A stretch of 64,000 nucleotides of DNA from an uncultured Christensenellaceae bacterium. GTDB lineage: Bacteria; Bacillota; Clostridia; Christensenellales; CAG-314. Under the pieces are notes generated by a model. The model was not told the origin of the DNA. It saw only the letters and a list, made by a program, of their open reading frames with translations, and did no database searches. Numbering within the stretch: position 1 is the first letter of the stretch; every line of letters begins with the position of its first letter. The translations under genes and the position numbers were made by a program. This document shows positions 1-64,000 of the stretch, piece by piece. The stretch is taken from assembly GCA_910587795.1 (NCBI GenBank), contig CAJUNH010000002.1, forward strand, positions 135,400 through 199,399. Direction: 5' to 3'.

Positions 1-204
1 ATTACAAACGAACGACATCTGTCCTGTTTAAAAACAGCAAAACGGCAATTGGCGGAAGCGGCACAGTCCTGTAAGTCGGCAACATTGGATATCGTTACCA
101 GTTCTCTTAGACAAGCATGGGAAACTTTGGGCGAAATTACAGGATCCGCCGCCAGGGAAGATATTATCGACCGTATTTACAGCAAATTTTGTTTGGGCAA
201 GTAA
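1..204 (+). CDS. mnmE: tRNA modification GTPase MnmE, C-terminal fragment (gene starts left of the window)
   Basis: Frame 1 is open from the window edge. Translation ends ...REDIIDRIYSKFCLGK*, the conserved MnmE C-terminal FC[IL]GK motif. mnmG follows immediately, as in the conserved pair. Confidence 0.85.
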   Translation: MTNERHLSCLKTAKRQLAEAAQSCKSATLDIVTSSLRQAWETLGEITGSAAREDIIDRIYSKFCLGK

Positions 205-301
205 TTTTGTACAAATTTGCCCGTTTAAACGTCTAACTTGCGCAAAACAATTAATTTAAACCAACACACAACTTTACATTGATATAAAGGAAACAACGCC
301 A

Positions 302-2155
302 TTGAAAAACTTTGACATAATAGTAATAGGAGCAGGGCATGCCGGTTGCGAAGCGGCTCTGGCCGCCGCCAGACTAGGCTGTTCCACATTACTGCTTGCC
401 ACAAATTTAGATACGGTTGCATTTCTTGCGTGCAACCCCAGTATAGGGGGCACGGCAAAAGGGCAAATCGTAAAAGAAATCGACGCCTTGGGCGGAGAAA
501 TGGCAATAAACGCCGACAAAAGTTTACTGCAAATGCGTATGCTAAATCGCGGCAAAGGCCCCGCGGTATATTCTCCCCGCGCGCAGGTAGACAAAAACGT
601 ATACCACGTCTGCATGAAGCAGACAATAGAAAATACTCCCAATTTATACCTGCGTCAAGGCGAGGCGGTAAAAATCGACGTTACTCCCAAGGGGGAATTT
701 ACCGTTACAACCGCCGTAGATTTGCAATACGTATGCAAAGCGGTTGTATTGTGCTGCGGAGTGTATCTTTCCTCTAAAACAATCGTCGGGCAATGCGTTA
801 AAGACAGCGGACCTAACGGTTTTGCAAACGCGCAATATTTATCTCAAAGTCTAAAAGACCTCGGGTTTACGGTACGCCGTTTTAAAACGGGGACACCAGC
901 GCGTGTAAGAATGAAGTCGATAGACCTAAGCAAAACCGTCGAACAGCACGGCGAAGAAGACGTTTTGCCTTTTTCCTACCTTACAGACAGCATACCGGCT
1001 ACAAAGCGCAGCTGCTATCTTACGTATTCTACACAAAAAACAAAAGAAATCATTCTAGAAAACAAGCATTTTGCACCGATATACAACGGCTCGATAAACG
1101 GAGTCGGCCCCAGATACTGCCCAAGTATAGAGGACAAAATCGTACGATTTGCCGATAAAGAACGCCATCAAATATTTTTGGAACCCGAAGCGGAGGACAC
1201 GTGCGAGTTTTATGTACAGGGCGCTTCGTCCAGTATGCCTGCCGCCATCCAGGAACAAATTTATCACAGCATAGAAGGGCTGGAAAACGTTGAGATTATG
1301 CGCGACGCGTATGCGATAGAATACGACTGCATTGACGCAACCGAGCTTACAGCCGCATTAATGTCAAAAAAGATACCCGGAATGTTTTTTGCCGGACAAA
1401 TAAACGGCACCAGCGGATACGAGGAAGCAGGCGGACAGGGAATTGTTGCGGGAATCAATGCCGAAAGGTTTGTCCGCGGAAAAGAACCGTTTATTTTGCG
1501 TCGAGATAACAGCTATATCGGAGTGCTTATCGACGATATAACGACTAAGGAAACGAATGAGCCGTATCGTATGATGACCAGCCGCGCAGAGTATCGGCTT
1601 GTGTTACGTCAGGATAACGCAGATTTACGCTTGACGGAAATAGGACGGCAAATCGGTTTGGTAACGGACGAACGGTACGCACGCTACACGGAAAAGAAAG
1701 CGGAAATAGAAAAAGCGGAAAAGGACTTAAAAAAAGTAGTTTCTCCCAAAATTTACGGAGATTTATTTACGCAAAACGGAGAGGTAGTTACCAAAGCAGG
1801 ATTGACCGTGGACGAAATGCTGCGCCGTCCAAACATCAACGCAAAGGATTTGCAATCATTGGGATTTTTTACCGACATAAGCGACGAAGCGTTGTACGAA
1901 ATAGAAGTGGAGTGTAAGTACAGAGGGTATATTCAAAAGGAAAAAGAGGCCATTGCGCAAGCGGACAAACTGGAAAGCAAACCTTTGCCCGACGACATAG
2001 ACTATACGTCCATAGAGGGACTGCGTATCGAAGCTCGGCAAAAACTCAATAAAATCCGTCCTCAAAACTTAGGACAGGCGGGACGGATTTCGGGTGTTTC
2101 TCCCGCAGACGTACAAATTCTTATTGTTTATCTTGCTCAGCGCGGATTAAAATAA
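302..2155 (+). CDS. mnmG: tRNA uridine 5-carboxymethylaminomethyl modification enzyme MnmG (GidA)
   Basis: 617-aa ORF with the N-terminal FAD motif DIIVIGAGHAGCEAALAAARLG and NPSIGG..KG motifs typical of GidA. TTG start. Confidence 0.97.
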   Translation: MKNFDIIVIGAGHAGCEAALAAARLGCSTLLLATNLDTVAFLACNPSIGGTAKGQIVKEIDALGGEMAINADKSLLQMRMLNRGKGPAVYSPRAQVDKNVYHVCMKQTIENTPNLYLRQGEAVKIDVTPKGEFTVTTAVDLQYVCKAVVLCCGVYLSSKTIVGQCVKDSGPNGFANAQYLSQSLKDLGFTVRRFKTGTPARVRMKSIDLSKTVEQHGEEDVLPFSYLTDSIPATKRSCYLTYSTQKTKEIILENKHFAPIYNGSINGVGPRYCPSIEDKIVRFADKERHQIFLEPEAEDTCEFYVQGASSSMPAAIQEQIYHSIEGLENVEIMRDAYAIEYDCIDATELTAALMSKKIPGMFFAGQINGTSGYEEAGGQGIVAGINAERFVRGKEPFILRRDNSYIGVLIDDITTKETNEPYRMMTSRAEYRLVLRQDNADLRLTEIGRQIGLVTDERYARYTEKKAEIEKAEKDLKKVVSPKIYGDLFTQNGEVVTKAGLTVDEMLRRPNINAKDLQSLGFFTDISDEALYEIEVECKYRGYIQKEKEAIAQADKLESKPLPDDIDYTSIEGLRIEARQKLNKIRPQNLGQAGRISGVSPADVQILIVYLAQRGLK

Positions 2156-2302
2156 ATTGCACAAGTTACTTGGTTTAAAACGTTTACTTGTACAAAAACA
2201 AATTGTTTTATTGCGTTGACAACATAAAATAAAAGAATTACCCTGATAAATAACTTAGACAAATTATGTACGCAAGTCATTAGCGTATTGTAAAAAACCG
2301 TT

Positions 2303-2983
2303 ATGATTAAAAACTATCTACAACAAAATGCAAATATAGATCTTACGGAACACATGCAGACGCAGTTAAAAATTTACTGCGATTTTTTGCTGCAAGAAAA
2401 CGAAAAATACAACCTTACCGCAATAACGGATGTCGAACAAGTATATATTAAACATTTTGCCGACAGTATGCTCGGCAGTGCGGCAATATCAAAAAACGCG
2501 ACGTTATGCGATGTCGGCAGCGGAGCGGGTTTTCCGTCGGTTCCGTTAAAAATTGCGCGTCCGGACATTGACATCACCCTTGTAGACAGTTTGGAAAAAC
2601 GCATAAACTTTACCAAAACCTTATGCGGTAAATTACAAATATCGGCGGATTTCTACCATGCGCGCGCAGAAGATTTTGCCGCCGCCCACCGCGAACATTT
2701 TGACGTTGCAACAGCGCGGGCGGTTGCGGCGCTGCCCATATTGTTGGAATACGTTGCGCAAATTGTTAAAATAGGCGGTATTGTGCTTGCATATAAAACA
2801 GACGAGAGCGAAACGGAAACGGCGGTTAATGCATGCAAAATATTAGGACTTAAACTTGAAAAAACATATAATTTTACATTGCCCGACGGCAGCAAGCGTT
2901 GTTTAATAGCGTTCCGCAAAGTTAAACAAACCCCGATAAAATACCCCCGCGGACAGAACAAACCGCGCAAGCAGCCTTTGTAA
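2303..2983 (+). CDS. rsmG: 16S rRNA (guanine527-N7)-methyltransferase RsmG (GidB)
   Basis: 226-aa ORF with the SAM motif DVGSGAGFPSVPLKI and NLTAI.. motifs. Conserved position after mnmG. Confidence 0.93.
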   Translation: MIKNYLQQNANIDLTEHMQTQLKIYCDFLLQENEKYNLTAITDVEQVYIKHFADSMLGSAAISKNATLCDVGSGAGFPSVPLKIARPDIDITLVDSLEKRINFTKTLCGKLQISADFYHARAEDFAAAHREHFDVATARAVAALPILLEYVAQIVKIGGIVLAYKTDESETETAVNACKILGLKLEKTYNFTLPDGSKRCLIAFRKVKQTPIKYPRGQNKPRKQPL

Positions 2984-3127
2984 CAGACAATTTTTTGTAA
3001 ATTTCGGTTGTCCGCATTTTATAACTTTTTATATTCTTCGTCACTTATTAGCGCCGCGCATTGCAAACGGCTTTGCAATCAAACTAAGCGCTTTATAAAA
3101 CGCACAATTTATTTAAAGGAAAAATTT

Positions 3128-3916
3128 ATGATTCAAAAATTATTTGAGAAATTATCATCTTTTAACGAGACGGAGGCGATAGCGCTGGGCGGCTCACGCG
3201 CGGGTATTACCTACGACGAAAAATCGGATTACGATGTGTACTTATACGTTACCCGTCCCATCAAGGAAAAAGACCGCAAAAATTTACTTACCGAGTTTTG
3301 CGGCAAAATGGAAATAGGCAACAGCTTTTGGGAATATGAAGATAATTGCGTTTTAAAAAACGGCATAGACATCGACATTCTTTACCGCAATCTTGACGGA
3401 TTTGAAAAAGATATCGAAAGCGTTGTAAAAAACTTTTCCGCCCGCAACGGATATACAACCTGCATGTGGCACAATCTTAAAACCTGCAAAATTATTTATG
3501 ACAAAAACGGCAGGTTAACCGCGCTTCAAAAAAGATACGACTGCGCCTATCCCCAACAACTAAAACACAACATAATCGACCGCAATATGAAATTGCTGCG
3601 CTACGGCATGCCTGCTTTTGAGGGACAAATACTAAAAGCGGCAAAACGAGGAGATATAAACAGCGTCAACCATCGTACTGCGGAATTTATGGCGTCGTAT
3701 TTCGATATTATTTTTGCTTTAAACAATTTAACTCATCCGGGCGAAAAACGGCTTGTTCAGCTTTGCGAACGCGACTGCAAACTTTTACCGAACAATTTTG
3801 CGGAAAACATTTACAACCTGTTTAACAGTTTGTTATGCCCTGCGGATATTTTGGCGGAGAAACTAAATACGATTATTGTCGAACTGGAAAAAATAATTGA
3901 AATAAACAATTATTAG
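3128..3916 (+). CDS. nucleotidyltransferase-domain protein (KNTase-like fold, function unknown)
   Basis: GGSRAG...SDYDVYLY matches the GS-x-DxD minimal nucleotidyltransferase motif. I prefer the ATG at 3128 (MIQKLFEK) with AAAGGA upstream over the track's longer ORF from 3008. Confidence 0.6.
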   Translation: MIQKLFEKLSSFNETEAIALGGSRAGITYDEKSDYDVYLYVTRPIKEKDRKNLLTEFCGKMEIGNSFWEYEDNCVLKNGIDIDILYRNLDGFEKDIESVVKNFSARNGYTTCMWHNLKTCKIIYDKNGRLTALQKRYDCAYPQQLKHNIIDRNMKLLRYGMPAFEGQILKAAKRGDINSVNHRTAEFMASYFDIIFALNNLTHPGEKRLVQLCERDCKLLPNNFAENIYNLFNSLLCPADILAEKLNTIIVELEKIIEINNY

Positions 3917-4197
3917 TTTGTTTTTCCAACAATAAAACGTCGAACAGCTTGTACTTTCGCGCCTTTTTAAATAAATCTTGTAAATGCAGTATTTGCAATA
4001 GCAATTATTATTTTTTATCGAATAACCTCGGTTAAACACTATACGGTTCATTTACAAGCGAAAATTCTGTTAAACCGGCTGTATCAACCACTTATTAAAA
4101 CAACTACGCTAAATATTTTTCTCGTATTGACGTTAAGCTTTTAATTTAAGCAGTATATAAATGTCAAAAAATTTATTTGCCAAAATGGGGTAACGGT

Positions 4198-4692
4198 ATG
4201 AATAAAATTATAGTTATAGGCTGTTCGGGCAGCGGCAAAAGCACCTTTGCACGGAAACTGTCTGCTTTATTAAATTTACCGCTTTATTATTTGGATATGA
4301 TATGGCACAAACCCGACAAAACAACAATAACGCAAAAAGAGTTTGACGCAAAACTCAATAATATACTAAAAGAAGACAGCTGGATTATTGACGGCAATTA
4401 TCAAAGAACGCTGGAAATGCGTCTAAAAAAGTGCGACAGCGTTTTTCTTTTTGATATTTCGACGGAACTGTGTTTAGAAGGAGCAAAATCTCGAATTGGA
4501 AAGCAACGCGTTGATTTACCCTGGCTGGAAACCGATTTCGACGACGATTTTAAACAATGGATATACGATTACAAAACGAAATCCTTACCTATAACTATGG
4601 ACTTGCTTAAACAATATCAGGACGGAAAACAAATCATAATTTTTAAATCAAGAGAAGAAAGCGAAGAATTTTTAAAAAAGCTGAGTAAGTAA
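4198..4692 (+). CDS. P-loop NTPase, adenylate-kinase/topology-modulation (FlaR)-like
   Basis: Walker A IVIGCSGSGKSTFARKL at the N-terminus, ~165 aa. The ATG at 4198 is in frame with the track ORF 4177..4692. Confidence 0.6.
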   Translation: MNKIIVIGCSGSGKSTFARKLSALLNLPLYYLDMIWHKPDKTTITQKEFDAKLNNILKEDSWIIDGNYQRTLEMRLKKCDSVFLFDISTELCLEGAKSRIGKQRVDLPWLETDFDDDFKQWIYDYKTKSLPITMDLLKQYQDGKQIIIFKSREESEEFLKKLSK

Positions 4693-4716
4693 ATTAGCAT
4701 TTATATAAAAAATATA

Positions 4717-4754
4717 AAAGAGCGAAGAAAACAAATTCTTCGCTCTTTTGTTTT
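4717..4754. terminator. bidirectional intrinsic terminator between convergent genes
   Basis: Perfect 13-bp stem aaagagcgaagaa / ttcttcgctcttt with a 6-nt loop. It has an A-run upstream and tgtttt downstream. Confidence 0.8.
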
Positions 4755-4795
4755 AAACGGATTTTCCGTTTTAATTATTAATTTTTTTACTTTTA

Positions 4796-5359
4796 TTATC
4801 TGCGTCTTTTCTTTTCGCTGCGATACACAAAGTTAAGCGTTTTGCGCGGTCCGTTAGGCGCGTTTAAAATATCGCTTTGACCGATCGGCGTAATAACTAC
4901 GTGGCGTCCGTTTCCCTGTCCTTCGCTTTGCGTCGTAACATACTTACTTGCTTGCAAAGAGGTGTGAATAATGCGTCTTTCGTACGGATTCATCGGTTCC
5001 AAACTTACCGCTCTGCCCGAGCGTTTAACTTTTTGCTCGATGTTACCCGCCAAACGTTGCAAAATCTTTTCCCTCTTTGTGCGGTATCCTTCGGCGTCTA
5101 AAGTAACGCGCTTAAAGCCGCTTTTTGCCGAATTAAGCATCAAATTGCACAAATATTGCAATGCGTCCAAAGTTTCTCCGCGATATCCTATTGCGTGCGC
5201 CGCATCGTCGCCCGTAATATTCATCAGTAAATTTTCGCCGTTTTCGCTTACTTCTACGCTGCAATTTATTAAATCCATTTTGGCAAGGACGTTTTGCAAA
5301 AACTCCTTAATTTCCGCGACGTTACCGTTCAAAACCGCCGTTTCGTCTTTTATATTCAT
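4796..5359 (-). CDS. jag: RNA-binding protein Jag/KhpB (KH + R3H domains)
   Basis: 187 aa with the C-terminal R3H signature LEPMNPYERRIIHTSLQ. Sits directly downstream of yidC, as in Firmicutes. Confidence 0.85.
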   Translation of the reverse strand: MNIKDETAVLNGNVAEIKEFLQNVLAKMDLINCSVEVSENGENLLMNITGDDAAHAIGYRGETLDALQYLCNLMLNSAKSGFKRVTLDAEGYRTKREKILQRLAGNIEQKVKRSGRAVSLEPMNPYERRIIHTSLQASKYVTTQSEGQGNGRHVVITPIGQSDILNAPNGPRKTLNFVYRSEKKRRR

Positions 5360-5362
5360 GTA

Positions 5363-6652
5363 CTACCTCATATAGCTTGCCTTAGACTTATTTTCCTTTT
5401 CGTCTTTTTTGGCAATGCTCTTTTCTACAATTTTTTCTACAGGCAAACGTAATGCGATAGTGGAAATAATGCTAAGCGTGTAGTTAAACACCATGTAGAT
5501 AGCAAACGCGCCGGTATACATAAAGCCGAACACAGCCATCATTGCAGGCATCATTATCATCATCATTCTGTTTGTCATTTGCTGCTGTTGGTTAAGCGGC
5601 TGCTGTTCGCCTTTGCGGTTGCGCTTTTCCATACGCTGCGATATCCACATAGACAAAAAGCTCAGTGCAACGGACAAGACAGGCAATATCATAAGTCCGT
5701 TCCAACTTCCGTTATTACCGTAACCGTCCACTTCCAATATAGCGTTACGTATCGTGTTATACACCGTACGTCCCTTGTCGTCGTCGGGATAATTTTCCAT
5801 GCTTATAATGCTGGAAAAATTATTGCTGCCTTTGTCGTAATCCGGCATAACGGGAGCCCAAGTATCGGGTTGCCATACGTTTTTAATCCAAAGCCAACTT
5901 TCCTTTTCGTTTAAGTAACGTTCCTGCACGCGTTTAATAGCCGTTTCCTGAGCTGTCAGTCCCGCCGAGTTATACGCGCCGTTTACCGCCTTTACGGCAT
6001 TTATTTTTGCATACAAGTCCGCATCTTCGTCCGTTTTGTTGACGCGGCTATCATCGTTGATTCGTGCTTGATATTTAGCGTCGTATTCCGCTTTGTAAGT
6101 AGCATATACGTCTCCGCCCATACTTTCAAATTCCGTTTGCAACGTGTCGTAGTATTCGTTAGACAATAAATGGAACGTAGTAATAGTGCTGTACGTCGAA
6201 TAATTGCGAAGTCCCGCAAACATAACGAAGAATATTACCATAGACAATATCATAGGCAAACAGGTACCCAACATTGAATATCCTTGTTTTTTGTAAAGTT
6301 TTTGCTTCTCTTCGTTAGCGCGTTGCGTATTTGCGCCGTAACGTTTGTCTATGCCTTCCAGTATCGGTTGTATGCGTTGCATTTTAAGAGTACTTTTACG
6401 CGACGAAAAACGTTGCCAAAAGTCAATGGGTAACATTATTATCTTTAAAAACAACGTAAAAACAACAACCGTCCAGCCGTAACTGCCTATCCATTGGTGC
6501 ATCAAACGTACAAGATTACCCACGGGTCCCAGATTGTTTGTAGAATACTCGAAGAAATCTACTGCCTGGGACGGACTGCAGCTTACAAGCGTTACCAGCA
6601 ATACTACGGCAATAAGCGCAGTTGTAAGTATAGCGTTAATTTTTCTTTTCAT
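5363..6652 (-). CDS. yidC: membrane protein insertase YidC/Oxa1 family (long form)
   Basis: Lipoprotein-like N-terminus (LVSCS). Core motifs LPIDFWQ..., KMQRIQP..., KLYKKQGYSMLGTCLPMILSMVIFF. Position in the rnpA-yidD-yidC-jag cluster. Confidence 0.9.
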   Translation of the reverse strand: MKRKINAILTTALIAVVLLVTLVSCSPSQAVDFFEYSTNNLGPVGNLVRLMHQWIGSYGWTVVVFTLFLKIIMLPIDFWQRFSSRKSTLKMQRIQPILEGIDKRYGANTQRANEEKQKLYKKQGYSMLGTCLPMILSMVIFFVMFAGLRNYSTYSTITTFHLLSNEYYDTLQTEFESMGGDVYATYKAEYDAKYQARINDDSRVNKTDEDADLYAKINAVKAVNGAYNSAGLTAQETAIKRVQERYLNEKESWLWIKNVWQPDTWAPVMPDYDKGSNNFSSIISMENYPDDDKGRTVYNTIRNAILEVDGYGNNGSWNGLMILPVLSVALSFLSMWISQRMEKRNRKGEQQPLNQQQQMTNRMMMIMMPAMMAVFGFMYTGAFAIYMVFNYTLSIISTIALRLPVEKIVEKSIAKKDEKENKSKASYMR

Positions 6653-6675
6653 TATTTCCCCTTTCTGCTATCAAC

Positions 6676-6921
6676 TTATACGTGCCACTTCATTTGCCCT
6701 TTCAGGTTGTCGGGAGCAGGGTCGAATCCGCCCTTTCCCCATGGCGCACATCGGCAAAGCCTCTTTACCGTAAGCCAACTGCCTTTAAAAAAGCCGAATT
6801 TTTCGTAAGCTTCCATAGAATAAACGGAACAGCTGGGAGTATAAATACACCTTTTACCGCCTTTCCACTTAGAAATAGTGGCTTTGTAAATTTTAAGCAG
6901 CATAATTGCAACGTACTTCAT
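6676..6921 (-). CDS. yidD: membrane protein insertion efficiency factor YidD
   Basis: 81 aa with C..YTPSCS.Y..EA....G...G..L...R..RC.P motifs. Overlaps the rnpA stop by 4 nt. Confidence 0.9.
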   Translation of the reverse strand: MKYVAIMLLKIYKATISKWKGGKRCIYTPSCSVYSMEAYEKFGFFKGSWLTVKRLCRCAPWGKGGFDPAPDNLKGQMKWHV

Positions 6922-7250
6922 TGTATCAACCCCGACCTTTTAAGCAGCTTTGTTACACTGTCTAATATATCGGCGTATACGTACCCGTCGCTTCTGCGCG
7001 GTATAAATACTATGTTATAGTAGGGCGTTACACTCTGCATAAAATTAGACACTGCAGCTTTAAGCTGACGGCGGACTTTATTACGCTGTACCGCGTTGCC
7101 GAACTTTTTGCTAACCGAAAACCCCGCCTGAGACTGTCTGCTGTTACTTTTACAGTACAGCATTACAAAGTTTTTGTCCGCTACGCTTTTTGCGTGTTTG
7201 TACACGTAGTTATATTGATAATTTTTTTTTAGTCTGTATATAGACTTCAA
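6918..7250 (-). CDS. rnpA: ribonuclease P protein component
   Basis: 110-aa basic protein (KKFGNAVQRNKVRRQLK) immediately downstream of rpmH. Confidence 0.9.
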   Translation of the reverse strand: MKSIYRLKKNYQYNYVYKHAKSVADKNFVMLYCKSNSRQSQAGFSVSKKFGNAVQRNKVRRQLKAAVSNFMQSVTPYYNIVFIPRRSDGYVYADILDSVTKLLKRSGLIQ

Positions 7251-7263
7251 GGTTTTTTACCTT

Positions 7264-7398
7264 TTACGCCGAAAGAGAATGACGTCCCTTGTTTCTTCTT
7301 CTTGCAAGAGTTCTGCGACCGCCCGTCGTCTTCATTCTGGCTCTAAAACCGTGCACTTTGCTTCTTTGTCTTTTTTTAGGTTGGTAAGTTCTTTTCAT
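7264..7398 (-). CDS. rpmH: 50S ribosomal protein L34
   Basis: Hand-translated 44-aa [47 protein letters not shown] (below the track's size cut-off). AAGGAG RBS upstream. Confidence 0.95.
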
Positions 7399-7446
7399 AA
7401 TATATCTCCTTTATCCTTAGCGCGTATACCGGACGCGCATTTTTTA

Positions 7447-7475
7447 ATTATCTTATGCCTTTCTTTTACAATCAA
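7447..7475 (-). promoter_or_regulatory. sigma-A type promoter for the rpmH operon
   Basis: On the minus strand: TTGATT, 17-nt spacer, GATAAT, about 45 nt upstream of the rpmH start. Confidence 0.55.
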
Positions 7476-7928
7476 AATATACGCATAATAATATACGATA
7501 CTATTCTATCAAAACAGCTTTGCAAAGTCAAGTGTTTAAATATATCGTGCACGGATAACGTTGGCTCAAAATAATCATTTTTAGACGTGATACGGCGTAA
7601 TTAAAACCGAAAAACTCAGTTAAACACAGTTGATTGCTTGATTGTACGTAATTAACAACTCCGCAACACAACCGAGATATTTTACATGCTGTTTTCCTCA
7701 TTTATCTTACACATTGATTACAAATTTACCCGTTTAACAGAAATAAAAAAATTTAAACCGCTTTATGCTTTTTGGGCAGCAGTATGTATTTGCATTACAC
7801 GTTTTGCATTAAAAGAATTACATTGTTTACATCGGACACTGCTTTACAACGCATAAACGTAAAAAATATTTACAAAAATTCTATAAAAACCGCAGTGAGT
7901 ATTATTAAATAAATTTTCAATTTCCGTA

Positions 7929-7957
7929 TTGAAAGATTTGACGTTTTGTGTTACAAT
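7929..7957 (+). promoter_or_regulatory. sigma-A type promoter upstream of deoD (~130-nt leader)
   Basis: TTGAAA, 17-nt spacer, TACAAT, with a TGt extended -10. Confidence 0.55.
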
Positions 7958-8094
7958 GTCTAAGCAACGTTAGCTTTATCTTACGGACACACGCGCCGCG
8001 CTTATGCGCAGAATTTTACTTTCGGCATATACGCAACGAATAACGTGTACATAAAAACCGCTTAACGTTAAATTAAATTTAAGGAGATTAACTT

Positions 8095-8799
8095 ATGTCT
8101 ATTCCCACCCCTCATATTTCTGCAAAACAAGGCGACTTTGCCGATACCGTACTTATGCCGGGAGATCCGCTCCGCGCTAAATATATTGCAGAAAATTTTC
8201 TTACCGACGCAGTGCTTGTAAATAACGTCCGCGGAGTACAAGGCTACACCGGATACTACAAAGGCAAACGCGTATCGGTTATGGCAAGCGGAATGGGCAT
8301 TCCGTCAATAGGCATTTACAGCTACGAACTGTACAATTTTTACGGCGTAAAAAATATTATCCGTATCGGTTCTGCGGGAGCCATACACCCTGACTTAAAG
8401 GTGCGTAATCTTGTATTCGGTCAAGGCTCTTGCACAAACAGCAACTATGCCCACCAATTCGGTATGCCCGGAACAATCGCCCCCATTGCCAGTTACGAAC
8501 TGCTGGAAAAAGCGGTTGATACTGCAAAAAAATTGAACTTGACTTTTAAAGTAGGCAACATCCTTTCCAGCGATACTTTTTACGACGACGGAGCAGGCTC
8601 TGCCGTTTGGGGAAAGATGGGCGTGCTGGCTGTAGAAATGGAAAGCGCGGCATTGTATTTAAACGCGGCGCGCGCAGGCAAAAACGCATTGTGCATTTGC
8701 ACCATATCCGACCATCTTTTAACGGGAGAAGCACTGTCCGCCGAAGAAAGACAAAATTCCTTCCGCGAAATGATGGAACTCGCGCTGGAAATTGCGTAG
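8095..8799 (+). CDS. deoD: purine nucleoside phosphorylase DeoD type
   Basis: 234 aa. N-terminus TPHISAKQGDFADTVLMPGDPLRAKYIAENFL and the MESAALY motif. GGAG RBS. Confidence 0.93.
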   Translation: MSIPTPHISAKQGDFADTVLMPGDPLRAKYIAENFLTDAVLVNNVRGVQGYTGYYKGKRVSVMASGMGIPSIGIYSYELYNFYGVKNIIRIGSAGAIHPDLKVRNLVFGQGSCTNSNYAHQFGMPGTIAPIASYELLEKAVDTAKKLNLTFKVGNILSSDTFYDDGAGSAVWGKMGVLAVEMESAALYLNAARAGKNALCICTISDHLLTGEALSAEERQNSFREMMELALEIA

Positions 8800-8884
8800 C
8801 CCGTCATTGTTAAGTATAAAAGTTTAAACTGTAAAAATACGGCTTATAATCACCAGCCATACCGGTAGTTTTCATTTTACAAAT

Positions 8885-8920
8885 AAACAGACAGGGACTC
8901 TCGTCTCTGTCTGTTTTATT
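8885..8920 (+). terminator. intrinsic terminator after deoD
   Basis: Stem aaacagacag / ctgtctgttt followed by a T-run. Confidence 0.7.
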
Positions 8921-9277
8921 AAGACTTAAATTATTTTTGTTTAATTGCCGGCGTTACCTTTCACCGCAAACTATAAAGAGTTTTTTTTCGTTTGCCGAGT
9001 CATAACATTCTTGCTGGCAGCTTATCTAAATATAAACTCAAACATGTGTTTCGGTTTCAACAATTATTTGATGCTAAGCAAACACAAATCTTATTTTTTA
9101 AATTCACTTTTCAATATAGTAAATAATAAAGCGTACAAATAAACGCATTTAATAACCTAAGTTGTACATTATTATTTACTTGCGCTTAACAAACAAACTG
9201 TCGGCATTGATGCTTAGCCCGCATTTTGCCGACAGTTTTTTTAAGTTTTTATTTAAATACATTAACAAAACATTAAA

Positions 9278-9925
9278 CTACCGTTTATCTTTTGCCGCGG
9301 TATTGTCCGCCGCAGTTACTTCTTTCGCCGATTCGATTTCCGCTGCGGTGTTATCATCGGCAACGGCGGTATCGCTTTCTTGCACAGTATTTGCGCCTTG
9401 TTGAGAATCTTCCTTTTGTTTCTGTTTTTTTGCGCTTTCGTTGGTATCTTTTGCTCCGCGGAAAACAACAAAAGTTTGCCACATAAATTCCAACACAAAG
9501 TTTATAATCATACACGTACCTTGCGCTATTATAAAACCCCAATCGCCTATGTTAGAAAGAGATTTTTCCACAGTAGCGATATACCATGTTTGGAACGGGT
9601 AAAACGGAATATAAAATACAAACGCCAAAAGCATGGCAATCGGCACGTTGTTAGCCGCCTTAAACGTAAACTTACGGTTAAAAGTAACGTTCCACAATAC
9701 CGACAATGCCAAAGCCGCGGTTTCGGCAATAAACGTCTCCAACGGCTGCTCTACAATAAAATGAATAGTTGCGTCTTTGGGAATACACCAATCCAGTATA
9801 ACTAATTTAAGCAGCAGCGCCGAAACCATCTGTATCACGCCTGCCGACGTAGAAAACAGCAAATATTTAACCGCGCGCCATATTTCTTTTTTGTTAATAT
9901 TTATTTTTTTGGGAGCTTCGTTCAT
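9278..9925 (-). CDS. GtrA-like membrane protein with a low-complexity acidic/Ala-rich C-terminal tail
   Basis: Four predicted TM helices and an N-terminal W..VKYLLFSTSAGVIQ motif resembling the GtrA family. I prefer the start at MNEAPKK (9925) over the track start 9982. Confidence 0.55.
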   Translation of the reverse strand: MNEAPKKININKKEIWRAVKYLLFSTSAGVIQMVSALLLKLVILDWCIPKDATIHFIVEQPLETFIAETAALALSVLWNVTFNRKFTFKAANNVPIAMLLAFVFYIPFYPFQTWYIATVEKSLSNIGDWGFIIAQGTCMIINFVLEFMWQTFVVFRGAKDTNESAKKQKQKEDSQQGANTVQESDTAVADDNTAAEIESAKEVTAADNTAAKDKR

Positions 9926-10135
9926 CAAGCCACCTCCGTGAAAAATATCACCTATTATACTCCCGCATTTAAAAGTTGTCAATTTTTGAACAAAGCATAT
10001 TTTATATTCATTTATTTAAAACGTATATATTTTCAATGTTACCAAATTACATTTTTTCCGTCGTACATAAAATAAGCAAGATAAAATTTTTTTGTTTTAA
10101 CGCTTTGTAAAAAGAGCTTTTCCCGAAGATGAAAT

Positions 10136-10167
10136 GCACCCCAAAAAGTTAAACGCTTTTGGGGTGC
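10136..10167 (-). terminator. hairpin downstream of gltX (terminator-like)
   Basis: 11-bp stem gcaccccaaaa / ttttggggtgc. The downstream U-tract is weak. Confidence 0.45.
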
Positions 10168-10387
10168 ACATCAAAGAGTAAAGCCCGTTAAATTTATTTT
10201 ATGTTTTGCGCAATTTAACAATTAAATAAGCTGCGCAGCAATTTTTATTTGCGTATCGTAATTTGTTTGCTTATTTATATTGCGGTTATTTTATGAACCG
10301 ATATCCGTTTATCGTGTAAAATTCTGTTAAAACGGCTGTTTGAACCATTTTCCTTTTTAAACGGCATTCTTAAAAAAACTTATATCG

Positions 10388-11824
10388 TCAGCTTTTCAGC
10401 ATTTTATTAGACAAATCAAGCCTGCGCAAGGTTTCTTGCTTGCCTAAAAGCTCGGCAATTTCGCTTGCTCCTCCCGGGGTTACGGCAAGTCCGGTAAGAG
10501 CTATGCGGGCAACCCAAAGCACGGCGCCTTTTTTACAGTTAAGCTCGGCAGACAAGCCGACCAGCGCGTCAAATAAGCTTTGATTCGTCCATTCGGTTAC
10601 GTTTGAAAGTTTCTGTATGACCGAGGGTAAAATTTCCTTTGCAAGCGCAGCGTCCGCCTTTTGCTTTTGGTTGACGTACAGTTCGGCGTCGATCTTGTCA
10701 AACTCTGCTAAAAAGCGCAGTTTGTCCTCGATTTCCGCAAAGGTTTCTATTCTGCTTTGAATCAGCTTGCACACAAGCTGTTTGTTAAAGTTTTTAAGAT
10801 AGCAGTTATCCAACCACGGAGCGGCGTATTCTGCAAAGTCCTCGGGCGGCATTTCCTTAATATACAGCGAGTTAAGCCACGCTAACTTCATCGGGTCGAA
10901 TATAGACGGGCTTTTATTGATACCCGCAACGTCAAACTTTTGTTTAAGTTCTTCAAAGCTCATCTTTTCGCTGTCGTCTTTGGGCGACCAACCAAGCAGT
11001 GCAATGTAGTTAATTATTGCGTCTTTTAAGTACCCTTTTTTTATTAAGTCCTCGTAGCTTGCGTCTCCGTTCCGTTTGGACAGTTTATGCTGTGCGTCTT
11101 TCATAATGGGCGGCATGTGAATATAAGTAGGGCGTTCCCATCCAAACGCGTCGTAAAGCAAATTGTATTTAGGCGTACTGCTAAGATACTCTATACCGCG
11201 CATAACGCAGTTGATATTCATTAAGTGGTCGTCTATTACGTTTGCGAAGTTATATGTAGGCATGCCGTCGGACTTAATTAAAATCTGGTCTTCCAGCTCG
11301 CTGTTTTCGATAGTTATATCGCCGTAAACAACGTCGCGGTAAGTTGTGCTGCCTTCGGCGGGCATATTTTGACGGATAACGTATTTTTCTCCCGCGGCGA
11401 TTCTGCGTTCGGCTTCCTCGCGGCTTAAATGCAGACAATGCTTATCGTATCTGCGCGCGCCGTTTACGTCGGGAAGATTTGCAAGACGTTCTTCCGTACA
11501 AAAACAGTAGTAGGCGTGACCGCTTTCCACCAATTTTTTTGCATAATACAAATATTCGTTTTTGCGTTCGCTTTGGATATACGGTCCGTAATCTCCGCCT
11601 ACGTCCGGACCTTCATCCCATAAAATACCCGTATCGCGCAGCGTCCTGTAAATAATTTCCACTGCGCCTTCTACGTATCTGCCCTGATCGGTATCTTCTA
11701 TACGCAATATAAACTTTCCGTTATTTTTTTTTGCGTACAGGTACGAATACAACGCGCTGCGCAATCCGCCTACGTGTAAATATCCCGTAGGGCTAGGCGC
11801 AAATCTGGTACGTAACTGATCCAT
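10388..11824 (-). CDS. gltX: glutamate--tRNA ligase
   Basis: 478 aa. Class I signatures PSPTGYLHVGG (HIGH) and KLSKR (KMSKS). Confidence 0.95.
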   Translation of the reverse strand: MDQLRTRFAPSPTGYLHVGGLRSALYSYLYAKKNNGKFILRIEDTDQGRYVEGAVEIIYRTLRDTGILWDEGPDVGGDYGPYIQSERKNEYLYYAKKLVESGHAYYCFCTEERLANLPDVNGARRYDKHCLHLSREEAERRIAAGEKYVIRQNMPAEGSTTYRDVVYGDITIENSELEDQILIKSDGMPTYNFANVIDDHLMNINCVMRGIEYLSSTPKYNLLYDAFGWERPTYIHMPPIMKDAQHKLSKRNGDASYEDLIKKGYLKDAIINYIALLGWSPKDDSEKMSFEELKQKFDVAGINKSPSIFDPMKLAWLNSLYIKEMPPEDFAEYAAPWLDNCYLKNFNKQLVCKLIQSRIETFAEIEDKLRFLAEFDKIDAELYVNQKQKADAALAKEILPSVIQKLSNVTEWTNQSLFDALVGLSAELNCKKGAVLWVARIALTGLAVTPGGASEIAELLGKQETLRRLDLSNKMLKS

Positions 11825-11835
11825 AATTAAACCTC

Positions 11836-12549
11836 TTATCTTTTAATTTTTTGATTATACTCTTCAATATATTTATCTATTTTGCCGTCGCGGAAATAAC
11901 TGTAATATTGTCCCTCGGCATTAAAAATAATATGTTCCAATAAAACTATTTCCAGTCCGCTTAACGCGTAAATCAGTTTTTGCGTGCAATCGTCGTCGTT
12001 TAAACTGGGTTCGCAATCGTTACCGATATGGCAATGGAACAATAATATTCCGCTTGCGTCTAAACGTATTGCAGTAGAAATAACTTTTTTAATATCCAAA
12101 CGGACGTTATATTTATCGTCCGCAAGGTATTCGTCTCGGTAAATAAAGTGCGTAGTTCTGTCTACGTATACTACTACAAGACGCTCGACGTAGCTTTCCG
12201 CAATCAACTTACGCGCATACTGCACAATGGTTGCAAGCGTGTTAAGTTCGGGCTTTTCCGCTTCCTGCCGACGGCACCTTTGCCATACTTCTTTAAGCAT
12301 TGCTATGTTGCAAGCCGTAACTTGCGATATGCCGTCTACCGCCATTAAATTTTTAGGCGACGCGTTTATTACGTTGGACAGATTTCCAAATGCCAACAGT
12401 AATTTATGAGCAATCTTGTTGGTGTCTTTTCGCGGAATACTTTGGTACAGCAGCAGTTCCAGTATCTCGTGATCCTGAAACCCGTCCAACCCCTCTTTTA
12501 ACATGCGTTCGCGAACTCTTTGTCGGTGTCCGTTGTTAACGTTTGCCAT
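11836..12549 (-). CDS. radC: RadC-family JAB/MPN domain protein
   Basis: N-terminal GHRQRVRERMLKEGLDGFQDHEILELLL plus a HhH region. C-terminal H-x-H-x7-S-x2-D motif (HCHIGNDCEPSLND). Confidence 0.85.
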   Translation of the reverse strand: MANVNNGHRQRVRERMLKEGLDGFQDHEILELLLYQSIPRKDTNKIAHKLLLAFGNLSNVINASPKNLMAVDGISQVTACNIAMLKEVWQRCRRQEAEKPELNTLATIVQYARKLIAESYVERLVVVYVDRTTHFIYRDEYLADDKYNVRLDIKKVISTAIRLDASGILLFHCHIGNDCEPSLNDDDCTQKLIYALSGLEIVLLEHIIFNAEGQYYSYFRDGKIDKYIEEYNQKIKR

Positions 12550-12652
12550 TAAGTAATCCTTTTTGTCAATTTTTTGTACAAATATAATAGCACAATATAT
12601 AAATTTTGTGTATACTATTACATATAAAAATTTAAATCATTTGAGGTTTATA

Positions 12653-13990
12653 ATGAAAGACGCAAAAAAACTGCTAAATCAACAATTTGACGAACTTGTT
12701 TCTACATTGCAGCAGGTTATTCGTTTTAATACGGAAAAAGGCGAGCCTGCCGACGGCGCACCGTTCGGCAGCGAAGTACGCGCTTGTTTGGATTACGTGC
12801 TTAATACCGCTCAAAACTTCGGTCTGAAAACTTACAACGACGACGGTTACGCGGGACACGCGGACCTAACGGGAACAGGCAAAGAAATAGTGGGCGTATT
12901 GGGACACTTGGACGTTGTTCCGTCCGTAGCCGCCGAATGGAAATATCATCCTTACGGTGCGGAAATCCACGACGGAAAACTTTTCGGCCGCGGAACAATG
13001 GACGATAAAGGACCGATGATTGCCTGCTTGTTTGCAGTAAAAGCCTTAAAAGACGCGGGTTTTCAACCTACAAAAACCGTTCGTCTTATTTTCGGCTGCG
13101 ACGAAGAAACGGATATGGGCTGCGTTAAACACTACTTTAAAACAATGCCGCACCCCGACGTTGCATTTTCGCCCGACGGTGACTTTCCCGTTATAAACCG
13201 CGAAAAAGGCATTTACCACTTTGATATAAATTTGGGCAAACTTCCGCAGGGCTTAACGTTAACTGCGGGCGACCGCGCAAACGTTGTTCCCTCTAAGTGC
13301 ATTGCAACGCTGCCTGCAAATCAGGTATTTAATAAAACGTTTTGTAACGTCGATCTTGACATAACAGACGGAGTTGCTTCAATTTCCGCAACGGGCAAAG
13401 CGGCGCACGCAAGTACCCCGCAGGAAGGAATAAACGCAGCCCGCCCCGTACTCAAAGCGCTTGCGCAAATTTATCCCGATTGCTCGGCAATACAGTTTTT
13501 GGCAAACAAAGTTTGCGATACTACGGGCGGCAAGTGGGGCATTATTTTGCACGACGAGCAAAGCGGCGACTTAACCTGCAACTTGGGCGTATTGCGTACC
13601 GCCTGCGACGGAACCCTTACCGCCACGGTGGATATACGATTCCCCGTTTCCTACGACTGTCAATTTATGACGGAGCTTTTGCGTAAATGCACTCCGCAGC
13701 AGTTTGCTTTAAATCCCTGGCACGTAAGCGACCCTTTGTACGTACCCGCCGAAAGCCATTTGGTAACAACCCTTATGAAAGTTTATAACGAAGCAACGAA
13801 TACAAATTTGGAGCCTATTGCAATAGGCGGCGGAACATACAGCCGCTGCTTAAACAACTGCGTTGCGTTCGGTCCGCTGTTTCCCAACGAGGAACAGACA
13901 ATCCATATGCCTAACGAGTGCGTAGACTTAAACAATCTTAAACTTATGGCGGAGATTTTCCTTGACGCAATATATCAACTTTCTAAGTAA
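12653..13990 (+). CDS. pepV: M20-family dipeptidase (PepV/Sapep type)
   Basis: GHLDVVP and GRGTMDDKGP motifs. The ATG at 12653 has a GAGG RBS; the track ORF from 12563 carries an unlikely N-terminal extension. Confidence 0.85.
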   Translation: MKDAKKLLNQQFDELVSTLQQVIRFNTEKGEPADGAPFGSEVRACLDYVLNTAQNFGLKTYNDDGYAGHADLTGTGKEIVGVLGHLDVVPSVAAEWKYHPYGAEIHDGKLFGRGTMDDKGPMIACLFAVKALKDAGFQPTKTVRLIFGCDEETDMGCVKHYFKTMPHPDVAFSPDGDFPVINREKGIYHFDINLGKLPQGLTLTAGDRANVVPSKCIATLPANQVFNKTFCNVDLDITDGVASISATGKAAHASTPQEGINAARPVLKALAQIYPDCSAIQFLANKVCDTTGGKWGIILHDEQSGDLTCNLGVLRTACDGTLTATVDIRFPVSYDCQFMTELLRKCTPQQFALNPWHVSDPLYVPAESHLVTTLMKVYNEATNTNLEPIAIGGGTYSRCLNNCVAFGPLFPNEEQTIHMPNECVDLNNLKLMAEIFLDAIYQLSK

Positions 13991-14029
13991 ATTATTGTAA
14001 TTACAGTATGCTTTAATAAATGACATATA

Positions 14030-14071
14030 GTACAAGTAACGGCATTAAACAGTGTTACTTGTACTTTTTTA
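14030..14071. terminator. intrinsic terminator (stem is built from the dispersed TGTACAAGTAAC motif)
   Basis: Perfect 11-bp stem gtacaagtaac / gttacttgtac followed by tttttt. Confidence 0.8.
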
Positions 14072-14119
14072 TTACAAATTAAAATTGCAGCGCTTATATA
14101 AGCGTTGCAACTTTGTTTA

Positions 14120-15055
14120 TTATTCCGCAGAGCCGTTTGCTGTTATTTCCGTTTCGCCGTAAGGAGATTCGCCGTCGGCTTCGGGCTGTTGCGGATAATA
14201 TTCCGCTATGCGTTTGTCCGCAGCTTCAAAATAATTTTTATAGGATTTGGTAAGCATTTTATTATAGCGTTTAGTGTCGGGGGATTTCGGTTTTTTAAAC
14301 GAGTACGCGCCGTTTACCTTCCACTTATTAAACCAGCCGATTTTAATTGCGTCCGTAGGGCATAGGTGGGCGCAGCGCATACACATCAAGCAATCTCCGC
14401 CGAATTTCATTTTGCCGTCTTCCAGCTTTATGTTGTGTGTAGGACAGATATTAATACATTTTTTACAGTTTACGCAGCGTTCGTTTACCTTGTACTGTTT
14501 TCCGTTTAGCCGTCCGCCCCAGTGTTCGCAGCGCATTACGGCGGCTACAAATCCGCCCATAAATACACGTTTGGGTCTGTACGGTTTGTTTTCTTTTATT
14601 TCCTTTACGTCTATGGGGGTAAGCAGCTGCGCCGTAGTTAGCATACGGTATGCCATATCGTCTCCGTGACGGAAAATTATGTTGTACGGCATACAGTAAC
14701 GGTATTCGTTGTTTACTATTATGTTTTTCTTTTTTAATATGCGCCTAAGTTTATACGACGCAATATCGTTCAGTTTTAATGGTTCGCCCGACGTGCATAC
14801 GATAAACGCCGGCTTTTTTGTTAAAAGCTTCTGCAAGCGTTTGCAGAATTTAAGAACTATGGACGGGGCGTTAAACGCATGTACAGGATAGCCTATACCT
14901 ATAAGGTCAAAGCCGTTTAAATCGTAATTAAAGGTATCTTCCATTCGGCAAAGAGTAACCTCGTCGCCGTAATTTGCGGCAAGCGTATTAGCATAACAAT
15001 CAACAATTTTTTGAGTATTGCCCGTCCCGGAAAAATAACAAATAAGTATTTTCAT
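14120..15055 (-). CDS. flavodoxin-like + 2x[4Fe-4S] ferredoxin fusion (EFR1-type ferredoxin)
   Basis: N-terminal MKILICYFSGTGNTQK flavodoxin motif. C-terminal CVNCKKCINICP and CLMCMRCAHLCP cluster motifs. Confidence 0.75.
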   Translation of the reverse strand: MKILICYFSGTGNTQKIVDCYANTLAANYGDEVTLCRMEDTFNYDLNGFDLIGIGYPVHAFNAPSIVLKFCKRLQKLLTKKPAFIVCTSGEPLKLNDIASYKLRRILKKKNIIVNNEYRYCMPYNIIFRHGDDMAYRMLTTAQLLTPIDVKEIKENKPYRPKRVFMGGFVAAVMRCEHWGGRLNGKQYKVNERCVNCKKCINICPTHNIKLEDGKMKFGGDCLMCMRCAHLCPTDAIKIGWFNKWKVNGAYSFKKPKSPDTKRYNKMLTKSYKNYFEAADKRIAEYYPQQPEADGESPYGETEITANGSAE

Positions 15056-15059
15056 AGTT

Positions 15060-16586
15060 TTACTTTATCTTACTGTATTTTGCATTAAATTTGTCGTCGT
15101 AGTAATAAAAATTATCTTCGTCCTTTGCGTGACTGTCGTACCATACGTCGGCGTATATTTTGTCCTTTTTGGCAAGACGGTCAAAGTCCCAGCAATAGTT
15201 TTTGTAACAGGGATTTAACCAGTGCCCTGCAAGTACCGTAGTACCGCGCCAACTGAATTTTTCGCCGTCGCTGTTTTCCCATTCCAATCGGTCGCATATT
15301 TCGCCCGATTCGCTCAGCAGCTTTCCGCCGTGAAGTTCCGCTATGCGTTTAAGCGTATCTAAGGTTACGGTTTGTTTGGGGTCGTACCCGATTTCAGGCA
15401 ATACCGCATTTTCGGGATTGCGCAGCGCTTCGTAATCAACTTCGCCGTTTGTGCCGTTTTTAAATTTAAGCAAAGCAAAATTATCCCACTTGCATCCAAG
15501 CTTTTCGTATTTATCCTTTCCGCCGAAGTATGCCGATAACTTTGCTTCGTCGTTGTGTTTGTACCAGTAAACCGCACTGTTAGGGCTTTTAAACAATCGC
15601 ATTATGGCAAACCGCTTAATCCATCTTTTAGGAACGGCTCTGCCTGCTTTAAGTATACCGTGCGTTTGTTTAAACTTTTTCCAAAAGTCCGCAGTCGATT
15701 GACGTTGATAACGGAAAAGCTCGTTTAATTCTCCGCTGTCGTAAAACCACAATCCGTGGAAATTACGCGTTGCGTTAAAACGCGGTTCAAAAAAGTTTTG
15801 CACCGATCCGCCGATTATTTCAAATCCGTCGTTTAAAATATCGTATCCCGTTACGCAGTTATACAGTCCTCCGCCCAAGTTAAACACTTTGCCCCAAAAC
15901 TTGTTACCCAAGTCCTGCTGCATATCAAAACGCAGTATATTGGCAATCAGCAATCCCGAATCCTCGGCAGTGGACCACTCTAACGGCGAATTAAAGCAAG
16001 TGTGAAACATCAATCCGTCGCTCATATTGTCGCTTAACATATTATCGTGCAGCATTGCCGTTTGCCTTATTACGGCTTTGTTCTTTATTTCGCTTTCCAG
16101 CACACGGTGTTCTCCGCGCATTTTAGTTAAAGAGTAAATATCAAACGGACTTATAAGCAACGGGTCGCCCACTCGCCCCCACAGATGTTTTTCGTTACGG
16201 TCGCCGTACAATGCCATAGTGGAAATATGCACAAGCTTAGGCTGAGGGTTTGCGTTTTCTATAGCCGTTACCAAACAGCCTGTACCCTTTTCGTTACAAT
16301 CTATTGCGCTTTGCGGATTTCGATCGGAATGGGGCGGAATTACAGCCGCCATATTAACAACGTAGCTTACGTCCTCAACTAACTTTTGACATACGTTTGC
16401 GTCTGCAATGCTGCCGTAAACAAATTCGATTCTGTTTAAGTCTTTTTTGTGTTTTCGGCGTATCGATTTTACGCGCTTGTCGCTTTTAAGGACAAGCAGC
16501 TTATATTCGGTATCGGGAATTTTTAAACATTCGTTTAAAGCTTGTTTACCCATATTACCGGTTACGCCCGTTAACGCTATCTTCAT
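15060..16586 (-). CDS. NAD(P)-binding epimerase/dehydratase-fold protein with a ~200-aa uncharacterised C-terminal domain
   Basis: Rossmann motif MKIALTGVTGNMG. 508 aa, which is long for the family. Lies 4 nt upstream of the ferredoxin gene, so probably one operon. Confidence 0.6.
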   Translation of the reverse strand: MKIALTGVTGNMGKQALNECLKIPDTEYKLLVLKSDKRVKSIRRKHKKDLNRIEFVYGSIADANVCQKLVEDVSYVVNMAAVIPPHSDRNPQSAIDCNEKGTGCLVTAIENANPQPKLVHISTMALYGDRNEKHLWGRVGDPLLISPFDIYSLTKMRGEHRVLESEIKNKAVIRQTAMLHDNMLSDNMSDGLMFHTCFNSPLEWSTAEDSGLLIANILRFDMQQDLGNKFWGKVFNLGGGLYNCVTGYDILNDGFEIIGGSVQNFFEPRFNATRNFHGLWFYDSGELNELFRYQRQSTADFWKKFKQTHGILKAGRAVPKRWIKRFAIMRLFKSPNSAVYWYKHNDEAKLSAYFGGKDKYEKLGCKWDNFALLKFKNGTNGEVDYEALRNPENAVLPEIGYDPKQTVTLDTLKRIAELHGGKLLSESGEICDRLEWENSDGEKFSWRGTTVLAGHWLNPCYKNYCWDFDRLAKKDKIYADVWYDSHAKDEDNFYYYDDKFNAKYSKIK

Positions 16587-17343
16587 TTATATCTCCTTGT
16601 ATCTTCTGTGTATATAAACCTGATAAAAATTTACCTGACCGATGCAGCCGTTTATACAGAATTTTTGCATCAAACCGAACTGCAACCCGTTTAAAAATTC
16701 AAAATACCCTATACGTATCTGTTTTTTTAACTTTTGCAGATTTATATTGCAAGTGCGCGCACAAAACCGAAAAATGATTTTTCTTATATTTAATTATAAT
16801 TTACTCGGATTTCTTACTTGCCAAAACAAAAACACGCTTTAAAATTATATATGATTATTCAGTTAAAATCAAGGCAAATATATCACTTTAAAATAAAATT
16901 TAAGTAAACTTTACTATTAACTATTAACTTTTTAAGCGTAGTCCGTCTGCAAAGAGATATTGATTTACCGATTACGCAAACACAGGACATATACGCTTGC
17001 CCTGTTATATTTCTATTTTAATGTTAAAGCTAATCAACGAAATCAAATTATATTTAGCAAGTATAGTATCTTATATGCTTTGCGCGGTTGCCGCATATAC
17101 ATAACCTTTGTAAAACGTCTTTTGCTGTAAGCTTTTACTGCAAGTAAAATATTATTGATTTGTCTGTTTTTTTCGGCAGTTTTTTCACCTCGGCAAAATA
17201 CACCGTTTGAACAATGAGGGTGATAATGCACTTAGGAGAAACGTCTTAATAAAAACAACTGTCTATCTACTTGTTTTTTTGCCTACAATATGCTATAATG
17301 AATTTATAGAATAAACAGTAATTTGAATGGGGGATGATAAATC

Positions 17344-17511
17344 ATGAATATTAAAATACAGGCTGTTATTGAAAAATTTAAAAAAGTAAAAGATATGTTG
17401 AAAAAGTTTGATAACAGAGATGAGGCAATAGGATACCTAGTTAATGAAACAAAGCTATCTAAAGAAGAATGTTCTGCTGCCTATGATATTATTATAAAAA
17501 TTGAAGACTAA
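17344..17511 (+). CDS. small hypothetical protein (55 aa, AT-rich)
   Basis: Hand-found ORF MNIKIQAVIEKFKKVKDMLKKFDNRDEAIGYLVNETKLSKEECSAAYDIIIKIED. It has a GGGGGA RBS 8 nt upstream, a TTGTTT-17-TATAAT promoter near 17272-17300, and a hairpin aaaagtcg/cgactttt near 17543-17576. Confidence 0.4.
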   Translation: MNIKIQAVIEKFKKVKDMLKKFDNRDEAIGYLVNETKLSKEECSAAYDIIIKIED

Positions 17512-17647
17512 ATTTCAATTTAGCGTGCCAAATATGTTTACAAAAAGTCGAGATTCCATAAGGAGGCCCGACTTTTGTTGTTACATTGAATAGCTGCTCT
17601 AATTCTAATTTAAATTTTGTGCGTCCATCTGTAAAATATATCTCCGT

Positions 17648-18550
17648 TTATTTACCGTAGGCGTATTTACCGAAATTTCGCCCCAATATAAGCATAGAAT
17701 AACTGTCGTAGTGTATAAGGTCGGGATTAAATTTCGGTTCTAAGTGACAAGTCAAATTTAATGCAGCCGTGTCTATATAAAAGTTGCTGTCGCTTGTATT
17801 ACTGAAACTGCTTTTTATGTTGTTGATTTCCTCGTTATAGTATACCTCGGCAGGCTCGTAATCGCTTATGCCTCCGTCTACAAATTTTATTCCGTCAGCA
17901 GAGTACTCTCTGTACTTTTGCCGAAAGTACGTTGCCATATTAGATAAATACTTATAGTACGTTTCTGTGTTTTCCGCGCTTAGGGCGTCGCTTTCGCCCT
18001 GCATCCAACACAAAGCTTCAACCTGCACTTTTTTGCCTTGATGCGTTAACGTGTCGATAACGCTGTCTGTTTTTTCCAAAAGCGCTTTAAAATACATACC
18101 GCAATCTGTGCCTTCACTTTCGGGAGCATTCCAAAACGGATAAATCGTTGTTCCGCCGTGCGCTCTTTTTACAAAATAAAATTCTTCGTCGGGATACTTT
18201 TCGCTTAAATAGTCCGCTATGCCTATTTCGATACCGAAATAATCGGCGGACGTGCCCTGTCCCAGTTTGCAGTTTACAAATTCGTTTTCGGTAACGCCGT
18301 TCGTATTAAGTACAATCTTAACGTTATCAAATCCGTTTGTGTAGAGACTGTATTTTTCTTCGCTTACATACTTTTTGAGTTCTGCGCAAGAGGAAACGCC
18401 CTCGCAGTTACTTTGACCTGCAAGTACGATAACGTGCGCGACCTTTTGTTGCGAGCATCCCGAAAAAACGGTCAAAAATAACAATACAGTCAAAAGCACC
18501 GACATAACAAAAACCGCCGTCTTGCATTTTATGCCGCCCGTTACTTGCAT
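17648..18550 (-). CDS. secreted/lipoprotein SGNH-type esterase, sialate O-acetylesterase-like
   Basis: Signal peptide with the lipobox-like VFSGC, then the VLAGQSNCEG motif (GQSN block of the SASA/CE6-like family). Start at 18550 has a GAGGA RBS; the track ORF extends to 18664. Confidence 0.6.
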   Translation of the reverse strand: MQVTGGIKCKTAVFVMSVLLTVLLFLTVFSGCSQQKVAHVIVLAGQSNCEGVSSCAELKKYVSEEKYSLYTNGFDNVKIVLNTNGVTENEFVNCKLGQGTSADYFGIEIGIADYLSEKYPDEEFYFVKRAHGGTTIYPFWNAPESEGTDCGMYFKALLEKTDSVIDTLTHQGKKVQVEALCWMQGESDALSAENTETYYKYLSNMATYFRQKYREYSADGIKFVDGGISDYEPAEVYYNEEINNIKSSFSNTSDSNFYIDTAALNLTCHLEPKFNPDLIHYDSYSMLILGRNFGKYAYGK

Positions 18551-18882
18551 ATAAATTCCTCGCTTTTCGTTAAATAAAATTCCTGTCAGTCTGCGCTTCC
18601 GCCACGTAATGCTGCGCTCTTCGTAGGTCTTGACAGAGTACGCAGTTTTTAAACAAACGTCCAATTTTTTAGTACCGATTCCTGCGTAATAATTATACTA
18701 TGAATTATTGGATTTTGCAAACAGAACAATAATGCGCCGATTTGATTAAATACCTGATTATATTTTAAATTTTTATTTGCAAAATAACAATAAAAAGAAT
18801 AGTATGCAGATAGTACGCTTTTAAGTGTAAAAGTGTCGGCGCTTAATCGCCTGAGTAAAAAAAAATAAAAACCTGCTAAAAA

Positions 18883-18926
18883 TTAAAAAAAAATAATACG
18901 AGCCCACGGTTAGACGGGTTCGTATT
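18883..18926 (-). terminator. intrinsic terminator after tRNA-Pro
   Basis: 11-bp stem (aatacgaaccc / gggctcgtatt, one mismatch) followed by a long T-run on the minus strand. Confidence 0.75.
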
Positions 18927-18935
18927 ATTCTCTAA

Positions 18936-19011
18936 TGGTCGAAGTGACGGGATTCGAACCCATGGCCTCTTGGTCCCGAACCAAGCGCGCTACCAACTGC
19001 GCTACACCTCG
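18936..19011 (-). tRNA. tRNA-Pro (anticodon CGG)
   Basis: Hand-folded 76-nt cloverleaf: acceptor CGAGGTG/CACTTCG, D arm GCGC-AGTTGGTA-GCGC, anticodon arm CTTGG-TTCGGGA-CCAAG, T arm ATGGG-TTCGAAT-CCCGT, encoded CCA. Confidence 0.9.
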
Positions 19012-19077
19012 ATATATTATTCTTTCTTTTCTGCCGTCGGGCAATACTGCATTAATTACGATTTTCTTTGCTTTGAT

Positions 19078-19106
19078 ATTATACTAAACTTTTGTAATTT
19101 ATGCAA
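19078..19106 (-). promoter_or_regulatory. sigma-A promoter for tRNA-Pro
   Basis: Minus strand TTGCAT, 17-nt spacer, TATAAT, about 66 nt upstream of the mature tRNA 5' end. Confidence 0.6.
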
Positions 19107-19483
19107 CAATTTTTTATTTTCTTTTTTATCAATTTCCGTAATTACAAATGACAAAAATCGCATTTAAAATTTAACGCAACAGTGTAAAGGTTCTTTAAAT
19201 AATTAAAAAAGATTATTTTAACCGATTTTTCGGTTTTTAATTTACTGCACATATATGTCAGCTAAAACTGTTAAACAGCGTTACTTGTACACTTTAAAAC
19301 TTTTATATATTTATTATTTTTACTTTTGCTTATGGCTTTTAAGTTTCAAGACTACTTGCCCTCGATAAAAGACGTTACGCAAAGCTATATTTTTAACGAC
19401 TGCATTCAACTATAAATCAGTTATATTTATAATTTTACAAATCTGCTTTTTGTTTGTATTCGTTTTATTTTTATTTTATTTAC

Positions 19484-19512
19484 TTGATTTAATCACAGCG
19501 TTATTATATAAT
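19484..19512 (+). promoter_or_regulatory. sigma-A promoter for mscL
   Basis: TTGATT, 17-nt spacer, TATAAT, about 40 nt upstream of the start codon. Confidence 0.6.
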
Positions 19513-19552
19513 TTTTTTGCAACAATTTTAAAATAATAATAAGGAGAAACGT

Positions 19553-20125
19553 ATGAGAAAATTTTTTGCCGAATTTAAAAAATTTATCACCCGCGGAAAC
19601 GTCCTCGATATGGCTGTCGGCGTAATCGTCGGCGGAGCGTTTACCGCTATTGTAAACGCGCTTAGCAACAATATCTTAAAGCCGCTGATAAACTGGATCT
19701 TGGCGGCAATACTGGGCGGAGACTCTCTCAGCGAAATATACACGTTTTTAAAACCCGTATACGCGGACGGAGTAATAGATTTAGCTCAATCTATTTATAT
19801 CGACTGGGGCGCCTTTATTAATGCGATAATTAACTTTATTCTTATTGCGTTGGTATTGTTCTGTATAGTAAAAGCAATTAACGCCGCAAACGAAGGCGTT
19901 GCAAAAGGCAAAGCAAGATATAACCCCTTAACAAAGGACGAAGTAAAATCTTTGCGCAAGGAAGGCAGAAAAGACGCGGAAATCATCGCTGCGGCTAAAG
20001 AAAAAACAGAAAGACTTGCCGAAGAAAAACGTCTCGCCGATGAAGAAGCCGCAAAAAATGCTCCCAAAACAGAAGTACAGCTGCTTGAAGAAATGGTAGA
20101 TATTTTAAAAGCTCAGCAAAAGTAA
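19553..20125 (+). CDS. mscL: large-conductance mechanosensitive channel MscL with an extended Lys/Glu-rich C-terminal tail
   Basis: N-terminal FKKFITRGNVLDMAVGVIVGGAFTAIVNALSNNILKPLI. At 190 aa it is ~50 aa longer than typical MscL. Confidence 0.9.
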   Translation: MRKFFAEFKKFITRGNVLDMAVGVIVGGAFTAIVNALSNNILKPLINWILAAILGGDSLSEIYTFLKPVYADGVIDLAQSIYIDWGAFINAIINFILIALVLFCIVKAINAANEGVAKGKARYNPLTKDEVKSLRKEGRKDAEIIAAAKEKTERLAEEKRLADEEAAKNAPKTEVQLLEEMVDILKAQQK

Positions 20126-20142
20126 ATTGACTTACCTTAACT

Positions 20143-20190
20143 AAAAACAACTCTTACAAAAACAGTAGGAGTTGTTTTTCTACTTTTTTC
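20143..20190 (+). terminator. intrinsic terminator after mscL
   Basis: 11-bp stem aaaaacaactc / gagttgttttt followed by T-rich sequence. Confidence 0.7.
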
Positions 20191-20311
20191 ATTCAAATTT
20201 TACAGTTGGTTGATGTTGTCTTATTTTTGTTTTTTGCAGCCTAACTATATATTATTTTTGTGATACAAATTGGTTTTTATTTTTTCGTTTGTATTTTACC
20301 GCGACACACTT

Positions 20312-21193
20312 TTAAAATACTCTATTTCTTTTTATTGCGCGTAATGTTTTAATAATTTCCGCAACACATCCTGCAACCGTAAACAGAAAAGTCATTACCA
20401 TATCGATAATAAACGAGCTTTTAAATTCCATATCATTCATACAAAGTTTAAACGCTTCCATTGCGCCGATTTCCAAATTTTCTTCTGCCGCAGCATTTCC
20501 TGCAATTACCAAGTACATTATAAATACCGACAAAAGCATCATTATAAACGTTGTTGACGTTACTATTACCACCATCCTTTTGTCTGCTTTTCCGCCAAGC
20601 TTTTTATAAAGCCCTACACCTAATACAAATGCAATAAAAGATGATATTCCTGCATAAAAGCCTATTAAATGTATGATAATACCTATAACTGCGCCGCAAA
20701 GACCTCCTATTGCCGCACCGATAAATCCAAGCAAATAATTATTCGGCTGTGTTGTTTCTTCGGTTATTATATCTGCGCATTCGCTATCTACAAAAAGTAA
20801 AAATCCGTCAACGTCTTGTTTTTTAACGTCTGTTTCGTTTATTTTCTTTCCGCAAGCAGGACAATATCCGTCACCTACGGCTCCGTTTATTTTTAAAATA
20901 TCACATATTTTATTTAAAATAAAAATTGTTTTTTCCGCAGTTTTTTCCATGGTCCAAATACTGGCAGTCTTAACGATTATTCCGTAACGGTCAAATTCGT
21001 AAGTGATCTTTTCCTCCAAAATCGGTTTGATTTCCTGTTCTATATTAAGTATTTGCTCCGGCAATGCAAAAAATGCTATGTGCAGTTTTAGCGGCGTTAT
21101 GTTTACACGGTATCCGTTTACTACGCCGTTAGTAAAACTGCCGTTTATCGTAAAATTATTTTTCGCAAAAAAATCCTGCCATATTTCGTGCAT
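20312..21193 (-). CDS. hypothetical membrane protein (soluble N-domain, CPACG zinc-ribbon-like motif, ~4 TM helices)
   Basis: Long ORF with a hydrophobic C-terminal half. The start at MHEIWQ (21193) follows an AGGAGAGG RBS. No family recognised. Confidence 0.5.
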   Translation of the reverse strand: MHEIWQDFFAKNNFTINGSFTNGVVNGYRVNITPLKLHIAFFALPEQILNIEQEIKPILEEKITYEFDRYGIIVKTASIWTMEKTAEKTIFILNKICDILKINGAVGDGYCPACGKKINETDVKKQDVDGFLLFVDSECADIITEETTQPNNYLLGFIGAAIGGLCGAVIGIIIHLIGFYAGISSFIAFVLGVGLYKKLGGKADKRMVVIVTSTTFIMMLLSVFIMYLVIAGNAAAEENLEIGAMEAFKLCMNDMEFKSSFIIDMVMTFLFTVAGCVAEIIKTLRAIKRNRVF

Positions 21194-21363
21194 AAGCGTA
21201 CCTCTCCTTTTTTCCGCAAGTGAAAAATACAATAAACTGCATCGGTATATAAAATGCAGCTTTATTTTTTCTTTACATTACGTAAATACAATATATCGCT
21301 ATTAACGTTTACGTCAATAGAAATAGAAAATTACGGCCGACAAACAATATCGACCGTAATTTA

Positions 21364-22728
21364 TTATCTGTTATAAATTTTATCGCGGATATCTTTAACG
21401 CGGGCGGCGGTAATATCGTTATTTTTACACTCCTCGCTAATTTTATCGCGGGCGTGCATAACGGTGGTGTGGTCGCGTCCTCCAAAGTATTCGCCTATAG
21501 AAACAAGAGGAACGCTTTGCCCCAAAATATCGCAAATCAAATATATACATACTTGACGCGGAACTACTATTTCTTTATTTTTCTTTTTGCCGATAATATC
21601 TTCCTTACGCACACCGAAGTAATCGCACGTGGTTTTTACAATTTGATCGATAGTTATAATGTCGTTGGACGAATCGGCATAGTCGCGCAAAGCGTCGTTT
21701 ACGATATTCATATCGTTTGGGTCTCCGCCTACCAACGTACTGTAACTTATAATGCGGTGGAGCATTCCCTCCATTTCGCGTATATTGTTGGTTATCTTTT
21801 CCGCAATCAAACTTAATACTTTAATGTTTAAACTGTACCCGCGGGCGTTGCATTTTTTTTGCAAAATAGCTATACGCGTTTCCAAATCGGGAGGCTGTAT
21901 ATCCGCAATTACGCCTGTGGCAAATCTCGTTTTAAGACGTTCCTCAATTTTTATTTCCTTCGGCGGACGGTCGCTGCTTAATATAATTTGCTTTTCGGCA
22001 AGATACAGCTCGTTAAAAGTATGGAACATTTCTTCCTGCGTACCCTCTTTATTTGCAAGGAATTGCACGTCGTCCATCATTAAAACGTCCAGCTTACGGT
22101 ATTTATTTCTAAAATTTTTCATTGCGTTGGGGTTTGCTGTATCGTGCAGAGACTCGATAAACTCGTTTACAAACTGATCGCAAGTTACGTATTTTATTTT
22201 CTTTTCTGGAAAATTCCTCTGTAAAGAATTTCCTATCGCGTGCATCAGGTGGGTTTTTCCCAATCCTACGCCTCCCCACAAAAATACGGGATTGTATTTT
22301 ATTTCCTTATTTTCCGCCACGGCATGCGCAACGGCGTTGGCGTATTCGTTACTTTTTCCTACTACAAAGTTATCAAACGAATATTGCGCAACAAATACAG
22401 CCTTGTCATCCGTAATAGATACGTAATTGCCGCTTACCGGCAAGTCTACTTCCTTATCCACCTTGCCTATATTATCCAAATCTCCGTCGGTTATTATTTC
22501 TACGTCTAATATTGTGGGAAACACCAACGCAGTACATTTTTTTATAATATCCTTATAATTTTTATCGATTATATTTTTCAGCGCTCGGGTTTCGGCAAGC
22601 AAATACAGTCTGTCGTTATGTATGCCTACCGGCTGCAGTTGGTTTATATACAAATCGTACTGCAATGTGGATACCTTCGACTCGGTTTCCAGCAAAATAT
22701 TGTCCCATATTTGATTTAATTTAAGCAT
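21364..22728 (-). CDS. dnaA: chromosomal replication initiator protein DnaA
   Basis: AAA+ Walker A GGVGLGKTHLMHAIGN, box VII/sensor motifs, C-terminal DNA-binding HTTVMHARDKI. The start is taken at MLKLNQIWDNILLE (22728); the track ORF begins at a TTG at 22803 with no RBS. Start uncertain by up to 75 nt. Confidence 0.95.
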   Translation of the reverse strand: MLKLNQIWDNILLETESKVSTLQYDLYINQLQPVGIHNDRLYLLAETRALKNIIDKNYKDIIKKCTALVFPTILDVEIITDGDLDNIGKVDKEVDLPVSGNYVSITDDKAVFVAQYSFDNFVVGKSNEYANAVAHAVAENKEIKYNPVFLWGGVGLGKTHLMHAIGNSLQRNFPEKKIKYVTCDQFVNEFIESLHDTANPNAMKNFRNKYRKLDVLMMDDVQFLANKEGTQEEMFHTFNELYLAEKQIILSSDRPPKEIKIEERLKTRFATGVIADIQPPDLETRIAILQKKCNARGYSLNIKVLSLIAEKITNNIREMEGMLHRIISYSTLVGGDPNDMNIVNDALRDYADSSNDIITIDQIVKTTCDYFGVRKEDIIGKKKNKEIVVPRQVCIYLICDILGQSVPLVSIGEYFGGRDHTTVMHARDKISEECKNNDITAARVKDIRDKIYNR

Positions 22729-22817
22729 AGTACATTTATTATACACGGATTTATTTAAAATAGCAAGTTTAATTTGCGCCGTTGTTGACAACAATTTAGA
22801 CAAAGGAGATACTGAAA

Positions 22818-23468
22818 ATGGAATTAATAAACAGTCAAACTTACATCAACTTAGCCAAAGCGTACTCAGGTGAAACGCAAGCCCGTACCCGTTACGAATT
22901 TGTAGAATACGGTATGCGCAACGAAGGCTACTCCACAATGGCGGAAATAGTAGATACTATTGCATATCAGGAATTTAATCATGCCCGTATGTATTATACG
23001 TTTTTACAGCAGGCTTCGGCAAAGCCCATAAAAAATATCGAATACAGCGCGGGTTTTCCGTTTAAAGAAAAATGGGCGATATTGGACAATCTTAAATTTG
23101 CCGCCGAGGACGAACACAACGAAGCAAAAATTTATACGGCGTTTGCTAAGACCGCACGCAAGGAAGGCTTCGACGAGATAGCAACGCTGTTCGAGCAAAC
23201 GGCGGAAGTGGAAAAAATCCACGAAAGTATATTTTTGGAATTGTACAACCAAATGAAAGAAGACCGCCTTTATAAAAGCGAAACGCCCACAACATGGGTT
23301 TGCGCTTCCTGCGGCTATACAGCCACGTCTACCGAGGGTTGGACGGAATGTCCTTTGTGTAAAGCAAAACAGGGCGCAATTCTGCTCCATTTGCAGAGTA
23401 TGAACAATGCGGATATTTCCTCTTTGCTGTCTTTAAAAAATTCACCGTCCGCGTCTGCGCGCTCATAG
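22818..23468 (+). CDS. rbr: rubrerythrin
   Basis: Diiron four-helix motifs (E..AR..Y, EEF.H, E..H) and a C-terminal rubredoxin-like CASCGY...CPLC. Confidence 0.9.
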   Translation: MELINSQTYINLAKAYSGETQARTRYEFVEYGMRNEGYSTMAEIVDTIAYQEFNHARMYYTFLQQASAKPIKNIEYSAGFPFKEKWAILDNLKFAAEDEHNEAKIYTAFAKTARKEGFDEIATLFEQTAEVEKIHESIFLELYNQMKEDRLYKSETPTTWVCASCGYTATSTEGWTECPLCKAKQGAILLHLQSMNNADISSLLSLKNSPSASARS

Positions 23469-23746
23469 AAATCGACTGAAAAAACTAAATATAATAATAC
23501 TTGCCGAACAATAGATAATACAAAATAAATATACGTATTTTATAAATCGGTATTTATTTTTTGGGACAATGTCTATCGGTTACAAAACCAAAAAGTTTTA
23601 GTTTTGTACAAGTAAAGCCGTTTAACTGCTTTTATTGCACATTATACAGTAATAAATTATTTAACCGATAAAAACGTAAGTAATGATTTACTGTTTAAAC
23701 GGTAAAGTTTTGTAACGGCAATCAGGCTTAATCACAGAAAAAAATT

Positions 23747-23797
23747 TGCGCCGCAATAATTTATTTTTAATTGCGGCGCATTTATTTGTTTTTTTTT
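23747..23797. terminator. bidirectional intrinsic terminator between rbr and dnaN 3' ends
   Basis: 11-bp perfect stem tgcgccgcaat / attgcggcgca with an A-run upstream and a long T-run downstream. Confidence 0.75.
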
Positions 23798-23839
23798 GTT
23801 TTTGTCAATAAATTTTATAACGTTTTTAACAAGCCTATT

Positions 23840-24946
23840 TTATACGATTTGTTTTACGGGCAAAATAAAGTACAAAACTTCATCGCTGTCGTAAATAGTT
23901 ATAACGCAGCTGTTATGTTGGGCAAATTCCATTTTAATGCTTTCCGCAGACATAACCTTTAAGCAATCGTTTATAAAACGGGAGTTGTATGCGCAACGCA
24001 CGTCCTTACCGTTTAAGCTGATTGTAATGTTTTCCTTGGCCGTGCCGTACTGGCTTGTAGAGGATATAGTCATACTGTATTCCTCTATATTAAATACAAC
24101 AAGGTTGTTCTTTTCGCTGCGGGACATAATAGACGCCGTATTTAAAGCTTTTTCAAAAGTTTCCTTATTAACTATCAGCGTCGACAGAAAATCCTTAGGT
24201 ACAATATTGTCGTACTTGATGTACTGTCCGCCCAGCAATCGCGTAAACAGCTTAGTGTTTTCCATGGCAACCATCAAATAGTTGTTTTCTATAAACACTT
24301 TCAAAACGTTATCGCTGTCGGTCAACAGCTTTGATAGCTCCGATAAACTTCGGGACGGAATGGTTGCGCTGATTTCGTCGACGCGTTCCTCCAAGGCTTT
24401 TTTGCTCATTGCAAAACGGTAGCCGTCGGTTGCCACTGCGCACAGCGTGTATTGTTTTGCTTCGAAATGTACGCCTTTAAGCATAGGGCGGCTGTCGTCG
24501 GTTGCCACTGCAAAAATAACGTTATTGATAATTTCTTTCAAGTTCATTTCCTGTACGGCAAAGTAACTTGCGCCGTTTACGGTTTCCACTTCGGGATATT
24601 CCATAACGTCCAAAGTGCTTATCGTACATTCGCTGTTTGCCGAACTTATAAACAATCTGTTGTCGTCGGCAATTTCCAGCGAAATATCGCTGCCGTTATC
24701 TGCAATATTGCGTATATATTCGCCGAAGATCTTTCCGGGAACAAGCAAACCTCCGCCGACAATAACGTTTGCGTCTATGGATTTTTCGATAGCAAGGTCT
24801 TTATCCGTAGCGTACAGCGTCAGTCTGTCGTTTTCCGCCGTAATCTTTATACACTCCAACACGGGAGCAACGTCGCGGTTAGGCAACGCTTTGGAAACTT
24901 TGGCGACTGCGTCGTTTAAATCCAAACTGTTTACAATGATTTTCAT
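23840..24946 (-). CDS. dnaN: DNA polymerase III beta sliding clamp
   Basis: 368 aa from MKIIVNSLDLNDAVAKVSKALP, a typical DnaN N-terminus with three-domain length. GGAG RBS before the ATG at 24946. Confidence 0.95.
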   Translation of the reverse strand: MKIIVNSLDLNDAVAKVSKALPNRDVAPVLECIKITAENDRLTLYATDKDLAIEKSIDANVIVGGGLLVPGKIFGEYIRNIADNGSDISLEIADDNRLFISSANSECTISTLDVMEYPEVETVNGASYFAVQEMNLKEIINNVIFAVATDDSRPMLKGVHFEAKQYTLCAVATDGYRFAMSKKALEERVDEISATIPSRSLSELSKLLTDSDNVLKVFIENNYLMVAMENTKLFTRLLGGQYIKYDNIVPKDFLSTLIVNKETFEKALNTASIMSRSEKNNLVVFNIEEYSMTISSTSQYGTAKENITISLNGKDVRCAYNSRFINDCLKVMSAESIKMEFAQHNSCVITIYDSDEVLYFILPVKQIV

Positions 24947-24989
24947 AATAAGCACTCCTTACAAGTCTTTTGATTTTGTCTTTCGTCAC

Positions 24990-25500
24990 AACAAGTTATA
25001 CACTTTCTTCGGGTAGTAGTGTTATTAGGCAATGTGAGTATGTGTATAACCTCTGCGTATGCCTAATAAAAAAACGATATAATGTGGCGGAAAAAAAATT
25101 TACACACAAGATGTTGTGGTATGTCTAAAATAGACAATGTGTATAGGTTTTGCGTATTTGCGTAAACTTGTCCACATTTTATACAGCGAAGGTTTAAGCC
25201 TTAATTTTAAACTGCGGCATTTGCCTTAAACAAGAAAGAAAACGCAAGTTAATGCAGCTATTGATAATCGAAAAAAGCAAAAGCCCGACTCCGCGGTAAT
25301 TAAACCGTTTTGTAATTTTTTAACGGTAATAATCTTTATAAATACCGCCGCTGATTTACTATTATATTATATCATAAATATCGGCAGATTGCAATGCTTA
25401 CAAGTAAACACATTAACTAAAATTTAATAAAAAAGACGGTGTAAAATAAAAGACAGCGTAAAACGTAAAAAAATAAATTTAACAATAATGTTGTATATCG
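24990..25500. other. candidate oriC: DnaA-box cluster plus AT-rich tract
   Basis: 9-mers near TTATNCACA: 24996-25004 TTATACACT, 25041-25049 TGTGTATAA (perfect on the complement), 25138-25146 TGTGTATAG, 25168-25176 TTGTCCACA. AT-rich stretch 25320-25500. Coding-strand bias switches here. Confidence 0.5.
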
Positions 25501-25519
25501 GCAAAATGTATGGTATAAT
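25491..25519 (+). promoter_or_regulatory. sigma-A promoter for the DegV-family gene
   Basis: TTGTAT, 17-nt spacer, TATAAT, with a TGg extended -10. Confidence 0.55.
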
Positions 25520-25584
25520 CGAAAACAAGGTCGGCAAATCGGTAAATCGGAAATAAAAAATGACCGGCAGCAAGAGGGAATAAT

Positions 25585-26463
25585 ATGAGCAAATTAATTA
25601 TAGACGCCGACGGAGAGTTATGGTACACCCGTCAGGAAGAACTGGGCGTAGATTATATAAAAATGCCTTTTTCGTATAAGGGAGAGGAATACGAATACGA
25701 TTTAGGTAAAACGACCGATTTTAGAGCGTTTTACGACGCTGTACGCGGAGGCGAAGTGCCCAAAACAATGGCGCTTAATCCCGACGATTACGTCCGCATA
25801 ATAGAACCGTACTTTAAGCAGGAAGAAGACGTGTTATACGTCAGCTTTTCCCACGCTATGAGCGGAACGTTCGATCATTTGCAAACGGCATTGCATACTC
25901 TTGCCGAAAAATATCCCAAGCGCCGCTGCCGTGTGTTCGATACAAAAGCGATAAGTTTAGGGGCAGGCATTCAAATGGAATATGCAGCCGAACTTAAAAA
26001 CAGCGGAGCAAGCGACGACGAAATTATCCGAAAACTTACGGAGCTGCGCGATAGAGTCGCGGTATATTTTGTAGTGGACGATTTGATGCATCTTAAAAGG
26101 GGCGGAAGACTTTCGGGCGTGGCGGCGTTTGCCGGAACATTGCTTTCTTTAAAGCCTATGCTGACGCACGATGAAAAAGGCGGACTGAAAGTATTTGAAA
26201 AAATATCCGGCAGGCGCAAGGCATTGCGTAAAATGGCGGATAAAGTAATAAACGAATTAACCGGCACCGAATTTAACGTGTACGTTGTAGATGCGGATTG
26301 CCCCGACGAAGGAAATTTGTTAAAGGACATGATTTTGGAAAAACGTCCGGAAGCAAAAGTTGTCCGCCAAACCGTAGGTCCCGTAATAGGCGCGCACTGC
26401 GGACCGGATACTGTCGGCGTAATATTTATTGCGGATTCAAGACCCGTACCTTTGGAAAAATAG
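25585..26463 (+). CDS. DegV-family fatty-acid-binding protein
   Basis: 292 aa with SHAMSGTF (S-x-SGT block), HLKRGGRLSG and LSLKPML motifs typical of DegV. Confidence 0.88.
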   Translation: MSKLIIDADGELWYTRQEELGVDYIKMPFSYKGEEYEYDLGKTTDFRAFYDAVRGGEVPKTMALNPDDYVRIIEPYFKQEEDVLYVSFSHAMSGTFDHLQTALHTLAEKYPKRRCRVFDTKAISLGAGIQMEYAAELKNSGASDDEIIRKLTELRDRVAVYFVVDDLMHLKRGGRLSGVAAFAGTLLSLKPMLTHDEKGGLKVFEKISGRRKALRKMADKVINELTGTEFNVYVVDADCPDEGNLLKDMILEKRPEAKVVRQTVGPVIGAHCGPDTVGVIFIADSRPVPLEK

Positions 26464-26466
26464 CAT

Positions 26467-27636
26467 ATGAACATAATAACGAAAGAAATCGATATAAGGT
26501 CGACCAAACAAAAGAAAAAGTTTTTTAAATTTTTAATAGATTTATACAGCAAAAACCCTCACGCCGCGCCGAATCTGTACGCGGACGAAATGGACGAATT
26601 TAATCCCGAAGTTAACGACGCTTTCCGTTTTTGCGAATGCCGAATGTTTTTGGCTTACAAAGGAAAAAAGATTGTAGGACGCATAGCGGGTATTTGGCAT
26701 AAACACGTAAACGAAAAGAACGGAACAAAGCAGCTGCGTTTTACCCGGTTTGATACCGTAGACGATTTTGAAGTGACGAAAAGTCTGTTTAAACGTTTGG
26801 CGGATTGGGCAAAGGAACTGGGTATGGAAGAGATTATCGGACCTATGAGCTTTTCCGATCTAAACGAAGAGGGTATGCTTATAGAGGGATTCGACCGCGA
26901 CAGCACCTATCAGGAAATTTACAACAACGCCTATTACGTCGAACATATGAAAAAACTCGGCGCATACAAAGTGGTGGACTGGAACAGTTATATAATAAAA
27001 GTTCCAAACGAGCGTGACGAAAGGTTAAGCCGCTTAGCGGAATACGTACAAAAGCGTAACGGGTACGAAGTTGCCGACGTTTATAAGCTTGCGAAACAGC
27101 GGGATAAAAAGCCGCTGCGCGAAGTGATAATAAGCTGTCTGGACGTAATGAACGAAGCGTTTGAAAATCTTTACGGCACAAGCCCGTTAAGCGAAAAACA
27201 GAAAAAGCGCGAAGCGGATACTCTCGTGCAGATATTTTTGCCCGAGCTTGCCTGCGCGGTGCTTAAAGACGGCAAAGTAATCTGTTACGGATTTTGTATG
27301 CCTACGATGCTGGAAGTTATGCATAAAGGAAAGGGACGAATAATCCCCGGAGGATTGATACCTTTTATAAAAACGATGTCGCACCCGAAGGTTGCCGATA
27401 TGATGTCCATAGGTATTGCCAACGAACACAAAAACTTAGGCGCGGTATCCATAATACTAAACCATATATTGGAAGGATGTATTAAACTCGGCGTAAGGTA
27501 TTTGGAAACGGGACCGGAGTTGGAAGATAATCTTAACGTTCAAAATTTATGGAAGAATTACGACCGTCAGCTTATTAAAAAACACCGCTGCTGGGGTATT
27601 AAAGTGGCAGACGTCGAAAAAATAGTAAACGAATAA
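26467..27636 (+). CDS. hypothetical protein, possibly a two-lobed GNAT/acyltransferase-like fold
   Basis: 389-aa ORF 3 nt after the DegV gene. Weak resemblance only (KIVGRIAG..., NLGAVSIILNH). The function is not supported beyond that. Confidence 0.4.
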   Translation: MNIITKEIDIRSTKQKKKFFKFLIDLYSKNPHAAPNLYADEMDEFNPEVNDAFRFCECRMFLAYKGKKIVGRIAGIWHKHVNEKNGTKQLRFTRFDTVDDFEVTKSLFKRLADWAKELGMEEIIGPMSFSDLNEEGMLIEGFDRDSTYQEIYNNAYYVEHMKKLGAYKVVDWNSYIIKVPNERDERLSRLAEYVQKRNGYEVADVYKLAKQRDKKPLREVIISCLDVMNEAFENLYGTSPLSEKQKKREADTLVQIFLPELACAVLKDGKVICYGFCMPTMLEVMHKGKGRIIPGGLIPFIKTMSHPKVADMMSIGIANEHKNLGAVSIILNHILEGCIKLGVRYLETGPELEDNLNVQNLWKNYDRQLIKKHRCWGIKVADVEKIVNE

Positions 27637-27650
27637 AATGTAAATATCAA

Positions 27651-27694
27651 AAAGCCGCCGTTATGGGGATTAAACCCGTAACGACGGCTTTTAT
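27651..27694. terminator. bidirectional intrinsic terminator
   Basis: Stem aaagccgccgtta / taacgacggcttt (one mismatch) between convergent genes. Confidence 0.7.
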
Positions 27695-27715
27695 AATGCC
27701 GTTTTGGCTAAAAGG

Positions 27716-28822
27716 CTAATATACAACTACTGACTTTTTTACTAACGCAACAGCCTTATCTTGCGCGTATGCCACTATTACGTCGGTATCGCCCTGACGG
27801 ACTAACTTTTTTGCCGCAAACGCGCTGATTTTAAATTTTTGTTCGTTTCCGTCCGTATCTAAATAAAAACAAAAATATTTACCTTCGGCGCCGTTTCCGT
27901 AAACTTTGCTTGTATAAGCCAGCTTGCCCGAAGTATAGGTTGCTCCTATCGATGTAACCGAATCGAAACAGCGTTTTGTTTTAAAAGGAACGTAAGCAGT
28001 GCTTAACGATAACGCTAAAAACATAATTAAAAACGCGCCGGATACAGAGGCAAAAACCCAAACGTAAGCGTCTTTAACCGTAATAGCAAAGTAGGTTAAC
28101 ATAAACGCAAATACCAGAGAAAACGCAAAATATATGCCGGAAAGAATAAAAAATCTTTTATCATAGCCCAGCGGAGTATATTGGCTTACGTCAATTTCTA
28201 CCGTGCAGCCGTTTAAGCCGAGGGTATTCGGCGTATCGGCTGTTACTGCCGCTTCGTTTCCTTCCACGTCCAGTAATGTATACTTGGACAGAATAAAACA
28301 TTTGCTTTCGTCAAAAGCAACAACGATCTGCTGTCCTTCGTAAAAAGTCGGGGCGCTTGAGTAAATCTTTTTAAATTTTTCGGTACGGATGTTGCCGCTG
28401 CGGTCGTAAAACTGAAAAATAAGCAAAACTTCTTCTCTTGTGCGTAAATCCCCGTCTTTATCTCGCGACGTATGTTTTGTTACGGTTATCTCGGTAAGCG
28501 TTGCATAGGTAACGTCGGCGTTAAGTATCCGTTTGCGCACAAGAATATTGCGGGTATGGTAGCCGACAAAAATTATCAGCGCCGCTCCAAAAAACGCTCC
28601 GCAAATTGCGTAAAAAACGGTATACTGACCGGACGTATCTGCGCCGTTATCTTTGTTGACATATATTATAAACGCAAGCACTGCCCAAAAGAACAGTGAT
28701 ATAAACATAAGAACCCACGGTAATATGGATTTGTATCCTTCGGCAGCTATCGGTTTTCTTCTGTCTAATTTAAAAAATCCGCACTTAGACGGAGCAACAG
28801 TTTTTTTGTTATCTTTTTTCAT
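27716..28822 (-). CDS. hypothetical polytopic membrane protein (two TM pairs, each followed by a soluble beta-rich segment)
   Basis: 368-aa ORF with hydrophobic segments near aa 30-90 and 225-290. No family recognised. Confidence 0.5.
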   Translation of the reverse strand: MKKDNKKTVAPSKCGFFKLDRRKPIAAEGYKSILPWVLMFISLFFWAVLAFIIYVNKDNGADTSGQYTVFYAICGAFFGAALIIFVGYHTRNILVRKRILNADVTYATLTEITVTKHTSRDKDGDLRTREEVLLIFQFYDRSGNIRTEKFKKIYSSAPTFYEGQQIVVAFDESKCFILSKYTLLDVEGNEAAVTADTPNTLGLNGCTVEIDVSQYTPLGYDKRFFILSGIYFAFSLVFAFMLTYFAITVKDAYVWVFASVSGAFLIMFLALSLSTAYVPFKTKRCFDSVTSIGATYTSGKLAYTSKVYGNGAEGKYFCFYLDTDGNEQKFKISAFAAKKLVRQGDTDVIVAYAQDKAVALVKKSVVVY

Positions 28823-28931
28823 AATACTTATTATATCATAAAGTCAATTTACAGAATACAGTTTTTTAACGGTTTTTAAAAAAAATTATAGAGTTATAAA
28901 TTTTATATATCAAATACCGGTATTAAAATAC

Positions 28932-28962
28932 TTGACGGGGGGGGGGTATATGTTGATACAAT
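28932..28962 (+). promoter_or_regulatory. putative promoter with a G10 homopolymer in the spacer
   Basis: TTGACG (28932-28937), 19-nt spacer that begins with a run of G (28937-28946), TACAAT (28957-28962). Lies 45 nt upstream of the lipoprotein start. Confidence 0.5.
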
Positions 28963-29006
28963 AGCCAATGGCGAAAGCTGAAAAAAAATTTAAGGAGAAA
29001 AAAGAC

Positions 29007-29777
29007 ATGAAAAAACATGCAAAACTGACAGTTATTGTTTTGGCAGTTGTTTTAGCGTTGTCCCTTGCTTTGGTACTTGCCGCTTGCGAACAACCCGAAA
29101 CAAAAACAGCTTACGGTCTTGTGCACGGAAAAGGTTATGTCGGTAAGGCTACCGTAGTAAGAGCCGGCGACAGTTTAGTATCCGCAGAATTGGACGAAGC
29201 GTGCTTGCCCACATACGTAACCGCTAAAAGCGCAATCGAGGGATACACCGTAGAAGGTAAATATTCCAGCCACGGCGAGCCTGCAACCGCTAACTTCTAC
29301 AAGACGGTTAAATTTGCCGACGTAACGATGACTTACGACGCAACCGAAGCAGGAGGATTTTCCAAGGGATATATGGTAGGAACGCAAACTATGTTGGAGT
29401 TCTTTGCCGTAGAAGCTAACTGCGAAAAGTATTTTGAAGCCGTTGCTAAGAACGAAGTTAAAGTAGTGCTTGCCGACGGAGAAAAGACGGATATCCTCAA
29501 CGCAAAAGCTTTGTTAAAGACTCAAAACAACTACTGGGGAACACCCGCCGAAAACGCTTTGGGCTGGAAGGCAAACGTAGAAGCAACCTGCAATTACGTT
29601 GTAGAAAACGGATTTGACGGCGCAAGCAAAAAGGAAGACTTCGAAAAGAAGGATAACTCCGCAACCAACCCCAAACTTGACAACGAATTAGTTGACAAAA
29701 ACGGAGTAAAAACAGGCGCAACCTGGACGGATATGTGGGATTATTTCAGCTTACTTAAATCCGCATTTGGAAAATAA
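29007..29777 (+). CDS. hypothetical lipoprotein
   Basis: MKKHAKLTVIVLAVVLALSLALVLAAC is a signal peptide plus lipobox (LAAC). AAGGAG RBS 8 nt upstream. The track ORF from 28968 is a short upstream extension. Confidence 0.65.
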   Translation: MKKHAKLTVIVLAVVLALSLALVLAACEQPETKTAYGLVHGKGYVGKATVVRAGDSLVSAELDEACLPTYVTAKSAIEGYTVEGKYSSHGEPATANFYKTVKFADVTMTYDATEAGGFSKGYMVGTQTMLEFFAVEANCEKYFEAVAKNEVKVVLADGEKTDILNAKALLKTQNNYWGTPAENALGWKANVEATCNYVVENGFDGASKKEDFEKKDNSATNPKLDNELVDKNGVKTGATWTDMWDYFSLLKSAFGK

Positions 29778-29806
29778 GTCATAGAATCAAAATCTCTTTC
29801 AAAAAT

Positions 29807-29835
29807 AACGACCGCATAATTTGCGGTCGTTTTTG
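29807..29835. terminator. bidirectional intrinsic terminator
   Basis: 10-bp stem aacgaccgca / tgcggtcgtt followed by a T-run. Sits between convergent genes. Confidence 0.75.
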
Positions 29836-29842
29836 TATTCTT

Positions 29843-31609
29843 TTATTTTAAGTTTGTAATAAATTCCGTTTTAGCTTCGCCTTCCGCAAACGGATTAAAC
29901 ACCGCAACGCGTTCGCCTTTGCTGTTGATGTATACGCTCACTTGCGAATTTGCGGTAAAGTCTACGCTTGTGCCCAAACCTATATGTCGGGACTTATTAA
30001 ACGCGCCCACGCTGTCCGTTTGAGTGCTGCCTCTGCGTCCGCAGATAAAACCGTTAAATTCAAAATCTGTAAGATATCCTCCGTAGGTTTTGTTTTCGCC
30101 TTTAAATTGACTGTTATAAACGAGATTGCCTTTTTCGTTATACATCGTGTCTTGTCCGTCCAAAAACGGATACAAGTCGTGCTGATGTCCGTATACGCAC
30201 ATATCGGGCTGTATATCGTTTAGCAGTTCCGTCCAAAGAGCCTTAACTTCTTTATTGTTGTGACGGGCGTTTACAAACTGAATAGGAATATGGCAGCAAA
30301 CTACGGTGTAATCACGGTTAAGGTGACGTTCTTCCTGAATAATCTGTTTTAAAAATTCCGTTTGGTCGTTGCGGTATTTAGAAAATACGTCCGTGCCGTA
30401 ATATTCCCACCAACCGTCATCGTCGTTTGCTCCGGCGGTGTGGTCTTCGCCCAAGTCCAAAGTTATGCCGTACACTTTGCCGCCGTCAAGGGTAAAGTCG
30501 TAGTAAAAGTTTTGGTTTTTGGAGCCGACGTATTTATATAAGTCCTCTGCGTATTTTCCCTTTATTTCGTGATTGCCGCGCGCGTAGATAACAGGGTATT
30601 CGCCTTTGGTTACGTCGTGAGCGAACAAGTTGGTAAACTGCGCGTCGTATTCGCTGTCTATCATAGAGTAGGAGTCGCCTAGGATTACCAAAAAGTCCGT
30701 AGTTCTTCCTTGTTTTTGCAAATCCGCCTCAAACGCCTGCGCGGCGCTTACAGCCCCCTTTCGTGCGCCGTGGACGTCGGTAATTGCGTAATAGTCTAAG
30801 CCGTCCTCCGTGTTGACTCCGCGGAAGTTAAACGATTTTGTAAGAACTTTGCCTTTATATCCGCCGAACGGTCCGCGGTAAATCATTGTTTGCGCGCCGA
30901 TAGTGTAGCCGCCCGCCTTGTCCAACTTGTCCTGAGGAACGGTCACTTTGTGGACAAGGTCTTTGGACTTCATGCTTCCTGCGTATAAATCGTAAAATTT
31001 TTCGTCGCCGATTTCCACCCAGGCAATGCTTTCGTCGTTGGTGCCGAATACTATTTGGTAATCGTCTTCCACTGCGTACACAACAGGGTTGTAGGTAAAG
31101 TAGTTGGCTTTTACGTCAAACGCAACTAAAACCGTGCCGAATAAGGCAACGCCCAAAGTAACCCATTTAAGCGTAGTAACAAGCTTTGTTTTTGCCGTAG
31201 GCGGAAAAAACAGTAAAAGCGCAAACGCCAGCAAGCACAAAGAAATAAGCAGCGACAATCCGAACGAAGGCAGTATAAAAGGCAAATAGTCTTTTGCGCC
31301 TAACGCGATAACCACAATTTCGATAATAAAGAAAACTCCGCTTACCGCTAACGACGCTATAAAAGGCGCTTTGCGTTTGCCGCTCCAAACAAACAGCGCA
31401 GCAAAAGCGAAAATTGCCGACAAAAACATCAGTATGCAAAATATAAGGGGCGTTTCCATAATAAAAAACGACTGGTTTTTGTCCGCGCCCAGCGCTTTGG
31501 ATATTCCGCTCCAATTAACGCGCAGAGCCAACCAAAACAGCGCGATTACAAGGCTTAATGCCGCTGCCGAAACGGCAAGCCAATGTTTTTTTATTTTTTC
31601 GATAAGCAT
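29843..31609 (-). CDS. membrane-anchored metallophosphoesterase (calcineurin-like)
   Basis: About 6 N-terminal TM helices, then GDSYS..., GNHE and GHQHD phosphoesterase motifs. GGGAGG RBS. Confidence 0.75.
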   Translation of the reverse strand: MLIEKIKKHWLAVSAAALSLVIALFWLALRVNWSGISKALGADKNQSFFIMETPLIFCILMFLSAIFAFAALFVWSGKRKAPFIASLAVSGVFFIIEIVVIALGAKDYLPFILPSFGLSLLISLCLLAFALLLFFPPTAKTKLVTTLKWVTLGVALFGTVLVAFDVKANYFTYNPVVYAVEDDYQIVFGTNDESIAWVEIGDEKFYDLYAGSMKSKDLVHKVTVPQDKLDKAGGYTIGAQTMIYRGPFGGYKGKVLTKSFNFRGVNTEDGLDYYAITDVHGARKGAVSAAQAFEADLQKQGRTTDFLVILGDSYSMIDSEYDAQFTNLFAHDVTKGEYPVIYARGNHEIKGKYAEDLYKYVGSKNQNFYYDFTLDGGKVYGITLDLGEDHTAGANDDDGWWEYYGTDVFSKYRNDQTEFLKQIIQEERHLNRDYTVVCCHIPIQFVNARHNNKEVKALWTELLNDIQPDMCVYGHQHDLYPFLDGQDTMYNEKGNLVYNSQFKGENKTYGGYLTDFEFNGFICGRRGSTQTDSVGAFNKSRHIGLGTSVDFTANSQVSVYINSKGERVAVFNPFAEGEAKTEFITNLK

Positions 31610-31635
31610 ATGTTCCTCCCAAAAAAGTTTTTTTT

Positions 31636-31880
31636 ATAATAGCATACAAATAACAATTAACGACGTTTAACTGCAACAAACTGCTATTAGTTACTCGCTG
31701 TTACATCGTATCACGTTGATAATAAAATATTGCGATTGATATAGCTCGTGTACGATATAATAGCATACAAATAACAATTAACGACGCTTAACAACAACAA
31801 ACTGCTATTAATAACTCGCTGTTACATCGTATCACGTTGACAGTAAAGTTTGGCGATATGTTGTTTGTGTACGATATAAT
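31636..31880. repeat. tandem direct repeat, two units of 121 and 119 nt plus the start of a third
   Basis: Units start at 31636 and 31757 with ataatagcatacaaataacaattaacgacg. The first ~80 nt are near-identical, the next ~30 nt have diverged, and both units end in gtgtacgat. Confidence 0.9.
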
Positions 31881-31958
31881 AAGAAAAAACAGCATTTTAT
31901 CTAAGCGTGAATTTTATATCTTTTTCGCTTGTTAAAAATATTATAAAATAAGCCGATA

Positions 31959-32183
31959 TTACACCCATTTAGAGCGGTTAAGTTCTTTTTTAACGGCTTT
32001 GTCCAAACGGTCGTCGCTCTGTTCTAACGATATGCGCAGCGCTTCCAAATCCACCAGTGCAAACTTCGGGTTGTTGTTTTTAAAAATTACTACGCAGCCG
32101 TTGTCTTCCGCCATACGTACTACTTTTGAAAAGTTTTGATTGGCTTCGGTTATAGAAACGATTTGTTTGCTGTCTATTAACAT
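31959..32183 (-). CDS. Phd/YefM-family type II antitoxin (no cognate toxin gene evident)
   Basis: 74 aa. The N-terminus SITEANQNFSKVVRMAEDNGCVVIFKNNNPKFALVDLE resembles Phd/YefM. AAGGAG RBS. Confidence 0.7.
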   Translation of the reverse strand: MLIDSKQIVSITEANQNFSKVVRMAEDNGCVVIFKNNNPKFALVDLEALRISLEQSDDRLDKAVKKELNRSKWV

Positions 32184-32268
32184 AATAATTTTTCTCCTTA
32201 AACGTATTTTATTACGCCATAACGCACTTAAAGTTTAATTGCAGCGGTAGTTTCGATATGCCTAACGT

Positions 32269-33045
32269 CTAACGGTACCGTCTGTTAAACTTCTGCTGTT
32301 TAATCCAAATATTCATTACCGTTTTGGTAGGTAAAAGGCGCACAAGCCGCACTTGACTGCGGGCAATAAATCCGCAGATAGAAACGTCTTTGCCGCGCAT
32401 TAGGTCTTTGTAGGCTTTGTCTACTACGTCGCGAGGATCGTACATTGCGGCAAACTTTATAACGACGTGTTTTTCCGTTTGTCCGGCGCGGTCAAAAAAC
32501 TTTGTCTTTGTCCAAAACGGGCACACTGCGCAAACGTTTATTTTTCGGGGACGCAGTTCCGCGTTTAGCGCACGAGCGTAGCTGTGTATAAAAGCTTTGG
32601 TCGCCGCGTATACGCTTTGGTACGGAGTAGGCTGAAACGCCGCCACCGAGCTGAACTCCGCAATTTTTGCGCCCGCACCCATATACGGCAGGCAGTATTC
32701 CGTCACCGCTACAAGCGATTCGCAGTTGAGCCGTACCGTATTTGTGCTTTGCTCCACCGGGATTTCGTCATACCTGCCGAATTTGCCGAAACCGCTTGCG
32801 TAAACCAACCAACGTACGTCGGGTTTTTCTTTTTCCAAACTGCTTCGCAGCTCGTCTATGCCGTCTTTTGTCAAATCCGCGGCAAATAATCTGGTCGGCG
32901 TTTTCATCTGCGCCGCCGTTTCCTCCAAACCGCTTCGATCCAACGCAATCAGCCAAATTTCTTCCGTTTTTCCGCATTTGTCCAGCTTTAAAGCAAACTC
33001 TCTGCCCATACCGCTCGATGCGCCCGTAACGATCGCTATTTTCAT
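32269..33045 (-). CDS. short-chain dehydrogenase/reductase (SDR)
   Basis: TGASSGMG cofactor motif and YAATKAF catalytic motif. Confidence 0.88.
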   Translation of the reverse strand: MKIAIVTGASSGMGREFALKLDKCGKTEEIWLIALDRSGLEETAAQMKTPTRLFAADLTKDGIDELRSSLEKEKPDVRWLVYASGFGKFGRYDEIPVEQSTNTVRLNCESLVAVTEYCLPYMGAGAKIAEFSSVAAFQPTPYQSVYAATKAFIHSYARALNAELRPRKINVCAVCPFWTKTKFFDRAGQTEKHVVIKFAAMYDPRDVVDKAYKDLMRGKDVSICGFIARSQVRLVRLLPTKTVMNIWIKQQKFNRRYR

Positions 33046-33192
33046 TTCCGTATTTTTCTCCTTTATTATAACATTATTCTAGGTAAAATTCAACCCCTGA
33101 TTTTTGCCAAAAATGTACGTTTTTAACAAACAATAGCTAGAATTTTACCTAAATTTATTTTTGTGAACCGTGTTTTTTATTGCAAAAATATA

Positions 33193-33221
33193 TTGACAGC
33201 CGCATTATTGACCGTTATACT
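33193..33221 (+). promoter_or_regulatory. sigma-A promoter for the ABC ATPase gene
   Basis: TTGACA, 17-nt spacer, TATACT. Confidence 0.6.
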
Positions 33222-33286
33222 AGATGTTGTATACCCTTACAAGCAGAATGCAGCGGTAATAGTATGCGCCAAAACAGGAGGAAAAA

Positions 33287-35185
33287 ATGGCTAATTTAAA
33301 ACTAAATCACATTTATAAGGTGTATCCAAACGGAGTAAAAGCGGTAAACGATTTTTCTATGGATATTGCCGATAAGGAATTTATAGTTTTTATAGGACCG
33401 TCGGGATGCGGAAAGTCCACTACGTTGAAAATGATAGCAGGCTTGGAAGAAATTACGGCGGGCGAGCTGTGCATAGGCGATACGGTGGTAAACGACGTAG
33501 AACCTAAGGAGCGCGATATAGCTATGGTTTTCCAAAACTATGCGCTGTACCCGAATATGACGGTTTACGAAAATATGGCGTTCGGTCTTAAACTGCGCAA
33601 AATGCCCAAAGAAGAAATAGACAAAAAGGTGCGCGAAGCGGCGCGTATACTGGGCATAACGGAATATCTGGACCGTAAACCTAAGGCTATGAGCGGCGGA
33701 CAGCGTCAGCGCGTTGCGTTGGGCAGAGCAATCGTCCGCGAGCCTAAAGTATTTTTGCTGGACGAACCTTTAAGCAACTTGGACGCAAAACTGCGTACGG
33801 CAATGCGCGCGGAAATAAGTAAGCTTCACCGCAAGCTGCAAACCACCTTTATTTACGTAACTCACGACCAGGTAGAGGCTATGACCATGGGTACGCGTAT
33901 CGTCGTAATGAAGGACGGCTTTGTTCAGCAGATAGACAGTCCGCGTAATTTGTACAACTTCCCCTGCAATAAATTTGTGGCGGGCTTTATCGGCACTCCG
34001 CAAATGAACTTTTTTAAAGGCAAGCTTTTAAAGCGCGGCGATAAAGTTACTGTATCGTTTGACGACACCGACGTAAAACTTACTGCGTCCGCAAGCATAT
34101 TCAACAAAGCCAAAGCGGAGTATTTGGACGGAGAAAGACCCGTTACAATCGGTTTGCGCGCCGAACATATCTCGGTTGACGCAAAACAGTACCCGTACAA
34201 AGCAAAGTGCCGCGTATCGCATATAGAGGAGTTGGGTGCCGATTGTCAGGTGTATGCCGACTTTAACGCTGAAAACGGCGACGGCGTAGGCGAAAGCCCC
34301 ACGAGAGTTATTATAAAAGCTCCCGCCGGCAGTTTTTACGAAGCGGACCAAATGATAGAAGTATCTATGGATTTAACCCGTATCCACGTTTTCGACGCGG
34401 AAACGGAAGAAACGATTGCTCCGCGTGTTCCTGCCGAAGTTTCGGCTGCGGCGTCGGTAAAGGGCGCAAAGCTTACGTTAGCGGGCGCGGAGATCGAACT
34501 GCCCGAAGCCATAAAACTTCCAAGCGGCAAGTACGAAGTAATAATACCGACGTCAGCGGTTGCTTTGGGCGGCGATATAGCTGCGGAAGTTACCGATACC
34601 GAACAGGTAAACGACAAAAAACTTATTTACCTTAACGCCGACGGCAAAGCGCTGTTTGCGCTGGCGGATATGGACGCAAAAATAGGAAAGACCGAAAATA
34701 TTTCTATCGACCTTAAACAGCTTACGTTTGTTAGCGGCGGACAAACGGTTGCGGCGGCGTTAAATTGCGTAAACAGCTTAAAAGGCAAAATAACCAAAGA
34801 AAAAATCGTTGTGGAAAAAGAAGTAAAAGGCAAAATAAAAAAAGTCAAAGATTATGCGTTTTCTTTGGAGTGCTGCGGCGCAAGTTTCGAGTGTTCGCGT
34901 TCGCTTGCGATACGCTTGATTAACGGCGGCGGTCAGGATGTATTTAATAAGGATTTGGAATTCAGATTTAGTCCGTACGACGTAATTATAAGCGAGCAAG
35001 GCATAGACGCCTCTGTCGAAAGTATTATAGATTACGGCAAAGAAAGTTTTGCCGTGTGCAAAGCGGGCGACGCTGCCGTAAACGTTTCTGTGCCGCACGG
35101 ATTCGGTTTGACAAACGTCAAGTTGGCTTTGGACGTAGAAAAACTTGCGGTAGTCGAGGTTGCCCGTTCAATCCGTTTGGCGTAA
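33287..35185 (+). CDS. MalK/MsmX-type ABC transporter ATP-binding protein with a ~260-aa C-terminal extension
   Basis: Walker A GPSGCGKST, Q-loop, signature MSGGQRQR, Walker B FLLDEP. A TOBE-like region is followed by extra sequence, giving 632 aa versus ~370 for typical members. Confidence 0.85.
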   Translation: MANLKLNHIYKVYPNGVKAVNDFSMDIADKEFIVFIGPSGCGKSTTLKMIAGLEEITAGELCIGDTVVNDVEPKERDIAMVFQNYALYPNMTVYENMAFGLKLRKMPKEEIDKKVREAARILGITEYLDRKPKAMSGGQRQRVALGRAIVREPKVFLLDEPLSNLDAKLRTAMRAEISKLHRKLQTTFIYVTHDQVEAMTMGTRIVVMKDGFVQQIDSPRNLYNFPCNKFVAGFIGTPQMNFFKGKLLKRGDKVTVSFDDTDVKLTASASIFNKAKAEYLDGERPVTIGLRAEHISVDAKQYPYKAKCRVSHIEELGADCQVYADFNAENGDGVGESPTRVIIKAPAGSFYEADQMIEVSMDLTRIHVFDAETEETIAPRVPAEVSAAASVKGAKLTLAGAEIELPEAIKLPSGKYEVIIPTSAVALGGDIAAEVTDTEQVNDKKLIYLNADGKALFALADMDAKIGKTENISIDLKQLTFVSGGQTVAAALNCVNSLKGKITKEKIVVEKEVKGKIKKVKDYAFSLECCGASFECSRSLAIRLINGGGQDVFNKDLEFRFSPYDVIISEQGIDASVESIIDYGKESFAVCKAGDAAVNVSVPHGFGLTNVKLALDVEKLAVVEVARSIRLA

Positions 35186-35450
35186 AACAAAACCCGACAA
35201 AATAATTTATAAAACACAAGCTCGATTGCTTAGAATATTTTGTTTTACGTAAATTAAATATTTCGTAATATAATTTATCAACGCAATACGGCGTAACCAA
35301 ACCCGAATATACAATGTTGTTTAAAGCAAGTAATATTATTTAACGTAATAAAACCGCTTAAAATAATTTAAGAAAAGTTAAATATTTATTATAAAAAACA
35401 TACTAACTTAATTAATTTTTGCTGATTGCTTTTTACAGTATATAAGTCAA

Positions 35451-35490
35451 AAACGTCTCTGCCGATATTCTGCGGGGACGTTTGTATTTT
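35451..35490 (+). terminator. intrinsic terminator ~265 nt after the ABC ATPase stop
   Basis: ~12-bp stem aaacgtctctgc / gcggggacgttt (with G-U pairs) followed by gtattttt. Confidence 0.6.
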
Positions 35491-35810
35491 TACAATAATC
35501 AAATTTTATAACTGCATATCCGTAAGTAAAGTTGTTAAAAAAACGTTTGTTTAACGTAAAAGCAAAAAAAACTGTAAAAGCTTGTTACCGTATTTTATGC
35601 GTTTGCGTTTTGGCTCTGCGCGCCGATTATTGGCTATTTTTTGTATTAATTTTATACCCTTTACGTATGTAAAGGTTTTGCCATACGTCTTATGCCGTTT
35701 TAACGCAATATCCGCGCTATTTAAATAAATAATTTAGATATTTTTTAAAGTAAAAACGCGCAAAAAAAATGTAAATAAAAAATAGCCTAAAAAAAAACTG
35801 CAAAGCAGTC

Positions 35811-35838
35811 TTGACAAACGGAAAAAGTGTGGTATACT
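35811..35838 (+). promoter_or_regulatory. strong sigma-A promoter of the collagen-like/RHS operon
   Basis: TTGACA (35811-35816), 16-nt spacer, TATACT (35833-35838), with a TGg extended -10. Confidence 0.65.
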
Positions 35839-35943
35839 GTAATAGAACATAAGTTCGATAAAATTCAAAAGGAGAAGAAAATCAAGGATAAGTAAATAAA
35901 AGTAAAAACGTAATAGTAAAAAAAAGGCAATGCGGGCGGTATA

Positions 35944-35998
35944 CCGTCTGCGGTTAAAAGACGGCAAAGGTAAAGTATCCTTTGTTTCGTCTTTTTTT
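35944..35998 (+). terminator. terminator-like hairpin inside the operon leader, with an overlapping alternative hairpin (possible attenuator)
   Basis: Stem aaagacggcaaagg / cctttg(tt)tcgtcttt followed by T7. Its 5' arm (agacgg, 35959-35964) can instead pair with ccgtct (35944-35949). Confidence 0.55.
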
Positions 35999-36033
35999 AT
36001 GTAAAAAAACAATAAAAAATAAAGGAGAAAAAA

Positions 36034-36975
36034 ATGGAATTTATAAACAGAGTAAGTGCGGAAAAAGGCAGAATTAAATTAACGAAAAGCGACGGCACGG
36101 AGGAAATATGCACCGTACAGATGTGTGATGACGCAAATCCGCAGGGAACGCCGCTAAACAAGCAAACGTTCGACGATTTTAAAGAGGATATTTTAAACAC
36201 GGTATCAAAATTAAACTCTATAACGGAAACTTTGGTATACGGCAAAACAATCAGCGTAACCGATACGGTCAATTTGGAAAACACAGATGTTACTTTAACG
36301 TTAGACGGTTTTAACCGTACGCCCATTGTAGGCGAAACGTTTATCGGTATATTTTATTCCGTCGACGGTATCAGCGAAACGTCGTGCATATCCGTATGTA
36401 AAGTTATGCAAGTAACTTCGTCTGCAAACACTTGTATGGTAAAAGCGGTAAGCCGCCGAGTAGATACGTCGGGTATCGCTATAAAGTCCGTTACACACAG
36501 CGGACAGGACGTTAACGGCGGAAATGTGTACACAGTTCTTCTTTCCAACGGCGCAAAAGTATACTTTACCGCACCGCGCGGCGAAAAAGGCGAGAAAGGA
36601 GAAAAAGGTGATAAAGGCGACAAGGGCGATAAAGGCGACAGAGGATATAAAGGAGATAAAGGCGATCGCGGCGAAAAAGGCGAGTGTATTTTTATCGAAC
36701 CCAGCGGCGAGTATATTGTCAAAGGCGAAAAAGGAGATAAGGGAGACAAAGGCGACAAAGGAGAAAAGGGCGAAGGCGGCTCCGGCGTGTATCTGTCAAG
36801 CGAAGGTTTTACTGCCGGCGTAGGCAGATACGACGTAAGCAGCGTTGCATACAACAAACAGGAACTGTGCGCCGGCGACCTTATACTGTCCACGTCAACC
36901 AAAAATATGGTGCGCGTAAGGTCGTTGACAAGCGACGGGTTTATGTTTATAGGCGAATATGTTTTAACTCTGTAA
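36034..36975 (+). CDS. collagen-like triple-helix-repeat protein with a tail-fibre-like N-terminus
   Basis: Two Gly-X-Y tracts: (GEK)3(GDK)3GDRGYKGDKGDRGEKGE at 36580-36684 and GEKGDKGDKGDKGEKGEGGSG at 36724-36786. The N-terminal NRV...GTPLNKQTF resembles prophage tail-fibre N-termini. AAGGAG RBS. Confidence 0.8.
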   Translation: MEFINRVSAEKGRIKLTKSDGTEEICTVQMCDDANPQGTPLNKQTFDDFKEDILNTVSKLNSITETLVYGKTISVTDTVNLENTDVTLTLDGFNRTPIVGETFIGIFYSVDGISETSCISVCKVMQVTSSANTCMVKAVSRRVDTSGIAIKSVTHSGQDVNGGNVYTVLLSNGAKVYFTAPRGEKGEKGEKGDKGDKGDKGDRGYKGDKGDRGEKGECIFIEPSGEYIVKGEKGDKGDKGDKGEKGEGGSGVYLSSEGFTAGVGRYDVSSVAYNKQELCAGDLILSTSTKNMVRVRSLTSDGFMFIGEYVLTL

Positions 36976-37019
36976 GACAGCGGCGGCGTAACGTAATTAA
37001 TAAAAAAGGAAATAACAAT

Positions 37020-40000
37020 ATGAAAGATAACTATGAAATTATAAAAGATTGTTTGTCGGGTGCGGAGCCGTCTGCAAAAAACGGTTTTAACGCGGACAGC
37101 ACAAACGCCGCGGTAAATTTTTCGCAGGCGGAAACGGGCAGTAACCCGAGCGTAAACCTTGCGACAGGCAGGCTGCGCTACGTATTCGGCGACGTAAGCA
37201 TAGGTTACGGCAATTTTGCAATACAGGTAAACCACGTTTATACAAGCACGCGTAACAGTAATTTTAAAAATAAATTCAGCGAATTCGGCAATAACTGGAA
37301 GCTGAATTTATCGCAATGCGTTGTAAACGGCGGAGTAGACTTTTTATATATGGACGGGCAGGGCGACGTGCACCGCTTTGTAAAATTCGACGGCGACCGC
37401 TACTATGACGAATGCAACGCAAACCTTGTGCTGTCCGTAGAAAGTTCTGCTATTAATAAAATAAGGTACAACTACGTTATTACGGATAACGTAGGTAATA
37501 AAATGTATTTCGGCGAAAACGGCTTAATTATTGCAGCCCAAGACGGTCATAACGCGTCTATGATAAAATGTTTTGTATATAATGGAAATAATTTACTTAC
37601 CGAAGTATACGACGCACGAACAGAGAAAAAATGCATACGCTTTGAATACGACGGACAAAATAAATTAAAGTCCGCTTTTGCTTACAGCAACTACAGCAAA
37701 AAAGTTTCCGGTATAAAATACGAATACGACTCTAACGGTAATTTGCAGAAAGTATATAAAACGGCTTTTAACAAAGGCGCGGAGGAAGTTTTTTGCAGAG
37801 AAATGTACCGATTCGAGTACGGCTCGTACAGTAACCTAATCCAAATAGTCGACTTGCAAACAACCGAAGCTGTTGCAATAAAATATAACAACGAAAAAGC
37901 GGCGGAAAAAATCACGTCTGGCGTTTTAAAGCAGGATTGTATAGCGGTGGGTCAAAATCTGTATGCGGGCATGGCGGAGTGCGGTATGTTAGACAATCGG
38001 CAATTTATCCCTAAACACAGTCTAAGCTTTTTTTACACCAAAGGGAAAGACGGCACGGCGCAGGAAGTGCAAATTACAAACGAGGACGGAATAAAAATCG
38101 CCTACTTTTTAAATACGGCAGGTAAAATCGTCAGCTCGTTTGAAGTAACAGAAGCTAATATTTACAAAACGCTTAATAAGCAGGGCGCAAAACATTTACT
38201 AAATGCGTCGGGGCAAGCGCAAACGACAATAAACGGTTATAGTCCCCTCGCTTCAAGCGGCAGCAGCGTAAACGTTTCTGTTCCAAGCGGGTTCGATTTG
38301 GCAAATAACAAAGCAGAAAAAAAGTACAATTATTTTCAGTACTCGTTTTGGCTTAAACTTTTAAGCGACTGTCATCTGCCGCAAGCAATGGTGACATATA
38401 AATTTGAAAATAACGATCAGCAGCAGCAACAAGTTTACATAGACGGAAATGCACAAAACGTCTGGCAAAAAGTATCTCTTCCCGTAATTGTTCCAAATCT
38501 CGAAAACGATTCAAATACGGATAAAGAAAATAATCCCCAAACGGATAAACTTCAAGCCATTATAATCAGTCTGTTAAGCGAAGGCACGTTTAGTAATTGC
38601 GATTTTGAAATAATAGAAATCGGCTTTGAGCCCGCGCCTCTTACAACATCATTTTTAAGCGACAGCAAATTGTATGATGTAACGGAAGTAAGGCTGACGG
38701 TCAAAAACGGCAACGATCTTCAAACGCAAAAAAAAGTAATTAACCGAAATTTGTTTTTTACCGAAAACGATATTTTGGCAACGGCAAGCCGAAAGTTTAT
38801 GTTTCCCAACGGCGCGGACGGGTGTTTTGACGTAATATGCAATAACGGCACTAAGCGTATAGGCAGCGTAAAAACGATAGAGTTTAAAACGGACGGCGTA
38901 TTTTTCAGTCCGTATGTCCCCTATTATAGTTTTTTTACCGCGTTAAATACCGTCGTTCAACTGCAATACGGAAATAAAATAACATCTCTGTACGATTACA
39001 ATGATCAATGCGTTATTATGCAGACACAAGGCGTAAACGCCGAGGGTACAAGCAGTTTAATAGAAGTTTCCGTAGACAAGTACGGCAAAACACTGTACAA
39101 AAAGGACGAATACGGTGTAAAAACGCAGTACGGCTACAACTCTTTCGGCGCTTTAATCAGCGAAAAAGTAACCGATAAATCCTACGCGAAAAGGTCGGCA
39201 TTATATTACAGTTACGATAACGAAGGCAGGCTGTCCGCTAAACACAACGGTTTACGGGGCGAAACTTATCAGTATGACGACTACGATAAAATTTACAAAA
39301 TAACAGACTGCAAGGTTGTAAACGGCAAGCTGCAAGCAATGAAGCACAGCATACGCAAGTATTACGACATTTTTAACGATAAAACAACAAAGCAGTACGA
39401 AAACAACGGCAGCCGAGATCACGCCTGCACCGTTGCCGAATATCAAAACGGGCTTACCCGTACCGTAACGGACGGCGTGGCAAAGTACGGAGCAGTTCGC
39501 TATCCCGAACAGGACGAAGTACAGTACACAACTTTTTGGTTTGGCGAAGGCAAAGCGCAAACCGATACCGTTACCAAAAACAACGAGGGCGAAAAAACTT
39601 ACACAAGCAAATGCGGATTAAACCGAATAAGTAAAACCGTAGACGCGTACAACAGAGTAAAGCAAGTTTCAATGCAAGCCGTAAACGACGATTACGAAAG
39701 TACAGAAAATACTTTTACTTACCATTACGATAATTTAACCGAAAGTAAATTTGCAAGCAAACCTTATAAGCTTACAAACGGCATCACAGACGTTACGGAA
39801 TACTTTTACGACGGCAGCGGCAATCTTACGGGCTACATCCAAAAAGACGGCGATAAAACTTTAATGGAAGTACAGCAGCTTCCTTCGGGAGCTACAAAGT
39901 ATAAATACTCAAACCGGGACAAAATTTATGTTTCGGTAGAACACGACAGCGAAAAAACACTCAATCCGCGCGTACGTTCGATAAAATATTTGGAGGACTT

Positions 40001-41747
40001 TAACACAAACTTCGATAAACCCGAAGTTACTCCGTTGTTCCAAATAGACTATGCGGAAAATGAAATAAACGGACTGCCTACAAAAAAAACAGTGCGCCAC
40101 AAAACAAAAAAGGGTTCCGTCGAGGACTATTCCTACATAACCGTAAACGGAGTGACGCAGCTCGAAAAAAGTAATTACAGCGGAAAATGTTGGCAGGGCA
40201 AAAATGAAGGCAACGTCTGCGAAAGTAAATACGATATAACTTATCAGTACAACGACGTGGGCGAAATAACCCAGATAGTCCGCAGTGTGGATTGGAAAAT
40301 ATACGGCGGCGACAATTTGCAAGACAGTTACAAACGCAGCTATACTTATAAATACGAGTATAACGACCTGCATCAGCTTACAAAAGAACGGCTGGAATCG
40401 CACGGCGCAGACTATACCTACGATAAATACGGCAGGCTAAGCTCTGTAAACGGCAAACAGCTGCAATACGACAGCGCGTACAACCGTTTGGATATATTCG
40501 GCGATACACATTTTTTTTACGACGGCAGCGGCAACAGAACCAAGGAAATAACAACGGGACAGCAAATAAAACGTTATACTTATCTTTGCGGTTTGTTAAC
40601 CGAAACAAACAACGCCGTATACGGTTATAACCAAAACGGCGTGCGTAACAAAAAGGTTAGCGGCGGCATAACGACAAAATATATATTGGACGGCAATAAA
40701 ATCCTGTGCGAAGTACAAACCGGCGAGAAAATCAGTGATTTATATAATGATGACCAAAGGGTTGTTCAGTACTTTTACGATACAAACGGCATAGCATATA
40801 TAAAAATAAACGAAATCGTATACGAGGCAGTGCGCGACGCTTTGGGCAACGTTGTTATGCTGCTAGACTACGACAGCGGCGTTGTGGCGTGCTATTATCT
40901 TTACGACGCTTTGGGCAACTGCTACGTAAAAGACAGCAAAGGCGACAGCGACAATAATCCCAAATCCATAGGCAATACCAATCCGTTTAGATGGAAAGGT
41001 TTTTACTACGATACGGAAACGGGCTTTTACTACGCCAACGGCAGGTATTACGACCCCAAAGTAGGTCAGTACTTAAACGCGCCGCCGTTAAGCGACATAA
41101 TGCAAACCCCGTTCCGTCCCCGCATACTTGACAGGTACACTCCTATATGCAATAATTTAATAGAATTGGCGTATAACCCTGTTTCGGCATTTACCGTAAC
41201 GCAGCTGTTTGCCGACCTTAACTATGCGGACGACCAACAGCCGCTGTGGTATTTAATTTTAGGCGGCGCATTAGCCGTAGGTTCGTTTGTTCTAGCCGGA
41301 TTTACTGTTGGCTGGGGCAAAGCAATAGCAACCACGCTTATCGGCGGCGCTGTAGGAGCAGGCTTTGGTGTGTTAAGCGCACATATAACCGGCGGAGATA
41401 TTAAAACCGGCGCAATGTTTGGTATGTTATCCGGCATTATAGCAGGGAATACTGCTTCTTTCGGCGGATTGACGGTAGGCTTTATAGGCGGAGCTATTGC
41501 CGGCGGATATACGGAAATAGGCGGACAATTATTTCAATCCGGACAAGTAGTAGATTGGGATAAAGTTTACCAAAAAGCAATAGATTCAGGCTTTGTGAAC
41601 TTGATTTCAACTTATTTGGGTGCTATGACAGAAGATTTAAAAGGTTTTAAAAAGCTTTTAGCTGAATTTGTGTCGGATAGCATTACAAATGGAATATCTC
41701 TATTTATTGACTATATTAGGAGTTTAATACGTGAAACTTGGCATTAA
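37020..41747 (+). CDS. RHS/YD-repeat polymorphic toxin (~1575 aa)
   Basis: N-terminal SVNLATGRLRYVFGDVSIG. Many YD repeats (YSYDNEGRL, FYDGSGNLTG, YTYDKYGRL, YGYNQNGVR). Core end NPFRWKGFYYDTETGFYYANGRYYDPKVGQY, then a divergent 219-aa C-terminal domain. The ATG at 37020 has an AAGGA RBS; the track ORF from 36867 overlaps the upstream gene. Confidence 0.9.
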   Translation: MKDNYEIIKDCLSGAEPSAKNGFNADSTNAAVNFSQAETGSNPSVNLATGRLRYVFGDVSIGYGNFAIQVNHVYTSTRNSNFKNKFSEFGNNWKLNLSQCVVNGGVDFLYMDGQGDVHRFVKFDGDRYYDECNANLVLSVESSAINKIRYNYVITDNVGNKMYFGENGLIIAAQDGHNASMIKCFVYNGNNLLTEVYDARTEKKCIRFEYDGQNKLKSAFAYSNYSKKVSGIKYEYDSNGNLQKVYKTAFNKGAEEVFCREMYRFEYGSYSNLIQIVDLQTTEAVAIKYNNEKAAEKITSGVLKQDCIAVGQNLYAGMAECGMLDNRQFIPKHSLSFFYTKGKDGTAQEVQITNEDGIKIAYFLNTAGKIVSSFEVTEANIYKTLNKQGAKHLLNASGQAQTTINGYSPLASSGSSVNVSVPSGFDLANNKAEKKYNYFQYSFWLKLLSDCHLPQAMVTYKFENNDQQQQQVYIDGNAQNVWQKVSLPVIVPNLENDSNTDKENNPQTDKLQAIIISLLSEGTFSNCDFEIIEIGFEPAPLTTSFLSDSKLYDVTEVRLTVKNGNDLQTQKKVINRNLFFTENDILATASRKFMFPNGADGCFDVICNNGTKRIGSVKTIEFKTDGVFFSPYVPYYSFFTALNTVVQLQYGNKITSLYDYNDQCVIMQTQGVNAEGTSSLIEVSVDKYGKTLYKKDEYGVKTQYGYNSFGALISEKVTDKSYAKRSALYYSYDNEGRLSAKHNGLRGETYQYDDYDKIYKITDCKVVNGKLQAMKHSIRKYYDIFNDKTTKQYENNGSRDHACTVAEYQNGLTRTVTDGVAKYGAVRYPEQDEVQYTTFWFGEGKAQTDTVTKNNEGEKTYTSKCGLNRISKTVDAYNRVKQVSMQAVNDDYESTENTFTYHYDNLTESKFASKPYKLTNGITDVTEYFYDGSGNLTGYIQKDGDKTLMEVQQLPSGATKYKYSNRDKIYVSVEHDSEKTLNPRVRSIKYLEDFNTNFDKPEVTPLFQIDYAENEINGLPTKKTVRHKTKKGSVEDYSYITVNGVTQLEKSNYSGKCWQGKNEGNVCESKYDITYQYNDVGEITQIVRSVDWKIYGGDNLQDSYKRSYTYKYEYNDLHQLTKERLESHGADYTYDKYGRLSSVNGKQLQYDSAYNRLDIFGDTHFFYDGSGNRTKEITTGQQIKRYTYLCGLLTETNNAVYGYNQNGVRNKKVSGGITTKYILDGNKILCEVQTGEKISDLYNDDQRVVQYFYDTNGIAYIKINEIVYEAVRDALGNVVMLLDYDSGVVACYYLYDALGNCYVKDSKGDSDNNPKSIGNTNPFRWKGFYYDTETGFYYANGRYYDPKVGQYLNAPPLSDIMQTPFRPRILDRYTPICNNLIELAYNPVSAFTVTQLFADLNYADDQQPLWYLILGGALAVGSFVLAGFTVGWGKAIATTLIGGAVGAGFGVLSAHITGGDIKTGAMFGMLSGIIAGNTASFGGLTVGFIGGAIAGGYTEIGGQLFQSGQVVDWDKVYQKAIDSGFVNLISTYLGAMTEDLKGFKKLLAEFVSDSITNGISLFIDYIRSLIRETWH
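41693..41725 (+). repeat. toxin 3'-end/RBS segment that recurs before each immunity paralog (master copy)
   Basis: aatatctctatttattgactatattaggagttt. Compare with 42338-42368 and 42996-43026. Confidence 0.7.
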
Positions 41748-42249
41748 AAATAACGAGTTCATAACTTGCAATGTACCTTTTCTAGGATTAGTTTCGCTTT
41801 TTTCTATAACTTGGGCAATTAGTTTCGACCTTTCTGTACTCGCTATCGTGTTGTTATGTATTGGAGCGGGAAGCATAATTTTAACGGTTGTTACAAATAT
41901 ACCTAATATGCTAAACTATATATTGATTGACGATGAAACAATTACGCTTTATCGCCATAAAAAGCCTGTAAAACAAATAAATATAGCGGATATAAAATCT
42001 TTGGTGCTTTGTCAACATGTAGGTAGGGTACGACATAAAGCTAGTAAATACATAAATAAAATTACTTATGTCGTAATAAACGACGGAAATTTTTTAGAAA
42101 AACAATGGACGAAACGGGAACTACGCAAAAAAATATTGAGTGACAGCGAGGGGTGGATTGCAATAGAATATTCTGCTAATCGGTACGCCAAAATTAAACA
42201 ATTCCTTCCAAACTGTGAAGTTGAAACGTGTGCAATAACAAGAAAATAA
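41731..42249 (+). CDS. 2-TM membrane protein, putative cognate immunity protein (paralog 1 of 3)
   Basis: GTG start 8 nt after AGGAG, overlapping the RHS stop by 17 nt. Two N-terminal TM helices plus a ~100-aa soluble domain (ILIDDETITLYRHKKPV...WIAIEYS...LPNCE). Confidence 0.6.
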   Translation: MKLGIKNNEFITCNVPFLGLVSLFSITWAISFDLSVLAIVLLCIGAGSIILTVVTNIPNMLNYILIDDETITLYRHKKPVKQINIADIKSLVLCQHVGRVRHKASKYINKITYVVINDGNFLEKQWTKRELRKKILSDSEGWIAIEYSANRYAKIKQFLPNCEVETCAITRK

Positions 42250-42321
42250 ATTATTGTTCCATCAATCAATTTAACGATTATTCAACAACGCAGGGAAATG
42301 TATCCTTCTTACTTTAATAAT

Positions 42322-42330
42322 GGGGGGGGG
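42322..42330 (+). repeat. G9 homopolymer tract upstream of immunity paralog 2
   Basis: taatGGGGGGGGGtattgttaatatc. The flank resembles the G10 tract at 28937-28946. A TGtTAATAT extended -10-like element lies directly downstream. Confidence 0.85.
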
Positions 42331-42337
42331 TATTGTT

Positions 42338-42368
42338 AATATCTCTGCTAGTTGTATATAAGGAGTTT
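42338..42368 (+). repeat. relic of the toxin 3' end plus RBS
   Basis: aatatctctgctagttgtatataaggagttt aligns with 41693-41725. Confidence 0.65.
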
Positions 42369-42373
42369 AGCAC

Positions 42374-42898
42374 ATGAAAATCGGTTTTAATAATAACGAA
42401 GGAATAAATTTAAATGCGCTTTGTATATGCGCAATTGCACTTTACTTAATGGCAATGGCAATCGGCTTCAGATATACGGTATTCGCGATTATATTGTTAT
42501 GTTTTGCAGGGATAAGCATTATTTTTACCGTCATTAGAAACATACAAAATATACAGAATTATATTTTAATTAACAATGAAGCAATTACGTTATATCGTAG
42601 AAAAAAGCCTGTAAAACGAATAAATCTTGCAGACGTAAAGTCTATAGTACTTGTGCAATATATATTTAGTGGGCGAGGAGCATTTAATCCGGACAAATGT
42701 ATAAATACAAACACTTATATTGTATTAAACGATGGGGCTTTTTTTAAAAAAGAATGGACAAAGAGTAAATTTCGTAAAAGAGCATTAAGTGACAGCGAAG
42801 GGTGGATTGCAATAGAATTTTCTTTTAAACGCTATGCCGCCCTTACTAAGCTACTGCCAAACTGTGAAGAAGAAAAGTACACACTAACAGGTAAATAG
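42374..42898 (+). CDS. 2-TM membrane protein, immunity-like paralog 2 of 3
   Basis: By eye about half of positions are identical to paralog 1 over the full length (YILINNEAITLYRRKKPVKRINLADVKSIVL, SDSEGWIAIEFS, LLPNCE). AGGAG RBS. Confidence 0.6.
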   Translation: MKIGFNNNEGINLNALCICAIALYLMAMAIGFRYTVFAIILLCFAGISIIFTVIRNIQNIQNYILINNEAITLYRRKKPVKRINLADVKSIVLVQYIFSGRGAFNPDKCINTNTYIVLNDGAFFKKEWTKSKFRKRALSDSEGWIAIEFSFKRYAALTKLLPNCEEEKYTLTGK

Positions 42899-42995
42899 TT
42901 TTTAAGTAGTCAAAATTTTTAAAAATTGATTAACGGCGCAATGAAGTGTAACCTTCGCATTTTATAAATTACACGATTGATCGGGTAATTAGTTT

Positions 42996-43026
42996 AATAT
43001 CTTTGTTTTTGAGAATATTAGGAGTT
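42996..43026 (+). repeat. relic of the toxin 3' end plus RBS
   Basis: aatatctttgtttttgagaatattaggagtt aligns with 41693-41725. Confidence 0.6.
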
Positions 43027-43032
43027 CGATTT

Positions 43033-43581
43033 ATGAAGATGAAGATTGGCATCAATTATAACAAAACAATAAATGCTATAATGACTCCTATAGTGGGATT
43101 AATTATTATGTTTATTATAGGGTCTTTTCTTAAAGGTAAAGTTGTTCTCGCTATTGTATTGTTATCGATTGCAATGGGAATTATCATTTTTATTGCCATT
43201 AGAAATATTAAAAATGTGTTAAACTACATATTGATTGACGAAGAAGAAATCACGCTTTTTCGCCGTAACAAGCCTGTTATACGAATAAAACTAGCAGATA
43301 TAAAATCTTTAGTATTATGTCAACAAACGTTGCAGCGTAGAGGTCAATACCATCCTGATCAATTTTCCAACTCTAATTTGTTTATTTTAATCAATGACGG
43401 AACGTTTTTAAAAAAAAGTTGGACAATACGTAAATTGCGAAATAAGATGTTAGTTAACAGTGAAAAGTGGATTGCAATAGAATTTTCTTCTAACCGCTAT
43501 GCCGCTTTTAAACATTTACTTCCAAACTGTGAAATAGAAACGTGTACAATACGTGGATCAATAATTAGGATAGGAGATTAA
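43033..43581 (+). CDS. 2-TM membrane protein, immunity-like paralog 3 of 3
   Basis: MKMKIGINYNK... has the same architecture and motifs (YILIDEEEITLFRRNKPV, WIAIEFS, LLPNCEIETC). AGGAG RBS at 43019-43023. The track ORF starts 30 nt earlier. Confidence 0.6.
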   Translation: MKMKIGINYNKTINAIMTPIVGLIIMFIIGSFLKGKVVLAIVLLSIAMGIIIFIAIRNIKNVLNYILIDEEEITLFRRNKPVIRIKLADIKSLVLCQQTLQRRGQYHPDQFSNSNLFILINDGTFLKKSWTIRKLRNKMLVNSEKWIAIEFSSNRYAAFKHLLPNCEIETCTIRGSIIRIGD

Positions 43582-43611
43582 GATGTGAAGGAAATTAACA
43601 ACTAACTAACC

Positions 43612-43643
43612 GCGCAGAGGTTATATTCCTCTGCGCCGTTTTT
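43612..43643 (+). terminator. intrinsic terminator closing the RHS/immunity operon
   Basis: Perfect 9-bp GC-rich stem gcgcagagg / cctctgcgc with a 7-nt loop, followed by ttttt. Confidence 0.8.
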
Positions 43644-43655
43644 ATGTTGTTGTTT

Positions 43656-44417
43656 TTATAAAATAATCAGCGATACTACAAACGGAATAATAAGGTATAC
43701 GGCAAAGGCAATCCAACTTTTGGTTTTTACGGCGCGCATTACCATATAAATAGACACAAGTCCCGATACAAATGCGGCGAATACGCCTATTACGATACAG
43801 TACCAATCGGGTATAACCAACTCGGTAGTTGCCGCTTCGTATATTTCCGCTGCGGCGCCGGCAAGTATAACGGGGATAGACAGCAAAAAAGAAAACTCCG
43901 CCGCGTCGCTTGCGTTTATGCCGAACAGCTTCATTACGGATATCGTGCTTCCGCTGCGCGACAGCCCCGGAAAAACGGCAACACCTTGGGTTACGCCCGT
44001 AACTATTATCGGCAGCCAGCCCGATTCGTCCAGCCTTAGGCGCGGTTTAGACAAGTATTGCGACAGCACAATCAGCACAATCGTCAAAGCAAAGCCGACG
44101 GGCAGCAGCATTTGCATTAGGCTTTCGCTTACAAACAGTTTTACAAGCAATGCCAACGCAAACGTAGGGATACTTGCAATTACCAAAAACAGCAATTTGG
44201 GGTTGGACTTAGGGTGGCGCACAACGCTCCAAAGGTTCTGTCTAAATGCAATCGCCACCGCGGCAAGGGTGCCCAAATGTAACATCACGTCAAAAAACAG
44301 TCCCGCGCGTATGTCGAATAATTTTTCCGCAAGCATTAAATGCCCGCTGCTGGAAACGGGCAAAAACTCCGTAAATCCTTGTAGTAATCCTAAAAAAATA
44401 CTTTGCAGTACCGTCAT
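43656..44417 (-). CDS. uppP: undecaprenyl-diphosphate phosphatase
   Basis: N-terminal GLLQGFTEFLPVSSSGHL and PGLSRSGSTI motifs. Start taken at MTVLQS (44417). Confidence 0.9.
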   Translation of the reverse strand: MTVLQSIFLGLLQGFTEFLPVSSSGHLMLAEKLFDIRAGLFFDVMLHLGTLAAVAIAFRQNLWSVVRHPKSNPKLLFLVIASIPTFALALLVKLFVSESLMQMLLPVGFALTIVLIVLSQYLSKPRLRLDESGWLPIIVTGVTQGVAVFPGLSRSGSTISVMKLFGINASDAAEFSFLLSIPVILAGAAAEIYEAATTELVIPDWYCIVIGVFAAFVSGLVSIYMVMRAVKTKSWIAFAVYLIIPFVVSLIIL

Positions 44418-44644
44418 AATCCACCTTTTTGCCTTGCTATGTTTGCAAAAAAACGGCGTGCGCAGCAATAAATGCAAAGCGTCCGTTGTTTTAAGCCGTT
44501 AAAAATACGCGCGTAAGCAGGCTAAAATTTTCAAACCGAGGTAAATTCATTTACATTTGATAATAAATATAGTAGAATATCCCTGTATAAATGTTTGCAC
44601 ATATAATTGTACGCATTTTTGTATATTTTTAGACCGAGGTAGAT

Positions 44645-45736
44645 ATGAAGCTGGGAGTAGTAGGTTTGCCCAACGTAGGCAAAAGCACGCTTTTTAACGC
44701 AATTACGCAAGCGGGAGCGGAAATAGCAAATTATCCGTTTTGCACTATAGAACCCAACGTGGGAGTAGTTGCCGTACCCGACGAAAGGCTGGACAAGCTT
44801 GCCGCGCTGTACGACAGCAAAAAGATAACGCCCACTTATTTAAGATTTGTGGATATTGCGGGGTTGGTAAAAGGCGCGTCCCGCGGAGAAGGTTTGGGAA
44901 ACAAGTTTTTGTCGCACATACGCGAGGTGGACGCAATAGTACACGTAGTGCGTTGTTTTATAGACGGCAACGTAACGCACGTATCTAATACAATCGACCC
45001 TATTGCGGATATGGTTACTATTAACTTAGAGCTTATACTTGCCGATATCGAAACGGTAACGGCGCGGCTTAACAAAGCCGTCAATATGCAAAAGACGGGG
45101 GATAAAAAGTACAAAATAGAGGTGGAACTTTTAAAACGAATTTTAACGCATCTGGAATGCGAACAGCCCGTGCGTACGATGGAGTTTGACGACGACGAGC
45201 GCGCAATGGTTGAGGAAATGTTTTTGCTTACGTCTAAACCCGTAATTTATGCCGCCAACATTGCCGAGGACGATTTGGGCAAGCCTCAAAACGAGCTTGT
45301 AAACAAGGTGGAGGAATACGCCGCAAAGGAAAACGCCGAAACGTTGGTTATTTGCGCTAAGGTGGAGGAGGAGCTGTCCCGTTTGGACCCGGAGGAAAAG
45401 GCTATGTTTTTGGAAAGTTACGGCATAGCGGAAAGCGGACTTAACCGTCTTGTAAAAAAATGTTACAAACTGCTGCATTTGGTAAGTTATCTTACGGCGG
45501 GCGAAAAGGAAACACGAGCCTGGACGGTAACGGAAGGAACAAAAGCGCCTCAGGCGGCGGGCAAAATCCACAGCGATTTTGAAAAGGGCTTTATACGCGC
45601 CGAAATTGTGGACTGCGAAACAATGCTGGAACTGGGCGGATACAATCAGGCTAAGGAAAAGGGCAAGGTGCGCAGCGAAGGCAAGGACTACGTCATAAAG
45701 GACGGCGACGTAGTACTGTTTAGGTTTAACGTGTAA
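44645..45736 (+). CDS. ychF: redox-regulated ATPase YchF
   Basis: MKLGVVGLPNVGKSTLFNA G1 motif and a C-terminal TGS/DUF933-type end (DGDVVLFRFNV). Confidence 0.95.
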   Translation: MKLGVVGLPNVGKSTLFNAITQAGAEIANYPFCTIEPNVGVVAVPDERLDKLAALYDSKKITPTYLRFVDIAGLVKGASRGEGLGNKFLSHIREVDAIVHVVRCFIDGNVTHVSNTIDPIADMVTINLELILADIETVTARLNKAVNMQKTGDKKYKIEVELLKRILTHLECEQPVRTMEFDDDERAMVEEMFLLTSKPVIYAANIAEDDLGKPQNELVNKVEEYAAKENAETLVICAKVEEELSRLDPEEKAMFLESYGIAESGLNRLVKKCYKLLHLVSYLTAGEKETRAWTVTEGTKAPQAAGKIHSDFEKGFIRAEIVDCETMLELGGYNQAKEKGKVRSEGKDYVIKDGDVVLFRFNV

Positions 45737-45750
45737 ACGGGTTTAAACTA

Positions 45751-46188
45751 ATGCGTAAAACGGAATACGAAATAATTCTGCCGACCGAGGAGGAAGCGCA
45801 GGTTATCGACGGCAAACTGTTGGAAGAAATACAAAAAGTAAAACCGTTTACGCTGAGTCGGGCGTTTGTGCCCGTCAACGTCTGTGCAAAAAAGGACGGC
45901 GAAATAATAGGCGGAGTGTTGGCGTGCGCCGTTATGTGGGATATACTGTATATAGATACGGTATGGACAGTAGCACAGTACCGCAATCGGGGCGTTGCAA
46001 GCGCGTTGATATGCGAGGCGGAAAAGCGCGCTCGGGATATGGGGTGTAATTTTTCCCGTCTAAGCACGTACGATTTTCAGGCGCCCAAACTGTACGAAAA
46101 GCTGAATTACAAAAAATTCGGCGAAATAGACTACGGACACGTTAAAGAGAGTTTTTATTATAAAGATTTAAGAGGTAAGCATGAGTAA
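45751..46188 (+). CDS. GNAT-family N-acetyltransferase
   Basis: 145 aa with the acetyl-CoA motif V..QYRNRGVASALI. Confidence 0.8.
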   Translation: MRKTEYEIILPTEEEAQVIDGKLLEEIQKVKPFTLSRAFVPVNVCAKKDGEIIGGVLACAVMWDILYIDTVWTVAQYRNRGVASALICEAEKRARDMGCNFSRLSTYDFQAPKLYEKLNYKKFGEIDYGHVKESFYYKDLRGKHE

Positions 46189-47821
46189 AGCAGCCGGCAC
46201 GGAAATAAAGCAGTCCAAAGTAAGTTTTGGCAATAAGTTGGCTTTTGCCTGCGCGGATATATTCGGCGGCGGAAGTTTTAATATAATCAACTTTTTGTTC
46301 ACTCCGTTTTTGACGTTGGTAGTGGGTATACCGATGATATATCTAACGCCCATACTTCTGCTTACAAAGCTTTGGGACGGAATTATCGATCCGTTTATCG
46401 GTAAGGTTACGGACGGCAAGCAGCCGGGCAAATTCGGTAAACGCAGGTATTTTATGCTTATATGCGCCCCGTTGGTGCTTTTGGGGTTTGTACTGCTGTT
46501 TTTTCCGTGGAATTTGATAACGTCAAGCGTTGCGCTTAAATGCGTGTTTGTGGTGCTGATGTATATGCTGTACGCAACTGCGCAGAGTTTTGTGCTTATA
46601 CCGTACTATTCGCACGCGAGCGAAATGACGGACGACTTTAACGAGCGTAACAAGACAAATGCGGTTCGCATAGCATTCAGTATAGCGTCCAGCACGATAT
46701 GCGTGGCTGTGCCGGGTATGATAGCCAGCCCCACAAAAGCGGACAACGGAGTAAGCTATATTATAATGGCGGCGATATTCGGTTTTATATTTACCGTATC
46801 CATACTTGTAACCGCGCTGTTCAGCCGCGAACAAATCGTCACCCCCGCCGTAAAAACAAAGCTTAACTTTAAGGAATTTATCCGTCCGTTAAAAGTAAAA
46901 ACGTACCGTCAGTATTTGGGAATGCAAATGTGCACTTCTATGGCTATGGCGGTAATGAGCAGTTTCTTTTTTACCTTTTGCGATTTTTATTTAAGACGTC
47001 TTACCTATGCCGAAGCAACGGTAAGCGGAGCGGGGCGTTTCCCCATTGCTACGGTTGCAGCGGCAATGATGTTTGTAGCGCAGATACTTGCGCTGCCGCT
47101 GTACCTTAAACTGATAAAAGCAAAGTCCAAACGTTTTGCTTATATTACGGGCGCAGGTGTTTGGATTACGGTTGTTGCGGGAATGTTCTTTTTGCCTGCC
47201 GAGGGAAAAATAGATTTTAACGCAAGCGGAGCGATAATCACTGCCGAAGGCGCGCCCAACTGGCTTGTAATCGTATTCGGTCTGTTTATAGGTTTAGGGA
47301 TAGGCGGAACGGTGTTTGTTCCGCACAGCAGTTTCGGCGACGTGTGCGACGTAGGCGAACTGTACTTCGGCGAACGTACCGAAGGCGCGTTTTCCGGACT
47401 TACCAACTTTTTAAACACCGCGGCGCAGGCAATAGGTTTGGCTATCCCTCCCGCTATTATAGGTCTTGCGGGATACGTGGAAACTCAGTACGTTACAACC
47501 GACGTATACAACGCTTTAAAAACGGCGACCGAGGCGGAGCAGATAGACAAACTGGGCATGGCGCTATCGCAGTTTAAAGCCACCGTCGGCAACGGTTCGG
47601 TGCAGCTTTTGCCCGTATCTCAAACCGATTCGGCGCAGCTGGCTTTGCGTTTAACGTTTTTGCTGCTGCCTATCGTTATAATGATAATAGGAATCGTAAT
47701 TGCAAGCAGATACAAGCTTACAAGGGATTTGCAGGCAAAAATCGTAGAGGCTAACGCCCGTGAGGACAAGGACGGCGAAGATTTTAAACAAACCCGCGAC
47801 GAACTGTTAAAGCAGTTGTAA
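46181..47821 (+). CDS. GPH/MFS-type glycoside-pentoside-hexuronide:cation symporter family transporter
   Basis: About 12 TM helices with the N-terminal KLAFACADIFGGGSFNII...LWDGIIDPFIGKVTD motif typical of the MelB/YicJ family. Confidence 0.75.
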   Translation: MSKAAGTEIKQSKVSFGNKLAFACADIFGGGSFNIINFLFTPFLTLVVGIPMIYLTPILLLTKLWDGIIDPFIGKVTDGKQPGKFGKRRYFMLICAPLVLLGFVLLFFPWNLITSSVALKCVFVVLMYMLYATAQSFVLIPYYSHASEMTDDFNERNKTNAVRIAFSIASSTICVAVPGMIASPTKADNGVSYIIMAAIFGFIFTVSILVTALFSREQIVTPAVKTKLNFKEFIRPLKVKTYRQYLGMQMCTSMAMAVMSSFFFTFCDFYLRRLTYAEATVSGAGRFPIATVAAAMMFVAQILALPLYLKLIKAKSKRFAYITGAGVWITVVAGMFFLPAEGKIDFNASGAIITAEGAPNWLVIVFGLFIGLGIGGTVFVPHSSFGDVCDVGELYFGERTEGAFSGLTNFLNTAAQAIGLAIPPAIIGLAGYVETQYVTTDVYNALKTATEAEQIDKLGMALSQFKATVGNGSVQLLPVSQTDSAQLALRLTFLLLPIVIMIIGIVIASRYKLTRDLQAKIVEANAREDKDGEDFKQTRDELLKQL

Positions 47822-47827
47822 GCCGAT

Positions 47828-48601
47828 ATGATAAAGTTATCTCCGTTGTTTTCCGGCAGTAGGGGAAATTGCAGTTTGATTCAAAGCGACAGCTGCAACA
47901 TACTGCTGGACGTAGGCTATCAATACAAGCAGATAGTTGCGCGGCTTGCCGATTTTAACGTTACGCCTGCCGACATAAACGCTATTGTAATAACGCACGA
48001 ACACAGCGACCACATTTCGGCGCTGCCGTATATTACGCGCGGATTTAATACCGCCGTATATGCGCCGTCGGCAATCTGCGACTATATTTCTCAGCGTACC
48101 TATTGCAGCAGCGTTACGGCAATAGACGGCGCGTTTAACACGGGCGGCGTTACGGTGGACGTATACAGGTGTTCGCACGATTCTGCCGCGTGTTTCGGTT
48201 ACAGATTTACTTGCGGAGCGGAAAGCGTGGCGGGGGTTACCGATACGGGGTGCGTCACCGACGAACTGATTGCTTTTTTATCTCCCTGCAAGGGTATAAT
48301 GATAGAAAGCAATCACGACGTAAACATGCTGCAAAACGGCGCGTATCCGTATGTGCTTAAACGCAGGATTATGTCGGATTTCGGGCATTTGTCCAACGAC
48401 CAAACGTCGCAGATTTTATCTAAAATAAAAGGCACCGCAATAAAACAGATTGCGCTTGCGCATTTGTCCGAACAGAATAACACAAAGGAACTTGCGTTTA
48501 GCGCAGCCGTCGGCGCGTTGGAAAAAGGCGGACTGACGGAAGGTAAAGACATAGATTTATTTGTAGCGGACCAGTATTATAATAGGATTACATTATGCTA
48601 A
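47828..48601 (+). CDS. MBL-fold metallo-hydrolase (YycJ/WalJ-like)
   Basis: VITHEHSDHISAL (HxHxDH) and a C-terminal LAHLSEQNN. Confidence 0.8.
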   Translation: MIKLSPLFSGSRGNCSLIQSDSCNILLDVGYQYKQIVARLADFNVTPADINAIVITHEHSDHISALPYITRGFNTAVYAPSAICDYISQRTYCSSVTAIDGAFNTGGVTVDVYRCSHDSAACFGYRFTCGAESVAGVTDTGCVTDELIAFLSPCKGIMIESNHDVNMLQNGAYPYVLKRRIMSDFGHLSNDQTSQILSKIKGTAIKQIALAHLSEQNNTKELAFSAAVGALEKGGLTEGKDIDLFVADQYYNRITLC

Positions 48602-49509
48602 GAGAAGAAAATTACACAAAGATAAGAGAAAAATATTCCGCAAACGACGTCGGCGCAGGCTTTGCGATAGTAACGTTGGCTGCAATAGCGGTCAGCCTTG
48701 CGGTTGCGGTTGTAGGGCAGATTTTTAAGTTGACGGAAAACGGCGTTTTTATGATTGCTGCAAACGCGGTAAATACGCTGGTAATCGGCGCGTCGGCGTT
48801 TATATACGCAAAACTTACGCGTACAAAGGCGGTTTGCGCAACTAAAATAAACGTAAAGCCGCATTGGGCGCATATAGGCTGGGGCTGTCTTGCCACGCTG
48901 TGTCTTATAACCTTTATGGTACCGCTAAACAACTGGATTGCTATGGGTATAGAGGCAATCGGTTTGCCCCGTCCTTCGGTAAATTTGGATATGGACGTTG
49001 TTTCGATGATAATAATCGTCGCAATCCTGCCTGCTTTTTGCGAGGAAGTTATTTTCCGCGGTACGTTGGCGGCGGCTTTGGAAGGCGGCCGCAATAAGCT
49101 TGCAAGTCTGGCTATCGTAGGCGCGCTGTTTGCCTTGTTTCATATGAACCCTGCGCAAACCGTGCATCAATTTGCTTTGGGCGCGTTTTTGGGTTTGCTG
49201 TTTTTTCGCAGCGGCAGTTTATGGACGACGGTTATAGTGCACTTTTTTAACAATATCGTAGTAATTGCGCTATCCGCAATTTTCGGCGAAAAAGTAGACT
49301 TGTTTTTTGAACAAAACGCAATATGGCTGTTTTTTGTGGGGCTTATTTTGTTTGCAGGCAGTATTGCAGGCTATCTGCTTACCACAAAGAGCAAATGGAA
49401 TAAAGGCGAGGAAACGCTTAAACTGTCCGCGGGAAGCTTGTCCATGCTGCTTTGCTCGGCAGGGGTATGTTTTATTATGTGGATGATTACGTTGTTTGTA
49501 GGCGCATGA
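48595..49509 (+). CDS. CPBP-family intramembrane glutamic endopeptidase (CAAX protease-like)
   Basis: Motifs EEVIFRG, FALFHMN and HFFNN in a polytopic membrane protein. Confidence 0.8.
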   Translation: MLREENYTKIREKYSANDVGAGFAIVTLAAIAVSLAVAVVGQIFKLTENGVFMIAANAVNTLVIGASAFIYAKLTRTKAVCATKINVKPHWAHIGWGCLATLCLITFMVPLNNWIAMGIEAIGLPRPSVNLDMDVVSMIIIVAILPAFCEEVIFRGTLAAALEGGRNKLASLAIVGALFALFHMNPAQTVHQFALGAFLGLLFFRSGSLWTTVIVHFFNNIVVIALSAIFGEKVDLFFEQNAIWLFFVGLILFAGSIAGYLLTTKSKWNKGEETLKLSAGSLSMLLCSAGVCFIMWMITLFVGA

Positions 49510-49976
49510 AATTTAGAATAGTAGCGGTAGGCAAGTTAAAAGAACAGTACCTAAAACAGGCTGTGGACGAATACGTAAAGCGCATAAGCCGTTTTGCTTC
49601 GGTGGAAATTGTAGAAGTTGCCGAAAGCACATTTAACGGCGAACCTAACGTAAAGCAGATACAAAAAATTATCGATACCGAGGGCGCGGCGATAATGTCT
49701 AAAACCGAAGGCTACGTTATTGCGGCGGACATAGACGGAAAACAGCTTAGCAGTACGGAAATATCCGCTTTGATAGCAAAGGAAAAACAAAACAATTCGA
49801 CTTTTACATTTGTTATAGGCGGAAGCAACGGCTTGTCGCAGCAAGTTAAAAACAGCGCGGACTTTCGGCTTTCGTTCGGTAAAATAACGCTGCCGCACCA
49901 ACTGTTTAGGGTGGTGCTTTGCGAACAGATTTACCGTGCTTGCTGTATAGAGGGCAACGTGTCTTATCACAAGTAG
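49506..49976 (+). CDS. rlmH: 23S rRNA (pseudouridine1915-N3)-methyltransferase RlmH
   Basis: MKFRIVAVGKLKEQYLKQAVDEYVKRI with a SPOUT C-terminus (FVIGGSNGLS, LSFGKITLPHQL). ATGA overlap with the upstream stop. Confidence 0.9.
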   Translation: MKFRIVAVGKLKEQYLKQAVDEYVKRISRFASVEIVEVAESTFNGEPNVKQIQKIIDTEGAAIMSKTEGYVIAADIDGKQLSSTEISALIAKEKQNNSTFTFVIGGSNGLSQQVKNSADFRLSFGKITLPHQLFRVVLCEQIYRACCIEGNVSYHK

Positions 49977-50139
49977 ATTTTTGCACAGATAGCTTTGCAG
50001 GCGTATACGGCTTACTTAATGGCAAGTTTGCGATAAAACAGACGCGTTTAACGCGCGTAAGCTTATATAAATAAATAATGAGAATTACGGCATACGCCGT
50101 ATGCAAGATAAAACAGCATTTTCTTTAAAGGTTAGGTTT

Positions 50140-51771
50140 ATGGAAATTTTAAATGCTCAGTCGCTGTGGGAAAATTTCAGTCCCACGGCGGAACCACTGG
50201 AAATAAACGAGTTTAAGACAATCGAAAAGGACGGTCTTGTAGAAAAACATCTGTATTTTACGGGCAGATATTTCGACTCGGTAAAAAAGACGCGCGTTTA
50301 CGCCGTAGTTTGTTACAAAAATACAAAATCCGCAAAGCAGGCGGTACTGTTTGTGGACGACTATAAACGTCCGGTAAACGTTTCGGAGTTGGAACAGCTG
50401 GCGCGCAGCGGTTTTTTTGCAATGGGCATAGACTTTGCGGGGCGCGCGGACTCCGGTATGTACACCGCTTATCCGGAGGAGCTGAAGTACTGTAACGCTA
50501 AGGATGCAAAGGACATTTTCAGCATTACAACCACCGCCCGCGAAACCAAATTGTACGAATATGCCTTAAACTGCCGCAGGGCGATAACCTACCTTGCCAT
50601 GCAGGAAAAAATCAAAGGAATATCGATTGTTTCTATGGGCAGGGGCGTGTTTACGGGTATGATAGTAATGGGTACGGAAACCCGTTTGACAAACGGCGCG
50701 GTTTTATTCGGCGCGCTTAACTGCGAATACCCCGAATACGACGGCGTTGCCGATACTGATAACGCCGCAAGCCTAAACAGACATTTGGAATACGATATAT
50801 GCCGCCAAAGCTGGACGTTGGGACTTGCACCGCAATCGTACGCAATGAAGATAGGCATACCCCTTTATGTAATTAATTCCGCAAACAGCAGTTATGTGGA
50901 TATCGAACAGATTAACAAGACGGGGGCGCGTTTAAACCGTGAATGCAGATTTTTGATTTTGCCCAACGCAATCGACTATTTAAGCGACAAGTATTTCGAC
51001 GGACTCGTACGTTGGTTAAAAGGCGCGCAGGTGCCCGTACCGCAGACGTTAACGGCGTTTACCGACGATAACGGCGAATATTGCATAAAAGTGCAAACGT
51101 CGAGTTCTATCAACAAAACCTCGGTTTGGTATTGCTCCAACCCGTTAGGCAGGGCAAAATATTGGCGCAGCGCAAAGCTCATACGCGAAGGTTCGTATTA
51201 CGTTGCACGTCCCGAGCTGTACGATACGGAAAACAGTATTATGGCTTTTAGCGTAGCCGATAGAGACGTTGTCACGTCCACCCCGCTGTTTTACGATAAC
51301 GTGCAGGTTGCCCGTCCTAAGTACGTAAACAAAAACATATTCAGCGGAAACGGATTTCAGCATTTAATACGTTTGGACCCTTGCAACAGATCTATGAACG
51401 TGGATTTGGAACAGCAGCTTGCCGAGGGATATTTGGGTATTGTGGGCGCAAAGGGTAAGGCTCTCGCTACGTTTGCAATAAGCGACTCCACGCTGTGTAA
51501 AAACGCTTCGCTAACTTTGGGTTTAGACGTATGCTGCACTGCAAAGCAGAAGCTTATAGTAAACGCCGTATGCAATTTCGGTACGGAGCAAAAGGAAACG
51601 TTTAGTCAAACCATACAATTAGACGGTATGGGCAAGTGGCAGCGTATAACCGTAGAAAGAGAAAAATTCCGCCGCGTGGAAGACGGAAAGCAAATCGCCG
51701 ACGACGTAATAAGCCTTATAGTTTTGTCTGCCGACGAAGAATTTATTGTAAACAACGTATTTTTGGTATGA
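50140..51771 (+). CDS. hypothetical protein (possible alpha/beta-hydrolase-like N-domain)
   Basis: Long ORF. The start at MEILNAQ follows AAGGTTAGG. No confident family assignment. Confidence 0.45.
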   Translation: MEILNAQSLWENFSPTAEPLEINEFKTIEKDGLVEKHLYFTGRYFDSVKKTRVYAVVCYKNTKSAKQAVLFVDDYKRPVNVSELEQLARSGFFAMGIDFAGRADSGMYTAYPEELKYCNAKDAKDIFSITTTARETKLYEYALNCRRAITYLAMQEKIKGISIVSMGRGVFTGMIVMGTETRLTNGAVLFGALNCEYPEYDGVADTDNAASLNRHLEYDICRQSWTLGLAPQSYAMKIGIPLYVINSANSSYVDIEQINKTGARLNRECRFLILPNAIDYLSDKYFDGLVRWLKGAQVPVPQTLTAFTDDNGEYCIKVQTSSSINKTSVWYCSNPLGRAKYWRSAKLIREGSYYVARPELYDTENSIMAFSVADRDVVTSTPLFYDNVQVARPKYVNKNIFSGNGFQHLIRLDPCNRSMNVDLEQQLAEGYLGIVGAKGKALATFAISDSTLCKNASLTLGLDVCCTAKQKLIVNAVCNFGTEQKETFSQTIQLDGMGKWQRITVEREKFRRVEDGKQIADDVISLIVLSADEEFIVNNVFLV

Positions 51772-51944
51772 CAGCTTATAAAATCGGCGACACTATAACT
51801 ACTCGCAAACCGCACGCTTGCGGCGGAGATAAGTGGCAGATAACCCGCGTCGGGGCGGATTACAAAATTAAATGTCTAAAATGCGGACGGATTGTAATGA
51901 TTTCCGGCGATAAATTTCATAAGGCGGTAAAGATTAGTGGCTGA
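51768..51944 (+). CDS. small zinc-ribbon protein (DUF951-like)
   Basis: 58 aa MTAYKIGDTITTRKPHACGGDKWQITRVGADYKIKCLKCGRIV. ATGA overlap with the upstream gene. Confidence 0.65.
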   Translation: MTAYKIGDTITTRKPHACGGDKWQITRVGADYKIKCLKCGRIVMISGDKFHKAVKISG

Positions 51945-52689
51945 CAAAGAGGAAATATTAACCGAACAACAGCAACCGACGGAGCAAGATTTAGCTTCCG
52001 CCGAGCAAACGTCTGCGGAACAGACTGATACGGTAAACCTAACGCCCGTAAAAGTCAAGCGTAAGCACACCAAAGCGGAAATTGCGTTAAACTCCGCTAT
52101 ATGGGTTATAATAGCCGTGCTGCTTATTTCTGCGGTATTGCGGCTGTTTGTGTTTAATACCGTTACAGTCAGCGGCGACTCGATGCTGCCTACGTACGAA
52201 AGCGGAAATATAGTAACCGTAAATAAGTTATCCAAACCGAAACGCGGACAAGTGGCGGTATTTTATAAATACGAAATAGACAGCAAGCTTAAAGCTATGT
52301 TTTCCTCTCCCGAAAAAAGAGGTAAAGATCAGCCGTACGAATTGCTTATAAAGCGCGTAGTAGCGTTGGAAGGCGATAAGATATGGATTCAAAAAACCGT
52401 TGACGAACCGAATAATTATATTTACGAAGTGGTTATCGATACCGCCGACGGCAATCGGTTGTTTGAAGACTATTATTTAGACAGGCAAGGCGAAATAATG
52501 CCGAAGCTTACCGTAAACGAACAATCCCGTTCGGGGCTTGGAAATCTGGAAGGACATACGGAGGACAATCCGCTTGTCGTAAAAAAAGGCTGCATGTATG
52601 TTATCGGGGATAACCGTTCCGTCAGCGACGATTCGCGCGGAGAACTCGGGCAAGTACCGCTAAACAGACTTTTCGGTATAGTGATTTAA
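51937..52689 (+). CDS. lepB: signal peptidase I
   Basis: SGDSMLPT (catalytic Ser), KRVVALEGD (Lys box) and GDNRSVSDDSR motifs. Confidence 0.88.
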   Translation: MADKEEILTEQQQPTEQDLASAEQTSAEQTDTVNLTPVKVKRKHTKAEIALNSAIWVIIAVLLISAVLRLFVFNTVTVSGDSMLPTYESGNIVTVNKLSKPKRGQVAVFYKYEIDSKLKAMFSSPEKRGKDQPYELLIKRVVALEGDKIWIQKTVDEPNNYIYEVVIDTADGNRLFEDYYLDRQGEIMPKLTVNEQSRSGLGNLEGHTEDNPLVVKKGCMYVIGDNRSVSDDSRGELGQVPLNRLFGIVI

Positions 52690-52758
52690 AGACGCAATAT
52701 GCGCAAAATAAAAACTTTATTCAACGGTAAGGTAATTTTATAAAAAAATAAACAATAG

Positions 52759-52788
52759 AGCGGGTGCGATTGCATCTGCTTTTTTTTA
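52759..52788 (+). terminator. intrinsic terminator after lepB
   Basis: 9-bp stem agcgggtgc / gcatctgct (two G-U pairs) followed by T8. Confidence 0.65.
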
Positions 52789-52840
52789 TTTTATTTGCTA
52801 TATAGGTATAAATCAAACTCATAAATGAAAAACTTGTTTT

Positions 52841-54253
52841 ATGAAGCAGAATATGTTAACAAAATTTATGCAGGCTACAAGCGGCGACGAAGACGTCCGC
52901 GTACGCAAAATAGAGTGCGGCATAAGCGTTACCGTAGTATGTATGGATACTATGAGCGACGACGGCAAAGTAAGCAGTTACGTTTTGCAGCCGTTGGCGT
53001 ACATCAACGAAGCCACGGGCTTAACCGACATTTATACTCGGCTTATGGCGGGGGCTACCTGCACCAAGGTAACAAGTCTGGAAAAAGCGTTGGAGAATTA
53101 CTCTAACGGACATACTATTGTGTTTGACGACGACGGAAACGCCGTGTCGGTAGATACTCGCACGTCGCTTGTCCGCGCAATTGCGGAGCCTCCCACGTCT
53201 ATGGTTTTGCGCGGTCCGCGCGAAGGATTTGTGGAGGACGTCAAAATAAATATAACGCTTTTGCGCAAACGTTTAAAAACGCCGGACTTTAAGTATGTCA
53301 ACATAAGCGTCGGTAAGTACACTAATACGGCAGTAAGCGTGTGTTATATAGATTCCGTTGCGGATAAAGCCGTTGTAGACGATATTATACAGCGTATCTC
53401 CGCAATCAAGACGGACGGAATAATGGACAGCAGTTATATTGCGCGTTATCTGGACAAAAACAAAACGCTGCTGTTCCGCAGAGTCGGTATAACCGAAAAA
53501 CCCGATATCGCCGTTGCCAAAATGCTGGAAGGACGGGTTGCGATTATTGTAGACGGGTCGCCTATGGTTTTAACTTTGCCGTATTTGTTTATGGAGGATA
53601 TTCAAAGTCCCGGCGACTATTACGAAAATTCCACAATGACCGCGCTTAGCCGAACGCTGCGTTTTATCAGCGTTTTGGCATCGCTGTTACTGCCTGCTCT
53701 GTATGTGTGTTTGCAGGTTTACAATTATCAAATAATACCCATAAAGTTTTTGATAACTTTGATGAACGCAAGCGAGTCCATACCGTTTTCGCCTTTGTCG
53801 GAAATGCTGCTTGTACTTATAATTTTCGATATATTGCGGGAAGCAAACCTGCGTATGCCTTCGGCGGTGGGAATATCGCTGTCGCTTGTAGGGGCAATCG
53901 TACTGGGCGACGCCGCAGTAAAAGCGGGGTTGTTGGGCGCGCCCGCCGTAATGATAGGCGCGTTAAGCGGAATAGGTTTGTTTACGCTGCCGGATAACAC
54001 GTTGGTGCTGTCGTTGCTTAGACTTTTGCTCACCTTTATAGGCGGCACTATGGGGCTGTTGGGGGTAACGTTGGCTATGATGGCGGTTATATTTTATCTG
54101 GCGTCTTTGCAAAGCAACAAATCACCGTTCCTTGCTCCGTATGCTCCCGCTGTTCCGCAGGATTTGCAGGACGGTTTAATGCAAGACCCCGTACCCTCAA
54201 TGAAAAAACGTCCCCGATCCATATCAAATAAAAATAAGACGAGAAGAGGCTGA
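52841..54253 (+). CDS. spore germination protein, GerA-family A subunit
   Basis: RGPREGFVEDVKINITLLRKRL and C-terminal TM helices typical of GerAA/GerKA. The start codon is uncertain because no clear RBS is present. Confidence 0.85.
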   Translation: MKQNMLTKFMQATSGDEDVRVRKIECGISVTVVCMDTMSDDGKVSSYVLQPLAYINEATGLTDIYTRLMAGATCTKVTSLEKALENYSNGHTIVFDDDGNAVSVDTRTSLVRAIAEPPTSMVLRGPREGFVEDVKINITLLRKRLKTPDFKYVNISVGKYTNTAVSVCYIDSVADKAVVDDIIQRISAIKTDGIMDSSYIARYLDKNKTLLFRRVGITEKPDIAVAKMLEGRVAIIVDGSPMVLTLPYLFMEDIQSPGDYYENSTMTALSRTLRFISVLASLLLPALYVCLQVYNYQIIPIKFLITLMNASESIPFSPLSEMLLVLIIFDILREANLRMPSAVGISLSLVGAIVLGDAAVKAGLLGAPAVMIGALSGIGLFTLPDNTLVLSLLRLLLTFIGGTMGLLGVTLAMMAVIFYLASLQSNKSPFLAPYAPAVPQDLQDGLMQDPVPSMKKRPRSISNKNKTRRG

Positions 54254-54254
54254 A

Positions 54255-55409
54255 ATGAGCAAAGACAGAATCAGTATCAATCAATATGCGTTGATGTACT
54301 TGTTGCTTATTGCGGGAGGCAAATTTCTTAATTTGCCTTCGATTCTTGCCGCCGACGTAGGGCACGACAGTTGGCTTACAATAGCGTTTTCTTTTGTGTG
54401 GGACGCAGTTTGCTTGGTTTTTTTGCTGTGGGCAATAAAAATAAATAAGGACAGTCAGCTGGATTTATCCGCAATATTAAGTAAAACGGTCGGCAAAGTC
54501 GTATCGAAAATCGTACTTGTAATCTTTTTCGTAATGTTTGTCGTCCGCACAAATATATTGCTGGCGGCTTGTTACAAAATGTTTGCCGTAACCTTTGACG
54601 TATCCACAAACTGGATTGTGTTTGTTCTGCCCGTTGTTGCGTTATCGGTACTTACGTTAAAACTGGGTTTTACCTCAGTAGCAAGGGCAAGTCAGCTGCT
54701 GTTCGGTATCATATTTATCTGCGTGGTTTCGCTGCTGTTTTCGCCGATAGCGCAAGTGGAATTCGGTTCGCTGCTTCCCATAGGCGAAGCGGGCTGGGGC
54801 AAAATATTTTCCACGTCCTTTTTGCGCAGTTTTTGGTTTACCGATTACGTATTTATCTACTTGCTGCTGGATAACGTCAAAGTCAAAAACAAAGTGTTCA
54901 GTCCCGTGCTGACAGCTTTTGCCGTAGGCGCGGTTTTGACGGTGGCAATGAACGCGATTTTCGTAGCGCTGTACGGAAGTTTGGCTTCGCAGTTCGATTT
55001 GGCAATGAGCAAAATAGGCGTGCATTTTGTGTCAAATTCCTCAAACGGACGTTGGGACTGGCTGACGCTTTCGGTGTGGCTTATATCGGTGTTTATTAAA
55101 ATAGTGGTATTTTTCTACTGCGCGTATAAATGTTTGGAAAAAATATTTGAATTTAACAGCGATAAAATCAACTTTTGGGCGGTTGGCGCAATTACGTTGC
55201 TGTATATGCTGCCTATGTTTATATCCACAGAGATTGCGTTAAACACCGTAGTGCAGTACGGACTGTTGGTGTTTGCGCTCGTTCAATATGTGCTTCCTAT
55301 TGCAATGCCGTTTCTTACAAAGGCGGCGCAGATAAAAACAGCCGCGGAAAAAGGCGAACAGCCGCAAAAGGCGTCCGCAGACAAGGTAAAGGAGAAAATC
55401 GGTGTATAA
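54255..55409 (+). CDS. spore germination permease, GerAB-family B subunit
   Basis: About 10-TM APC-like protein with the N-terminal ISINQYALMYLLLIAGGKFLNLP. Sits between the A and C subunits. Confidence 0.8.
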   Translation: MSKDRISINQYALMYLLLIAGGKFLNLPSILAADVGHDSWLTIAFSFVWDAVCLVFLLWAIKINKDSQLDLSAILSKTVGKVVSKIVLVIFFVMFVVRTNILLAACYKMFAVTFDVSTNWIVFVLPVVALSVLTLKLGFTSVARASQLLFGIIFICVVSLLFSPIAQVEFGSLLPIGEAGWGKIFSTSFLRSFWFTDYVFIYLLLDNVKVKNKVFSPVLTAFAVGAVLTVAMNAIFVALYGSLASQFDLAMSKIGVHFVSNSSNGRWDWLTLSVWLISVFIKIVVFFYCAYKCLEKIFEFNSDKINFWAVGAITLLYMLPMFISTEIALNTVVQYGLLVFALVQYVLPIAMPFLTKAAQIKTAAEKGEQPQKASADKVKEKIGV

Positions 55410-56526
55410 CATAAAAAAAGTGTTTATATTTATTGCGGTTGTAGTTTTAATCGCGCTAATTGCCGGAAGCTTTGTGGGCGAAGATCTTGTAGGCAGGGCG
55501 ATAATAATCGGCTTAGGGATAGATACCTGCGAAGAAGGCGTAAGGGTTACGGCGGAAATCGTCAGTCCCGCCAGCAGCGGCGAACAAATCGGTACGTTCA
55601 GCAAAACAGTATCCGCCGACGGAAAAAGTTTGGCTACCGCAATATCCCGTATTGCAGAGCTTACGGGTAAGGAAGCATCGCTGGGCAGATGTTTAATTGT
55701 AATATTCGGGCAGAATTACTATGAACAGCGGGATTTATCAAACGAAATAGAATTCCTTATCATGAGCGACAGTTTTAAGGAGAGTTCCGTTATATGCTGC
55801 GCCGAAGGCTCGGCGGAGGAAATGTTTAATAAGGGCGCAGCAATGTCGCAAGGGGTGTCGCTGACGTTGTCCTCTATGTTTAAAACGCAAACAAAGCAAA
55901 CCGCAATAGTAACAAATACGCTGCTGCAATATACGTTAAGCCAGCGCAGTTTGCTTAAAACCGGATATATGAATCAAGTTCGGTTTATTCCGTCTAATAA
56001 CGTCAACACTAACGAACCGGATAAAGCGCAGGGATATTTCGATTTGCGTAATATTGCAATATTCGGAGAAAATAAGTATATGTGTATGCTGAGCGATGCC
56101 GAAATACGCGGACTGGCGCTGTTAAACGCCGACGTTATAGGCAGTACTTTTGTGTGTACGGAAGACGACAAACAGCTGACCGTTACAATAAACAGCAAGA
56201 ATATCGGTTTAAGCTTAAATCAGGACGATACCGTAAAATGCAAAATCGAACTTATGGGCAAAGTGGTCCGCACCGACAGCGGCGAAGTGGAAGGTCCGCT
56301 TGTGTCGCAGGATACAAAAGACTTGTCTCCGCAGGTTATAGAAGATATAGTAAAGCAGGCAACAGAGGACGTAAACGCACTGTTGGAAAAACAGCGGGAA
56401 TATAATTTCGACGTTGTAAAACTTCACGAAACTTTCCGCAGAAAAAACGGCGACAGCAAGCAGCTTGACGAGCTTGCCACGGCGGATATTAAAGTTGAAC
56501 TGAACGTCACTTTTAAAGAAAAGTAG
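55402..56526 (+). CDS. Ger(x)C-family spore germination protein
   Basis: Third gene of the operon, overlapping the B subunit by 8 nt. N-terminal anchor then EDLVGRAIIIGLGID, typical of the GerAC family. Confidence 0.8.
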   Translation: MYNIKKVFIFIAVVVLIALIAGSFVGEDLVGRAIIIGLGIDTCEEGVRVTAEIVSPASSGEQIGTFSKTVSADGKSLATAISRIAELTGKEASLGRCLIVIFGQNYYEQRDLSNEIEFLIMSDSFKESSVICCAEGSAEEMFNKGAAMSQGVSLTLSSMFKTQTKQTAIVTNTLLQYTLSQRSLLKTGYMNQVRFIPSNNVNTNEPDKAQGYFDLRNIAIFGENKYMCMLSDAEIRGLALLNADVIGSTFVCTEDDKQLTVTINSKNIGLSLNQDDTVKCKIELMGKVVRTDSGEVEGPLVSQDTKDLSPQVIEDIVKQATEDVNALLEKQREYNFDVVKLHETFRRKNGDSKQLDELATADIKVELNVTFKEK

Positions 56527-56672
56527 TCGTTAGAAAATTTAACGGCGGCGGTGTTTTTTATTAAATTTTTTAGCCGTAACATTGCCTTCGCCGTAAGTTT
56601 TTTAAAGGCTCTGCGGTTAGCAAGAATATATTAAAATATTAAATAGTTGTGTTTTCTCGTTGCCGCACATAA

Positions 56673-56701
56673 TTGACTATATTTTTGCATTGTGCTAAAA
56701 T
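56673..56701 (+). promoter_or_regulatory. sigma-A promoter upstream of the RimK-like gene
   Basis: TTGACT, 17-nt spacer, TAAAAT, with a TGc extended -10. It abuts the terminator hairpin at 56703. Confidence 0.5.
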
Positions 56702-56702
56702 T

Positions 56703-56747
56703 AACTATCATAGCCGTATGTTTTTAGCGGCTGTGATAGTTTTTTTT
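56703..56747 (+). terminator. intrinsic terminator (probably for the ger operon)
   Basis: 14-bp stem aactatcatagccg / cggctgtgatagtt followed by T7. Confidence 0.7.
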
Positions 56748-56806
56748 GCTTTGCAGTAATTGACCGTATTTTGCGGTTGAATTTTTTTGTACGGTACGGT
56801 TAAATT

Positions 56807-57682
56807 ATGAAAGGTTTAATTATAACGAATCCTTACGACTATTCTCTTGCAAACCGCCGCAAGGTCGGCAGAATGGTAAGCGAATTTGAAAATTTAAAGG
56901 TTTCAACCGAGGTTGTTGCAAACGATAAATTTTTGGCGTATTTGGATAAAGGTAAAGCCAAAGCGGACGTCAGGGCAGACTTTGCGCTGTATTTCGACAA
57001 AGATAAATACGTTGCGCAGCTGCTGGAAATGTGCGGAATCAGGGTGTTTAACAGTTCGCAGGCTCTTGCCGTTTGCGACGATAAAATGCAAACGCACATT
57101 GCTCTTGCTAACTGCGGTATACCTATGCCTACAACGCTTGCGGGTACGTTATGTTATAATCCTCGGGGTAAGCTGCAATACTCTTATTTAAAACAAGCGG
57201 CGGATACGTTGGATTTTCCTCTTGTAGTAAAGGAATGTTACGGCAGTTACGGCGAACAGGTTTATCTTGCAAAAACCATGGACGAACTTGTACTAATAAC
57301 GGAACGCATTAAATTCAAGCCTTATATATTTCAGCAGTTTGCCGCCGACAGTGCGGGGAAAGATATGCGCGTTATAGTGATAGGCGGCAAAACGGTGTGC
57401 GGTATGATTAGGCAGTCTGTAAACGGCGATTTCCGTTCCAATACGCAGCTGGGCGGTAAAGCAGCCGCGTGCGACGTTCCTCGGGATATTGCATTGCTGT
57501 GCGAACGCGTTTCCAAAATAATAGGTTTGGATTACTGCGGCGTGGATATATTATTGTCTTCTGCGCCTATGGTATGCGAGGTAAACAGCAACGCTATGTT
57601 TAATGCTATGGAACAGTCGTCGGGCGTAAACGTTGCCCGTAAATACTGCGAACACATAATACGGACAGTCAATAACGCCTAG
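56807..57682 (+). CDS. RimK-family ATP-grasp alpha-L-glutamate ligase
   Basis: FPLVVKECYGSYGEQVYL and DMRVIVIGGKTV..GDFRSNTQLGGKA...GLDYCGVDIL closely parallel RimK motifs. Confidence 0.8.
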   Translation: MKGLIITNPYDYSLANRRKVGRMVSEFENLKVSTEVVANDKFLAYLDKGKAKADVRADFALYFDKDKYVAQLLEMCGIRVFNSSQALAVCDDKMQTHIALANCGIPMPTTLAGTLCYNPRGKLQYSYLKQAADTLDFPLVVKECYGSYGEQVYLAKTMDELVLITERIKFKPYIFQQFAADSAGKDMRVIVIGGKTVCGMIRQSVNGDFRSNTQLGGKAAACDVPRDIALLCERVSKIIGLDYCGVDILLSSAPMVCEVNSNAMFNAMEQSSGVNVARKYCEHIIRTVNNA

Positions 57683-57750
57683 ACGGTTTTACGGCTTATC
57701 AGTCAAAATTTAATACAAAAGACGGACATCGGGGATACAGGGAGAGATAT

Positions 57751-58995
57751 ATGAATTTACATCAATTTTTAAACACAAGTTATACGGCGTTTCATTCTGC
57801 GGCGAATTTGCGTACAATATACGAAGAAAGCGGCTTTGTCCGTCTTACATTGGGCGAACAGTGGAACTTAAAGCGCGGAGGCAAATATTACGTTACCCGC
57901 AACGACAGCTCTGTTATCGCTTTTAAAGTAGGGAAAAAAAACGTATTTAATATTGCGGAAAGCCACACGGACAGTCCTTGCTTTAAAATTAAAGGCAGTA
58001 AACTGATGGTAAACGACGTTGTTCGTTTAAATACGGAAAAATACGGCGGCGGGTTGCTTTATACGTATTTCGACCGTCCTTTAAAAGTGGCGGGACGTTT
58101 GGTTACGGAAACGGCAAACGGCGTACAAAGCAGTTTGGCGGTAAGCGGCTACAATGTGGTAATCCCCAGCTTGGCAATACACCAAAACCGCGCCGTAAAC
58201 GACGGTTTTGCGGTAAATCCGCAAGTAGACACTTTGCCGTTGTTTGCCAAGCAGTCTGCCGATTTATATGCAACTCTTACAAAAGATACCGTATTGGACG
58301 CAGACTTGTACGTTGTCCCCGCAACGGAAACGTTTTACGCCGGAGTCAACGGAGAATTTTTGTGTTCGGCGCGTTTGGATAACCTTACAAGCGCATATAC
58401 CTCGGCGCAGGCGTTAATAAACTGCGTTCCGTCGTCTATTGCGGTTGCAGCGTGTTTGGATAACGAGGAAATAGGCAGCGGTACCCGTCAAGGTTCTCCG
58501 TCTTTTATCGAACAGACGCTACAAGCGATTTGTACGGCGCTGAATTTAAGCGGCGAACAGTGTCTTGCCGCACGCGAAAACGGTTTTGTGCTATCGGTGG
58601 ATAACGGTCACGCCCGTCACCCCGCGCATACGGAAAAAGCGGACGGCACGGCGTATGCCGTTATGGGCGGCGGCGTAACTATCAAACATCACGTCAATTA
58701 CGCAACGGACGGGCTTACTTCGGCTATGCTTAAAAAACTGCTTGCCGACAGCGGTATAAAGTATCAGGACTTGTATAACCGCAGCGATATGAGCTGCGGC
58801 ACTACTTTGGGGTTGGCAACGTCCCGACAGCTGGGTATGCGCGTGTGCGATATCGGTATTGCGCAGTTGGCAATGCATTCCGCCTGCGAAACGTGCATGA
58901 CGGAAGACGTTGAGGCAATGCAAAGTTGTTTGTCTGTGTTTTTGTCGGCGGATATCTGCGGTGCGGACGGCGAAGTTACAATTATTAAAAAATAA
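57751..58995 (+). CDS. M18-family (aspartyl) aminopeptidase
   Basis: ESHTDSPCFKIKG, LDNEEIGSG and HSACE motifs. Confidence 0.85.
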   Translation: MNLHQFLNTSYTAFHSAANLRTIYEESGFVRLTLGEQWNLKRGGKYYVTRNDSSVIAFKVGKKNVFNIAESHTDSPCFKIKGSKLMVNDVVRLNTEKYGGGLLYTYFDRPLKVAGRLVTETANGVQSSLAVSGYNVVIPSLAIHQNRAVNDGFAVNPQVDTLPLFAKQSADLYATLTKDTVLDADLYVVPATETFYAGVNGEFLCSARLDNLTSAYTSAQALINCVPSSIAVAACLDNEEIGSGTRQGSPSFIEQTLQAICTALNLSGEQCLAARENGFVLSVDNGHARHPAHTEKADGTAYAVMGGGVTIKHHVNYATDGLTSAMLKKLLADSGIKYQDLYNRSDMSCGTTLGLATSRQLGMRVCDIGIAQLAMHSACETCMTEDVEAMQSCLSVFLSADICGADGEVTIIKK

Positions 58996-59113
58996 AACGT
59001 AATTTTTAATAGCATAATGAGGCAAAAACAGTTTTTATAACGTAAAATATTTTGCAGCGTTAAAAGGTATAAAACAGGTTTGCTTGTTTTAAAGTACGTC
59101 GGGAGGATGATTT

Positions 59114-60778
59114 ATGAACGATTATATGCAGTCTTATGATTTGTGGCTAAAAAAAGCGACTGATAGGGACGTGCAAAAGAGCTTGCGCGCAATGGATAAT
59201 GCAGAAATAAAAAATGCGTTTTCCAAAGACTTGTCTTTCGGTACGGGGGGACTGCGCGGAGTTATGAGCGCAGGCACGGACAGGATGAACGTATACACCG
59301 TTTACCGCGCAACAGAGGGACTTGCGCAGTATATGTTGCGCTACGGCAAGAAATCCTGCGCCGTCACCTACGACTCGCGCCTTAACAGCAAACTGTTCAG
59401 TCAAATAACGGCGGCAACGCTTGCTTCACACGGCATAAAAGTTTACGTCACAAAGGAATGTATGCCTACTCCGTTTTTATCGTTTATTGTCAGGCTTTTA
59501 GGCTGCGATACGGGCGTAAACGTAACGGCAAGCCACAATCCGTCTGCATACAACGGCTATAAAGTATACGACGGCAGCGGCTGTCAGCTTACGGACGAAG
59601 CGGCGGAGGAGCTTACGGGATATATCGGCAAAGTAGATATGTTTGCTTGTCCTCTGCCGAAGTTTACCGACTACGAAGGGAAAAATATCACATACATAGA
59701 CGGCGGCGCGGAGCGTAAATATATAGATAACGTGGCGGCTCAAAGCTTGGGTTCTGCCGACGGACTTACCGCTGTGTATACTCCTCTTAACGGCGCGGGC
59801 TACCGTATCGTGCCCGAAACGCTGAGGCGTATAGGTTTAAAAGATTTGACCGTAGTAAAGGAACAGTCTTTTCCGGACGGAAATTTCGTCACTTGTCCGT
59901 ATCCTAATCCCGAAAAAACCGAAGCGTTGGAATATGCAAAAGTTTTGGCGGAAAAAACGCAAAGCGATATAGTAATAGCCAACGATCCCGACAGCGATCG
60001 ACTGGGAGTAATGGCTCAGGACGGCAATAAGTACGTGCAGCTGTCGGGCAACGAGGTCGGCGTTTTGATGTGCGATTACATTTTGTCGAACCTTGCGTCA
60101 AGCGGAAAAATGCCGCAAAATCCTATTGTTGTTAAAACTATCGTCACAAGTAAAATGGTGGACGACGTGTGCGCGGCGTACGGCGCGGAAGTTAAAAACG
60201 TGCTTACGGGATTTAAATATATCGGCGACGTAATAAACAAGTTGGATCGGGCAAATCAAGCGGACAGATTTGTGTTCGGCTTTGAGGAAAGCTGCGGATA
60301 CTTAAAAGGAACCTATGTGCGCGATAAGGACGGCGTAGTTGCTGCGGCGTTGATAGCGGAATGCGCCGCTTTCAATAAACGCAACGGCAAAACGCTTTGC
60401 GACAGACTAAGAGAACTGTACGCGCAATACGGCGATTATTTGCTTGTAACGGTAAGCTACCGCTTTGAGGGCGCGGACGGCGCGCAGGTTAAGCAGCAGC
60501 TGCTTACCTCCTTGCGAAATAAACCTTTTTCGGATATTGCGGGCAGTAAAGTTACGCATTACTGCGACTATCTCACCTGCGATACGGGTTTGCCTAAATC
60601 TAACGTTATGCAGTTTAATTGCGAAGACGGCAGTCAGCTTATTATACGTCCCAGCGGAACCGAGCCGTTGATTAAATGTTATATGACGGCAAACGGCAGT
60701 CCGCAGAGTAACGAACGGCGTATCGAAGCAATAAAGTCTGTGTTGGAAAATATGTTTTTAAGTAAAAACGGTAATTAA
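59114..60778 (+). CDS. phosphoglucomutase/phosphomannomutase-family phospho-sugar mutase
   Basis: Active-site TASHNPSAYNGYKVY, metal loop DPDSDR, sugar loop GFEESCG. Confidence 0.9.
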   Translation: MNDYMQSYDLWLKKATDRDVQKSLRAMDNAEIKNAFSKDLSFGTGGLRGVMSAGTDRMNVYTVYRATEGLAQYMLRYGKKSCAVTYDSRLNSKLFSQITAATLASHGIKVYVTKECMPTPFLSFIVRLLGCDTGVNVTASHNPSAYNGYKVYDGSGCQLTDEAAEELTGYIGKVDMFACPLPKFTDYEGKNITYIDGGAERKYIDNVAAQSLGSADGLTAVYTPLNGAGYRIVPETLRRIGLKDLTVVKEQSFPDGNFVTCPYPNPEKTEALEYAKVLAEKTQSDIVIANDPDSDRLGVMAQDGNKYVQLSGNEVGVLMCDYILSNLASSGKMPQNPIVVKTIVTSKMVDDVCAAYGAEVKNVLTGFKYIGDVINKLDRANQADRFVFGFEESCGYLKGTYVRDKDGVVAAALIAECAAFNKRNGKTLCDRLRELYAQYGDYLLVTVSYRFEGADGAQVKQQLLTSLRNKPFSDIAGSKVTHYCDYLTCDTGLPKSNVMQFNCEDGSQLIIRPSGTEPLIKCYMTANGSPQSNERRIEAIKSVLENMFLSKNGN

Positions 60779-60895
60779 AAAGAATAAAGTAAAAATGTTG
60801 TGCAATACGCGGTTTAACCGAATTTTATATTGTCGGTATGTCGCTGAAATACCGAACGTATCAAACTTAGCAGAAAAACGCTTTGCGGAGAACAT

Positions 60896-61549
60896 ATGAA
60901 AAAAACTTTTAATACGCTGAATATAGTTACTACGGCAATGCTGTGCGCATTAGGCGTAATAGCTGCTTCTACTCTGCACCATTTGGCGGGGCAGGAAACG
61001 GCTTCGCTGTTTAGCGCAATGCACTTGCCCGTATTTTTAGCGGGTATTCTTTGCGGACCGTGGCTGGGGCTTATCTGCGGCGTATTATCTCCGTTGGTTT
61101 CGTTTATGTCCGGCGGACGTCCCCCTTTTCCAAACGGATTGATTCCTATGATGGCGGAATTGACTGTGTACGGATTTTTATCGGGAATGCTTAGGCGCGT
61201 TTTTCTTAAAAACCCTAAAACAAACAAATTTTCGTCTGTGTTGGCGCTGATTATATCTATGGTTGCGGGGCGCGTGCTGTCGGCGTTTATCAGCGCAATA
61301 TTTTTGGCAGTAAATAACCAAACGTCCTACTTTGTAAATCTGGGCGTAAGTATGCTGGGCAAATTTACCTCTACTTGGGCGGGGATTATCGTACAGCTTG
61401 TGCTTATACCCGCTATATTGTTTGCGTTGCAGCGCAGCGGAGTTTTGCTTAAATATTTGCCCGACAGTTTAGCTGTGCCGAAAGTTATCAAACAAAGCAA
61501 AACGGAAGAACAGTACGGTCAATCGGGTCAAGATCAACCGACCGAATAA
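60896..61549 (+). CDS. ECF-transporter S-component-like membrane protein (substrate unknown)
   Basis: About 6 TM helices. The N-terminal part, with MHLPVFLAGILCGPWLG, resembles ThiW/QueT-type S components. No ECF A/T genes are adjacent. Confidence 0.5.
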   Translation: MKKTFNTLNIVTTAMLCALGVIAASTLHHLAGQETASLFSAMHLPVFLAGILCGPWLGLICGVLSPLVSFMSGGRPPFPNGLIPMMAELTVYGFLSGMLRRVFLKNPKTNKFSSVLALIISMVAGRVLSAFISAIFLAVNNQTSYFVNLGVSMLGKFTSTWAGIIVQLVLIPAILFALQRSGVLLKYLPDSLAVPKVIKQSKTEEQYGQSGQDQPTE

Positions 61550-61585
61550 AACATTATATCAAAAGATAATTAAATAAATGTATAC

Positions 61586-61623
61586 AAAAAAGCATTTCCC
61601 GTCTAAGAGAAAAATGCTTTTTT
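61586..61623. terminator. bidirectional intrinsic terminator
   Basis: Stem aaaaagcattt / aaatgcttttt with a 14-nt loop. Confidence 0.7.
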
Positions 61624-61812
61624 AAATATGTAAATATTGTCGTTACTCTCGATAATATATGCAGTTAATAAGTAAAGTTATTTTGCAGATTTTCTGCTAT
61701 GCAAACGCAAAATTCGTTAAATTTAATAAAGCGTACCTAAAAAGTTAAACGCTTAACGTGGTACGCATTTTTTATGCCGCGTTTGCGGAATGATATAATA
61801 ATACTTGCGGTA

Positions 61813-62625
61813 TTATTTAAGGTCCGCTTTTTTAAAGGTAAAATACCCGCTTACAGCAAATACGGCGGTAAATACGCACATATACAGTATGTTCATCCCT
61901 ACTATCACGCCGTCGATGTTTGCAGGGTTGTATTGCGACATATTTATAAACGGTATCCAGCGTAATGATCCCGTTTGCATAACTTTTCCTTGCATTGTAA
62001 GTACCATTTCCACAATTATCAAAATGCTTTGTACAATGGACGGAACAAAAATGCATATCAGCAAGGGAAACAATATCGTTGCCCATTGTTTGCGCACGCC
62101 AAACAAAAACATACAAACGCAGGTTTGTACAAACATAACGGCAATCAACCCCAGTGCAAAGGAGCATAAGCAAGCGGAAATAATATCGCCTGCGGATAAG
62201 CTGCCAAAACCGAAAATCGTTGCGCCGAACAGTAACGACGTAATAAAAAACATCGAAAGATAAGTTGCCGCAATAATCAGAGCCGTAATAAGATAACTAA
62301 AATACAGCTGAGCGCGGGATTTGTTTGCCAACATAACGTTGCGCATTGTGCCGTCGGCAAATTCGCGGCTGAGTAACACTGCGGACGTAATTAAGGATAA
62401 CAGCATTGCGTCGCTTGCAACGGTTGTCATTTGCTGCAATAACGACGAAGTAACGTCCAATCCCAGCATATCAAGCATGCCGCCGCTTACGTCTCCCGCT
62501 ATTGCGGATACAACTAGAGTAAGCAAAATATCCAATAACGGTATTGCCGCCGATAAGCCGAACATTACCCAAAACAAAACGCTCTTTTTAATACGGTACA
62601 ATTCTACTTTAATTATATTTATCAT
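61813..62625 (-). CDS. ABC-2-type transporter permease
   Basis: About 6 TM helices. The start at MINIIKVELYRIKKS overlaps the ATPase stop (ATGA). The track ORF carries a spurious 56-aa N-terminal extension. Confidence 0.7.
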   Translation of the reverse strand: MINIIKVELYRIKKSVLFWVMFGLSAAIPLLDILLTLVVSAIAGDVSGGMLDMLGLDVTSSLLQQMTTVASDAMLLSLITSAVLLSREFADGTMRNVMLANKSRAQLYFSYLITALIIAATYLSMFFITSLLFGATIFGFGSLSAGDIISACLCSFALGLIAVMFVQTCVCMFLFGVRKQWATILFPLLICIFVPSIVQSILIIVEMVLTMQGKVMQTGSLRWIPFINMSQYNPANIDGVIVGMNILYMCVFTAVFAVSGYFTFKKADLK

Positions 62626-63533
62626 AAATTGCCTCCGTTGCTGTGGGCGCTGCGCACAATTTCCAAGTAGTAGTCTTCTAACGCGTCGCCTGCCTGCGTA
62701 AAGTTCTTTACGGTTACGCCTGCCTGAGCAAGGGTTAACATTACTTGTGTAATCGGCAGCGGCGTGGTTAGCATTATTTGGTTGTTGCCGCAAATTTTTG
62801 CTTCGCCTGCATCTTTTAACGCCTGCAAAGCGGTAACGGTATCTTCCACAAATAAACGTACGCGTACGCCCTGTACGTTTTTAAGTTCGTCCGCAGTAAT
62901 TCTCTTTAAGATTTTGCCCTGATCCATTATATAAAACTCGTTTGCCAGCTTGCCCAGTTCGGACAAAATATGGCTGGATATTACAATGGTCACGCCCATT
63001 TCCGTATTCAGTTTTACAAACAGTTCGCGCATGTCCGCTATGCCTTGCGGATCCAGTCCGTTTGTCGGTTCGTCCAATAACAGCAGCTGCGGTTTGCCTA
63101 CCAAAGTCATTGCTATTGCCAAACGCTGTTTCATACCCAGCGAATAATTTTTTACGGGACGTTTGGAATTCGGGTCCAGTCCTACAAGCGTGATAGTGCG
63201 CGCAAGGTGACTTTTATCTACGCTCAGTCCAAGCAAAATACTTTGCGCGGTAAGGTTATCCATTGCGGACATACCGCCGTATATGGACGGACGTTCGACT
63301 ATTGCCGCCACGTCGCTGTCCGCGCGTTTTTGTCCTGCTAGCAGTTTAAACGAGCCGGACGTAGGAGTTACAAGTCCCGTCAGCATACGTATAAGAGTTG
63401 TTTTGCCCGCGCCGTTTTGTCCCACCAAACCGACTATTGCGCCCCGTTCGATTTGTAAGCTTACGTCGCTTACCGCAACCTTGCCGCCGTATACTTTGGT
63501 AAGATTTTCGGTAGAGATTATTATGTCTGCCAA
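62622..63533 (-). CDS. ABC transporter ATP-binding protein (ABC-2 subfamily)
   Basis: Walker A GQNGAGKTTL, signature YSLGMKQRL, Walker B LLLLDEP. TTG start at 63533, 8 nt after GGAGG. Confidence 0.88.
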   Translation of the reverse strand: MADIIISTENLTKVYGGKVAVSDVSLQIERGAIVGLVGQNGAGKTTLIRMLTGLVTPTSGSFKLLAGQKRADSDVAAIVERPSIYGGMSAMDNLTAQSILLGLSVDKSHLARTITLVGLDPNSKRPVKNYSLGMKQRLAIAMTLVGKPQLLLLDEPTNGLDPQGIADMRELFVKLNTEMGVTIVISSHILSELGKLANEFYIMDQGKILKRITADELKNVQGVRVRLFVEDTVTALQALKDAGEAKICGNNQIMLTTPLPITQVMLTLAQAGVTVKNFTQAGDALEDYYLEIVRSAHSNGGNL

Positions 63534-63919
63534 GATAATTTCCTCCGTTAAAAAATACACGTATAGTATACAACAAATAATTGTATTATGCAACACGCTT
63601 GCGCAGATTCTTATTTTTTTGCAAACGCGGTAAGTAAGATAGTTCGCATAGTCGGCAAGCTTTTTTTCTCGGCAGTAATATCGCATATCCGAGTTTCCGA
63701 AAAAATCGGTTTAGTTGTTCTGCGGACGTCTGTTGTCGGCTTAAAATTTTTACTATCGGGTATTGTTTGCATTATATAAAATAAGTAAGTTATTGCGACA
63801 GGATAATATTTTTTTACGGTTGCATAAGCGTATCCTGACGAAGGACTACGGAGCATTTTGAAACAATCGGGTTGATACGATAAACAAGTTTAATTAAAGA
63901 CTGCTTTTATACTAAAATT

Positions 63920-64000
63920 TTAAAACACCGCTTTCCGCTTTCTTTCGTTTGCTCCCGACAAAGGGCTTTCGCCGTCTTGACCGTTATATAAAACTGTGGT
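63920..64000 (-). CDS. possible 3' end of a gene that continues beyond the right edge
   Basis: The minus-strand frame is open from the window edge and ends ...TTVLYNGQDGESPLSGANERKRKAVF*. It is too short to identify. Confidence 0.2.
   Translation of the reverse strand, partial: TTVLYNGQDGESPLSGANERKRKAVF

Follow-up and report, generated by a model that had tools for sequence, protein, structure and literature searches.

A phage-fibre-like protein gene recurrently paired with signal-less RHS toxin genes in gut Clostridia

The window, that is, the whole 64,000-nt stretch of DNA analysed, encodes a 313-aa tail-fibre-like, collagen-like protein (TFL) next to a 1575-aa RHS/YD-repeat polymorphic toxin without a signal peptide. 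The same pairing is found again in many gut Clostridia related to this one. Many of these relatives also have a conserved holin-like protein, whose gene immediately precedes RHS, and a Mu Com-like zinc-ribbon regulator, likewise encoded upstream of RHS. We read the window as carrying a pared-down form of a conserved accessory system, derived from phage, that serves RHS toxins folding in the cytoplasm without a classical export signal, and we give this reading a probability of roughly 0.55. A functional link between the two proteins is well supported, because the pairing extends beyond this genome, the collagen-like gene is not an isolated prophage remnant and a search for a cryptic trafficking domain in the RHS protein found none. 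In the literature we found no account of a phage-fibre-like protein being linked to an RHS toxin that lacks an export signal.

All features described here lie on the forward strand. They form one unit in the order promoter-like site, attenuator, TFL, RHS, three immunity paralogues and terminator. The promoter-like site (35811..35838, TTGACA-16 nt-(TG)TATACT) is of the sigma-A type, with 11/12 matches and an extended -10 element, and is followed by a leader of 190 nt before the TFL gene (36034..36975). The RHS gene (37020..41747) begins 44 nt after the TFL stop codon. Its mechanically assigned start is GTG 36867, the real start being ATG 37020, with the ribosome-binding site AAGGA. No terminator separates the TFL and RHS genes, and the unit is closed only by a strong intrinsic terminator (43612..43636; 9-bp stem, 7 GC pairs) 3' of the third immunity gene. 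The open reading frames, the 44-nt gap and the single shared promoter given in the preliminary description are thereby borne out. That description had missed an element of the leader, a hairpin with an intrinsic terminator (AGACGGCAAAGG...CCUUUGUUUCGUCU, then U7; 35931..35998; MFE -38.3 kcal/mol, z = -5.25), which is overlapped by a 24-codon ORF (35930-36004). Since CCGUCU in the 3' arm of this hairpin can pair alternatively with AGACGG, the leader is a putative attenuator.

TFL has no transmembrane segment and matches the Pfam family Collagen (PF01391, E=2e-8). Its N-terminal anchor motif (36034..36213), MEF.NR....GR.KL...(~15)...D.....GTPLN..TF, is in relatives 39-54% identical to that of the window protein. 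This stretch of ~55 aa is the only feature common to nearly all partners of the TFL family. It had been called reminiscent of tail fibres, and it is indeed homologous to a 113-aa tail-module protein of the phage Bajarodcaudo virus 3, whose gene is placed between the tail-tip genes and the lysis cassette. A beta-rich middle domain (residues 56-182, 36199..36579) recurs in P0069 and P0144 (search matches of 36-41% identity) and has no Pfam match. The two short Gly-X-Y tracts and the C-terminal domain noticed earlier are also present. Tract 1 (residues 183-218, 36580..36687) comprises 12 triplets with many charged residues; its DNA is a 9/18/45-nt tandem repeat, and the strain variant P0001 is shorter by two triplets. 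Tract 2 (residues 231-251, 36724..36786) comprises seven triplets. The collagen region is also matched by PHROG tail-fibre families. The C-terminal all-beta domain of ~64 aa (36778..36972, RYDVSSV..GDLILS..VRVRS..DGF.FIGE) is 58-66% identical among relatives and has no Pfam match. This domain is modelled with a pLDDT of about 80; the TFL monomer model is poor (pLDDT 54.7).

The distal parts are exchanged across the family, being collagen with a type 1 knob, a type 2 knob or a separate 239-aa protein. Many partners measure 77-79 aa, consist of the N-terminal motif alone and are followed by the separate, beta-rich 239-aa protein. The collagen tract is therefore not the conserved feature. A constant N-terminus with swapped distal parts is what one would expect of a fibre whose docking partner stays the same while its receptors vary. 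Among the fibre genes dN/dS is 0.06-0.18, indicating purifying selection. The preliminary description had proposed a collagen-like stalk as carrier or partner of an RHS cage, an arrangement regarded as undescribed. The functional link and its absence from the literature support this in part, with carriage by a stalk a putative role, but the emphasis on collagen does not stand, given the motif-only partners.

TFL might instead be an adhesin or a surface or spore-coat filament of the BclA/Scl type that shares a variable 'surface and competition' island with RHS and acts alone, for example in adhesion to mucus or to other cells. Its Gly-X-Y tracts, which weakly match the collagen parts of Scl/Lcl adhesins, would fit such a role, and the GerA operon in the window indicates that the organism forms spores. 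In the L003/L010 type, moreover, the fibre gene is transcribed separately, beside a gene for an M60 mucinase-like peptidase and one for a giant surface protein. The adhesin matches, however, cover the Gly-X-Y repeats only and reach about 44 bits against cut-offs of 325-500, many family members have no collagen at all and the RHS linkage holds in contexts without the M60 gene. Nor does TFL carry a signal peptide, LPXTG or wall-binding domain (Pfam, hydrophobic-segment check), so that it needs an unconventional exit, like RHS. Display on a BclA-like spore nap, suggested earlier, finds no support: the promoter is sigma-A-like, not of the mother-cell type, and no exosporium-type domain was found. 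We consider an independent surface fibre improbable.

The RHS protein matches RHS_repeat (PF05593, E=1e-8), YD_repeat and Rhs_assc_core (TIGR03696, 36.3 bits vs a cut-off of 32.5). Its subfamily, a distinct one, comprises about 23 protein clusters with lengths of 1290-1810 aa (for the most part about 1560-1810 aa), and the N-termini within it are short, variable and hydrophilic. The conserved block begins at residue 33 and SVNLATG at residue 44, in agreement with the shell start of about 35 residues proposed before. DUF6531 is the ordinary RHS N-terminal plug, and the plug here (37113..37319, NFSQAE.G.NP.VNLATGRL...) gives a weak DUF6531 match over residues 44-99. It is preceded by about 32 variable residues, residues 1-35 being disordered in the AlphaFold model. 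No hydrophobic segment was found at the N-terminus of TFL or RHS, and the Pfam scan of RHS returned no LXG, WXG, PAAR, LPXTG or wall-binding domains, as had been claimed for the known export signals. The shell contains a family-specific, beta-rich conserved insertion (about residues 400-600, 38217..38819), with invariant Y441 S442 F443 W444 and W482 Q483. Pfam does not recognise this insertion, which is a candidate for docking or binding.

The C-terminal toxin region 3' of the core (41112..41744, NPFRWKG...YYDPKVGQYLNAPP) is rich in glycine zippers and has two hydrophobic segments (1408-1454), so the toxin is probably membrane-active or pore-forming. Relative to the near-identical strain locus L006, this region has been replaced (dS 0.257 vs 0.025 for the shell). 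Downstream, immunity-like protein 1 (172 aa, 41731..42249) overlaps the RHS stop codon by 17 nt and has a long hydrophobic N-terminal stretch, consistent with two transmembrane helices. Paralogue 2 (174 aa, 42374..42898) is 52% identical to it, and paralogue 3 (43039..43581) is about 180 aa long from the ATG at 43039. One could imagine that RHS stays inside the cell in an anti-phage abortive infection system, with the fibre sensing the tail proteins of incoming phages, or acting as a decoy for them, and the holin-like protein killing the cell. Such a role would agree with the lack of an export signal, the phage-derived components and the tight regulators (Com-like protein or attenuator). We regard it as very improbable, since the locus bears the hallmarks of polymorphic toxins acting between bacteria, namely dedicated immunity genes in several polymorphic copies, orphan cassettes of toxin tip and immunity gene, and exchange of the C-terminal toxin from strain to strain, and no PADLOC defence model was matched.

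In the TFL-family searches, RHS sequence was found nearby at every locus whose contig was long enough to tell. A genome scan with the TFL C-terminal domain retrieved three loci, and in 3/3 an RHS gene lies no more than 10 kb away. The representatives P0064 and P0069 are each directly upstream of an RHS gene. A metagenome scan with the N-terminal motif retrieved 19 loci. Eight of them have the motif in full length and 1.7 kb or more of sequence upstream, and in 8/8 of these RHS-subfamily sequence lies upstream (L023, L024, L026, L027, L029, L030, L031 and L032). Five loci (L036-L040) carry fibre copies cut to 39 aa. Three of them (L037, L039 and L040) share by blastn 930 bp with L023, comprising the RHS 3' tip, the immunity gene and the fibre gene, and are thus orphan cassettes. 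In the reverse direction, a fibre-like gene was present within 10 kb in seven of eight distinct RHS-subfamily loci, the exception being L005, with no fibre gene within 8 kb. The pair is kept in at least five different gene orders, with a TFL-family gene and RHS together in the window type, L015, L016, L023/L031, L003/L010/L012/L013, L009 and L014. In loci of the L003/L010 type, a terminator precedes the fibre gene, which stands 2.4-3 kb downstream beside the M60 peptidase gene, the latter having a promoter of its own. Co-transcription with RHS is therefore not universal. Many of the loci belong to interrelated gut Clostridia and may have common ancestry; the truly independent associations are nearer five or six than thirty.

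The holin-like protein has weak profile matches (phrog_6918 holin, E=3e-6; Holin_LLH, E=0.013), which suggest that it may be a holin. Across loci that share only 31-41% identity in RHS, it retains 59-72% identity. The Com-like protein matches phrog_6417, a translational regulator (E=8.5e-7). These two genes, which complete the system in most relatives, lay beyond the view of the preliminary description, and both are absent from the window.

All three accessory genes are of phage type, and they could be tail and lysis leftovers of an ancestral prophage in which the RHS-immunity genes were cargo (a moron), the fibre and its companions being inherited along with RHS but not needed for its function. 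The gene order fibre - p136 - holin - RHS of L016 has the same relative order as in Bajarodcaudo virus 3, where the motif gene immediately precedes the lysis cassette. RHS genes can occur in phages, and degenerate copies exist, namely L018, in which holin and RHS are both truncated, and the 39-aa fibre remnants. Those remnants are, however, confined to orphan cassettes that also lack the RHS shell. Purifying selection on the fibre genes and the far greater conservation of the holin-like protein than of RHS also speak against mere historical linkage. The pair has survived at least five rearrangements, while Pfam lists and a tblastn survey found no other phage structural genes in the related RHS/TFL loci fetched. 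Neither the RHS subfamily nor the holin-like protein was found in IMG/VR (2.9 million viral contigs). Historical linkage thus appears unlikely, although we rank it above an independent surface fibre. In the window itself, the collagen-like gene shares its promoter and terminator frame with RHS.

The remainder of the window is replication-origin housekeeping DNA (gidA, gidB, yidC, dnaA and dnaN), besides the GerA germination operon. About 20 larger ORFs were scanned, and the downstream annotation was taken from L006; no phage, T6SS, T7SS or contractile-injection genes were found among them, in line with the earlier statement on secretion systems. RHS aside, the longest ORF is at most 632 aa, which leaves no EssC-sized gene. 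The RHS effectors of T6SSs and T7SSs (PAAR/VgrG-linked, or LXG- or EssC-variant-linked in Listeria; PMC10327511) follow the same polymorphic toxin logic and have the same cocoon fold (Foldseek matches to 8qja, 8qjc and 7q97, E about 1e-23 to 1e-27). The RHS protein described here differs in lacking PAAR, VgrG, prePAAR, LXG and WXG, as well as secretion-system genes in the window.

Other known systems share parts of this organization. The large clostridial toxins with TcdE in C. difficile and the Tc (ABC) toxins with holin/endolysin cassettes in Yersinia and Photorhabdus (type 10 secretion; reviewed in PMC9527704) are likewise large, cytoplasm-folded toxins without a signal peptide, genetically linked to a holin of phage origin. 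An RHS cocoon is also part of the Tc toxins (TcB-TcC), and our RHS model matches 6h6g (Foldseek, E=1e-14). Here, however, there is no linked endolysin or spanin, no TcA translocator and no SpvB/beta-propeller TcB part, and the toxins are produced by monoderm Clostridia. The holin-like protein belongs to a separate family, with its gene missing from the window, and the TcdE and Tc systems have no tail-fibre-like partner. WapA of Bacillus subtilis and Streptococcus suis and the bacterial teneurin-like proteins (PMC13018210) share a YD/RHS shell around a polymorphic C-terminal toxin and a downstream immunity gene; the teneurin-like structure 9ifo gave the best TM-score with our model (0.34, Foldseek). 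The teneurin-like paper notes that no delivery machinery is known for such shells. In WapA and most teneurin-like proteins a Sec signal peptide is combined with an anchor of the wall, S-layer or lipoprotein type, whereas the present subfamily has neither and is accompanied by fibre-like, holin-like and Com-like neighbours. With the tail fibres and receptor-binding proteins of Firmicutes siphophages, including collagen-containing ones, TFL shares anchor homology and a modular, swappable distal domain. Unlike them, it is chromosomal and paired with RHS, and no gene for a baseplate, tape measure, capsid or other phage structure was found among the ORFs scanned in the window or in the related loci fetched. 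The umbrella particles of Streptomyces (UmbA/UmbB/UmbC), in which separately encoded, diversified receptor-binding subunits set the target specificity of a polymorphic toxin subunit (PMC11062931), resemble our working model as Gram-positive, diffusible, multi-protein toxin particles. No relationship in sequence or fold was seen, umbrella toxins having an ALF-repeat UmbC and a lectin/trypsin-like UmbA and neither an RHS cocoon nor a fibre-like protein, and the complex proposed here is a putative one.

In our preferred reading of a phage-derived accessory system, the RHS protein would fold in the cytoplasm as a self-contained beta-cocoon, and its glycine-zipper, membrane-active toxin would be neutralised by the three membrane immunity paralogues. 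TFL would descend from a phage tail fibre, its conserved ~55-aa anchor being followed by a short trimeric stalk of collagen type and, distally, by a variable knob. We propose that its conserved N-terminus binds the RHS particle, docking there in place of a phage baseplate, and that the trimeric stalk may carry the RHS cage. The variable distal part would bind a structure on the target-cell surface, so that the fibre, as adaptor or receptor-binding subunit, would guide an RHS bacteriocin. In most relatives, the holin-like protein would act as a release factor across the producer's membrane, and the Com-like regulator would impose tight translational control; in the window, which lacks both genes, control may instead be exerted through the sigma-A promoter and the leader attenuator, and release may depend on cell lysis or on a factor whose gene lies elsewhere. 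The recurrent pairing points to an undescribed, phage-derived means of releasing or targeting signal-less RHS toxins.

The locus comprises five co-oriented genes, all on the forward strand, which encode the 313-aa tail-fibre-like, collagen-like protein (TFL; 36034-36975), the 1575-aa RHS protein and three immunity paralogues of about 170-190 aa (41731-42249, 42374-42898 and 43039-43581). The RHS gene begins at ATG 37020, 44 nt past TFL and behind an AAGGA ribosome-binding site, and its stop codon is overlapped by the first immunity gene. The ORF caller had placed the start at GTG 36867, which was rejected as an artefact. A promoter-like site close to consensus, TTGACA-16-(TG)TATACT (35811-35838, forward strand), opens the unit and a strong terminator (43612-43636, same strand) closes it; no terminator was found between the TFL and RHS genes. 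A 293-aa, SPL-rich ORF on the minus strand (36354-37235) overlaps both real genes; it simply reads the Gly-X-Y repeat in reverse complement and does not merit annotation as a gene.

Folding of the 190-nt leader is far more stable than that of shuffled sequences (z = -5.25). Within the leader (35811-36033), a strong intrinsic terminator lies just 5' of the TFL ribosome-binding site, and the 3' arm of an upstream hairpin is able to pair with the 5' arm of this terminator, which is the classic layout of an attenuator; such alternative pairing could have an anti-terminator role. A 24-codon ORF (35930-36004) overlaps both the upstream hairpin and the leader terminator. No Rfam family matched the leader.

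Although divergent, the large protein is a true RHS toxin and belongs to the RHS family of polymorphic toxins. It was retrieved with the profiles PF05593 (RHS_repeat; E = 1.1e-8, 35.7 bits, cut-off 22), TIGR01643 (YD_repeat; 27.4 bits, cut-off 15.8) and, at residues 1309-1359, TIGR03696 (RHS-associated core; 36.3 bits, cut-off 32.5), and residues 1110-1358 matched RhsP and VgrG-Rhs in PDB sequence searches. An AlphaFold model of residues 1-1060 (pLDDT 75, pTM 0.72) aligned in Foldseek with Rhs cores, teneurins and TcB-TcC at E values of 1e-27 to 1e-10, in agreement with a beta-cocoon. Disorder is predicted for residues 1-35, residues 44-99 match weakly to DUF6531, the ordinary RHS plug, and a conserved, family-specific beta-rich insertion in the cocoon (about residues 400-600) had no match in Pfam at relaxed thresholds. 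The core/toxin junction reads RYYDPKVGQYLNAPPLSD, with YVDAAP as the family consensus, and the usual D-P-x-G-L autoproteolysis motif is not present as such. It and its relatives make up a distinct subfamily of about 23 protein clusters, 29-39% identical to the window protein over roughly 77-98% of the length, whose members carry different C-terminal toxins (PT-HINT and ribonuclease included).

In the window protein, the C-terminal 210 residues or so contain many glycine zippers and two hydrophobic segments, and each of the three immunity-like proteins is hydrophobic over a long N-terminal region that would accommodate two transmembrane helices. These features fit a membrane-active toxin with membrane immunity proteins. 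A PDB sequence search with the toxin C-terminus gave no match, and an immunity homologue follows a related toxin in another locus (L001). Compared with a near-identical strain locus (L006), dS was 0.257 in the C-terminal 225 codons of the RHS gene and 0.025 in the shell, a 10-fold faster divergence, while the fibre genes are 99.7% identical at the protein level. The immunity sets also differ, with three paralogues in the window and two in L006, 59-63% identical. The regions compared, 41070-43581 of the window and 7200-9103 of L006, record a recent replacement of the toxin tip and immunity set between the two strains.

Within the first 60 residues of the RHS protein there is no hydrophobic segment of the kind expected for a WapA-type Sec signal peptide, TFL has no hydrophobic N-terminus either, and the N-termini of the RHS subfamily are short, variable and hydrophilic. 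No Pfam or NCBIfam domain for wall-binding repeats or an anchor was detected in the RHS protein, and PAAR, prePAAR, VgrG-binding, LXG, WXG, LPXTG and wall-binding domains were found in neither RHS nor TFL; only about 32 residues are available ahead of the plug, and the organism shows Gram-positive traits, a GerA operon among them. The 64-kb window contains no EssC-sized gene and no other ORF larger than 632 aa. SpvB and TcA Pfam domains were absent from the RHS protein and its neighbours. Tc toxins and type 10 secretion employ a holin/endolysin(/spanin) cassette, whereas neither a holin-like nor a Com-like gene was found in the window, and relatives with a holin-like gene have no endolysin. 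On the defining features that could be tested here, the RHS protein falls outside the WapA, T6SS, T7SS and Tc classes of delivery.

The surroundings are those of a replication-origin region (gidA, gidB, yidC, dnaA and dnaN) with a GerA germination operon, and no phage, T6SS, T7SS or contractile-injection gene was detected among about 20 larger window ORFs scanned. The preliminary description, which had reported a signal-less RHS protein beside a collagen-like neighbour and no delivery genes, is therefore confirmed by the gene anatomy, the domain searches and this ORF scan. Both dnaA (21364-22803) and dnaN (23840-24955) are minus-strand genes, and cumulative GC skew is lowest at about 22-24 kb; therefore, the replication origin is probably located within 20000-26000, roughly 12 kb from the RHS locus. 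Within 52841-56526, a 470-aa GerA-family spore germination gene (PF03323, E=7e-136), followed by two co-oriented ORFs, supports an endospore-forming Firmicute as the host.

Collagen (PF01391; 34.2 bits, cut-off 27.2) was the only Pfam domain found in TFL. It has two Gly-X-Y tracts, one of 12 triplets at residues 183-218 and one of 7 triplets at residues 231-251, and the DNA of the first tract (36580-36687) is a 9/18/45-nt tandem repeat. In a 307-aa, 97%-identical relative (P0001) this tract is two triplets shorter, so the length of the stalk varies between strains. Scores against the NCBIfam SclA/SclB/Lcl models (40-44 bits, cut-offs 325-500) did not reach a family-level match. Proteins of the BclA type have a C1q-like C-terminal domain and an N-terminus that targets the exosporium; the C-terminal domain of TFL measures only about 64 aa and had no Pfam match. 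At relaxed thresholds, Pfam matched neither the N-terminal motif nor the middle and C-terminal domains. The TFL model as a whole was of low confidence (pLDDT 54.7), a BFVD search with it returned only low-TM matches of collagen and tail-fibre-like type, and no conclusion is drawn from it.

What is conserved across loci is an N-terminal motif of about 55 aa, MEFK[DN]R....PGR[VI]KL ... GTPL[NT]..T[FL], 39-54% identical to the window protein. Collagen, which the preliminary description stressed, is not the conserved feature. The N-terminal 50 aa or so are 35-41% identical to phage records. One motif homologue is a 113-aa tail-module protein of Bajarodcaudo virus 3 (PQ006094.1), whose gene follows those for the tape measure and tail tip and immediately precedes those for a small membrane protein and the endolysin; this protein matches the TFLs of most fetched loci (24, window included). 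PHROG tail-fibre families match the collagen region of TFL. Past the motif the proteins are mosaic, continuing with collagen and a 64-aa knob (the window type), with a different knob (P0069 and P0144), or with about 20 more residues only, followed by a separate gene for a 239-aa beta-rich protein. Such a build, in which a constant N-terminal anchor bears swappable distal parts, is the hallmark of phage tail fibres and receptor-binding proteins. Neither the window nor the related RHS/TFL loci fetched contain baseplate, tail or capsid genes. By homology, TFL would thus classify as a phage tail fibre, but by context it would not, because it is not in a phage. In four fibre comparisons dN/dS was 0.06-0.18, and the fibre genes are not decaying.

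The fibre and RHS genes are linked well beyond the window. Immediately upstream of RHS genes of the subfamily there is usually not a collagen-like gene but a 54-57-aa zinc-ribbon protein; relatives of TFL are encoded a few kb downstream of RHS in the same loci, with the N-terminal motif in common and the C-terminal domain also present in the collagen-bearing versions. A fibre-side search was run from the small protein, independently of RHS. With the C-terminal domain, a genome scan retrieved three species-level genomes, all three with an RHS gene within 10 kb. Word-index homologue searches with the N- and C-domains yielded one relative each, and an exhaustive search of representatives was swamped by collagen matches, the key relatives being P0059, P0062, P0064, P0069, P0073 and P0144. 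After P0064, an RHS gene of the same subfamily begins 10 nt later. Downstream of P0069 come, in order, genes for a 136-aa protein, a 129-aa holin-like protein, RHS and immunity, all of them on a mobile element common in gut metagenomes. An eight-sequence alignment of the N-terminal motif was too divergent for locus scanning, and a three-sequence subset was used instead. The metagenome scan with this motif detected 19 loci, and RHS-subfamily sequence was found upstream in all eight that had an intact motif and enough upstream sequence. Five fibre copies, also recovered, were truncated to 39 aa; the three compared by blastn are orphan cassettes that share 930 bp with an intact locus, covering the RHS 3' tip, the immunity gene and the fibre gene. 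These cassettes and the polymorphic immunity genes, together with the lack of any match in PADLOC, make it very improbable that the locus serves abortive infection.

The pair is kept together in at least five gene orders. The fibre gene directly precedes RHS in the window and L015, and in L016 the two are separated by the p136 and holin-like genes. In a third order (L023, L031 and, in part, others), Com, holin-like, RHS and immunity genes are followed by a short fibre, the 239-aa beta-rich protein, a small protein and a nucleotidyltransferase-like protein. In L003, L010, L012 and L013, Com, RHS, immunity and orphan cassettes precede a collagen-type fibre; the L013 type occurs in relatives within the Christensenellaceae. 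In L014, a different RHS family is divergent from a fibre and holin-like pair. The chance of a random gene lying within 10 kb of an RHS gene is about 1% by our rough estimate, RHS genes being rare; therefore, even if only five or six associations are independent, the linkage is far beyond chance. One subfamily RHS locus (L005) has no fibre gene within 8 kb. The related loci, mostly from uncultured gut Clostridia (Christensenellaceae and relatives), may share common ancestry. Among the 2.9 million viral contigs of IMG/VR, neither the RHS subfamily nor the holin-like protein was found; the only match to the N-terminal motif there (L041) was spurious and tape-measure-like.

This linkage bears on two other explanations. 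Pure descent from the end of a prophage would account for the phage-like gene order, and is unlikely given the purifying selection, the survival of the pair through rearrangements and the loss of every other phage gene. Somewhat less probable still is an independent adhesin or spore-surface fibre. A separately transcribed copy does stand beside an M60 peptidase gene in one locus type; against this, the fibre has no signal peptide or anchor, many members are without collagen, and the linkage to RHS holds where M60 is absent. The M60 peptidase itself, which adjoins the fibre in L003 and L010, was rejected as its true partner because it comes with a separate promoter and a signal anchor, and because only that locus type shows the pairing. 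The earlier suggestion of display on a BclA-like spore nap gains nothing, as the promoter is sigma-A-like.

The accessory genes of the relatives also point to phages. For the zinc-ribbon protein, the PHROG match is to Mu Com-type translational regulators (E = 8.5e-7). In the holin-like protein there is a transmembrane segment at the N-terminal end, and matches to phrog_6918 (E = 3e-6) and Holin_LLH (E = 0.013) hint weakly at a holin; between loci, identity is 59-72% for this protein but no more than 31-41% for the accompanying RHS proteins. In L016 (1-21119; also L017 and L018), fibre, p136, holin-like, RHS and immunity genes are arranged on a mobile element that also carries Rep_ORF2-G2P, PcfJ, PcfK, an HTH regulator and a sigma-70-like factor, and whose fibre protein is indexed in 153 collection blocks. 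A deletion in L018 fuses a 38-codon holin stub to an RHS protein missing its first 934 residues. In the short-fibre loci (L023 10244-11914; L028 444-2113; L009 9343-9987 and 16273-17641), the 237-239-aa beta-rich protein ends in a poly-Thr tail, and a nucleotidyltransferase-like protein (PF01909, E=4e-5) comes next, with a protein of about 86-113 aa in between in L023 and L028; in L009 the whole RHS module is flanked by two copies of the nucleotidyltransferase-like gene. L014 (JAMPEJ010000002.1, 1885-aa RHS protein) is labelled as a Corallococcus sp. MAG (Myxococcota), which may be a binning error; its neighbouring genes are Firmicute-like and its relatives are found only in Clostridia. Anaeroplasmataceae phage NatCom_34063 (PV036447.1; L043 7906-14082), a complete 63-kb gut phage, encodes an RHS-like protein of 1836 aa with a 214-aa gene behind it, in the midst of replication genes and not in the tail module, and a gut siphovirus protein in BFVD (A0A8S5MN12, 1379 aa) matches the RHS model; therefore, phage-borne RHS toxins exist, but in other subfamilies.

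We infer a phage-derived accessory system for RHS toxins folded in the cytoplasm. The N-terminus of the fibre would dock on the RHS cocoon in place of the phage baseplate, the cocoon being the only conserved large protein that could replace it, with its family-specific insertion as a candidate docking site. Target cells would be recognised by the variable distal part through a receptor on their surface. Release of the folded particle from the producer would fall to the holin-like protein, and the Com-like protein would keep translation of so hazardous an operon in check. The window has a minimal version, with fibre, RHS and three immunity genes, in which the leader attenuator may do the regulating. 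Taken whole, TFL trimers on the RHS cocoon would form a free, fibre-guided particle with holin-like exit, Com-type control and targets set by the knob, a so far unrecognised route, derived from a phage lysis module, for exporting and targeting RHS toxins in monoderm bacteria; we hold this tentatively, at a probability of about 0.3.

The closest working analogues are not homologous. Holin-linked toxin release, as in type 10 secretion, TcdE with the large clostridial toxins and the Tc-linked holin cassettes (PMC9527704), resembles the proposed exit, and the umbrella toxin particles of Streptomyces (PMC11062931) are the other. We found no description of a fibre-like or holin-like partner of RHS toxins in the literature, including a comprehensive survey of polymorphic-toxin trafficking (PMC3482391), and, according to a 2026 paper on bacterial teneurin-like proteins, how such shells are delivered when no machinery is obvious has yet to be worked out (PMC13018210). 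What we rate as new is the accessory and delivery module of an otherwise known RHS toxin system, which could deserve the name of a new delivery route if the particle model holds. The question addressed is how RHS/YD toxins without signal peptide, PAAR or LXG exit Gram-positive cells and find their targets, and this locus family gives it a concrete, testable answer in a conserved trio of genes, for a fibre-like adaptor, a Com-like regulator and a holin-like protein. Should target range depend on the fibre, large toxin cages could be redirected at chosen gut Firmicutes by means of this natural, modular part, and the system would join the umbrella toxins as a second case of diffusible particles in which Gram-positive bacteria combine several toxin subunits. 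One version of the module travels on a mobile element that is widespread in gut metagenomes (fibre protein in 153 collection blocks) and may therefore shape competition in the gut microbiota.

Follow-up and report, generated by a model that had tools for sequence, protein, structure and literature searches.

Organisation of the RHS locus

The window, a 64,000-nucleotide stretch of DNA from an uncultured Christensenellaceae bacterium, contains a predicted forward-strand operon in which a collagen-like gene is followed by an RHS gene and three immunity-like genes. Its features are as follows.

35811..35838, + strand: promoter-like site (TTGACA-16-TATACT with a TG extension) ahead of the 313-aa gene; a consensus match only, with 11/12 matches
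36034..36975, + strand: 313-aa protein with collagen-like G-x-K repeats, phage tail fibre-like (Pfam Collagen, 2.2e-8)
37020..41240, + strand: RHS/YD-repeat shell and RHS-associated core (Pfam RHS_repeat PF05593, 1.1e-8; TIGR03696; TIGR01643)
41241..41525, + strand: conserved glycine-zipper membrane module of 95 aa, the "constant" half of the C-terminal region (CT), from composition, spacing, AF2, identity and hhalign
41526..41744, + strand: allele-variable amphipathic tail of 73 aa with two predicted helices, the putative "specificity" half of the CT, from AF2, hydrophobic moment and identity
41528..41915, + strand: contiguous hypervariable cassette made up of the toxin tail and the N-terminal transmembrane (TM) hairpin of imm1, from nucleotide identity
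41731..42249, + strand: imm1, candidate cognate immunity gene, 172 aa, two predicted TM helices and a putative C-terminal PH-like domain, from overlap, Shine-Dalgarno site, AF2 and homologues
42374..42898, + strand: imm2, paralogous immunity-like gene, 174 aa, 52% identical to imm1, with no toxin module ahead; putative orphan immunity
43033..43581, + strand: imm3, paralogous immunity-like gene, 182 aa, 51% identical to imm1; putative orphan immunity
43612..43636, + strand: terminator-like hairpin (9-bp stem, 7 GC, T-run) that would close the operon, from sequence

The promoter-like site is the probable start of the operon. The 313-aa gene lies immediately 5' of the RHS gene, is syntenic and 99.7% identical in the related loci L001 and L002, and occupies the same position in L090 and L091. 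PHROG tail-fibre families match its product through the collagen-like repeat, and the protein may be a partner or a surface fibre. The larger ORFs upstream (20.3-33 kb) include no secretion-system genes and are all of the housekeeping type, for example dnaA, dnaN, DegV and an ABC ATPase. No T7SS genes occur in the scanned upstream flank or in the annotation of the syntenic locus L001, from which the downstream side was judged.

The RHS ORF spans 36867-41747 (+), and the ATG at 37020 is its most plausible start, giving a protein of 1575 aa in agreement with the residue numbering of the initial annotation. Pfam and NCBIfam give no match to a PAAR, LXG/WXG or other N-terminal or known secretion domain, and no N-terminal signal peptide is found. 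NCBIfam places Rhs_assc_core (TIGR03696; 36.3 bits, cut-off 32.5) at residues 1309-1359, ahead of the variable CT, and also identifies TIGR01643 (27.4 bits, cut-off 15.8). A profile search of the PDB recovers solved Rhs shells, including that of Tse5 (8cp6_B), within the core only; this search is dominated by the RHS core, three long sequences having turned core columns into profile positions. With its repeats and core, a polymorphic CT followed by an immunity gene, and orphan CT-immunity modules at related loci, the protein classifies by sequence as an RHS/YD-repeat polymorphic toxin.

The boundary of the toxin lies further downstream than the last 219 aa (from 41088) to which it had been assigned. 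Two sequences of the RHS core can be placed, NPFRWKG (40980-41000) and YYDPKVGQY (about 41046-41072). The segment 41088-41240 is a divergent end of the core that closes with ...FADLNYADDQQ and contains LDRYTPICNN, the counterpart of the canonical NLYAYCNNNP of the RHS-associated core. The first 53 residues of the original assignment (41088 to about 41240) therefore belong to the core, and the released CT probably starts at about 41235-41241; the remainder of the assignment stands. The CT so defined (about 41235-41744) comprises 170 aa and 17.6 kDa, near the cargo sizes reported for Rhs cavities. RHS toxins typically have two aspartyl-protease motifs (DPxGL) and are cleaved just ahead of the CT. 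Here YYDP is present, and the second motif takes the form ADLNY in proteins of the window family and PDPxY in relatives. The divergent family member P0038 retains a canonical VDPNG directly ahead of TM1, and its glycine-rich block begins immediately after the canonical ...NNNPVTNVDPNG cleavage motif. Every Rhs protein with a solved structure has its encapsulated toxin at this position behind the cleavage motif (PMC8636562, PMC10684867).

Anatomy of the C-terminal region and its candidate immunity partners

The translation of 41241-41744 is identical to the sequence quoted in the initial annotation, and its description as a hydrophobic, glycine-rich, multi-helix module followed by an amphipathic tail is borne out. 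The hydrophobic block runs from PLWYLILGG to YTEIGG (41241-41525). Counted on 97 aa from 41235, it contains 26 glycines (27%, compared with 7.4% in the RHS body), 53% Gly, Ala, Ser and Thr together, and only 4 charged residues; its Kyte-Doolittle 19-residue means reach 1.8. The AF2 model of the single CT chain (pLDDT 66.5, falling to 52-55 in the tail) predicts six helices, of which four, at 4-25, 27-52, 56-76 and 79-102, are TM-like glycine-zipper helices arranged as two hairpins. The motif SAHITGGDIKTGAMFGMLSG forms the predicted TM2-turn-TM3 segment.

The zipper spacing claimed for the block holds in part when compared with 5000 composition-preserving shuffles. [GAS]xxx[GAS] occurs 24 times against 18.1±2.4 in the shuffles (p about 0.011) and the triple zipper GxxxGxxxG 5 times against 1.6±1.3 (p about 0.03), but plain GxxxG shows no significant excess (9 against 6.4, p 0.14). 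Small-residue autocorrelation is +0.22 at lag 4 and negative at lags 2-3. The Pfam glycine-zipper families PF13488, PF13441, PF13436 and PF05433 give no match to the CT at E<=0.1; a relative, P0116, reaches only 14.7 bits with PF13436, well below the cut-off of 27. The 73-aa tail has a helical hydrophobic moment of up to 0.67 and two predicted helices (108-134 and 138-169).

The absence of an enzyme motif is upheld across sequence and structure searches. No credible match to the CT is found in Pfam or NCBIfam at E<=0.1, in PHROGs, or among PDB chains by sequence at E<=10. The sole NCBIfam row, a TauC permease, scores 18.8 bits against a cut-off of 342 and is composition noise. The fold comparison proposed earlier, run with Foldseek on the AF2 model of the CT against the PDB, yields no match below E=1.1, to an enzymatic toxin fold or any other. 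Rows at E>=1.1 are generic helical membrane proteins, including 4-TM complex-I subunits, with TM-scores of about 0.4-0.5, and are not significant; a Tim17/NDUFA11-like relationship raised by these ranks was dropped as unsupported. GTDB species-representative genomes scanned with CT peptide patterns yield no relative, and plasmid and phage collections searched by tblastn contain no match to the CT. A second scan of the genomes, with YchF, places the organism among uncultured gut Clostridia, at 90% to Christensenellaceae/Clostridia MAGs and 85-86% to Candidatus Fimimonas.

The three ORFs that follow the toxin are integral-membrane and immunity-like, as had been proposed: each has an N-terminal hydrophobic region with two predicted TM helices, and the three are paralogues. 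imm1 has a GTG start, overlaps the RHS gene by 17 nt and has its Shine-Dalgarno sequence (AGGAG, 41718-41722) within the last codons of the toxin, an arrangement that marks it as translationally coupled to the RHS gene. Its AF2 model (pLDDT 78.5) predicts TM helices at 9-31 and 35-61 and a beta-rich domain. Foldseek ranks PH/PTB domains at the top for this protein (myosin-1c tail, Spt16, talin and IRS-1; E 7.7e-3 to 0.3), with a probability of 1.00 for the best match and a TM-score of only about 0.3 over the whole model. The Pfam bPH family does not match the immunity proteins, and the STM3941 family (NF041635, cut-off 40 bits) stays below its cut-off, at 25.2 bits for imm2 and 14-15 bits for imm1 and imm3. 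The start of imm3 is an ATG at 43033 with GGAG 8 nt upstream, and its close relatives P0168 and P0170 begin with MKMKIG. No orphan toxin remnants lie between the three immunity genes, and no second CT-like sequence is present in the window. The immunity family comprises about 24 clusters at 90% identity.

Distribution and variation of the block, tail and immunity genes

An exhaustive profile search of 1.84 billion representatives, with 150 matches listed, is dominated by the RHS core for the same reason as the PDB profile search, and matches were sorted by the profile range that they cover. A glycine-rich block of ~95 aa lies directly behind the RHS core in 89 of the 103 related RHS C-termini inspected. 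In 32 of these 89, a non-hydrophobic domain of at least 90 aa follows; the domains found behind the block in relatives include PT-HINT, Ntox21, Tox-REase-7, Tox-HNH-EHHH, LHH and GIY-YIG. We define this post-RHS-core module of Clostridia RHS proteins here, with no curated family behind it, as a hydrophobic stretch of ~95 aa that starts 60-115 residues past NPFRWKG and carries a TM2-[NST]GG[DN]-TM3 motif, both of which the window's block has. When the TM block alone is compared, hhalign aligns it with that of nuclease-tailed RHS proteins at 94% probability (E 1.4e-7, score 44), against decoy scores of at most 19.7 for reversed and 17.2 for 20 column-shuffled profiles. With the same block, phmmer finds several enzyme-tailed members at E 0.002-0.07, the best reversed decoy reaching 1.9. 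By these profile comparisons, the window's block is a member of a shared family of pre-toxin membrane modules.

This homology undercuts the argument that the glycine-zipper block is the hallmark of a pore former. The same block precedes PT-HINT and nuclease domains in relatives, so the zipper by itself is no marker of pore formation. Genes downstream of enzyme-tailed or soluble-tailed relatives were inspected at three loci that share the TM block, one of them partial, and all encode soluble products. The tail is soluble and nuclease-like with no Pfam match at L021 and deaminase-like at L089; the third locus, L087, is that of P0127. Downstream of the hydrophobic-tailed P0056, a 3-TM protein is encoded. 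P0056 has its RHS end and TM1-2 in common with P0036, the tail of which is soluble and nuclease-like with no Pfam match. Judged from these neighbourhoods, tail type predicts immunity type across relatives with a common TM block. Because enzyme-tailed toxins with the block appear to need no membrane immunity, the block is probably not lethal by itself, and the toxic principle would then have to involve the 73-aa tail.

The window toxin family, with TM block and tail together, recurs at 35-43% identity in four divergent loci (P0018/L083, P0038/L084, P0013/L085 and P0012/L086) and forms about six 50%-identity clusters among the 150 matches listed. The tail is still recognisably kept in all four proteins and is clearly hydrophobic in P0012, P0013 and P0018. 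A homologue of imm1 lies directly downstream in 4/4 of these loci. For three of them the similarity is unambiguous, at 27-30% identity (E 4e-10 to 6e-18, searched in a database of seven sequences); for the fourth, at L084, it is weak (E 0.007-0.2), with the same architecture.

Close alleles differ mainly in the tail, with a mean identity of 55% compared with 81% in the TM block. When allelic loci are compared by nucleotide, identity stays at about 100% as far as 41272 and is 78-95% in 41273-41527 and 50-73% in the tail bins 41528-41707. It is 61-92% at the junction (41708-41762) and 43-71% in 41763-41915, rising again in the PH-domain part of imm1. At the syntenic loci L001 and L092, orphan toxin modules that start inside TM1 are each accompanied by their own immunity gene, and a tail type found at both loci has the same immunity protein behind it at each. 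In a further syntenic locus, L090, the RHS ORF is split.

Proposed mode of action and comparison with known systems

The CT is, in our assessment, a rather probable candidate for a two-part, non-enzymatic membrane-acting toxin, in which the zipper and the tail would form a leak or pore and imm1 would protect the producer. Three features speak for membrane toxicity: no enzyme domain is attached, the helical tail is variable, and the immunity partner is a membrane protein. The argument that such a toxin fits its membrane-embedded immunity proteins thus retains the lack of an enzyme domain and the pairing with membrane immunity in the divergent family members, but loses the zipper as evidence. 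Pore formation itself is something we infer from architecture and analogy.

In the mechanism that we propose, the glycine-zipper module is presumably lodged inside the RHS shell and would be freed by autoproteolytic release, a step that the altered second DPxGL motif (ADLNY) makes less certain. The freed four-helix module would insert spontaneously into the cytoplasmic membrane of the target cell; in relatives with PT-HINT or nuclease domains behind it, the block is probably a built-in device for membrane insertion or translocation. The inserted helices and the tail, probably as an oligomer, would form an ion-conducting leak or pore that dissipates the membrane potential. The variable TM hairpin of imm1 may bind the variable toxin tail within the membrane, with the PH-like domain on the cytoplasmic face, and imm2 and imm3 could provide extra immunity against the tail alleles of neighbouring strains.

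An unlikely alternative is that the block only anchors or translocates and that no pore forms. The tail would then be a small effector protein segment that binds and blocks something associated with the membrane, for instance a transporter, a step in cell-wall precursor metabolism or part of the divisome. The homology of the block to the pre-toxin block of nuclease-tailed RHS proteins, whose loci lack membrane immunity genes, is consistent with this reading, as is the concentration of variability and immunity co-variation in the tail. The glycine zipper of Tde1 likewise serves translocation and not DNase activity (PMC10240207). However, the tail is short, amphipathic to hydrophobic and of no recognisable fold or family, and the immunity protein varies in its TM hairpin, a pattern suggestive of helices in contact within the membrane, as with pore-forming toxins.

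Two further readings deny the CT a toxic function. The allele could have decayed: after the loss of an ancestral enzyme domain, the RHS protein would end in a translocation module and a meaningless remnant. Enzyme-tailed relatives are common and the L090 ORF is split, yet this remains very improbable: the window's own RHS ORF is intact, TM block and tail are kept as a unit in four divergent lineages, each with a matching immunity gene, and discrete tail allele types with their own immunity genes are typical of active toxin-immunity arms races. The TM helices could also anchor the RHS protein in the producer membrane for display or export, the 2-TM neighbours being unrelated membrane proteins. 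An RHS protein with no signal peptide or known secretion domain would need some unconventional membrane step, but we regard this explanation as very improbable. The block sits behind the RHS-associated core, in P0038 straight after the canonical cleavage motif. Polymorphic-toxin logic is likewise evident in the orphan modules, in the polymorphic tails, in the coupled paralogues for immunity and in the occurrence of nuclease domains after the same block.

Beyond the membrane-acting toxin that we favour for the window, we tentatively suggest, as a possibility that is itself somewhat doubtful, that the block is a widespread and so far undescribed "pre-toxin" module, carried inside the cage by Gram-positive RHS toxins. 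Such a module would insert itself and carry fused PT-HINT, nuclease or deaminase-like domains across the membrane. The window family would be a derived form in which the translocator and a short variable helical tail serve as the weapon, countered by a new immunity family that combines two TM helices with a PH-like domain. The passage of RHS and other polymorphic toxins through the cytoplasmic membrane of the target is largely unexplained, especially in Gram-positive bacteria that lack a T6SS, and a pre-toxin module, if real, would explain how RHS cargo gets across there. The locus and its relatives form a natural series, in which the same RHS end and block lead either into nucleases, paired with soluble immunity, or into short hydrophobic tails, paired with membrane immunity. 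This series makes it testable whether the block is a self-inserting translocation device and how little has to be added to make a depolarising toxin of a translocator. The pair is also a rare new toxin-immunity candidate from uncultured gut Clostridia, with variable regions that adjoin in the DNA and are convenient for specificity studies.

Several known systems share parts of this architecture. Tox-WTIP, the one domain listed as pore-forming when polymorphic toxins were surveyed in 2012 (PMC3482391), is likewise a small, hydrophobic, non-catalytic domain on RHS proteins, but it is proteobacterial and its two TM helices carry the motifs RxxR and Wx[ST]IP (PMC3482391), neither of which occurs in the window CT. 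The Firmicutes LXG/T7SSb antibacterial, membrane-depolarising toxins TelE (PMC10434224) and EsxX (PMC12744356) require a C-terminal glycine zipper for membrane toxicity; EsxX is paired with the membrane-protein immunity ExiCD (PMC12744356), and orphan immunity genes occur in other strains (PMC10434224, PMC12744356). The window CT also carries a glycine-zipper motif, as seen in its excess of GxxxGxxxG, but its carrier is an RHS cage with no LXG/WXG domain and no T7SS genes nearby, and the comparison is one by description, with no family-level match.

The T6SS DNase Tde1 needs a glycine-zipper segment for translocation (PMC10240207), and prePAAR/TMD segments of T6SS Rhs effectors are discussed in PMC8636562. 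In Tde1 and, by analogy, the prePAAR/TMD segments, a glycine-zipper or TM segment permeabilises or enters the target membrane and carries an enzyme across, which fits the PT-HINT-tailed and nuclease-tailed relatives. Those segments are N-terminal and bound by a chaperone or adaptor outside the shell, whereas the window block lies between the RHS core and the toxin, putatively inside the cage, and the window protein has no attached enzyme.

A functional parallel is Tse5 (RhsP1) of Pseudomonas aeruginosa, an Rhs protein with a hydrophobic CT of roughly 16 kDa that depolarises cells, an effect prevented by the 2-TM protein Tsi5 (PMC9637101, PMC10684867). According to the published model, the shell acts as a chaperone for the CT, an integral-membrane toxin, on its way to the target membrane (PMC9637101, PMC10684867). 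Hydrophobic cargo is indeed uncommon in RHS shells as far as the described literature goes, in which Tse5 is the studied case (PMC9637101, PMC10684867), but not in Clostridia sequence space. Tse5 has a PAAR-like N-terminus and T6SS delivery, whereas the window protein comes from Gram-positive-type gut Clostridia and lacks both. The sequence and Foldseek searches of the PDB detect no likeness between the CTs in sequence or fold, 8cp6 being matched through the shell only. The window CT is moreover bipartite, its zipper module is common to nuclease-tailed relatives, and its immunity protein is predicted to carry an additional PH-like domain. Both systems place behind an RHS shell a CT that is hydrophobic, non-enzymatic, about 15-18 kDa in size and predicted to be helical, and in both a gene directly downstream encodes an immunity protein with two TM helices, in the window the candidate imm1. 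By this analogy, the window CT would functionally resemble Tse5/Tsi5 without sequence similarity.

Organization of the RHS locus and its C-terminal domain

The RHS gene lies on a small island flanked by an ABC ATPase gene and uppP/ychF. Besides the RHS gene, the island contains the gene for a conserved 313-aa collagen-repeat protein and three paralogous genes of 172-182 aa, the immunity candidates imm1-imm3, and its G+C content falls to 30-34% across 41500-43500. By its YchF, which is 90% identical to that of Christensenellaceae/Clostridia MAGs and 85-86% identical to that of Candidatus Fimimonas, the organism falls among uncultured gut Clostridia. The main features are as follows.

35811-35838: strong promoter-like site
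36867-41747 (+): RHS ORF, likely start ATG at 37020, giving 1575 aa
40980-41072 (+): NPFRWKG...GRYYDPKVGQY, conserved end of the RHS core
41241-41525 (+): Gly-zipper block, PLWYLILGG...YTEIGG, recognized by composition and spacing
41526-41744 (+): amphipathic tail, 73 aa
42140-42169, 42789-42818, 43454-43483: promoter-like GTGACA-18-TAGAAT sites
43612-43636: strong terminator-like hairpin

Several features of the neighborhood deserve mention. The presence of dnaA (21364-22803) and dnaN (23840-24955) on the minus strand, with a plus-strand rubrerythrin gene between them, indicates that the window adjoins the replication origin region. A MalK-like ABC ATPase (33287-35185, +) is 632 aa long; ABC_tran, OB_MalK, and TOBE_2 together account for no more than about 370 aa of it, and the remaining C-terminal stretch, some 260 aa, has no family match. 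The 313-aa protein (36034-36975, +), encoded directly 5' of the RHS gene, contains collagen-like GxK/GDK repeats through which phage tail-fibre families match it, and it is 99.7% identical in the related loci L001/L002, versus 96% for the RHS body. It may serve as a partner or surface fibre for the RHS protein, which carries no recognizable secretion signal. A 194-aa ORF (43918-44502, +) antisense to uppP (BacA, 43656-44477) is almost certainly spurious.

The RHS protein scores above cut-off for RHS_repeat (Pfam), TIGR01643, and TIGR03696 (Rhs_assc_core), and solved Rhs shells, including that of Tse5, match its profile within the shell only. The ~55 residues following GRYYDPKVGQY, to about 41240, represent a divergent form of the RHS core end, with LDRYTPICNN as the counterpart of NLYAYCNNNP in the canonical form and with ADLNY in the place of PDPxY (relatives) or the canonical DPNG. 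This puts the beginning of the C-terminal domain (CT) proper at about 41235-41241, where the initial annotation had placed it. This boundary is fixed by the relative P0038, in which the canonical ...YAYCNNNPVTNVDPNG motif lies immediately before the block.

The initial annotation, made from sequence alone, described the CT as a glycine-zipper block followed by an amphipathic tail, with no enzyme motif, and the composition, spacing, and tail amphipathicity of the translation bear out this description. Glycine makes up 27% of the block, compared with 7.4% of the RHS body; G/A/S/T residues together account for 53%, and only four residues are charged. Relative to composition-preserving shuffles, the block is enriched in small-xxx-small spacing (24 versus 18.1±2.4) and GxxxGxxxG (5 versus 1.6±1.3), while plain GxxxG does not exceed them. 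Its zipper carries the stretch GGDIKTGAMFGMLSG. AlphaFold2 modeling from a 16-sequence alignment predicts, with moderate confidence (pLDDT 66.5, pTM 0.58), six helices, four in the block (TM1-TM4) and two in the tail. The CT has no match in Pfam, NCBIfam, PHROG, or PDB sequence searches, and Foldseek against the PDB returns nothing below E=1.1.

The glycine-zipper block as a shared pre-toxin module

As a rule, relatives of this protein recovered by an exhaustive HMM search (see below) have a Gly/Ala-rich hydrophobic block of ~95 aa immediately behind the RHS core. Among the matches listed that have at least 170 residues past NPFRWKG, 89 of 103 carry it, a proportion biased upward because the block itself was part of the search profile. 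Of these carriers, 57 are hydrophobic throughout their remaining length; the other 32 go on to a non-hydrophobic domain of at least 90 aa. Pfam searches of 34 relatives picked for soluble tails identify PT-HINT (6), GIY-YIG (2), Ntox21, Tox-REase-7, Tox-HNH-EHHH, and LHH (the P0017 type). By eye, the tails of P0037, P0148, and P0021 appear deaminase-like and those of P0036 and L021 nuclease-like, and those scanned match no Pfam family.

Across relatives, the block follows a common pattern: a W-rich start, TM1, TGG, TM2, and [NST]GG[DN][IVF]xxGAxxGxxxG. When the window-family block is compared, profile to profile, with that of twelve soluble-tailed proteins, the two match in register across TM2-turn-TM3 (94% probability, E 1.4e-7, score 44), against decoy scores of 19.7 for the reversed profile and at most 17.2 for 20 column-shuffled ones. 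This match and the position-specific pattern indicate that the zipper is a shared module rather than a signature of the window's toxin. Clostridia RHS proteins thus commonly carry the zipper half of the CT as a pre-toxin module. The earlier use of the zipper as a mark of a pore former is not supported, as the same block precedes PT-HINT and nuclease domains in relatives.

The gene found downstream varies in type with the tail rather than with the block. It is a soluble ORF after L021 (nuclease-like by eye; 91 aa), L089 (deaminase-like; 201 aa), and L087 (P0127; partial). P0056 matches the soluble-tailed P0036 almost exactly in the RHS end and TM1-2, then continues into hydrophobic helices, and the gene behind it encodes a three-TM protein of 157 aa. 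P0036 and P0056 (L021 1554-7476; L093 532-2059) are a natural pair with which the role of the module could be told apart from that of the toxin. Members of the window's family combine a helical amphipathic or hydrophobic tail with a membrane immunity protein. Because the downstream gene follows the tail, the block alone appears to need no immunity and is probably not lethal by itself; the same relationship points to the membrane as the site of action of hydrophobic-tailed versions.

Candidate immunity genes and a hypervariable cassette

The imm1 gene starts at a GTG (41731) located 17 nt inside the RHS ORF and is preceded by AGGAG at 41718-41722. AlphaFold2 predicts two TM helices (9-31 and 35-61) and a beta-rich domain (pLDDT 78.5), and PH/PTB domains rank as the nearest structures to this model (E 7.7e-3, prob 1.00, with low TM-scores). 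NCBIfam matches of the window's immunity proteins to the STM3941 family are all sub-threshold. The imm2 (42374-42898) and imm3 (43033-43581) genes are stand-alone immunity paralogues with no toxin module ahead, and no orphan toxin was found in the window. The immunity family is small, comprising 24 clusters, none with a name or Pfam match. Each immunity gene has the promoter-like GTGACA-18-TAGAAT site at a corresponding point in its 3' part. Within the 3' region of the RHS gene, shortly before the CT and the immunity genes, there is a strong promoter-like sequence (TTGACA-17-AATAAT with a TG extension; 41128-41156, +); it is a consensus match only and may act as an internal promoter for the immunity genes.

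The exhaustive HMM search, which covered 1.84 billion representatives and whose matches were sorted by the profile part covered, finds the TM block with a window-type tail in four further proteins (P0012, P0013, P0018, and P0038), which are 35-43% identical to the window CT. With the TM block alone, phmmer retrieves P0013 (E 2.6e-18), P0012 (E 6.3e-16), and P0038 (E 1.6e-8). At each of these four loci, the toxin gene is followed by one whose product is homologous to the window's immunity protein and has two TM helices and the same C-terminal domain, indicating a conserved toxin-immunity pair. For three, the homology is well supported, at 27-30% identity and with E values of 4e-10 to 6e-18 in a seven-sequence database; that of L084 is weaker (E 0.007-0.2).

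Close CT relatives are few, with only 11 in a word-indexed protein search (56-88% identity). Many are 150-170-aa ORFs, reflecting orphan modules in syntenic loci. The window's RHS gene also occurs in L001/L002, L090, and L091/L092 with different CT tails; in L001/L002 it is 96% identical, and nucleotide comparison of syntenic loci shows a 3' core roughly 93-100% identical. In L090 (2450-7155), the RHS frame is broken into two ORFs, of 1169 aa and 384 aa, which makes it a pseudogene unless the assembly is wrong there.

Mean identity among close alleles is 81% in the TM block and 55% in the tail. At the DNA level, identity to the window is about 100% up to 41272 and 78-95% over the TM block; the tail reaches 50-73% and the N-terminal TM hairpin of the immunity gene 43-71%, before identity climbs again in the PH-like part. 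The dip across the tail and hairpin defines one contiguous hypervariable cassette. It spans 41528-41915 (43-73% DNA identity) with conserved sequence on either side, and the junction bin 41708-41762 within it is more conserved. L001 and L092 contain extra orphan toxin modules, each followed by its own immunity paralogue, that begin inside TM1. What they have in common with the main RHS gene is the conserved TM block, which may therefore serve as a recombination handle for swapping cassettes.

Proposed mode of action and comparison with known systems

The pore-former reading of the initial annotation survives in part: a membrane-acting, non-enzymatic CT is the most likely interpretation, and the zipper is not the reason for it. 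We consider the CT a putative toxin of this kind with somewhat better than even confidence. The RHS shell would house and shield the 17.6-kDa hydrophobic CT, which is comparable in size to the 15-16-kDa cargos that sit in ~32,000 Å^3 Rhs cavities (PMC10684867). After export and target contact, the CT would be released, its four zipper helices would enter the cytoplasmic membrane, and these together with the two tail helices would form an ion-conducting assembly that collapses the membrane potential. In the producer's own membrane, the variable TM hairpin of imm1 would block the CT.

Functionally, the closest system to CT/imm1 is Tse5/Tsi5, which combines an Rhs shell, a hydrophobic depolarizing CT, and a 2-TM immunity protein (PMC9637101, PMC10684867). 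PDB sequence, profile, and Foldseek comparisons detect neither sequence nor fold similarity between Tse5 and the window CT. Unlike Tse5/Tsi5, the window locus lacks PAAR or a T6SS, and its immunity protein has an additional predicted PH-like domain. Among Firmicutes, the glycine-zipper depolarizing toxins TelE and EsxX are LXG/T7SS substrates (PMC10434224, PMC12744356); in contrast, the RHS protein and the flanking genes scanned contain no LXG domain or T7SS genes. Tox-WTIP, the only pore-forming domain of the 2012 polymorphic-toxin census (PMC3482391), has motifs that are absent from the window CT.

The shared pre-toxin module is a more interesting result than the toxin class of the CT. Neither that census nor the full-text literature searched describes a post-core Gly-zipper module of RHS proteins, although this is absence of evidence. 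In relatives, the block would insert into the membrane and carry PT-HINT or nuclease cargo across it, a role analogous to that of the Tde1 glycine zipper (PMC10240207) and of the TM segments that PMC8636562 discusses for T6SS Rhs effectors.

Follow-up and report, generated by a model that had tools for sequence, protein, structure and literature searches.

Downstream of an RHS/YD-repeat gene in the 64-kb window (the whole stretch of DNA that was analysed, from an uncultured gut bacterium of the Clostridia) lie three intact paralogous genes that are very probably the immunity genes of a polymorphic RHS toxin family. With slightly less confidence, we interpret the locus as a whole as a decayed orphan toxin-immunity array, in which a cognate immunity gene and two spares follow a toxin that would act on membranes. 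Toxin and immunity protein represent two undescribed protein families in a well-known arrangement, and both families are tiny, with 17 clusters in 5.8 billion proteins.

A polymorphic RHS gene and three tandem paralogs

The RHS/YD-repeat gene (37020..41747, plus strand) encodes a putative toxin of 1575 aa that begins MKDNYEII, with a core extending to about 41099. The protein matches RHS_repeat (Pfam, 1.3e-8), the TIGR01643 YD repeat and, over residues 1310-1360, TIGR03696 Rhs_assc_core, and the end of its core was also matched by Rhs structures in a PDB profile search. Domain searches and inspection of the sequence recognised no export signal on it, nor was a delivery domain recognised. The RHS core is 94-96% identical between the window and sister strains, whereas identity between strains is only 58-77% in the variable toxin C-terminal region (CT; 41100..41747, plus strand). 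In this region a conserved linker (ILDRYTPICNNLIEL...) leads into hydrophobic helices rich in glycine zippers (~100 aa), and a variable, ~70-aa helical tail completes it.

A sequence-only reading of the window had described three tandem paralogs behind the RHS gene, the first overlapping its stop, and this arrangement holds. Paralog 1 (41731..42249, plus strand; 172 aa, GTG start), the presumed cognate of the resident toxin, overlaps the RHS stop (ORF end 41747) by 17 nt; its N-terminus, MK[LIF]GI, is conserved and homologues have an ATG at the matching position. Head to tail behind it follow two orphans with ATG starts, paralog 2 (42374..42898, plus strand; 174 aa) and paralog 3 (43033..43581, plus strand; 182 aa), giving start-to-start distances of 643 and 659 bp. 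The mechanical ORF of paralog 3 begins upstream at TTG 43003, and AGGAG is found 10 nt before ATG 43033. Pairwise protein identity is 52-53% by MAFFT and 49-53% in a larger alignment, with nucleotide identity of 72-76% across the CDS. The conserved motif blocks listed by the earlier reading are present, with small slips: paralog 1 reads INIAD rather than I.LAD and FLPNCE rather than LLPNCE, and W[IT].....R should have one dot fewer, every paralog being WT-x4-R. By tblastn the 64-kb window contains these three copies and no others. Tandem Repeats Finder did not report the array, since the longest period of that tool is 500. An 84%-identical allele of paralog 3 (P0005) occupies the same position beside uppP in L098-L100. 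A further protein, P0004, is a mosaic of immunity paralogs.

All immunity homologues whose context was inspected adjoin a homologous Gly-rich CT/RHS gene or sit inside an orphan toxin array, and members that are only 23-30% identical (L088, L089, L093) are still found directly behind glycine-zipper CTs or RHS genes. No homologue of the family was found on viral contigs. This context supports the proposal that these are immunity-type genes of one toxin family at a polymorphic RHS locus; a setting mainly outside polymorphic-toxin loci, which would have told against it, is not what the inspected homologues display.

Orphan modules and the origin of paralogs 2 and 3

Both the number and the content of the array differ between strains, in line with the variable copy number that the earlier reading had suggested looking for. 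The window array runs RHS-CT, I, relic-I, relic-I, where I is an immunity gene and the relic what remains of the toxin 3' end. The same site on the chromosome reads RHS-CT, I, relic-I, orphanCT-I in L001; RHS-CT, I, relic-I in L003; and I, orphanCT-I, orphanCT-I in L005 and L096. Matching orphanCT-I pairs are present on the partial contigs L095 and L097. The orphan CT fragments are 164-173 aa long and start in the conserved first helix of the toxin (GALAVGSFVLAG), right after the preceding immunity stop; in L001 and L005 the orphan CT overlaps its immunity gene by 17 nt, as at the RHS/paralog 1 junction. Orphan toxin domains had been described as missing here, but L001, L005 and L095-L097 carry them at equivalent positions. 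Therefore, we read the window as a set of orphan CT-immunity modules minus the CT, and consider it reasonably probable that paralogs 2 and 3 arose by loss of orphan CTs.

The sequence in front of each paralog retains the trace of this toxin end. The leader of paralog 1 (41693..41730, plus strand), with a Shine-Dalgarno AGGAG at 41717-41721, codes the last residues of the toxin (NGISLFIDYIRSLI), as had been claimed; in front of some immunity genes, sister strains hold longer relics or whole orphan CTs. Spacer 1 (42250..42373, plus strand) contains a degenerate hairpin (~42285-42310), a G9 run (42322-42330) and a relic with a Shine-Dalgarno sequence (42338-42367), and spacer 2 (42899..43032, plus strand) a degenerate hairpin (~42935-42960) and a relic with a Shine-Dalgarno sequence (42996-43026). 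The homologous stretch of ~31 nt that was first noticed before each start is real: the pattern AATATCTYT-N8-14-ATATWAGGAGTT matches the window only at 41693-41724, 42338-42367 and 42996-43026, a ~32-nt leader found exactly three times with none expected (0 in 100 shuffles). Regions upstream of the paralogs align locally better than shuffles (p<=0.003), and the two spacers are homologous over ~110 nt (p<=0.0005 vs shuffles). The stretch homologous to the toxin 3' end is ~32 nt long in the window, ~50-100 nt long in L003 and ~95 nt long in L001; the alignments score 12 SD above shuffles for the ~95-nt relic, 6.7 for the 50-100-nt relic and about 3.6 for the window relics. Mutational erosion could explain the short window relics as an alternative to a deletion end-point. 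The surviving 32-40 nt are 71-79% identical, compared with 72-76% for the CDS and a neutral expectation near 49% at dS~0.85. Judged by this conservation, the remnant would persist as the Shine-Dalgarno leader of the immunity gene and not as inert debris.

The array is closed by an intrinsic terminator (43612..43645, plus strand) in which a T run comes after a GC-rich stem of 9 bp. Its hairpin, GCGCAGAGGTTATATTCCTCTGCGC, is intact only after paralog 3 (43612-43636), where it folds at -25.2 kcal/mol (z -7.3). The further resemblance between the spacers (ttaacg...gtaWccttc) is genuine and represents a degenerate copy of this hairpin; the internal hairpins (-4.1 kcal/mol in spacer 1 and -5.7 kcal/mol in spacer 2) fold no better than shuffles. 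In L001 and L003 the sequence of the terminal hairpin is also present between immunity genes.

A plain tandem duplication would account for several of these features. Under this alternative, unequal crossing-over copied a ~650-bp unit that spanned the ~40 nt at the end of the toxin gene, the immunity gene and the terminator, giving paralogs 2 and 3, which never had orphan toxin domains. Homology between the two spacers runs their full length and they share a junction, indicating that a toxin-less unit was duplicated at least once; divergence in the leader is about that of the CDS; each unit has a copy of the terminator hairpin; and the tandem immunity paralogs of esaG and tipC were made by recombination (PMC9484751). 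However, full orphan CTs lie at equivalent positions in sister strains with the 17-nt overlap kept, relic length varies from ~32 to ~95 nt between lineages where a single fixed unit boundary predicts otherwise, and the paralogs, at 49-53% identity, differ from each other as much as from immunity proteins that accompany distinct CTs in other strains. We thus regard plain duplication as unlikely. The duplication of a 650-bp unit posited earlier stands in part, in that paralogs 2 and 3 share one junction and were duplicated toxin-less, but CT loss from orphan modules fits better.

We therefore propose the following history for CT loss. Paralog 1 would be the cognate immunity gene, translationally coupled to the toxin through the 17-nt overlap, and paralogs 2 and 3 orphan immunity genes derived from CT/immunity modules of the type that sister strains still have complete. 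Deletion would have removed the toxin parts of these modules except for the last ~32-40 nt, which may have survived because the ribosome-binding leader of the immunity gene sits there. The toxin-less unit would then have been duplicated once, after CT loss. The internal terminator hairpins have decayed. Given that decay, all three paralogs are probably co-transcribed with rhs, ending at the single intact terminator.

Predicted proteins, selection and proposed mode of action

Residues 61-160 of the toxin CT are 27% Gly and 13% Ala, and the glycine-rich segment carries tandem GxxxG motifs and eight overlapping [GAS]xxx[GAS]x3 runs. The CT matched no family in Pfam, NCBIfam or PADLOC, no enzymatic domain was recognised by family searches or composition, and an AF2 model (pLDDT 35) was unusable. 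[quoted passage not shown]

The immunity proteins matched no Pfam family. The AF2 model of paralog 1 (pLDDT 75.6) places helices at 9-31 and 35-60 ahead of a beta-rich domain, and predicts a two-helix membrane hairpin with a cytoplasmic domain. This soluble domain of ~110 aa has a predicted order of five strands, helix, strand, helix, strand. The best Foldseek matches of the model are all of the PH superfold, at E-values of 0.026 or worse, and the cytoplasmic domain is probably PH-like. A PH-like layout of the bPH/YdbS type had been suggested: YdbS and YdbT do share the N-terminal two-helix membrane hairpin and small beta-rich domain, but the canonical bPH fold of seven strands and a C-terminal helix differs in element order, and membership is not supported by sequence, as 0/15 family members match a bPH model (Pfam, E<=1). 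Residues K2, I57, Y63, I64, T72, K78, S90, V92 and Q95 (paralog 1 numbering) are invariant across the 17-member family.

Constraint is uneven along the immunity protein. Identity is 32% in the hairpin vs 62% in the soluble domain, and dN/dS between the window paralogs is 0.37-0.46 overall, 0.54-1.02 in the membrane hairpin and 0.29-0.38 in the soluble domain (0.29-0.32 for paralog 2 against the others), purifying selection being strongest on the cytoplasmic domain. Toxin distances follow immunity distances only weakly across six cognate pairs (r 0.30 over the full length and -0.04 over the membrane hairpin), which weighs against our reading of the locus. In our working model the fast-evolving hairpin would anchor the immunity protein and set its specificity, and the three paralogs together would protect against the resident toxin and variant toxins from other strains. 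Conservation of the cytoplasmic part would be as compatible with capture of a cytoplasmic domain as with neutralisation in the membrane.

The Gly-rich segment could, moreover, serve for entry instead of being the toxin itself, because related RHS proteins put such a segment before enzymatic toxins. A similar linker (LDRNG.xCNN..EL) and Gly-rich membrane segment precede a TNT domain in L089 and a soluble toxin domain without a family in L026, with small soluble immunity genes behind them in both. The real toxin would then be the ~70-aa tail acting in the cytoplasm, captured as it emerges by the membrane-held cytoplasmic domain of the immunity protein, which would suit the strong purifying selection on that domain. 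Against this, the tail is short, without a match to any family, and predicted to form amphipathic helices; variability in the immunity protein falls in the membrane hairpin and not in the soluble domain, a better fit to an intramembrane specificity contact; and known immunity proteins against cytoplasm-acting toxins are usually soluble, whereas Tsi5, TsaI, ExiCD and the CdiI proteins of ionophores are membrane proteins paired with membrane-acting toxins (PMC9637101, PMC12744356, PMC11630599). We consider an entry module doubtful and retain membrane depolarisation as the preferred mechanism.

That paralogs 2 and 3 are decaying leftovers without current function, intact for want of time, would agree with the dN/dS of 0.89 between paralog 3 and its closest allele P0005 (from only about 46 substitutions, and compatible with what may be relaxed constraint) and with the finding of no cognate toxin of either type among the loci examined, but is improbable given that both ORFs are intact and keep the family-invariant residues and the W-I-x-I and LPNC motifs of the wider immunity family, that soluble-domain dN/dS is low at a dS of 0.8-1.2, that the Shine-Dalgarno leaders are conserved to CDS level, and that the relic-I2-relic-I3 arrangement recurs in independent samples, with identical copies of the paralog 2 protein (P0001) on 61 contigs. 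Paralog 2 has a dN/dS of 0.50 against the L100 allele.

Comparison with known toxin-immunity systems

Functionally, the system comes nearest to Tse5/Tsi5 and to the immunity strings of TspA/TsaI and esaG. Tse5 (RhsP1) of Pseudomonas aeruginosa is an Rhs pore-former whose immunity protein Tsi5 has two transmembrane helices (PMC9637101, PMC10684867). As in the window, an RHS cage protein ends in a hydrophobic helical CT without an enzymatic domain, and the immunity gene, with two predicted transmembrane helices, lies immediately downstream. The two CTs, however, show no sequence similarity in a PDB profile search, where Tse5 (8cp6) was matched solely via the Rhs-core end. Tse5 has a PAAR-like N-terminus and T6SS delivery in a Gram-negative host, whereas the window derives from Clostridia and its RHS protein has no recognised delivery domain. 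Moreover, the window immunity protein has an extra conserved ~110-aa soluble domain relative to Tsi5, and three such genes stand in a row.

Membrane immunity proteins, also found as orphans, neutralise glycine-zipper toxins that depolarise membranes (PMC12744356). The TspA/TsaI and esaG strings resemble the window in belonging to Firmicutes, in this pairing of toxin and membrane immunity protein, in having non-identical tandem immunity paralogs downstream of the toxin gene and orphan immunity genes without one, and in paralog recombination that alters copy number and makes mosaics (here P0004). The toxins differ, being LXG proteins delivered via the T7SS rather than RHS proteins, and TsaI and ExiCD are polytopic and of other families, while the window immunity proteins lack a Pfam match. 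To our knowledge, no relics of a toxin 3' end preceding the individual paralogs have been described for TspA/TsaI or esaG strings.

CDI ionophore CdiA-CT toxins have polymorphic membrane CdiI immunity proteins (PMC11630599). Here too, one membrane-spanning toxin family has diversified into many cognate pairs with highly divergent integral-membrane immunity proteins. CDI toxins are delivered by another route, the CdiB/CdiA two-partner secretion of Gram-negative bacteria. The ionophore fold is predicted to be a five-helix bundle, different from the window toxin, and no sequence relationship between the two was detected. In Enterobacteria, orphan rhs/cdiA-CT toxin-immunity modules form displaced arrays downstream of the main gene (PMC3150448, PMC3967940). 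These modules share with our locus a pattern of strain-to-strain variation and retained main-gene homology that permits recombination. Unlike them, the orphan CTs here begin in the first helix of the toxin, outside the conserved Rhs core; a single toxin/immunity family accounts for every module; and the CT parts in the window have shrunk to ~32-nt leaders.

The RHS toxin gene and its probable immunity paralogs

Three tandem ORFs follow the RHS gene (37020-41747, + strand, 1575 aa): copy 1 (41731-42249, +; GTG start, 172 aa), which overlaps the RHS gene by 17 nt, copy 2 (42374-42898, +; 174 aa) and copy 3 (43033-43581, +; 182 aa). Pairwise identities are 49-53% for the proteins and 72-76% for the DNA; the paralogy and coordinates claimed from the sequence alone are confirmed, and these three are the only family members within the window. 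Tandem Repeats Finder did not report the array in the window, owing to a repeat period of >500. All three copies are intact, retaining the residues invariant in the 17-member family alignment as well as two motifs seen in the wider family, W-I-x-I and LPNC. Among the window paralogs dN/dS is 0.37-0.46 overall, with 0.54-1.02 for the membrane hairpin and 0.29-0.38 for the soluble domain; against the nearest alleles of another sample copy 2 gives 0.50 and copy 3 gives 0.89, values that derive from few substitutions. Moreover, the copy 2 protein is seen on 61 contigs, and the order relic-copy 2-relic-copy 3 adjoining uppP recurs in independent samples. Taken together, these data suggest functional genes with a fast-evolving hairpin; copy 3 may be under relaxed constraint. 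A promoter-like GTGACA/TTAACA-18-TAGAAT element occurs inside SDSEGWIAIE, the coding block of highest conservation, in each paralog (42140-42169, 42789-42818 and 43454-43483, +), and might provide each downstream unit with its own promoter or be a by-product of coding conservation.

The immunity family is small, with 17 clusters in 5.8 billion proteins and 11 representatives in 1.84 billion, and one NCBI member is annotated simply as 'hypothetical protein'. No significant family was found for the paralogs in Pfam, NCBIfam or PADLOC, nor in PHROGs for copy 1, the sole paralog scanned there, and the immunity profile matched nothing in the PDB by sequence at E<=10. The sole family hint was STM3941 (NCBIfam NF041635), rejected as falling below its curated 40-bit cut-off; copy 2 scored best (25.2 bits, E=1.3e-5, residues 18-95), with copies 1 and 3 at 14-15 bits. 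The AF2 model (pLDDT 75.6) places two predicted transmembrane helices at residues 9-31 and 35-60 (block-mean pLDDT 63 to 85) and, after them, a beta-rich domain that includes two further helices. The charge pattern points to an N-in, C-in topology, with lysines at the N-terminus, a turn between the membrane helices that is uncharged or acidic, and a C-terminal domain rich in K/R. Most of the top-scoring Foldseek matches in the PDB have the PH superfold (myosin-1c tail, talin F3, SPT16/Pob3), none of them significant (best E 0.026; TM-scores ~0.3 normalised to the full-length query). The sequence-only reading had likened the layout to bPH/YdbS-type proteins; sequence lends no support to bPH membership, as no Pfam bPH profile matched any of the three paralogs, or any of 15 family members at E<=1.

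Eleven family members share 32% identity over the hairpin and 62% over the soluble domain. One member, P0004 (from a Logan contig of 1162 nt), is a mosaic, almost identical to copy 1 over residues 1-~93 and thereafter of the type of the first immunity protein in sister strain L001, which we take as evidence that paralogs or alleles have recombined. Identity at synonymous sites is highest in two blocks, DETITLYRHKKPVKQ and LPNCEVETC, and these could serve as recombination blocks.

The RHS protein itself matches Pfam RHS_repeat (1.3e-8), TIGR03696 (36.3 bits, cut-off 32.5), TIGR01643 (27.4 bits, cut-off 15.8) and the PDB Rhs proteins 8h8a and 8qja. As regards the canonical cleavage motif PxxxxDPxGL, which divides core from toxin, the sequence reads ...GRYYDPKVGQYLNAPPLSD, with DPxxG in place and the exact DPxGL absent, and the Rhs_assc_core match stops at residue 1360. 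Searches of Pfam and NCBIfam found no delivery determinants (PAAR/VgrG, LXG, or Sec signal with wall anchor) in the RHS protein, and no signal peptide was found, there being no hydrophobic segment within the first 80 residues (37020-37260 region); an export route of some unrecognised kind may nonetheless exist. The variable C-terminal toxin region (CT, 41100-41747) consists of a conserved linker (ILDRYTPICNNLIEL...FADLNY...), a glycine-rich segment of ~100 aa (27% Gly, eight overlapping [GAS]xxx[GAS] runs) and a variable helical tail of ~70 aa. Its family is tiny (13 clusters found), with no significant match in Pfam, NCBIfam or PADLOC and no enzymatic domain found in these family searches. 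Against the PDB the CT profile matches only the ends of Rhs cores; the AF2 model is all-helical but has a pLDDT of 35.

At 36034-36975 (+), ending 45 nt upstream of the RHS start, lies the gene of a 313-aa protein that has a collagen-like repeat (GEKGDKGDK) and is 99% conserved along with the RHS gene in three sister strains (L001-L003). A phage origin was rejected for it, as its PHROG 'tail fibre' and NCBIfam Scl/Lcl matches are confined to the collagen repeat. One possibility is that this protein partners the RHS toxin or displays it at the surface.

Leaders, relics and probable decay of the array

The pattern AATATCTYT-N8-14-ATATWAGGAGTT matches the window at 41693-41724, 42338-42367 and 42996-43026 only, with none expected by chance. 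The common element noticed before each copy is therefore real, and that of copy 1 sits within the RHS ORF, where it encodes the toxin's last residues, ...NGISLFIDYIRSL. Homology between spacer 1 (42250-42373) and spacer 2 (42899-43032) extends across ~110 nt (p<=0.0005). Within it, the 'ttaacg...ccttc' block common to both spacers is a GC-rich hairpin in degenerate form. Only behind copy 3 is this hairpin intact (43612-43636; -25.2 kcal/mol, z -7.3), and a T run follows it there; the internal copies, at -4.1 and -5.7 kcal/mol, are no more stable than shuffled sequences. A 10-nt stretch of spacer 2, CGGCGCAATG, recurs in the CT coding sequence, but it lies within the degenerate hairpin and was rejected as a chance match (E=0.48). 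Spacer 1 also carries a G9 homopolymer (42322-42330) ~45 nt upstream of the copy 2 start, identical in locus L100, which could be slippage-prone.

Conservation of the leader is 71-79%, on par with coding sequence, despite a synonymous divergence between paralogs of 0.8-1.2, and AGGAG stands 9-10 nt ahead of every start codon. On this basis, the surviving piece appears to be the translation-initiation region of the immunity gene, derived from the toxin. The description of these elements as relics thus holds with respect to their origin in the toxin 3′ end, but they are not mere remnants, being conserved as what looks to be a functional leader.

Related loci were all recovered by exact-protein look-ups; pattern scans with the immunity profile of one-genome-per-species, JGI metagenome and viral contigs found no relative. 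In sister strains the RHS core is 94-96% identical and the CT 58-77% identical to those of the window (L001, L003 and L005). The window array reads RHS-CT, immunity gene, then two relic-immunity units. In L001 and L002 the last of these units is instead an orphan CT with its immunity gene, L003 and L004 end after a single relic-immunity unit, and L005 and L096 show an immunity gene followed by two orphan CT-immunity pairs, the same pairs being found on the partial contigs L095 and L097. It had been proposed that orphan toxin domains are lacking here. This is true of the window, which has relics only, but not of the system, since six loci (L001, L002, L005 and L095-L097) carry orphan modules at the same site. 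With this, the apparently functional leader and the want of sequence support for bPH as its three corrections, the sequence-only interpretation is largely right.

The orphan CTs are 164-173 aa long and start ...GALAVGSFVLAG, which is the toxin region's first hydrophobic helix, a few bases past the preceding immunity stop. An identical 17-nt overlap connects each main or orphan CT with its immunity gene. In tblastn the second orphan CT of L005 seemed to reach back into the immunity gene before it, but this proved an alignment artefact, with homology beginning at ...ALSVGSFVLAG, past the stop codon. Relic lengths are graded, from ~95 nt in the L001 spacer (alignment score 43 vs 14.1±2.4) through ~50-100 nt in that of L003 (30 vs 13.8±2.4) to ~32 nt in the window (19-22 vs ~12-13.5±2). 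This gradation, together with intact orphans at equivalent positions, matches a progressive loss of the toxin parts of orphan CT-immunity modules, and the window array is what such loss would leave. Moreover, the toxin-less unit would also have been duplicated once, because spacers 1 and 2 share one junction.

Two sister loci have their RHS gene broken into two ORFs (L003 3622-8327, 1169+384/419 aa; L094 2197-6942, 1223+313 aa), and tblastn homology to the window RHS runs across the join; the cause is either a frameshift, which would make it a pseudogene, or an error of assembly.

Distant relatives, proposed mechanism and significance

Even immunity homologues of only 23-30% identity immediately follow homologous glycine-zipper CTs or RHS genes (P0019 in L088, P0024 in L093, and P0023 with a 175-aa P0025-like homologue in L089). 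Therefore, the toxin-immunity linkage holds across the whole family, in agreement with the immunity-type context first proposed. The best-supported reading is that the RHS protein would deliver the glycine-zipper CT, which would insert into the target's cytoplasmic membrane and depolarise it, whilst the two-helix proteins would neutralise it inside the membrane, with specificity residing in the variable hairpin. Copy 1 would shield the cell from its own toxin and copies 2 and 3 would guard against variant toxins of other strains; decay of the internal hairpins would allow all three to be transcribed along with rhs, up to the terminator at 43612-43645. There are precedents. Tse5/Tsi5 pairs an Rhs pore-former with a two-helix immunity protein (PMC9637101), the EsxX/ExiCD and TspA/TsaI systems pair depolarising glycine-zipper toxins with membrane immunity proteins that are also found as orphans (PMC12744356), and CDI ionophores make up numerous polymorphic cognate pairs with their membrane CdiI proteins (PMC11630599). 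Like Tse5/Tsi5, the window combines a hydrophobic, glycine-zipper CT, predicted to be helical and without an enzymatic domain, with an immunity protein of two predicted transmembrane helices. However, the CT profile matches Tse5 (8cp6_B) at core residues 1058-1096 only (E=0.0079), and the toxin part has no match.

In the main rival reading the zipper segment would serve for entry and toxicity would reside in the CT tail, which the cytoplasmic domain of the immunity protein would intercept; the glycine zipper of Tde1 offers a comparison (PMC10240207). Bearing on it is a mixed RHS orphan array from a more distant species (L089 1-7100), which comprises a glycine-zipper CT with homologous immunity gene, an orphan of an unassigned toxin, an orphan with a TNT domain and a glycine-zipper orphan that is truncated and again has a homologous immunity gene. 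These orphans start at or shortly after a common linker, LDRN.LMCNNVLEL, and each has a glycine-rich membrane segment; the TNT and other toxin orphans are each followed by a small soluble immunity gene, and L026 is similar. A glycine-rich membrane segment can, on this evidence, act as carrier of enzymatic cargo. The soluble domain is the better conserved part of the immunity protein. Distances between CT and immunity protein covary weakly across six cognate pairs (r=0.30), too weakly to assign the specificity region.

An extension of the depolarising-toxin reading would make this a gut-Clostridia toxin/immunity system not described before and assembled from modules. Here, a glycine-zipper membrane module of the sort with which related RHS proteins bring enzymatic toxins such as TNT through the membrane would have turned into a stand-alone depolarising toxin. 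The immunity proteins would form a new class, with the rapidly evolving two-helix hairpin as specificity element and a conserved, membrane-tethered PH-like domain in the cytoplasm, with invariant LPNC, as the common block. New specificities would arise by hairpin/domain shuffling between tandem paralogs, as in the mosaic P0004. As a joint proposition we consider this rather doubtful.

If the toxin-immunity inference is correct, one uncharacterised toxin and one uncharacterised immunity family, neither in Pfam, are added to the polymorphic toxin repertoire. To our knowledge, interbacterial antagonism is essentially unstudied in the host's lineage of uncultured, Christensenellales-like gut Clostridia. 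The sister loci also provide a clean natural decay series, from full orphan CT through relics of ~95 nt and ~50-100 nt to a ~32-nt leader, for the way in which Rhs arrays drop toxins yet retain immunity genes. Such shedding of toxins with retention of immunity underlies 'cheater' protection in dense communities. Moreover, a toxin segment of ~160 aa and an immunity protein of ~175 aa make a small pair for studying two-helix neutralisation of a glycine-zipper toxin. No general concept is changed, as Rhs orphan arrays, membrane immunity to pore-formers and strings of immunity paralogs are all established; what is new is two undescribed families in an unstudied lineage, in an arrangement of a well-known kind.

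Genomic site of the RHS island

The RHS island lies in the interval 35186-43655, flanked by the gene of an MsmX-like ABC ATPase and by uppP (bacA). Two related species have these flanking genes side by side, 323 and 439 bp apart, and across the loci compared (L008, L045, L009, L010 and L026) the interval is a variable hotspot, holding a DNA methylase and an ABC transporter in L009, a surface protein in L010, and in L026 another RHS gene, a tyrosine recombinase (integrase) and small immunity genes. Because the site is empty in two species and filled with other cargo elsewhere, the RHS island is accessory DNA at a variable site. YchF, whose gene lies just downstream, reaches no more than 90% identity with that of any species representative, its nearest relatives being animal and human gut MAGs labelled uncultured Christensenellaceae, Clostridia, Oscillospiraceae and Candidatus Fimimonas. 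Four GenBank MAGs (L014, L028, L042 and L093) are titled 'Corallococcus sp. NALB_*' and encode a YchF 83-89% identical to that of the window; one MAG of this title has an RHS gene and an immunity homologue. This myxobacterial name is probably a mislabel. Lastly, sister strain L001 has a gene for a PhdYeFM-type antitoxin (194-418) some kilobases before its RHS island, at a place that corresponds to the window upstream of ~32269.
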